Origin: Pseudogymnoascus verrucosus
Taxonomy: Eukaryota
NCBI GenBank assembly: GCA_001662655.1
Contig: KV460261.1
DNA length: 20,000 nucleotides
Direction: 5' to 3' (one strand)
Each line of letters opens with the position of its first letter. Positions within the stretch are counted from its first letter, which is position 1. Made by a program: the position numbers and the translations under genes. Below, piece after piece: positions 1 to 20,000 of this stretch. The notes under the pieces are model-generated. The model did no database searches and was not told the DNA's origin. It saw only the letters and a program-made list of their open reading frames with translations.

Positions 1-2493
1 TTCTTCAAAAAGGTTGAGGCGGAGGACGATGGAGGCCTATTTTTGTCTGGAGGCAGATATGAGGTTTCCCCGACAAAGAAGGCTTTAGCCGTACGGGCAC
101 CAACGCCAGATGACCTTGCTGGTGCTGCCTACGACGATTTATACAGTGCCACAGATAGCACAGAGCGATATAACGAGTCGGGCCACTCAACAAAGAGGAG
201 GAGAATAAGCGACGGGCATGCAGATACACAGGCAAGAAGTACGGGCGCAGGTGTTTCTCCTGGGGGTAAGCTGCTGCCTATAGAAAAAGCATCGTTACAT
301 ACAGGCATAGCCGCGAGGGCGGAAATATCAGAGGCGTGCACCCCCCCGCCACCAGATGCAGACAACCCTCAGCCGAGGCGGATAGGTGCATTCCTCGACG
401 ATAGCGACTCAGAAGATGACGAAGCTCCCGTGGGAATTGACGTACGAAGTCAAACAATCCAGAATGCAGCAGTGCAGGCCGAGGTTGCTCTCAGCACCGA
501 AGGGCTGCTGGGTATGAGCAAAATGGCAAAGCCGGAAGAAGGTGACTGCAATGACCTTTTCGAAGATGTTCCAGACGGCCCCACCGATAATCCAGCAGAT
601 GAAGAACAAACACCCCCCCTCAAGCCAGAAGAGACGAGCTACAGCGATTATGGTGCGTTTGAAGATATGGACGAGTACCCCGATATCGAAGACGAGTTTG
701 CTGATGGCGAAAAGTTCATGGAGAGGAAGTGGATGGAAGAGCAGGAAAAGTTCGAAAACGCCGACGCAAGCGAAATAAACGGCCCTTCCCTGAGTGATAG
801 TTTTGGCATCCCTGACGAGTCTTCAATCTCGAAATGCCCGATTTGTGATTCGGGTCTTGGGGAAAGTACTGCAGATGAAATTACGAGACATGTCAATGCT
901 TGTTTAGATGGAAATCCTGAACCACTAGCTCCGACTAAAGAGTCTACAGTATCGAGGATAAAGGTAGAACATGGAAGCAACCGATTTTCAAAGGCATCTA
1001 TTGCAAGATCCGGACAGCCAAATCCATTCCAGCTGGACATTCCGGACCCGTCGACCTCGTCAGCCTTCTCCAAACTGATGTCTTCAAAGGCGGAAGATGC
1101 GGCCTGGGAAAATGCTGCTGCCGCCGAGACTTCAGCGAAAGGCAAGCCGGCATACAAACGCGTCTGTCCTTTTTACAAAATTATGCCTGGCTTCTATATT
1201 TGTGTCGATGCCTTTCGATATGGAGCTGTTCAAGGGTGCAATGCATACTTTCTCAGTCACTTTCACAGCGACCACTATATTGGCCTGACAGCCTCGTGGT
1301 GTCACGGACCGATCTACTGCAGCAAAGTTACAGGCAATCTAGTCAAGCAGCAGCTACGAGTCGATCCCAAATGGGTTGTTACCCTGGACTTTGAGGATAA
1401 AATCGAAGTGCCCAATACACGTGGGGTCAGCGTTACGATGATCCCCGCCAACCACTGTCCAGGGAGCTCATTATTCCTTTTTGAGAAAGTGGTAGGAAAA
1501 GGTCCTAACCCAAAGGTCCAGAGGATACTCCACTGCGGTGATTTTCGAGCATGTCCTGCCCACGTGGAACATCCCCAACTGATGCCTGATATCGTCGACT
1601 CGATTACTGGTAAGACGAGGCAGCAAAAGATTGATGTTTGCTATCTCGACACTACATATCTCAACCCACGATATTCATTCCCGTCACAAGACGACGTTGT
1701 CCGGTCTTGCGCAGATATTTGCGTCAGTATGTCTAAGGATAAGGGGGATAATGCGTGGGAAATAGCTGGGAAAGATCGTGCTGGAGCAAGCATGGCGAGG
1801 TTTGTGGACACTGGGGCCAAGTCCGAGGAGTCAGGGACCAAAGCGGATCCGAAGAAGCCCCGAGGTAGGCTTCTTATCCTCTGCGGAACATATAGTATTG
1901 GGAAAGAGAACATTTGTCTGGGTATTGCACGCGCGCTAAACTGCAAGATCTGGGCGCCGCCGCGTAAACAAAAGATCTGCGCCGCGCTGGAGGACCCTGA
2001 GCTGTCGTCGCGGATGACGACCAATCCCCATGAGGCACAGATACACATGCAGTCGCTGATGGAGATCCGAGCGGAGACCCTGCAGGACTACCTGAACGGA
2101 TTGAAGCCGCACTTCTCACGGATCGTGGGTTTCCGGCCGAGTGGGTGGAACTACCGTCCGCCAAACTCGCGGCTCGTTGATAGTCCATCCGTAGCTGCCG
2201 TGCTCACGGGTGAGAACTGGCGCAGCAGGTACACGATGGCGGACCTGAGTCCACAACGTGGCAGCACGCATGAGGCGGCCTGCTTTGGCGTGCCGTACTC
2301 CGAGCATAGTAGCTTTCGGGAGCTAACGATGTTCTGCTGCGCGCTGCGGATAGAGAAGGTTGTGCCGACGGTGAACGTTGGGAGTGCCGCCAGCCGCGCT
2401 AAGATGAAGGTGTGGATTGATCGATGGCTGACCGAGAGGAGGAAGAAAGGGGTCATTCGGTTTGGAGAGGGCAAGGACATGGTGAAGTGGTGA
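1..2493 (+). CDS. PSO2: DNA interstrand cross-link repair nuclease PSO2/SNM1 (metallo-beta-lactamase/beta-CASP), 5' end outside window
   Basis: Frame 1 is open from base 1 (FFKKVEAEDDGGLFLSGGRY...), so the TTG at 43 is not the true start. Motifs: UBZ-type finger CPIC...HVNAC, CPFYK, VDAF, FLSHFHSDHY, ANHCPGS, LHCGDFR, YLDTTY, GTYSIGKE, VPYSEHSSF, VVPTVN. Stop TGA at 2491-2493. No intron needed. Confidence 0.96.
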   Translation, partial: FFKKVEAEDDGGLFLSGGRYEVSPTKKALAVRAPTPDDLAGAAYDDLYSATDSTERYNESGHSTKRRRISDGHADTQARSTGAGVSPGGKLLPIEKASLHTGIAARAEISEACTPPPPDADNPQPRRIGAFLDDSDSEDDEAPVGIDVRSQTIQNAAVQAEVALSTEGLLGMSKMAKPEEGDCNDLFEDVPDGPTDNPADEEQTPPLKPEETSYSDYGAFEDMDEYPDIEDEFADGEKFMERKWMEEQEKFENADASEINGPSLSDSFGIPDESSISKCPICDSGLGESTADEITRHVNACLDGNPEPLAPTKESTVSRIKVEHGSNRFSKASIARSGQPNPFQLDIPDPSTSSAFSKLMSSKAEDAAWENAAAAETSAKGKPAYKRVCPFYKIMPGFYICVDAFRYGAVQGCNAYFLSHFHSDHYIGLTASWCHGPIYCSKVTGNLVKQQLRVDPKWVVTLDFEDKIEVPNTRGVSVTMIPANHCPGSSLFLFEKVVGKGPNPKVQRILHCGDFRACPAHVEHPQLMPDIVDSITGKTRQQKIDVCYLDTTYLNPRYSFPSQDDVVRSCADICVSMSKDKGDNAWEIAGKDRAGASMARFVDTGAKSEESGTKADPKKPRGRLLILCGTYSIGKENICLGIARALNCKIWAPPRKQKICAALEDPELSSRMTTNPHEAQIHMQSLMEIRAETLQDYLNGLKPHFSRIVGFRPSGWNYRPPNSRLVDSPSVAAVLTGENWRSRYTMADLSPQRGSTHEAACFGVPYSEHSSFRELTMFCCALRIEKVVPTVNVGSAASRAKMKVWIDRWLTERRKKGVIRFGEGKDMVKW

Positions 2494-4071
2494 GGGAGCC
2501 GAATACCCGTATGGTTATTTTTGTATAAGACACCGGCGACATTGCCGACACTCCAACAGGACCCTCTTCTCGCGAAACCGACATTACCCCGAGTCACAGT
2601 GGACACGCGGCTTGGCCGAGTCGTCTGAATTTTTCTGTTGAGACAGGGGCTAAATCAAAAGTAATAACCAAAAGAAGCCTTTGAGACATCTGGAAGGAAA
2701 AAAAAGGGAGCTATTTGTCTGACAGTACAGTAGTGTAGCGGAGATGCAGGTGATCTCCCCATCGTGCATAGCGGGCCACGAGGGTAATACTGGGCCCATC
2801 TACATGCGCGTGGAAAGAAGCCTTTGGGAAAGCCTGGGCGCGGTTGTGGACGTCGATTGTCCCCTGGCGCCTGGGCAGGCCAATCAGGGGCTCGGCTCGG
2901 GGAACGTGGTGAAGGGGGTGGTGAGATGACAGGCTTGGCGGGTCAACGACGACATTGAAACAAGCAAAACCAAGAGACGGGAGGATATTGTGGCGAGGCT
3001 TGTTTTCTGTCGCTGGGATGGATGGGAGGGGCTCCCAGGCGCGGCAAGTGCGAGCAAGCTTTGTGGCGCGTTTTGTAGATGCTGGTCGGTGATACAAGCG
3101 GGTGTGCTACGTAGATGAGGCCGGGACGGGGCGGGAAGGCTGAGATTACGGATGCGACGGAGAGATAGGAAGGAGGGAAGTGAGGGAAACATGATATTCT
3201 GCAGCTGAATGGCGCGTTGAGACATGTCTGTGGTGAATCCTATGTATGTTTGTGTATACGAAGGTGAAGGGAGACGCGTGCAACGGCAACGACCGAAGCG
3301 CGCACGTGGGCTGGGTGGATGGCAGGAGAGCGATGGTGACACGCGAGACCAGGTGTAGGAGGCGTCGCTCTAGGGGGGGAATTTCCGAGTCCGGGCGGCC
3401 CTGGCTGACCCAAGGATTCCGATATATGACTATTTGATTTGATCCGAGTTGATTTGTGGAGATGATCTCGATCGTGTTGGACAAGACGGGAAGAAGGGGG
3501 ATCAAGCATTGAGGGAAGGGCACGGTGTTTGTTCGTTGTTGTCACGACGGCAGGAGTCGTGTGTGAGGTGTGAGAGGAGATAAATGGATGATGGACTGGT
3601 AGCTTAACAATAGAATCATGGAGTGGAGTACGTATAAGTGGATAAGTGGATGAGTTTAGATAATATTGATACCACCATCTTACGCTCGTGCGACGTCTCT
3701 TCCCGTATCTCCGACGTCTTTCTTCCCTCGTGCAAAGGAGCAACAAGAGCATCTGGAACTGGAACTCACATTATTGAAGCAAGCAAGCGATGTCTGTGTA
3801 CCCCCACCCCAGCACACCTCCATCCCACTCCAGATCTCCATCAAAACTGTGGCTTCCCCGCTAGTCACTAGCGCGTTAGCACAAATCCTCGGCAGACAAG
3901 GAGTGCAATGGTGGGGAGACCCAGTTAGCGACGGGAGCAGCACCACGTTCTTAAATGATTGGCTGAGAATCGTCGACGCAACGACGAGTCTTCAAAGGCA
4001 GGCGCAGCTCAGCATGCTCAGGATGATTCCCGTCTGGTGGGCAGCTGTGGTCAACGGAGGGGGATGGCTGA

Positions 4072-4100
4072 ACTTCCAAGACTTCCAAGACTTCCAAGAC
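4072..4100. repeat. 9-bp tandem repeat (ACTTCCAAG)x3
   Basis: Read directly from the sequence; three perfect copies. Confidence 0.9.
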
Positions 4101-4724
4101 ACCGGACACGGCCGCCACGTCCGAAATCTCTTGGCTCTCGATGGCATATCTGGAGCTGAGCACACAGGGATTGGAAGTCTGACATATCTTCAGGTGGCCG
4201 CTGTATCCGGAGGCGTTCTGAGCGAACAGAGCGAACAGAGCGATGCAAGTTGGAATGGGAATCGATAGGGGAAACAGACGTAGTGGTAGTTGACATCTCG
4301 CCATGTGGTTATATGCAGGAGGAGCCAATGAGGCGTGGTGATGGAGAAACATGTTCTGCTTCCGGCGCTGTGATTTGCTCGCGTGTGCATGGAGAGAAGT
4401 TGGGGGTTTAAGATACGGGGAGAGGCGAAGGGGGAACCGGGGCGGGAAAGGTGGGCGTAAGATGGGCGAAGTGGGCATCTTTAGAGCGATTGAGAGGGTC
4501 CGATTACTGTAATGCTGTGTGTAATGGGTGTGTAGTGGGTGTAATGGGAAAGTATACAGAGGAGGTAGACGGAGTGGGATGAAGTACCACGAAACTCACT
4601 ATATTAGCTATAATACCCAGTAGGTAGGGTATTGATTTGGTGGTGATGTGGTGTTGCTGCGGTGGTGGACGAGGCGGATCGAAGAGCGGGGTACATGGCT
4701 ATATGCGGTGGGTAGTATGGGATC

Positions 4725-4896
4725 GCCAAGTATAGTTTTCGGTTTTCCGACTGGCTCCGACCCTTCGAACAGGCGAAAATCAAAGTGCCCGCGTGCTCAA
4801 ATGCCTCATCGAGCACGTTTGCTGGAGTACCCCTTCCACCGTGCCACCGGCAAATGGGTACTTTGTCTTGGCTGTGTCTTGGCTGTGTCTTGGCTG
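4725..4896. promoter_or_regulatory. Candidate PacC/Rim101 (GCCARG) site cluster plus Pho4/NUC-1-type site upstream of the transporter
   Basis: GCCAAG at 4725-4730. CTTGGC at 4867, 4878 and 4889 inside (TGTCTTGGCTG)x3, 4864-4896. GCACGTTT at 4813-4820. Motif match only. Confidence 0.4.
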
Positions 4897-5154
4897 TGGT
4901 ACAAGCACTTTGGGGCGCAGAGAGACAGTGGTACATGCAACGGTACGCGAGGGGCCGCTAGTAAAATGTTTCGATCGCCGGAGCAAGAATCTCTGCACTC
5001 ACTGTTACCCTCAAACCAGCAGGAGCAACCCACTCTACCACCACTCACTCACTTAGTACCACTAAGGTGTGTTTGGTGACCATTTCTTACTCGTACTACC
5101 CGCCAATATCACCCCAATAACACTCCAAAATCAACTAGCACTACTCCCCACTAC

Positions 5155-5181
5155 ACTCACACTACTCACACTACTCACACT
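5155..5181. repeat. 9-bp tandem repeat (ACTCACACT)x3
   Basis: Read directly; lies in the C/A-rich proximal promoter of the transporter. Confidence 0.9.
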
Positions 5182-5555
5182 ATTTCCATCGTACACGCGC
5201 TCTACCCGTTTCAGTCCACTTCAGTCCACTATAGGCGACCCCGAAAGAAAAAAAAGAAACCCTCCCACGAGGAAATAGTTCCCACACATGTCCACTATGC
5301 CACTAATCCTCTCCATTCCGCCACTCACACGGCGAGAGCGACAGTCGTGCACCTCACCTCCTACCCCCACTCGCTCCAGGGCCCATCCCAGTCCATTCCC
5401 CGTCTCTTCCCATCATCATATAATAATCCCCTCCCCCCATCGCTGTATCACCGTCCTCCTCTCTTCTTTCTCCCTTCCTCTCCATCAACACGCCCCCGGC
5501 CCATCTCTCTTCTCGCCGCACTTCTCAGCGCAGCGCAGAGCTAGACGTTCTCAAC

Positions 5556-7666
5556 ATGTCGAACGACGACGGCCTCTACCACCCCCGCGTCCATGACCCG
5601 GCCGCGGGCACCATCCCGGTCCCCCATGGCCCGGATACTGGCACCGACCATGCCACCCTCCCATACGACCGCAATGCCGCCAACGAGAAGGCCATCTTCG
5701 ACTACCTCATCAAGCCGGATGACAGCTACAACTCCGACGGTGTGTACTGGGCCGATCTGCCGTGGATGAAGCGCGCCGCGTTCGTCAGCGCCGTCGATGC
5801 CGCCGAGGCCAGGAAGGAGCTCGGTGCCATTGGCACCATGATGAAGGCCGATCCGTTGAGCCCCATTGGCTGGTACTTCCGCAACGCGGTCCTGCCAGGT
5901 GCCGGTCTGGGTCTCGAGGGGTATGTTGCGATTTTTTCCATTGTGACTACGCGTGGTGCTGACGGATACTTAGTTACGTGCTCTTCTCCATTGGTAACTT
6001 GACCCCGCTGTTCCAGGCCGCCTGGGGTTCGTGCTGGAAGAAGTACCAGGTCTGCAGCGAGAACTGGATCGCCGCTGTCACGTACATGGAGATTCTCGGT
6101 ATCATCGTTGGCCAGGTTCTTGTCGGTGTGTTGGGTGATTGGTGAGTGCTTGCTTCGCTTCGATTGTTGTACTGGGACAATCGCTAACACACAACCAGGT
6201 TCGGTCGCAGATGGGGTCTCATCCAGGATGCGCTGATCATGTTTGGCGGTCTGCTCATGCTCACGGCCTCGTGGGGTCTCGATCTCCAGGGCTGGGTCAT
6301 CTGCTACGCCATCTCGCTCTTCTTCTACGGTATCGGTGTTGGTGGTGAGTACCCGATGACGGCCACCGCCGCCATGGAGAACGCCACCGGAGCCGGCAGG
6401 GTGTCGACCAAGGAGGATCGTCTCCACCGTGGTCGCAAGGTCACCATGGCCTTCCTCATGCAGGGCTGGGGTCAATTCTGGAACCAGGTCGTCCTCATCA
6501 TCCTCATGCTCATCTTCAACCACAGCGGCAACCCGCCGTACTCGGTCGCCATGGCCCAGTGGACCTTCCGCGTCTCCTTCGCCCTCCCCGCCCTCGGCAC
6601 GTTGTGGCTCGTCTACTACCGTACCTACAAGATGCCGCTTGCCAGCAAGCAGCTCAACATGGCCAAGAAGAAGATCAACGTGACCGGCTACGACACCAAG
6701 TCGCTCGGCCTGACCTTCACCTACTTCGGTGGCCGCCTGCTCGCCACCACCGGAACCTGGTTCTGCAACGACGTCTTCTTCTACGGTAACAAGCTGTTCC
6801 AATCGCAGTTCATCAGCGTCCTCTCCCCCCACGGAGCCACCATCATGACCGGCTGGACATGGAACTTGGTCAACGTCGTCGTCTCGCTCGCCGGATACTA
6901 CTGCGCCTGCTTCCTCATCGACAACAAGCTGTTCGGCCGCAAGAACATGATGCAGCTGGGCTTCCTCATGGACTTCATCCTGTTTGTCGTCCCCGCCTTC
7001 CACTACAAGTACTACACCTCCATCCAGGGTGTCACCGCCTTCCAGGCCATGTACTTCTTGTCGTCCTTCTTCAACCAGTTCGGTCCCAACTCGGTCACCT
7101 TCCTCATCGCCGCCGAGGTCTTCCCCACGCCCGTCCGCGCGACCGCCCACGGTCTCTCCGCCGCCGTCGGCAAGCTCGGTGCCCTCCTCGCCTCCGTCCT
7201 GTACAACTACATCGACACCCAGATGAAGTTCTACGTCGTGCCATGGTTTGGTCTGGCCGGCATGCTCCTCACCCTCCTCTTCCTCCCAGACACCACCGGC
7301 CTCGACCTCAAGGAGCAGGAGCGCCGCTGGAAGTACATCCGCAGCGGACGCGAGTCCGAGTACCACGGTGTCGCCGTCCACCCCAAGCATCTCTCGCTCT
7401 GGGAGCGTCTCCGTGGCGCCGGCAAGTACTACGACCCGGAGCTCGACTACGCCTCCAAGATTGAGGACATGCGCGAGGACTGGAGCGAGAAGCAGGAGGC
7501 TCGTCGCCAGGCTGAGGTGAACGGCGGCGTCTTCGATACCGAGGACGATTACAGCCAGCACATCCACGACCACTTCACCGCCACCACCCAGCCGGATAAG
7601 ATCGTGGCCTCGTCGGCGGCGTCGGATGAGGATGCGCTGAGGGCTGGCGAGAAGCGCGCATTGTAG
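5556..7666 (+). CDS. MFS inorganic phosphate:H+ symporter-like transporter (PHS/PHO84-PHT1 family), ~666 aa; exons 5556-5920, 5974-6141, 6199-7666
   Basis: Intron 5921-5973 (GTATGT...GCTGAC...TAG) and intron 6142-6198 (GTGAGT...GCTAAC...CAG) join the ORFs in frame (2001 nt). MFS motif GDWFGRR; GIGVGGEYPMTAT (cf. PHT1 signature GGDYPLSAT); FLMQGWG; QFGPNSVTFLIAAEVFPTPVRATAHGLSAAVGKLG. Strong C-ending codon bias. Substrate is inferred. Confidence 0.9.
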
Positions 7667-7829
7667 ATAGATAGCCACGGGCGCATTTTGTTTTGTATAC
7701 CTTTTGGATTAATGGCGCGCGCGCTTTTACTTAGCGCGCGAGCGAGCGTGAAAGAGCGCTGTTAGAGTTTTGCATAGGAGTAGTAAGTAGGAGATTAAAT
7801 ACCATATACTTCACGTTGCCTTTTGTTTA

Positions 7830-9112
7830 CTATTTATAATATAACTATGTTTATGCTATTGTCTCGTCTAGGTTCATGCTATTACTACCTAGAACCCTAC
7901 TTTTAGTTACGTTCCCTATTACCTCCCTAATATTACGTTCCCTACTATTATATTCTCTCTACTTATTATAATCTGTACCCTTACTATTACTACTATTATT
8001 ATCCCTACTCTACTAGTTTTTATCCCTACTACTATTATAAGAAGCATTTTTATTATTTTTAGTTTCTTTCTATTAGAATGCTAGAGTAGCTAAAAATAGA
8101 AGAATACTAGGTTAGGTAAAAATAGTATAATTAAATATAAAGACATAGGTCTAGGGTTATATAGGAGTTTAGGGAACTAGATTAGAAGGTAGGATAATAA
8201 GGTTATATAGTATAATAATAGGTCTACCTTAATATAGTAACTATTAACTAAAGGCCTTAGTTCTATACCTCTAGTCCCTTTTATATTAAGGCTCCTAGTT
8301 TTACTAAGCTCTACTATATCCTATATATAAAGGTGTCCTTATATAACACCCCTTTATAATTCCTCTTCTAGGGAATTACCCTTAATTCTAAGCATAAAGA
8401 TTAAAGCTAGTTATACCTCTTATTTAGGCTTATTTAGTCTATTTACTTATATATAAGGTAAGGTTATTATTATTATTAGGCTTATGCCTATTAGGGGGTC
8501 TTATAACCCCCCTTATTATATAGTTACTATAGTTACCCCTAATTATTATAAGTATTATACTTAACTTCTACTTCTATACTTCTTTCCTTCTCTTTTCTAT
8601 ATATCCTTATAACCTTACTTATTTTAGTAAATGAAAATTATACCCTATAGTACTTACTACCTTCTACTAAAAGCAATAACGTGTAAATGCCTATGTACTT
8701 ACTCTATATCCTTTATAAAAAGAATAGAATACCTATAGGGCCCCTACTATAATATACATTATAATTAGCTTGCTACTAAATGCACTATAATAGTAAGCTA
8801 TAATTACTAACTTATAGTAGTCTTATAAGCTATAGTAAGTGCCTACTATAGGCTATAAGTACTAGAATATAGTGTGTATAGTCCTAGTTATAGTAATTAT
8901 AGTACTAATTATAGGCTGTATATGCTAGAATATAGCGTACATAGTACTAATTACAGCGTGTTATAGTACTAATTATAGGCTATACATGCTATACTATAGT
9001 GTTTACTATAAAACAAAACAGGTAGAGAGGGTAGTAGATAAGCTAGGCAAAGAAGTAGATTAGCTTTAGGTACTCTAACTTATATAATTATTACCTAATA
9101 TTAAACTAGTAT
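7830..9112. mobile_element. Heavily RIP-mutated AT-rich repeat relic, family unidentifiable
   Basis: Abrupt drop in GC, extreme TpA excess with depletion of CpA/TpG, no ORF of 60 aa or more in any frame, sharp edges. Confidence 0.75.
8847..9010. repeat. Degenerate ~63-64-bp tandem repeat (about 2.5 copies) with ~21-bp sub-period
   Basis: Units begin TATAGGCT at 8847, 8910 and 8974. ATAGTACTAATTA recurs at 8899, 8941 and 8963. Copies differ mostly by transitions. Confidence 0.8.
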
Positions 9113-9300
9113 ATGTCCCTAAACGGTACAGATACAGCCAATCGGGGGTCGAGCTTACTAACGCACGTGATATTAGGCTAGGCCTTGTTAAGACTAGTCA
9201 TTAGAAACCGCTTTCTTCGTTTAGGCGACTCGAATATGTATAAGGCAAGGGCAAGGGTAGAAACGTATACTTTTCTATCTCTTCATTTCTCTAATCTGTA

Positions 9301-10359
9301 ATGGAGCGTAAGGAAGCATCAGTATCTCCTGAGCTAGAGGCTCATACAACGTAAGTCGTTTCGAACCCAAAGCTAAATTATCCTAACCTTGGAAGTCCTT
9401 ACGAGTCTCCAATCATCGTCCTATCCGTAGGCCCAAAGGATGACAACCCAGTCCTATTCCACGTTCATAAGGAGAAACTCACCCATATACCATTCTTCAA
9501 AGCGGCTTTTCGAGAAAATGCTTTTGCTGAAGGCCACCAAGGCGAGGTCAATTTCGAGGACGGAGACCCTATCTTGTTCCGTCGAGTCGTTGAGTTTATA
9601 TATGAAGGCGACTACTTTCCGCGTCAGAAACTGCTACCCGAAGCATCCCTTAGCTTTGAGGTACCACTAAGAGTTAAAGGCATAGCATTGGATAGTAAAG
9701 AGGAAGATTACGTCCCATCTCTCGCCGTTGAAATGGCGTCGGGAACATACCTTGCTACGGCCGAAACCCACCAGCTGTTCATGATGGTTTCAAAACTTCT
9801 GTGTGTTGCAGACCGTTACCTCATTGAAGATTTGGTAGAAATGAGCTTTCGAAAGTTGAAGAGTTTCCCTATTGGCACCAAAGAGCTAATTGCCCTTGCC
9901 GAACATATTGTTAGGAGCATCCCTGAAACCAGGTTCGATATTCACAAGTTTCTCGCGGACCAGGTCTACCTCCATCTTCCTCGGCTTAGAAACAGCCCAG
10001 AGTTTAGATCACTCCTAGAAAGCGAGACGTCTAACCTAGGCCAGGGGCTTATTGGATTAACTATGAACACCTTGTTATCTGGTCAAGGACGCTACTTTGA
10101 AGAAGTTCTAAAGACTAATACCAAAGTAGTAATATGTATTACGGACGTGACGGTGGATGAGTGTATAGAGAAATATGGTAGTGACGATAATTTTCCAGTC
10201 AAATTTGGGGCAGCTGTGGCCGGCCAGGTACTTATAAGTGATGGAACAGTGGACTCGAGAAATATGATGTGTGCTGAATATGTTCTTGATGGGCCGACAC
10301 TAGCCTTTCCCGCGTCTTCTTTTAAGTTGTTAGCTGAAGCTAGTTTTACAGCCAGGTAG
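9301..10359 (+). CDS. BTB/POZ-domain protein, ~337 aa; exons 9301-9350, 9396-10359
   Basis: ATG at 9301. Intron 9351-9395 (GTAAGT...CCTAAC...AAG) joins in frame to PYESPIIVLSVGPKDDNPVLFHVHKEKLTHIPFFKAAFRENAFAEGHQGEVNFEDGDPILFRRVVEFIYEGDY...LCVADRYLIEDL, a typical fungal BTB pattern. CCAAT at 9138 and TATAA at 9239 upstream. Confidence 0.85.
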
Positions 10360-10385
10360 GGCATGTTAGTTTTCACAATAAACTT

Positions 10386-12378
10386 ATGTTTGGCGCCGGC
10401 ACGCAGTTCCGTGGGTTGCAGAAGCCGGCGTTAGAGGCAATCATGAAGCACGACAGCCCCATATTGATCGTGATGGGGACGGGGGTGGGGAAGTCGATGT
10501 TGTTCCAGATTCCCGCAAAGAGCGTGTCATCCAGGACAACAATTGTCTTCACGCCGTTAGTGTCGTTGCAGGACCATATGGTTAAGCGGTGTCAGCAGGT
10601 TGGGATTTCGTGTACGAAGTGGGATAGTCAGCGCATAGGGGAAATGCAAGCACAGATCGTCATCGTCACACCCGAGTCAGCGGTCAGCAAGGCGTTCAGC
10701 ACGTTTTTGAATGATATGCAGGGTTGTCAGGAGTTGGTCCGCATCGTGTTTGACGAGTGTCACACCGTCATGGACAGCACGCCCGATTTCCGTCTCTAGA
10801 TGCAGCAGTTAGGGGCATTATCCACGCGGGAGGTGCAGATGGTGTTTTTGACGGCAACACGTTGCCGAAGCATACTAAGCCCGAGTTCATGCGAATTATG
10901 AAGATTAAGCTGGAAGAGGTGCAGACGTTTCAGGGGCCCACGACGCGGCGTAACATTGCGTATTCCGTTCATAAGTATGCCGAGGGGAGCGACGAGACGG
11001 AGGCCATTTGCCAGTTGGTAGGTGAGAAGTTAGAGCAGTATACGGCGCCCGCCAAGATCATTGTGTACGGGGGCACGATCGAGCGGACATAGGAGTTGAG
11101 CAAGGCATTAGGTTGTCACTAGTATTACCGCGAGGTAGGCGACCGAGACGAGAAGGGTGCGATTATGGAACGGTAGCAGCGTGGCGATGGGCGGTTGATT
11201 GCAGCGACGAACGCGTTTGGGTTGGGAATTGATGCCCCTGATGTCTAGGTGGTGGTCCATGCTGGGGACATTTACTAGATGCGGAGTTATAGTCAGGAGA
11301 GCGGCCGTGGTGGAAGGGATGGTAATCGGAGTGAAGCCATCGTCGTGATGCCAGCCGGCAAGCAGGAGGAGTTGCAAATAGCACGGGCCAAAGCGCGGAC
11401 ACAACCGTGGAAGATCCAGAGTCGCGTGTTGCGGCCGTGGGAGACCAAGCAGGTGGAGCGGAGAAGATAGAGAGGTTTTTGAGTGGCAGTAAGTGTAGAC
11501 GGATATATTTGGATAGCGAGATGGACAACTGATAGGATCGGAAAAGGTGCGAGGTAGGGGAGGAGCAGTGCGATGTGTGCGAGAAGGATGATGCCATAGT
11601 TGAAGACGGAGAGGCACGACGGGCGGCATACGTTGAAGAACAGAGAGCGATTTAAGAGCAGGCAGCACAAGCCGAGCGTGAGAGACAGGGCCGGTGGGTG
11701 GACAGCGGAATTGACGTTCCTAGCAGCATGTATATTCCAGCGCCGAGCAGTGACGTTTAGTTCCCGGGAGTGTCATTGTTGCCAGTCCCCAGCCATTCAC
11801 GGGTTAAAATGCAACGTCTAGTGAGGAGGAGGGCCAGTCCATACACCGTTCACGTTGTAGTTCGGTCAGTTTCGATAAAGGGTTTACGGCCGACCAAGAT
11901 CCGGTTGGCGAGAGCCGTACGTTCGAGGCCTAGAAGCAACAGCGAAGCCAGCAACGATGGCGAATCGAGGCCGACAGCCAGCGGGAAGGGCATGAGGTGT
12001 GGAATCTAGAGACCCGGTTGGATTCGTGGGTAAGCAATTGCCCGTTATGTTACGTCCGACAGTGACAAGGTTAGGAGGTTGATGTCCGGCATACATTAGA
12101 GAATTGCCCTGATGAATCACGGACGAAGGTGATTATAGAGATTGAGGCATTAAAGACGATCCGATTTGAGCCATATGCTAGTTGTACGTTTTGCACGGTG
12201 GCGCAGAAGGTGTGTACGCGGTGGGCAGAGACGCGAGAGGGCAGCAATCGTTTCTGGAAGGTCGAAGGAGGAGAATGTCAGTACGATGGGATTTTGCGCG
12301 CAGCCGTGGCAGCCATGAGTATTGCAGCGCCGGTAGAGGTGTTCAAGGAAGGGTTGTATGGGAGATGAAGGCGCTGGG
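10386..12378 (+). pseudogene. RecQ-like SF2 helicase (telomere-linked helicase type) pseudogene 1, 5'-truncated
   Basis: Motif 0 FRGLQ, Walker A GTGVGKS, TPLVSL, VTPE, DECH, LTAT (frameshift ~10860), ATNAFGLGID, QESGRGGRDG, Zn-binding CRR..LD..MD..C..CDVC, then a Cys-rich tail. In-frame TAG stops at 10797, 11090, 11120, 11174, 11246 and 11276, with further stops and frameshifts downstream. Confidence 0.92.
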
Positions 12379-13273
12379 CGGGAATTGACGTACCCGGGAT
12401 CACACATGTCATTCACCTCGAAGCGCCACATTCCATCATTGACTATGCGCAGGAAGCTGGGTGTGCTAGAAGGGGTGGAGAGCGTGTTGCAGCTGTGGTG
12501 GTAATTGAGGATAAAGACTGGCCAGAGGAGGACGCGGCAAAGGATAGCTGCCTTGAGGTGAAACGGCGCGAGGTGAACAGTTACATCTGGACGAAGGGGT
12601 GTCGGCGTAGGATTCTTGGGTGTTGCCTAGACAGCGACTTGCGGGACTGCAAGGGAATTGAAGCAGTGATGTGCAACAACTGCAGGCGAGAGGAATTGGT
12701 TTGGAAGAGTGAGTTGTCTACGTAAGGGATGATTATGTCTTAGGCGTACGGGCGAAGGGTGGCGCGAGGGTTGGAGCAGATGGAGTCGGCGCTAGAGGAA
12801 GTAAGGGAGCTTGGGCAGTGGGGTTGCCGGATGTGCTAGATGTTTAAAGGGGCGAAGGAGGCAAGAGGACATAAGTGGATGGAGTGCACTGAGATTAAGG
12901 AGTGCCTGAGTTTCCGAGGGTGCATGGAATTCTAGGGGAGGATTAATTATCGACGGGACAGACAGGCGCAGTTTCTAAGCTGCTTCTACTGTTATGTATC
13001 GTAGGAGCTATGCCAGGATGGGTACAAGGAGGGAGGGAAAGGGTGTTAGTAAAAGCACGTTATGATACTAACGGCGATAGCGGCAACGACGGAGGAGGGG
13101 TTATGGGGCCGGTGCAAGAGCTTGCGGGGAGAGAGGTGCAGGAGGAGACGGAGTACAGGCGGTGGCTGGAGCAAAAGCATCCTAAGTTGGTGTGCGGGCA
13201 GGAGATGACGAATGCAATGGCTGTTTTCGAGCTGGTGTTGAGATAGAGGGTTGAGAAGGGGGCTGGGAGGTAA
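12371..13273 (+). pseudogene. Second, divergent RecQ-like helicase pseudogene fragment (motif V to C-terminus)
   Basis: Frame 3 from 12381 reads GIDVPGITHVIHLEAPHSIIDYAQEAGCARRGG, then CRRRILGCCLD..C..CNNC, CRMC..H....C and SCFYCYVS*ELC. Several TAG/TAA stops and one frameshift near 13110. Probable end TAA at 13271-13273. Confidence 0.88.
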
Positions 13274-13424
13274 GGGGCGACTGGAGGGGAATGTAGGGGG
13301 AACGACGGTGCTAGTAGCCAAAATTGCTTAGTCCAAAAGGTGACTGACTACGAGCGAGGAAATACAGGTTACGTCGTGGATTACGCAAAATGTCAAGTGG
13401 TATAGGTGTCGCATTACGGGTTAG

Positions 13425-13509
13425 TGCATGAGGTTCCCGATGAGTTATCATATGGGTCACTGCATGAGGTGCCGTACGAGGTTTAGTGAGGGGTTGTTGG
13501 ACGAGGTTT
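13425..13509. repeat. Cluster of short direct repeats with an AYGAGGT core
   Basis: TGCATGAGGT at 13425 and 13461; ACGAGGTTT at 13476 and 13501. Confidence 0.75.
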
Positions 13510-13778
13510 TCTATAGGGCCTATCGTTTAGGGGAACCAGTAGAGTTTTGACGTTAGTTTGCAGTGCATACGGTGCCATGGACGGCACCGCGCAAGGCATC
13601 GCGCATCAGCAGTGTATATAATGGGGAGGAATTCTGGTTTGGTGGATTTGTTAGAGTGAAAGATGGATATTCTCATAACAGTGGAATTGTGCAGTTCTGA
13701 TTAAAACACGTCACACTTAAACATCAAACTTTACTCCAACTTTACCCTCTCCTTAATACCAACCATAAGGCCTCAACT

Positions 13779-14315
13779 ATGAATGCCATAACTACGCAAG
13801 GTACTGGGGTCGAAGCAGCAGAATGGGTTGGGCTTGGAGTACGAGGGTTAGGGTTGGAAGCTCGATGGGTTATTTAGAAAGGGGTGTTTTTATATTACCC
13901 AGTTTTCCTCTCTACAGCCGACATAATGGATCACGGAAACGAAACTCATCAAATGCTAGGGTGCCATCCGTCTGAGTTTATAAAGTTTGTAATAGAGGAA
14001 CGCCCTAAGATCCTCTGGAGACATTTGGTGAAGGAGGACGGCTATATTGATGACGACGACAACTATAATAAGGAGTTCGCAGAAGGTGTTTTGCTGCGGC
14101 GGGAACGTTTCATGGGAGATGATGAGAGTGGAAAGCAGATTGTGAAGGAAGCACGGGAGATCTACTATGGGGAGAATACGTTCAGCGTGGAGTCTCACTG
14201 CCTTCGTGTGTTTCTTATACGCGATACTCGGGCGGATGGAAAGCCCATGGCGGTAGAGCCATTTGTGAGCGGCCTCCTCCTGTGTGCGGACAGTCGCCAT
14301 ATAAAGCACGGATAA
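13779..14315 (+). CDS. Small hypothetical protein, possibly a truncated gene; exons possibly 13779-13800 and 13918-14315 (alternative ATG at 13926)
   Basis: Protein-like composition with an EAREIYYGENTF motif that resembles the EAxxxxYxxNxF seen in many uncharacterised fungal proteins. Phase-compatible donor (G|GTACTG, 13801) and acceptor (pyrimidine tract plus CAG ending 13917), but no clear branch site. TATATAA near 13615. Confidence 0.5.
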
Positions 14316-14492
14316 ACGGTTGAAGTAAGTGGCTTGATATATAAGTCTGGTAGCGAGCACTACTTCTATTTAAATAGCCACAACGAAGAACGAAGGCAAC
14401 CGTGAGACAAATATTCGGGTAAGATGTCTAGGGTGATTCCACGGTGATATCGCTGAGGTTTTGAGGCCTGCCGCATCGGTTATATCGGAAGC

Positions 14493-15641
14493 CTATGATA
14501 GCAAGGGAGTGTCTCCGAAAATAAAGGAGGAGGGGAAACTTGTAAATTTTGTCAGTATTTTCTTGCCAAGAAAACCTGCCGATTCCCACTTACCTGTCAG
14601 GATATCTATCGCCCTGCAGCTCTGTCTTCCTTACGGCATTGCTGATTTCCTCCGCCTCAGCGGCCGACAATCTCACCTCGAGCGCACCCACATTCTCTTC
14701 CAGATACTTGATACTGCGTGTACCCGGAATTGGAATGATGTCCTGGCCACGAGCCATCAACCACGCCATCGCCAATTGAGCGGCGCTGTAACCCTTCCCC
14801 GCCGCCATTGATTTGAGCTTATCAACCAGTTCCAATATACGCGGAAAGTTATCCTCTGAATAGCGGGGCATATTGACCAGGAACGGTTGTTCTGAAGCGA
14901 GGTCCTGACGAGATTTATAACGACCGGCTAGTAATCCACGGCCCATGGGACTGTAGGCGACGACCGCGACACCTAACTCACGGCAGGTTTGGAGCAGACC
15001 GATTTTCGGATCCTCGATATCCATGGCAAAGGCGCTATATTCCACTTGCACCGCAGAGATCGGATGCACCGCGTGTGCTCGGCTGAGGGTTGCCGCGGAG
15101 ACTTCGCTGAGGCCGAGATAGCGGATTTTACCCTCGCTGAAGTATGTTAGTTAAAATGCATGAAACTTGTGCGCGATTTGACACGGAAAAATTGTAAGTC
15201 TACTTACTTCTTCAGCTCCACCATAGCCTCGATGGTTTTCTCGATGGGAGTCTTTCCATCCACGCGATGACAGTAATAGAGATCGATTGTCTCAACCCCA
15301 AGCCTATCAAGGCTCTTTTGACACGCTAATTTGACATACTCGGGACTAGAGTCGATGACTTGAGGATGGGCTAAACCAAGGCCAAATTTCGTCGCTAGGA
15401 AAACGTCGTTGAATTTCAACGGGTTCTTTTGAATCCACTTGCCAATTACATCCTCGCTATCAGCGTAGACGTCAGCTGTATCCCAGAAATGCTCTCCGAT
15501 CTCGTGAGCATGGTCCAATAACGCTAGGCGTTGCTCATCGCTGCCGGCGGGGCCGTATATGCCACCAATGCCCATGAGCCCTAGGCCAAGACCTGTGACT
15601 TGAGGGCCATGTCTACCAAGAGTTCTCGTAGGAAGAGCCAT
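14493..15641 (-). CDS. Aldo-keto reductase (AKR13/YakC-like), ~340 aa; exons 15641-15208, 15136-14594, 14538-14493
   Basis: GLGLMG; DTADVY, ATKFG and YYCHR supply the D/Y/K/H tetrad; [35 protein letters not shown]. Introns 15207-15137 (GTAAGT...CTAAC...CAG) and 14593-14539 (GTAAGT...CTGAC...AAG). Final exon [14 protein letters not shown]. Total 1023 nt in frame. Confidence 0.95.
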
Positions 15642-16117
15642 TATGTTTTAGAAGCAGTCTGAAGATTAGGGACTGATAAAATAGTGAGGGAAAGAGAGAA
15701 TCGTTAGAAGGAGGGAACTGTTCAAGCTTATATATATAATGGCCTGGGAGCAAAGTGGGCATTACTCGTACCCTGCAACGGCTGTATATCTCTAAGAAGA
15801 GATATACATTCTTAATAATGGGTCAAAGTTTGGTTTAGATCTCACAAAGTACAAAGTCCAGGCCATAAGTCCGAAGTTATCGCCACCTATGGTGGAGATT
15901 ACTCAATTAGGAAAGGCGCCTCGAGAGACTCGTGGCCAATCAAAGACTAGAAGTTCCGAGGCCATCTATTTGTAATCTATCTCGGCCCCTCTCGATTTAG
16001 CTAACCAAAGCGGACTAAATGTGCTCATTTACCGCAGACTCAGATCTCGAATCTTTTCATGTCTTTGCCTAAAGTAACATGATTCATGCTGTGAAGCTCG
16101 TAACGCCTTGAGCGGAT
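15642..16117. promoter_or_regulatory. Shared divergent promoter of the AKR and Zn2Cys6 genes
   Basis: 476 bp between the two start codons. (TA)n TATA element near 15729-15739. Perfect 11-bp inverted repeat at 15783-15808. AGTCCG at 15868 (+) and 16011-16016 (-). Confidence 0.7.
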
Positions 16118-18035
16118 ATGTCGATTCCGAGATCCGGCGGCTGGTCTAGCTCGACACCTCACGAAGCCAATGTTCAGCAGGTGAAACATGCGAAACATGT
16201 GAAGTCTGGCTGTAGTACGTGCAGGTAAGCTTTGCATTGCTCACAACAGCTATAGAAAAAATGATATTAAGTGTCGATACAGAGTTAGACGCGTTAAATG
16301 TGACGAAGAGAAACCTAATTGCCGAAGGTGTCTGAAATCTGGCCGCGCCTGCGAAGGCTATGGAATCTCTTATGGAGGCAAACTCCGATCTACGCAAAAG
16401 CCTCAGCCTAAAAGCCTACCCATTAGAAACATATCGATGGATCTCCACCTGAATGGCAGCCCAGAGCCATTTCCCGGAGTGTCTCGAGAAGAGCGGGCAC
16501 TTTTAGACTACTTTCAAAAGGCTCCGAACCTCAAAATGGGCGGCATCTTCAGATGTGAATTTTGGGACTCTTTAGTTCTTCAGGCTAGCGAGACGGCACC
16601 TGGAGTCAGGTATGCAGTTATTGCGCTTGCTTCGGTCCATCGATCTCGCTTCACTACTGGAGATGCTGGAAATACCTTCAGTCTAAAATATGATGACTCC
16701 TTTGCGCTGAAGCAATACAACAAGGCAATCAAAGACGTGATTTCGCATACGTCAGTTCGGGATCCCCAATCAATTCACATTGCTGCTATTTCCTGTATGT
16801 TGTTTATTTGTTTAGAAATGTTGCGAGGGGAGCTTCAGAGTATGAACACTCATTTCCAGCATGGAATCAATCTGATCCGCCATATTCAAGGCAGAAACCG
16901 ACGTCATCAACAGAACCGTGGCATTTTAATGATGCAGGATCCTCAGCCACTAGATGAGCATCTCATCCATGTATTCACCCGACTCCGTGTGCAATTTCTA
17001 ATGCTTGGTTATGATCCATTGGACAGTGGTCCATTGTTCGCTCCAGATGTGCGGCACACTCGACCTCTTACCATCCCAAAGGATTTCTCAACTGTAAGTG
17101 CGGTACGCCATTCCCTCGATACTATACTCAACTCGGTCGTCGACCTGATCGTCCGCATTGAAAAAGAGTACTTGACCACCAACATACATTCTCCACCGCC
17201 ACCGATCCTCGTGGGTCAGCAAAAAAATCTGCAAGTCACCGTCTCCGATTGGATTGCTGCATTCGAGACATCTATTCCGTCTCTTCTTTTACATGCCTCA
17301 TTATTTGAGAGACTCGGTCTTTGTATTCTCCGAATTTATAGTGATGTTGTCACTGTGATGCTGTCGTCTTGTTTCTCCATGAAAGAAACAGTCTATGACG
17401 CCTTCACCTCAGAATTTGAGTCTATCATTCGGTATTCAGAGGAGCTCTTTGCCCTTGGTGCCAATGCAACTCCCGGAACCAAAATCAGAGGAGAAGGTGG
17501 TCATAAACCCGCCGATTCCAAAAAGGGATCCTGTTTTAGCACCGACATGTTTTGTTACCCACCACTCTACTTCACTGCCCTCAAGTGTCGAGTTCCGCAT
17601 CTTCGACGACAAGCTGTAACATTGTTGCAACGGTGCCCACAGATTAAAGGGCTGTGGACAGGATCATTGTTGGCACGCGCTGCAACACGAATAATCGATA
17701 TAGAGGAAAGAGGATTCTCAGCCGCGTTATCCACTTCTTCTCTCTGCTGCAAAGATTCTAGGACTTCACAAATAACGAGCCCAGCTAGAGTTGTCCAGGA
17801 TAATATGTTATCGTACAAAACTAATGGTGAAGCTTGCTCCTCTGCATCTTCTCCAACACCATTCATCCTTCCTGAGTTCTCCCGAATTCATCACGTCCGT
17901 TACCTTTTTACAAAGGAGTATTTTACGTCCGGCTTCGACTCGAATGAGGGCTCACTTAGAACATTGATTTGCTATCGTTTCCAACACGAGCTGGGCAGGT
18001 CCGGTAAATGGGATATTAAGACCTGTTATATTTAA
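16118..18035 (+). CDS. Zn(II)2Cys6 transcription factor with C-terminal fungal TF domain (Fungal_trans_2-like), ~619 aa; exons 16118-16224, 16283-18035
   Basis: Intron 16225-16282 (GTAAGC...CAG) restores [34 protein letters not shown], in frame with the 532-aa ORF. FWDSLVLQAS...VRYAVIALASVH...ALKQYNKAI...LFICLEMLRG and PLYFTALKCR..LRRQA motifs. Confidence 0.93.
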
Positions 18036-18360
18036 ATCGAACATGTCTATCGTTATGTCCTGAAAAGTGTACATACAAGCTCTATATTGAGGTTAAGCAA
18101 TGTGATACTACAGACAGATCTGTAAACAGTTCCATGCTGTTTCATATTTACTAATTGTCATATGAGGCACCCTATTTCAACTTCCCACAGACTCAGAAAG
18201 AGGAAACAATAGGTGACTTATGCTGCTCAAAAAGCAACTGAGCCTGTAAAGTTTCGCCGTAAAAATACTCGACATCTATCCTAGGCTTGACACCACTCTG
18301 TATTCGCCGAACGAGGTCCCGTCAGGCTTGAAGGGTGGCTTGCACCAGAGCAATTGGCTT

Positions 18361-18522
18361 TATAGTTACTAAGATATTATGTTTTAGCCCCTACTTTAGC
18401 CCCATTTTTTACTTAGATCTTAGTACCTTAATAACTACAAGACTAACTCCTTTAGAACTTAAATAGAGTATTTCAAGTACTTATAAAAGACTGATTACGT
18501 ATTTCTATAATTTATTATTAAA
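18361..18522. mobile_element. Short RIP-mutated AT-rich relic, possibly a DNA transposon end
   Basis: Sharp TpA-rich block; TTTAGCCCC repeated at 18383 and 18395. Confidence 0.5.
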
Positions 18523-18884
18523 GGGTTGTTGAGATAAAATTCCCGATTTTTGGTGCAAAATGCAGTGCGCCGCGTGCTTATGGACCACGTTAAATAAAAA
18601 TAGAATATTGGCTCTTAATAACAAATCACGAGCCATTAAAGTATACGAGGTTGTTGGTTTTAGATACTGTGACCTTTCTCTATATTACTGTGCTGCGTTC
18701 GTAATTCGTACTGGATCGTTTGTTCTCGCCTTCTCATTACTCGATGGTGTGAAAGTGGGGAAAATAGTCTAAGCGTGGACAAATGATGGGTCATCACTTC
18801 CTTGCTGTAGTACTCCCTTGAGTAGATTGGAATGATTCCCGATATTTTCGATATTTTAGAATAATAACTAGTACAATATTTACA

Positions 18885-19167
18885 ATGGATCAATTTAATC
18901 ATTTGGCCGAATTTCATGTTATTATTTGCGAAGAGTGTAAGTATGCTGTGTTGCCTAGCCATATCAACACGCATTTTGCAGGGAAATCGCATAATTTAGA
19001 AGCAGATGAGTGTCGCAAGATTGCAGACGAAGTAGCCGAAGTGAGTTTCCATTCCCACCAGCCACCAGCAAGCCGATCGAAGGATTAGCCGCACTAAGGA
19101 GAGGTATGTTGCGATGCATATTTGAGAGCACAAATGGGGTGTGGGTATATATGTGGCGCGATTGCGA
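18885..19167 (+). pseudogene. DUF3505/OrsD-like zinc-finger N-terminal fragment, frameshifted
   Basis: MDQFNHLAEFHVIICEECKYAVLPSHINTHF..., then after a frameshift near 19040 EFPFPPATSKPIEGL...LRC, then after a shift near 19137 CGYIC. Matches the DUF3505 pattern as I recall it (ICxxCxYAV..H, PIxGL, C...CGY). Confidence 0.75.
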
Positions 19168-19578
19168 GCCGCGCAGCACGGCCAGCGAGAGACCATACGG
19201 CTGCTACTAAAAAATGGTGCCTCAATATCAGAGCATGAGAGGTATCACCAAACGGCGTTGCATTGGGCATCCGTGGGTGGGCACGCAGACGCAGCAGAGG
19301 AGCTTCTCTCGCAAGGCGCAGATATATCGCCTGTGAGTAGGAAGGGGCAGATATTCCTGCACTTGGCAGTGCAGAGCACGTCCGTCTAGACGGTGAGAGT
19401 ACTCTTAGAGCAAGTGGCCATGATATCTGCTCATGACCTCGAAGGAAGCTCGGCGTTGCATTTAGCGGCTGATGGCGGAAACCTGGAGATTATCGACCTC
19501 CTGATTGACAACGTCCCGGGGAGGGCTGAGGGTGCAGTACGCACGCGCTGGGGCACGACGCAGCCTAGGGTGGAATAG
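19168..19578 (+). pseudogene. Ankyrin-repeat fragment (about 4 repeats) with an internal stop
   Basis: Frame 1 reads AAQHGQRETIRLLLKNGA / TALHWASVGGHADAAEELLSQGADI / GQIFLHLAVQSTSV*TVRVLLE / GSSALHLAADGGNLEIIDLLIDN. TAG at 19387-19389, no own ATG, similarity lost after ~19512. Confidence 0.85.
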
Positions 19579-20000
19579 GAGTCGCGCCGCAAGATCGAGG
19601 AACAACTCTATCTGGATCTCAGTTATACGTGTGACTATGTCCCATGGTCACTTCTTAAAGATCTCACAGCCTCGGCATTGTGGTGCGCACCAACATGGTA
19701 TGCCTCGAGTTTCTGTACGTGAGCAACCGAGCAGGCTCAATTTCGCTCTATTTCATATAAGTCTCTTTGACTGCGTCCCATTCAGAACCTTCTGCGGTAC
19801 TCGCCATTTACTTATGCTTTCCATACCACCCAGCATGTATATTATAATGTAAAACACTGTTCATATCTGCCTTCTTAGCCTCCTAAGACATTTGTCGCTC
19901 GTTTGCTGACTCTAGAGAGCGAAAAGCCTATTGGTAATAGTATAAAACGTATAATGGAGGTAGAATGGGTTTAGCGCGATAATAAGCAAGGACCTTCTCT

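What the first reader, a model, noticed from the sequence alone, without database searches (positions are those of the whole stretch)
9103..13541. Candidate helicase-encoding mobile element: DR+IR ends bracketing BTB cargo and two RecQ-like genes
Seen: CCCTAAACGGTA (9117-9128) and TATCGTTTAGGG (13521-13532) form an 11/12 inverted repeat. Just outside lie AAACTAGTA (9103-9111) and GAACCAGTA (13533-13541). Both mismatches are canonical RIP changes (TpG>TpA, CpA>TpA). Spacing is asymmetric: 5 nt on the left, 0 on the right. The left end coincides with the edge of the RIP block, and the right end follows a short-repeat cluster ~250 bp after the helicase stop. Known: TLH-type RecQ genes are multicopy in fungal subtelomeric/accessory DNA but are not normally given element boundaries. 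AcademH transposons encode a RecQ-like helicase and make ~9-bp TSDs; Starships have short DRs with asymmetric IRs. Inference: a deleted copy of a mobile family of DUF3505/RecQ genes that can carry cargo. Caveats: the motifs are short, no transposase or recombinase is visible, and the left flank is RIPped while the right is not, which fits a simple TSD poorly.
Basis: partly seen in the sequence, partly recalled or inferred. Interest (0 to 1): 0.8.

Follow-up and report, generated by a model that had tools for sequence, protein, structure and literature searches.

The report
Fossil telomere-linked helicase block
This stretch is a dead, patched-together remnant of the helicase genes that normally sit at fungal chromosome ends, with one intact ordinary gene trapped inside; its apparent 'ends' are telomere-like motifs typical of such blocks, so it looks more like a relic than a working jumping gene.

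Summary
The 11/12 inverted repeat alone is chance-level, but the repeat plus its flanking 7/9 direct repeat is rare (17 of 3000 shuffles).

The interior is a mosaic, not one element copy. [quoted passage not shown]

The right arm is real. It is an inverted copy of the CCTAACC-type boundary motif that opens the 5' module of full-length relatives (chance 2 of 200 shuffles). A copy in another genome stops matching at 13537. However, it is one of several such motifs in the tail. TLH-type sequence appears to continue to a perfect two-unit telomere repeat at 13844-13855, and synteny with a relative resumes only at 13910.

The left arm is only suggestive. No 5' module follows it, no repeated copy covers it, and a relative's contig runs through it.

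Full-length relatives do carry the missing recombinase: a tyrosine-recombinase fold with conserved catalytic residues, placed before the helicase. Neither fragment here retains it.

Verdict: an internalised fossil TLH block. AcademH and Starship membership are not met.

The parts
7750..9116 (.). AT-rich, heavily RIP-mutated block of unknown origin. Part of it (about 8164-8322) is repeated elsewhere in the source assembly.
   Evidence: GC is 0.28-0.29, TpA/ApT is 1.8 and (CpA+TpG)/(ApC+GpT) is 0.17-0.3. Extra contigs and loose ends appear at 8164-8322. There is no TLH protein signal.
9103..9111 (+). It may be a RIP-worn tandem copy of the next motif.
   Evidence: Read. It matches GAACCAGTA at 7/9. 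The tandem-copy idea is my reading only.
9117..9128 (+). Left arm CCCTAAACGGTA, a C-strand telomere-like, HAR-C-like motif. It may be a remnant of a TLH 5' boundary, or chance.
   Evidence: It is the only other match with at most 1 mismatch to the right 12-mer in the window, with a chance mean of 0.09 per window. It matches 9/11 of Magnaporthe HAR-C, but such matches are at chance level window-wide. No palindrome or direct-repeat module follows.
9301..10359 (+). Intact BTB/POZ gene: exon 1 9301-9350, intron 9351-9395 (GTAAGT...CTAAC...AG), exon 2 9396-10359. It encodes about 337 aa.
   Evidence: Translation. Pfam BTB E 1.3e-5. Full-length homologues of 319-339 aa, including exon 1, are found in other Leotiomycetes.
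10386..12379 (+). Fragment A: TLH-type RecQ pseudogene of subfamily A, running from helicase motif I to the Cys-rich C-region. It has TAG/TGA stops and frameshifts and lacks the zinc-finger and recombinase parts.
   Evidence: DEAD and Helicase_C domains. It matches P0035 residues 847-1477 and P0026 residues 240-876. X2 copies continue upstream of 10386 with TLH sequence (loose end). A paralogue at 86-90% identity exists in the source.
12371..12379 (+). A/B junction with 9-nt microhomology (GCGCTGGGC).
   Evidence: Family-A proteins read ...MKA(L/M)G... and family-B proteins read ...AALGTGIDVPG... across this point.
12380..13273 (+). Fragment B: the last ~290 codons of a TLH gene of subfamily B, running from helicase motif V to the natural stop at 13271-13273. 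A premature TAG lies at 13244-13246.
   Evidence: 72% identity to P0004 residues 1133-1382. DNA homology to loci L001, L003, L004, L007 and L012 covers only 12376-13236.
13274..13537 (+). 3' tail of the B unit, carrying inverted boundary-type (HAR-C-like) motifs at 13363-13373, 13415-13425 and 13517-13532.
   Evidence: X4 contig 27 matches 13053-13211 and 13416-13537, then runs on for 622 nt unlike the window.
13517..13532 (-). Right arm. On the minus strand it reads CCCTAAACGATAGGCC, an inverted copy of the motif that opens the 5' module of full-length relatives.
   Evidence: The pattern built from relatives only, CCTAACCGNNAGGCC with at most 1 mismatch, hits the window once, here. Only 2 of 200 shuffles give any hit.
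13533..13541 (+). Its first 5 nt are shared with the X4 copy.
13632..13642 (-). A further inverted HAR-C-like motif, outside the proposed element.
13844..13855 (+). Perfect two-unit telomere repeat AGGGTTAGGGTT in G-strand orientation downstream of the helicase. It is probably a fossil telomere seed and the true right edge of the block.
   Evidence: It is the only 12/12 match in the window. About 0.007 per strand is expected by my arithmetic. X2 synteny resumes at 13910. Locus L012 shows the same arrangement.

Best explanation
The interval is an internalised, decayed piece of a telomere-linked-helicase (TLH) subtelomeric block. It is not one copy of a cut-and-paste transposon.

The block lies between a sugar-transporter gene and an aldo-keto-reductase gene. 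From left to right it contains:
1. a RIP-destroyed AT-rich stretch;
2. one or two C-strand telomere-like motifs (9103-9128);
3. an intact BTB gene;
4. a 5'- and 3'-truncated TLH pseudogene of subfamily A;
5. the 3' end of a TLH gene of subfamily B, fused to fragment A by illegitimate recombination at a 9-nt microhomology;
6. that gene's 3' tail, with several G-strand telomere-like motifs;
7. a two-unit telomere repeat at 13844-13855.

One lies upstream in C-strand orientation and one downstream in G-strand orientation. This is the layout of TLH regions, where the gene reads towards the telomere.

What is shown: the anatomy, the truncations, the family assignment, the nature of the right motif, and the recombinase fold in relatives.

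What is inferred:
- The block was once, or was copied from, a chromosome end and became interstitial through end capture, fusion or ectopic recombination.
- Intact TLH proteins (zinc fingers, tyrosine recombinase, RecQ helicase) act on the palindrome and CCTAACC module to spread or repair such units.

Nothing TLH-derived here can still act. Both fragments lack the recombinase and the 5' module. Only the BTB gene looks functional.
For: Mosaic structure.

Fragment A is cut at 10386. X2 copies continue upstream with sequence translating to TVDI.QALEE, which is family-A protein sequence.

The A/B junction has a microhomology.

The architecture OrsD + DEAD + Helicase_C matches Fusarium subtelomeric helicases of 1454 aa (passages read) and the published TLH layout of C2H2 motifs, TLH domain and RecQ (passages read).

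The right arm equals the relatives' 5' boundary motif, inverted.

In Magnaporthe, TLH ends diverge exactly at the first C's of the HAR-C unit CCTAACC... upstream of TLH. A palindrome-bearing HAR-D lies next to it, and TTAGGG-bearing HARs are present (passages and Table 1 of PMC1635262).

Three further hits of the HAR-C 11-mer (at most 2 mismatches) lie on the minus strand within 13363-13642. About 0.03 is expected from the shuffle mean of 4.77 per window (the arithmetic is mine).

The only perfect 12-nt telomere match lies at 13844-13855, on the gene's strand. Locus L012 likewise has (TTAGGG)2-3 on the gene's strand, 0.96 and 2.2 kb past the gene.

X2 synteny stops at 7933 and resumes at 13910. 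X3 synteny stops at 7811.

The BTB gene is an ordinary conserved gene. In a related species' gene model (P0062) it is again flanked by TLH debris, with the same BTB/fragment-A junction.
Against: The inverted repeat plus direct repeat is rare by chance (17 of 3000 shuffles).

That fits a discrete unit ending there.

Both arms share the variant CCTAAAC, whereas the four relatives' modules have C/A-CTAACC. This is what two ends of one lineage would show.

The telomere repeat is only 12 nt long. That TTAGGG is this fungus's telomere unit is assumed from other Pezizomycotina.

HAR-C-like matches are at chance level window-wide (6 found against 4.77 expected), so the left motif is not significant on its own as HAR-C.

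The source genome was not available. Copy ends rest on one lay of contigs, of which 252 pieces and 149 loose ends were not shown.
Confidence: 0.55

Rival explanations
1. The stretch from 9117 to 13532-13537 is a non-autonomous, internally rearranged derivative of a TLH-type element. It keeps both family termini, a short inverted CCTAA(A/C)CG.. motif, and carries a captured BTB gene. It was moved in trans by a zinc-finger/tyrosine-recombinase/RecQ protein encoded by full-length copies.
For: The right terminus motif is family-specific, and homology with the X4 copy ends at 13537. The left arm is the only other near-match of the right 12-mer in the window. The inverted repeat plus direct repeat is rare (17 of 3000 shuffles). 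The family encodes a recombinase fold with conserved catalytic residues. Many relatives sit on contigs of about 5-6 kb, as a repeated unit of that size would.
Against: No copy of 9117-10385 other than one X3 contig was laid, and that contig runs on to 9008. The 5' module (palindrome plus direct repeats) that follows the motif in all four relatives' modules is absent here. The interior joins two subfamilies. The X4 copy shares 5 nt of the supposed target duplication. Boundary-type motifs and a telomere repeat continue beyond 13541. X2 synteny resumes at 13910, not 13541. No contig joins across the interval.
Confidence: 0.2
2. Pure debris. Unrelated fragments were joined by ectopic or illegitimate recombination in a RIP-affected spot. 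Both arms, the direct repeat and the 12-nt telomere match are coincidences with no boundary meaning.
For: The inverted repeat alone is chance-level (140 of 1000 shuffles). TTAGGG and CCCTAA hexamers occur 10 times in the window, about the random expectation. Local alignment of the tail against the relatives' modules finds nothing beyond the 15-mer (p 0.04 to 0.58).
Against: The relatives-only pattern hits the window once, exactly where X4 homology ends. Three more HAR-C-like hits cluster on one strand within 280 nt. A perfect 12/12 telomere match lies next to the point where synteny resumes.
Confidence: 0.2
3. An AcademH-type (DDE transposase plus helicase) or Starship-type (DUF3435 captain) element with 9-bp target-site duplications.
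Against: There is no DDE or DUF3435 hit in P0004, P0011 or P0026 at E up to 10. Residues 200-835 fold as a tyrosine recombinase, not RNase H-like. No recombinase or transposase ORF is present in the window.
Confidence: 0.03

Closest known systems
TLH (telomere-linked RecQ helicase) regions of filamentous fungi, e.g. Magnaporthe oryzae TLH region I with its HAR-CDEF boundary, and Fusarium oxysporum TLH subtelomeres
   Same: The protein architecture is the same: two N-terminal C2H2/OrsD fingers, a 'TLH domain' and a RecQ helicase. Copies are multicopy and often mutated. A CCTAACC-type motif and a palindrome lie a few hundred nt upstream of the gene and mark a sharp boundary. Telomere-like motifs and telomere repeats lie on the 3' side.
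   Different: Here the block is interstitial, between ordinary genes. It is made of pieces of two subfamilies and encloses an intact BTB gene. The recombinase nature of the 'TLH domain' is not stated in the papers I could search.
Yeast Y' elements (recalled, not read here beyond passages quoted)
   Same: These are 5-6 kb helicase-encoding subtelomeric units that can be flanked by short internal telomere tracts and spread by recombination.
   Different: The helicase lineage is different. No recombinase domain is known in Y'. No homology was tested.
Cryptons (tyrosine-recombinase DNA transposons of fungi)
   Same: Both involve a tyrosine-recombinase fold and catalytic residues in a eukaryotic repeated element. 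Short repeats, not long terminal inverted repeats, sit at the ends.
   Different: Cryptons as I recall them carry no RecQ helicase and are not telomere-linked. Sequence kinship was not tested. No Pfam recombinase family is hit.
Starships
   Same: They are driven by a tyrosine recombinase and carry cargo, with short direct repeats and imperfect inverted repeats at the ends.
   Different: The Starship captain is a DUF3435 protein at the 5' end, and elements are tens to hundreds of kb (recalled). No DUF3435 hit was found, and the block is about 5 kb.
AcademH transposons
   Same: They carry an SF2/RecQ-like helicase inside a repeated element.
   Different: AcademH has a DDE transposase and 9-10 bp target duplications. 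This is recalled: the defining paper was not held. Here the domain before the helicase is a tyrosine-recombinase fold.

Membership tests
TLH (telomere-linked RecQ helicase) family | RecQ-type helicase core | tested here: met
   The fragments carry DEAD and Helicase_C domains. A profile of full-length relatives hits RECQ5, BLM and RecQ structures at E 4e-34 to 2e-31.
TLH (telomere-linked RecQ helicase) family | N-terminal paired C2H2 / OrsD(DUF3505) fingers and a 'TLH domain' upstream of the helicase | tested here: met
   Met in the full-length relatives P0004 and P0011: OrsD E 1e-11, with the conserved middle region. Both parts are missing from the window's two fragments.
TLH (telomere-linked RecQ helicase) family | Position next to telomere repeats | tested here: inconclusive
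   Only a 12-nt telomere repeat is present, at 13844-13855. Ordinary genes lie on both sides. The position of the window on its chromosome is unknown.
TLH (telomere-linked RecQ helicase) family | Boundary repeats with a CCTAACC motif and a palindrome upstream of the gene (HAR-C/D of Magnaporthe) | tested here: inconclusive
   Present in four relatives' modules (L002 with L001, L003, L004, L008). In the window there is only a 12-nt CCCTAAACGGTA at 9117, without a palindrome, plus inverted copies in the tail.
Tyrosine recombinases (Xer/Cre/integrase fold) | Two-domain fold with the catalytic R..K..(H)xxR..H/W..Y residues | tested here: met
   Tested on full-length relatives, not the window. The AlphaFold model of P0004 residues 200-835 has pLDDT 78.9. 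VIA-align gives XerA Z 11.5 (170 aa, 3.2 A), XerH Z 10.4 (276 aa) and Cre Z 10.0 (265 aa), and rows 1-28 all share this fold. Foldseek ranks the same proteins at the top but only at E 0.14. K628, R718 and Y769 are invariant, and R594, E597 and H761 are at least 90% conserved, in 51 members at 23-39% identity. Activity was not tested.
AcademH | DDE (RNase H-like) transposase in the element's protein | tested here: not met
   No such Pfam hit at E up to 10. The pre-helicase region folds as a tyrosine recombinase.
AcademH | 9-10 bp target-site duplications flanking terminal inverted repeats | tested here: inconclusive
   There is a 7/9 direct repeat with asymmetric spacing. Five of its right-hand bases are shared with the X4 copy. 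No second copy or empty site was seen.
Starship | DUF3435 'captain' tyrosine recombinase as the first gene | tested here: not met
   No DUF3435 hit in relatives. No recombinase ORF in the window.
Crypton | Crypton-clade tyrosine recombinase (sequence kinship) | not tested
   No Crypton sequences were at hand. Only the shared fold was shown.

The most novel reading that the evidence does not exclude
TLH 'genes' are self-mobilising elements. A zinc-finger/tyrosine-recombinase/RecQ protein acts on short telomere-like inverted termini (CCTAAC-CG.. at the 5' end and its complement at the 3' end). The 9117-13537 stretch would then be a non-autonomous derivative that kept both termini and picked up a host BTB gene. 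That would show that such elements can carry cargo into chromosome-internal sites.
Probability: 0.2. Interest if true: 0.75.

Novelty: new variant of a known kind. Interest (0 to 1): 0.45.

Why it matters
TLH genes have been known at fungal chromosome ends for over twenty years without an agreed function. Their sharp CCTAACC boundary in Magnaporthe has had no mechanism.

This window adds three things:
- The same boundary motif also occurs, inverted, in the 3' tail of a TLH unit.
- The tail ends in a telomere remnant.
- TLH blocks can end up inside chromosomes, with a working host gene enclosed.

Together with the recombinase fold in intact relatives, this makes a concrete idea testable: that TLH proteins cut and rejoin DNA at these motifs.

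For genome annotation, such 'helicase pseudogenes with inverted repeats' should be read as subtelomere relics and not as new transposon families.

Tried and rejected
1. Whole-genome search of the source. No genome is held, so copy ends rest on a single lay of contigs.

2. Empty site or presence/absence polymorphism. No contig of X2, X3 or X4 joins across 9103-13541 (table 5). Lack of cover is not evidence of absence.

3. The idea that CCCTAA and TTAGGG single units are significant in themselves. There are 10 hexamers in 20 kb, which equals chance.

4. DNA homology between the 3' tail and the metagenome relatives. BLASTN matches only the coding part, 12376-13236. The tails of L003, L004, L007 and L012 are not alignable. 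L004 has GGTTAGG about 316 nt after its stop, which is weak (about 0.06 expected, my arithmetic).

5. Long terminal inverted repeats in L003 and L004. None stood out among 234 and 194 pairs respectively.

6. The 5' module in the window. A profile built from four relatives' modules finds nothing in the window at E up to 10. CCARATACC is at chance level. Local alignments of the tail or the left end against the modules give p 0.04 to 0.83.

7. Whether the RIP block 7.7-9.1 kb is a dead TLH 5' half. tblastn finds nothing at E below 1. A RIP-tolerant Smith-Waterman scored 245, within the null range 228-264 from 20 shuffles. That test has no power.

8. Sequence-level recombinase families. There is no Pfam hit at E up to 10. 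The ESM Atlas gave only unnamed fungal clusters.

9. tRNA or other RNA genes as integration targets. None were found.

10. Similarity between the BTB intron and the L002 5' UTR (16/18 nt, E 1.1). I judged this to be branch-point consensus plus chance.

11. Earlier-findings look-ups by place and by sequence returned nothing.

12. They were redone.

13. The AcademH paper could not be read.


Full report
**Observation.**
- CCCTAAACGGTA lies at 9117-9128 and TATCGTTTAGGG at 13521-13532, an 11/12 inverted repeat.
- AAACTAGTA lies at 9103-9111 and GAACCAGTA at 13533-13541, a 7/9 direct repeat.
- Spacing is 5 nt on the left and 0 nt on the right.
- The left pair sits at the edge of a strongly RIP-mutated block. 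GC is 0.28, TpA/ApT 1.8 and the CpA+TpG index 0.17-0.3 up to about 9100.
- The claim that all mismatches are canonical RIP changes does not hold. There are three transitions and only one is in CpA context.

**Chance.** Alone, an 11/12 inverted repeat between zones of this size is ordinary. It occurs in 140 of 1000 shuffles and in 21 of 102 real zone pairs. Together with a flanking 7/9 direct repeat it is rare. It occurs in 17 of 3000 shuffles, and among 306 overlapping real zone pairs only in the 6 that contain the observed pair.

**Anatomy.** The interior is a mosaic.
- *BTB gene.* An intact BTB gene runs from ATG 9301. It has a 45-nt intron with GTAAGT, CTAAC and AG signals, and a stop at 10357-10359. 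Its product of about 337 aa has full-length homologues of 319-339 aa at 63-73% identity in other Leotiomycetes, including the short first exon. It is an ordinary host-type gene.
- *Fragment A.* Twenty-six bases after the BTB stop, a RecQ-type helicase pseudogene begins abruptly at helicase motif I (10386). It corresponds to residues 847-1477 of a 1547-aa relative (P0035) and residues 240-876 of P0026. In run X2, copies of this family continue upstream of 10386 with sequence translating to TVDI.QALEE, the family's own upstream sequence. The window's copy is therefore 5'-truncated there.
- *Junction.* Fragment A ends near 12379. There the reading switches, across the 9-nt overlap GCGCTGGGC, to a different subfamily.
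- *Fragment B.* This is the last ~290 codons of a 1433-aa protein type, running from helicase motif V to the natural stop at 13271-13273. It is 72% identical to P0004.
- *Damage.* Both fragments carry many TAG/TGA stops at Gln or Trp codons. That is RIP-like damage, although the bulk RIP indices are only mildly shifted.

**Family.** Full-length relatives of fragment B have OrsD/DUF3505 zinc fingers at residues 5-102 and a RecQ core at residues 860-1250. The RecQ core matches RECQ5, BLM and RecQ structures at E 4e-34 to 2e-31. This is the architecture reported for Fusarium subtelomeric helicases (1454 aa, DEAD + Helicase_C + OrsD; passages of preprint 10.1101/2023.02.05.527183). It is also the published TLH layout of C2H2 motifs, a 'TLH domain' of about 250 residues and RecQ motifs (passages of preprint 10.1101/2024.02.27.582403).

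**The missing recombinase.**
- I modelled residues 200-835 of P0004 with a 20-row alignment (pLDDT 78.9).
- An exhaustive structural comparison put tyrosine recombinases and type IB topoisomerases in all of rows 1-28. The best were archaeal Xer at Z 11.5 (170 residues, 3.2 A), XerH at Z 10.4 (276 residues, both domains) and Cre at Z 10.0 (265 residues).
- Rows 1-28 also include Ndc10 and two phage regulators, which I recall as having the same fold.
- Foldseek ranked XerH, Cre and XerA first, but only at E 0.14-0.24.
- The catalytic pattern is present and conserved. In 51 members at 23-39% identity to P0004, K628, R718 and Y769 are invariant, and R594, E597 and H761 are at least 90% conserved.
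- The family is large: 3176 representatives at E up to 0.001.
- No Pfam recombinase family is hit. The assignment therefore rests on fold and motifs, and activity is untested.
- I found no paper linking TLH genes to tyrosine recombinases. Searches found none, and 'recombinase' occurs 0 times in the 2024 TLH preprint.
- Earlier agents of this scan noted the same fold in other genomes. That is not independent support.
- Neither fragment in the window retains this domain.

**The right end.**
- In run X4, one contig matches 13053-13211 and 13416-13537 at about 90% identity. It has 98 other letters in place of the 204 between, and it then continues for 622 nt unlike the window.
- In four independent metagenome relatives (L002 with L001, L003, L004, L008), a conserved module lies 300-450 nt upstream of the start codon. 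It consists of a motif CCTAACCG..AGGCC, a palindrome GGTAT-N8-ATACC and two direct CCA(G/A)ATACC units.
- A pattern built from the relatives only (CCTAACCGNNAGGCC, at most 1 mismatch) hits the window once, on the minus strand at 13517-13531. Only 2 of 200 shuffles give any hit.
- I noticed the match in an alignment before fixing the length of the pattern. Even so, its coincidence with the X4 end makes chance very unlikely.

**What this motif is.** In Magnaporthe oryzae all TLH ends share sequence up to the HAR-CDEF repeat block, which ends 181 bp before the TLH start. [quoted passage not shown] HAR-D carries a 23-bp palindrome, and HAR-F and HAR-G carry TTAGGG (passages and Table 1 of PMC1635262). 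The relatives' module is the same kind of boundary.

**The right arm is not unique.**
- The HAR-C 11-mer with at most 2 mismatches hits the window 6 times against 4.77 expected. Three of those hits lie on the minus strand at 13363, 13415 and 13632, where about 0.03 would be expected (my arithmetic). The last of them lies outside the proposed element.
- The only perfect 12-nt telomere-repeat match in the window is AGGGTTAGGGTT at 13844-13855, on the helicase's strand.
- Synteny with X2 (98.5% identity) resumes only at 13910.
- Locus L012 shows the same layout: (TTAGGG)2-3 on the gene's strand at 0.96 and 2.2 kb beyond the gene.
- The TLH-type tail thus seems to run on to a fossil telomere seed.

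**The left end.** Given that the right motif is real, a second copy of its 12-mer with at most 1 mismatch elsewhere in the window has a chance mean of 0.09. Both arms share the variant CCTAAAC. That is suggestive. Several observations count against it.
- None of the module that follows the motif in relatives is present.
- In X1, X2 and X4, which hold many helicase copies, nothing was laid on 8672-10005.
- The one X3 contig that covers the BTB gene runs through the motif to 9008. If that contig is the orthologous locus, this says little either way.
- A gene model of a related species (P0062) joins a TLH-type recombinase C-terminal part (26% identical to subfamily A) to this BTB gene and then to fragment A, read out of frame. 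There the BTB gene also lies inside TLH debris, with more TLH sequence to its left.
- I could not show that the window's RIP block is the equivalent of that sequence.

**Flanks.** X2 synteny ends at 7933 and X3 synteny ends at 7811 (99.2% identity over 1-7811). No contig joins the two flanks across the island. The source's own extra copy covers only 10409-12337 at 86-90% identity. The window has no tRNA or Rfam hit, and no transposase or recombinase ORF.

**Verdict.** The best reading (0.55) is an internalised, decayed TLH subtelomeric block, patched from two subfamilies and enclosing a live BTB gene. Its 'inverted repeat' is a pair of telomere-like boundary motifs of the TLH system. The updated transposon reading, with both termini real and BTB as cargo, keeps about 0.2. 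Pure coincidence also keeps about 0.2. AcademH or Starship membership is contradicted by the features tested. What could not be seen may change the balance: the source genome, 252 laid pieces and 149 loose ends not listed, and the AcademH paper.

Noticed in passing
window 1-7933 and 13910-18161: The two flanks of the island have different nearest relatives. The left flank is 99.2% identical to run X3 and about 92-96% identical to X2. The right flank is 98.5% identical to X2, and nothing from X3 was laid on it. The island may mark a rearrangement or introgression breakpoint.
   Followed up: no
window 18427-18536 and 19347-19660: Many contigs of all four runs start, stop or branch here, with loose ends at 18536 and 19514. 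This suggests a multicopy repeat of unknown type near the window's right end.
   Followed up: no
window 2500-5200: A non-coding or low-complexity stretch with strong GC skew and an 11-nt tandem motif at 4861-4898. X2 has several indels and replacements here.
   Followed up: no
window 14590-15641 (-) and 16437-18035 (+): An aldo-keto reductase gene in two ORF pieces, probably split by an intron, and a fungal-specific transcription factor. Together with a DRMBL/SNM1-type gene (1-2493) and a sugar transporter (about 6239-7666), they show that the island lies among ordinary genes.
   Followed up: partly
L002 330-460, L003 88-195, L004 394-525, L008 38-180: A conserved module lies upstream of full-length TLH-type genes: CCTAACCG..AGGCC, a near-perfect palindrome GGTAT-N8-ATACC, and two direct CCA(G/A)ATACC units whose sequence equals the palindrome arms. 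It looks like a recombinase core site plus accessory sites.
   Followed up: partly
L012 8122-8139 and 9345-9362: Two short interstitial telomere tracts, (TTAGGG)2-3, lie on the gene's strand downstream of a RIP-affected TLH gene in a metagenome contig.
   Followed up: no
proteins P0042, P0050, P0062 (related species' gene models): Pieces of these helicase genes are fused by gene prediction to unrelated coding sequence: in P0042 a long unrelated N-terminal part, in P0062 the BTB gene. TLH debris thus pollutes annotations in this genus.
   Followed up: partly
window 9403-9470 versus 10440-10510: The BTB N-terminus (YESPIIVLSVG..VLFHV) resembles the helicase motif I region (DSPILIVMGTG..MLFQI). 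BLASTP aligned the two. This is probably chance.
   Followed up: no
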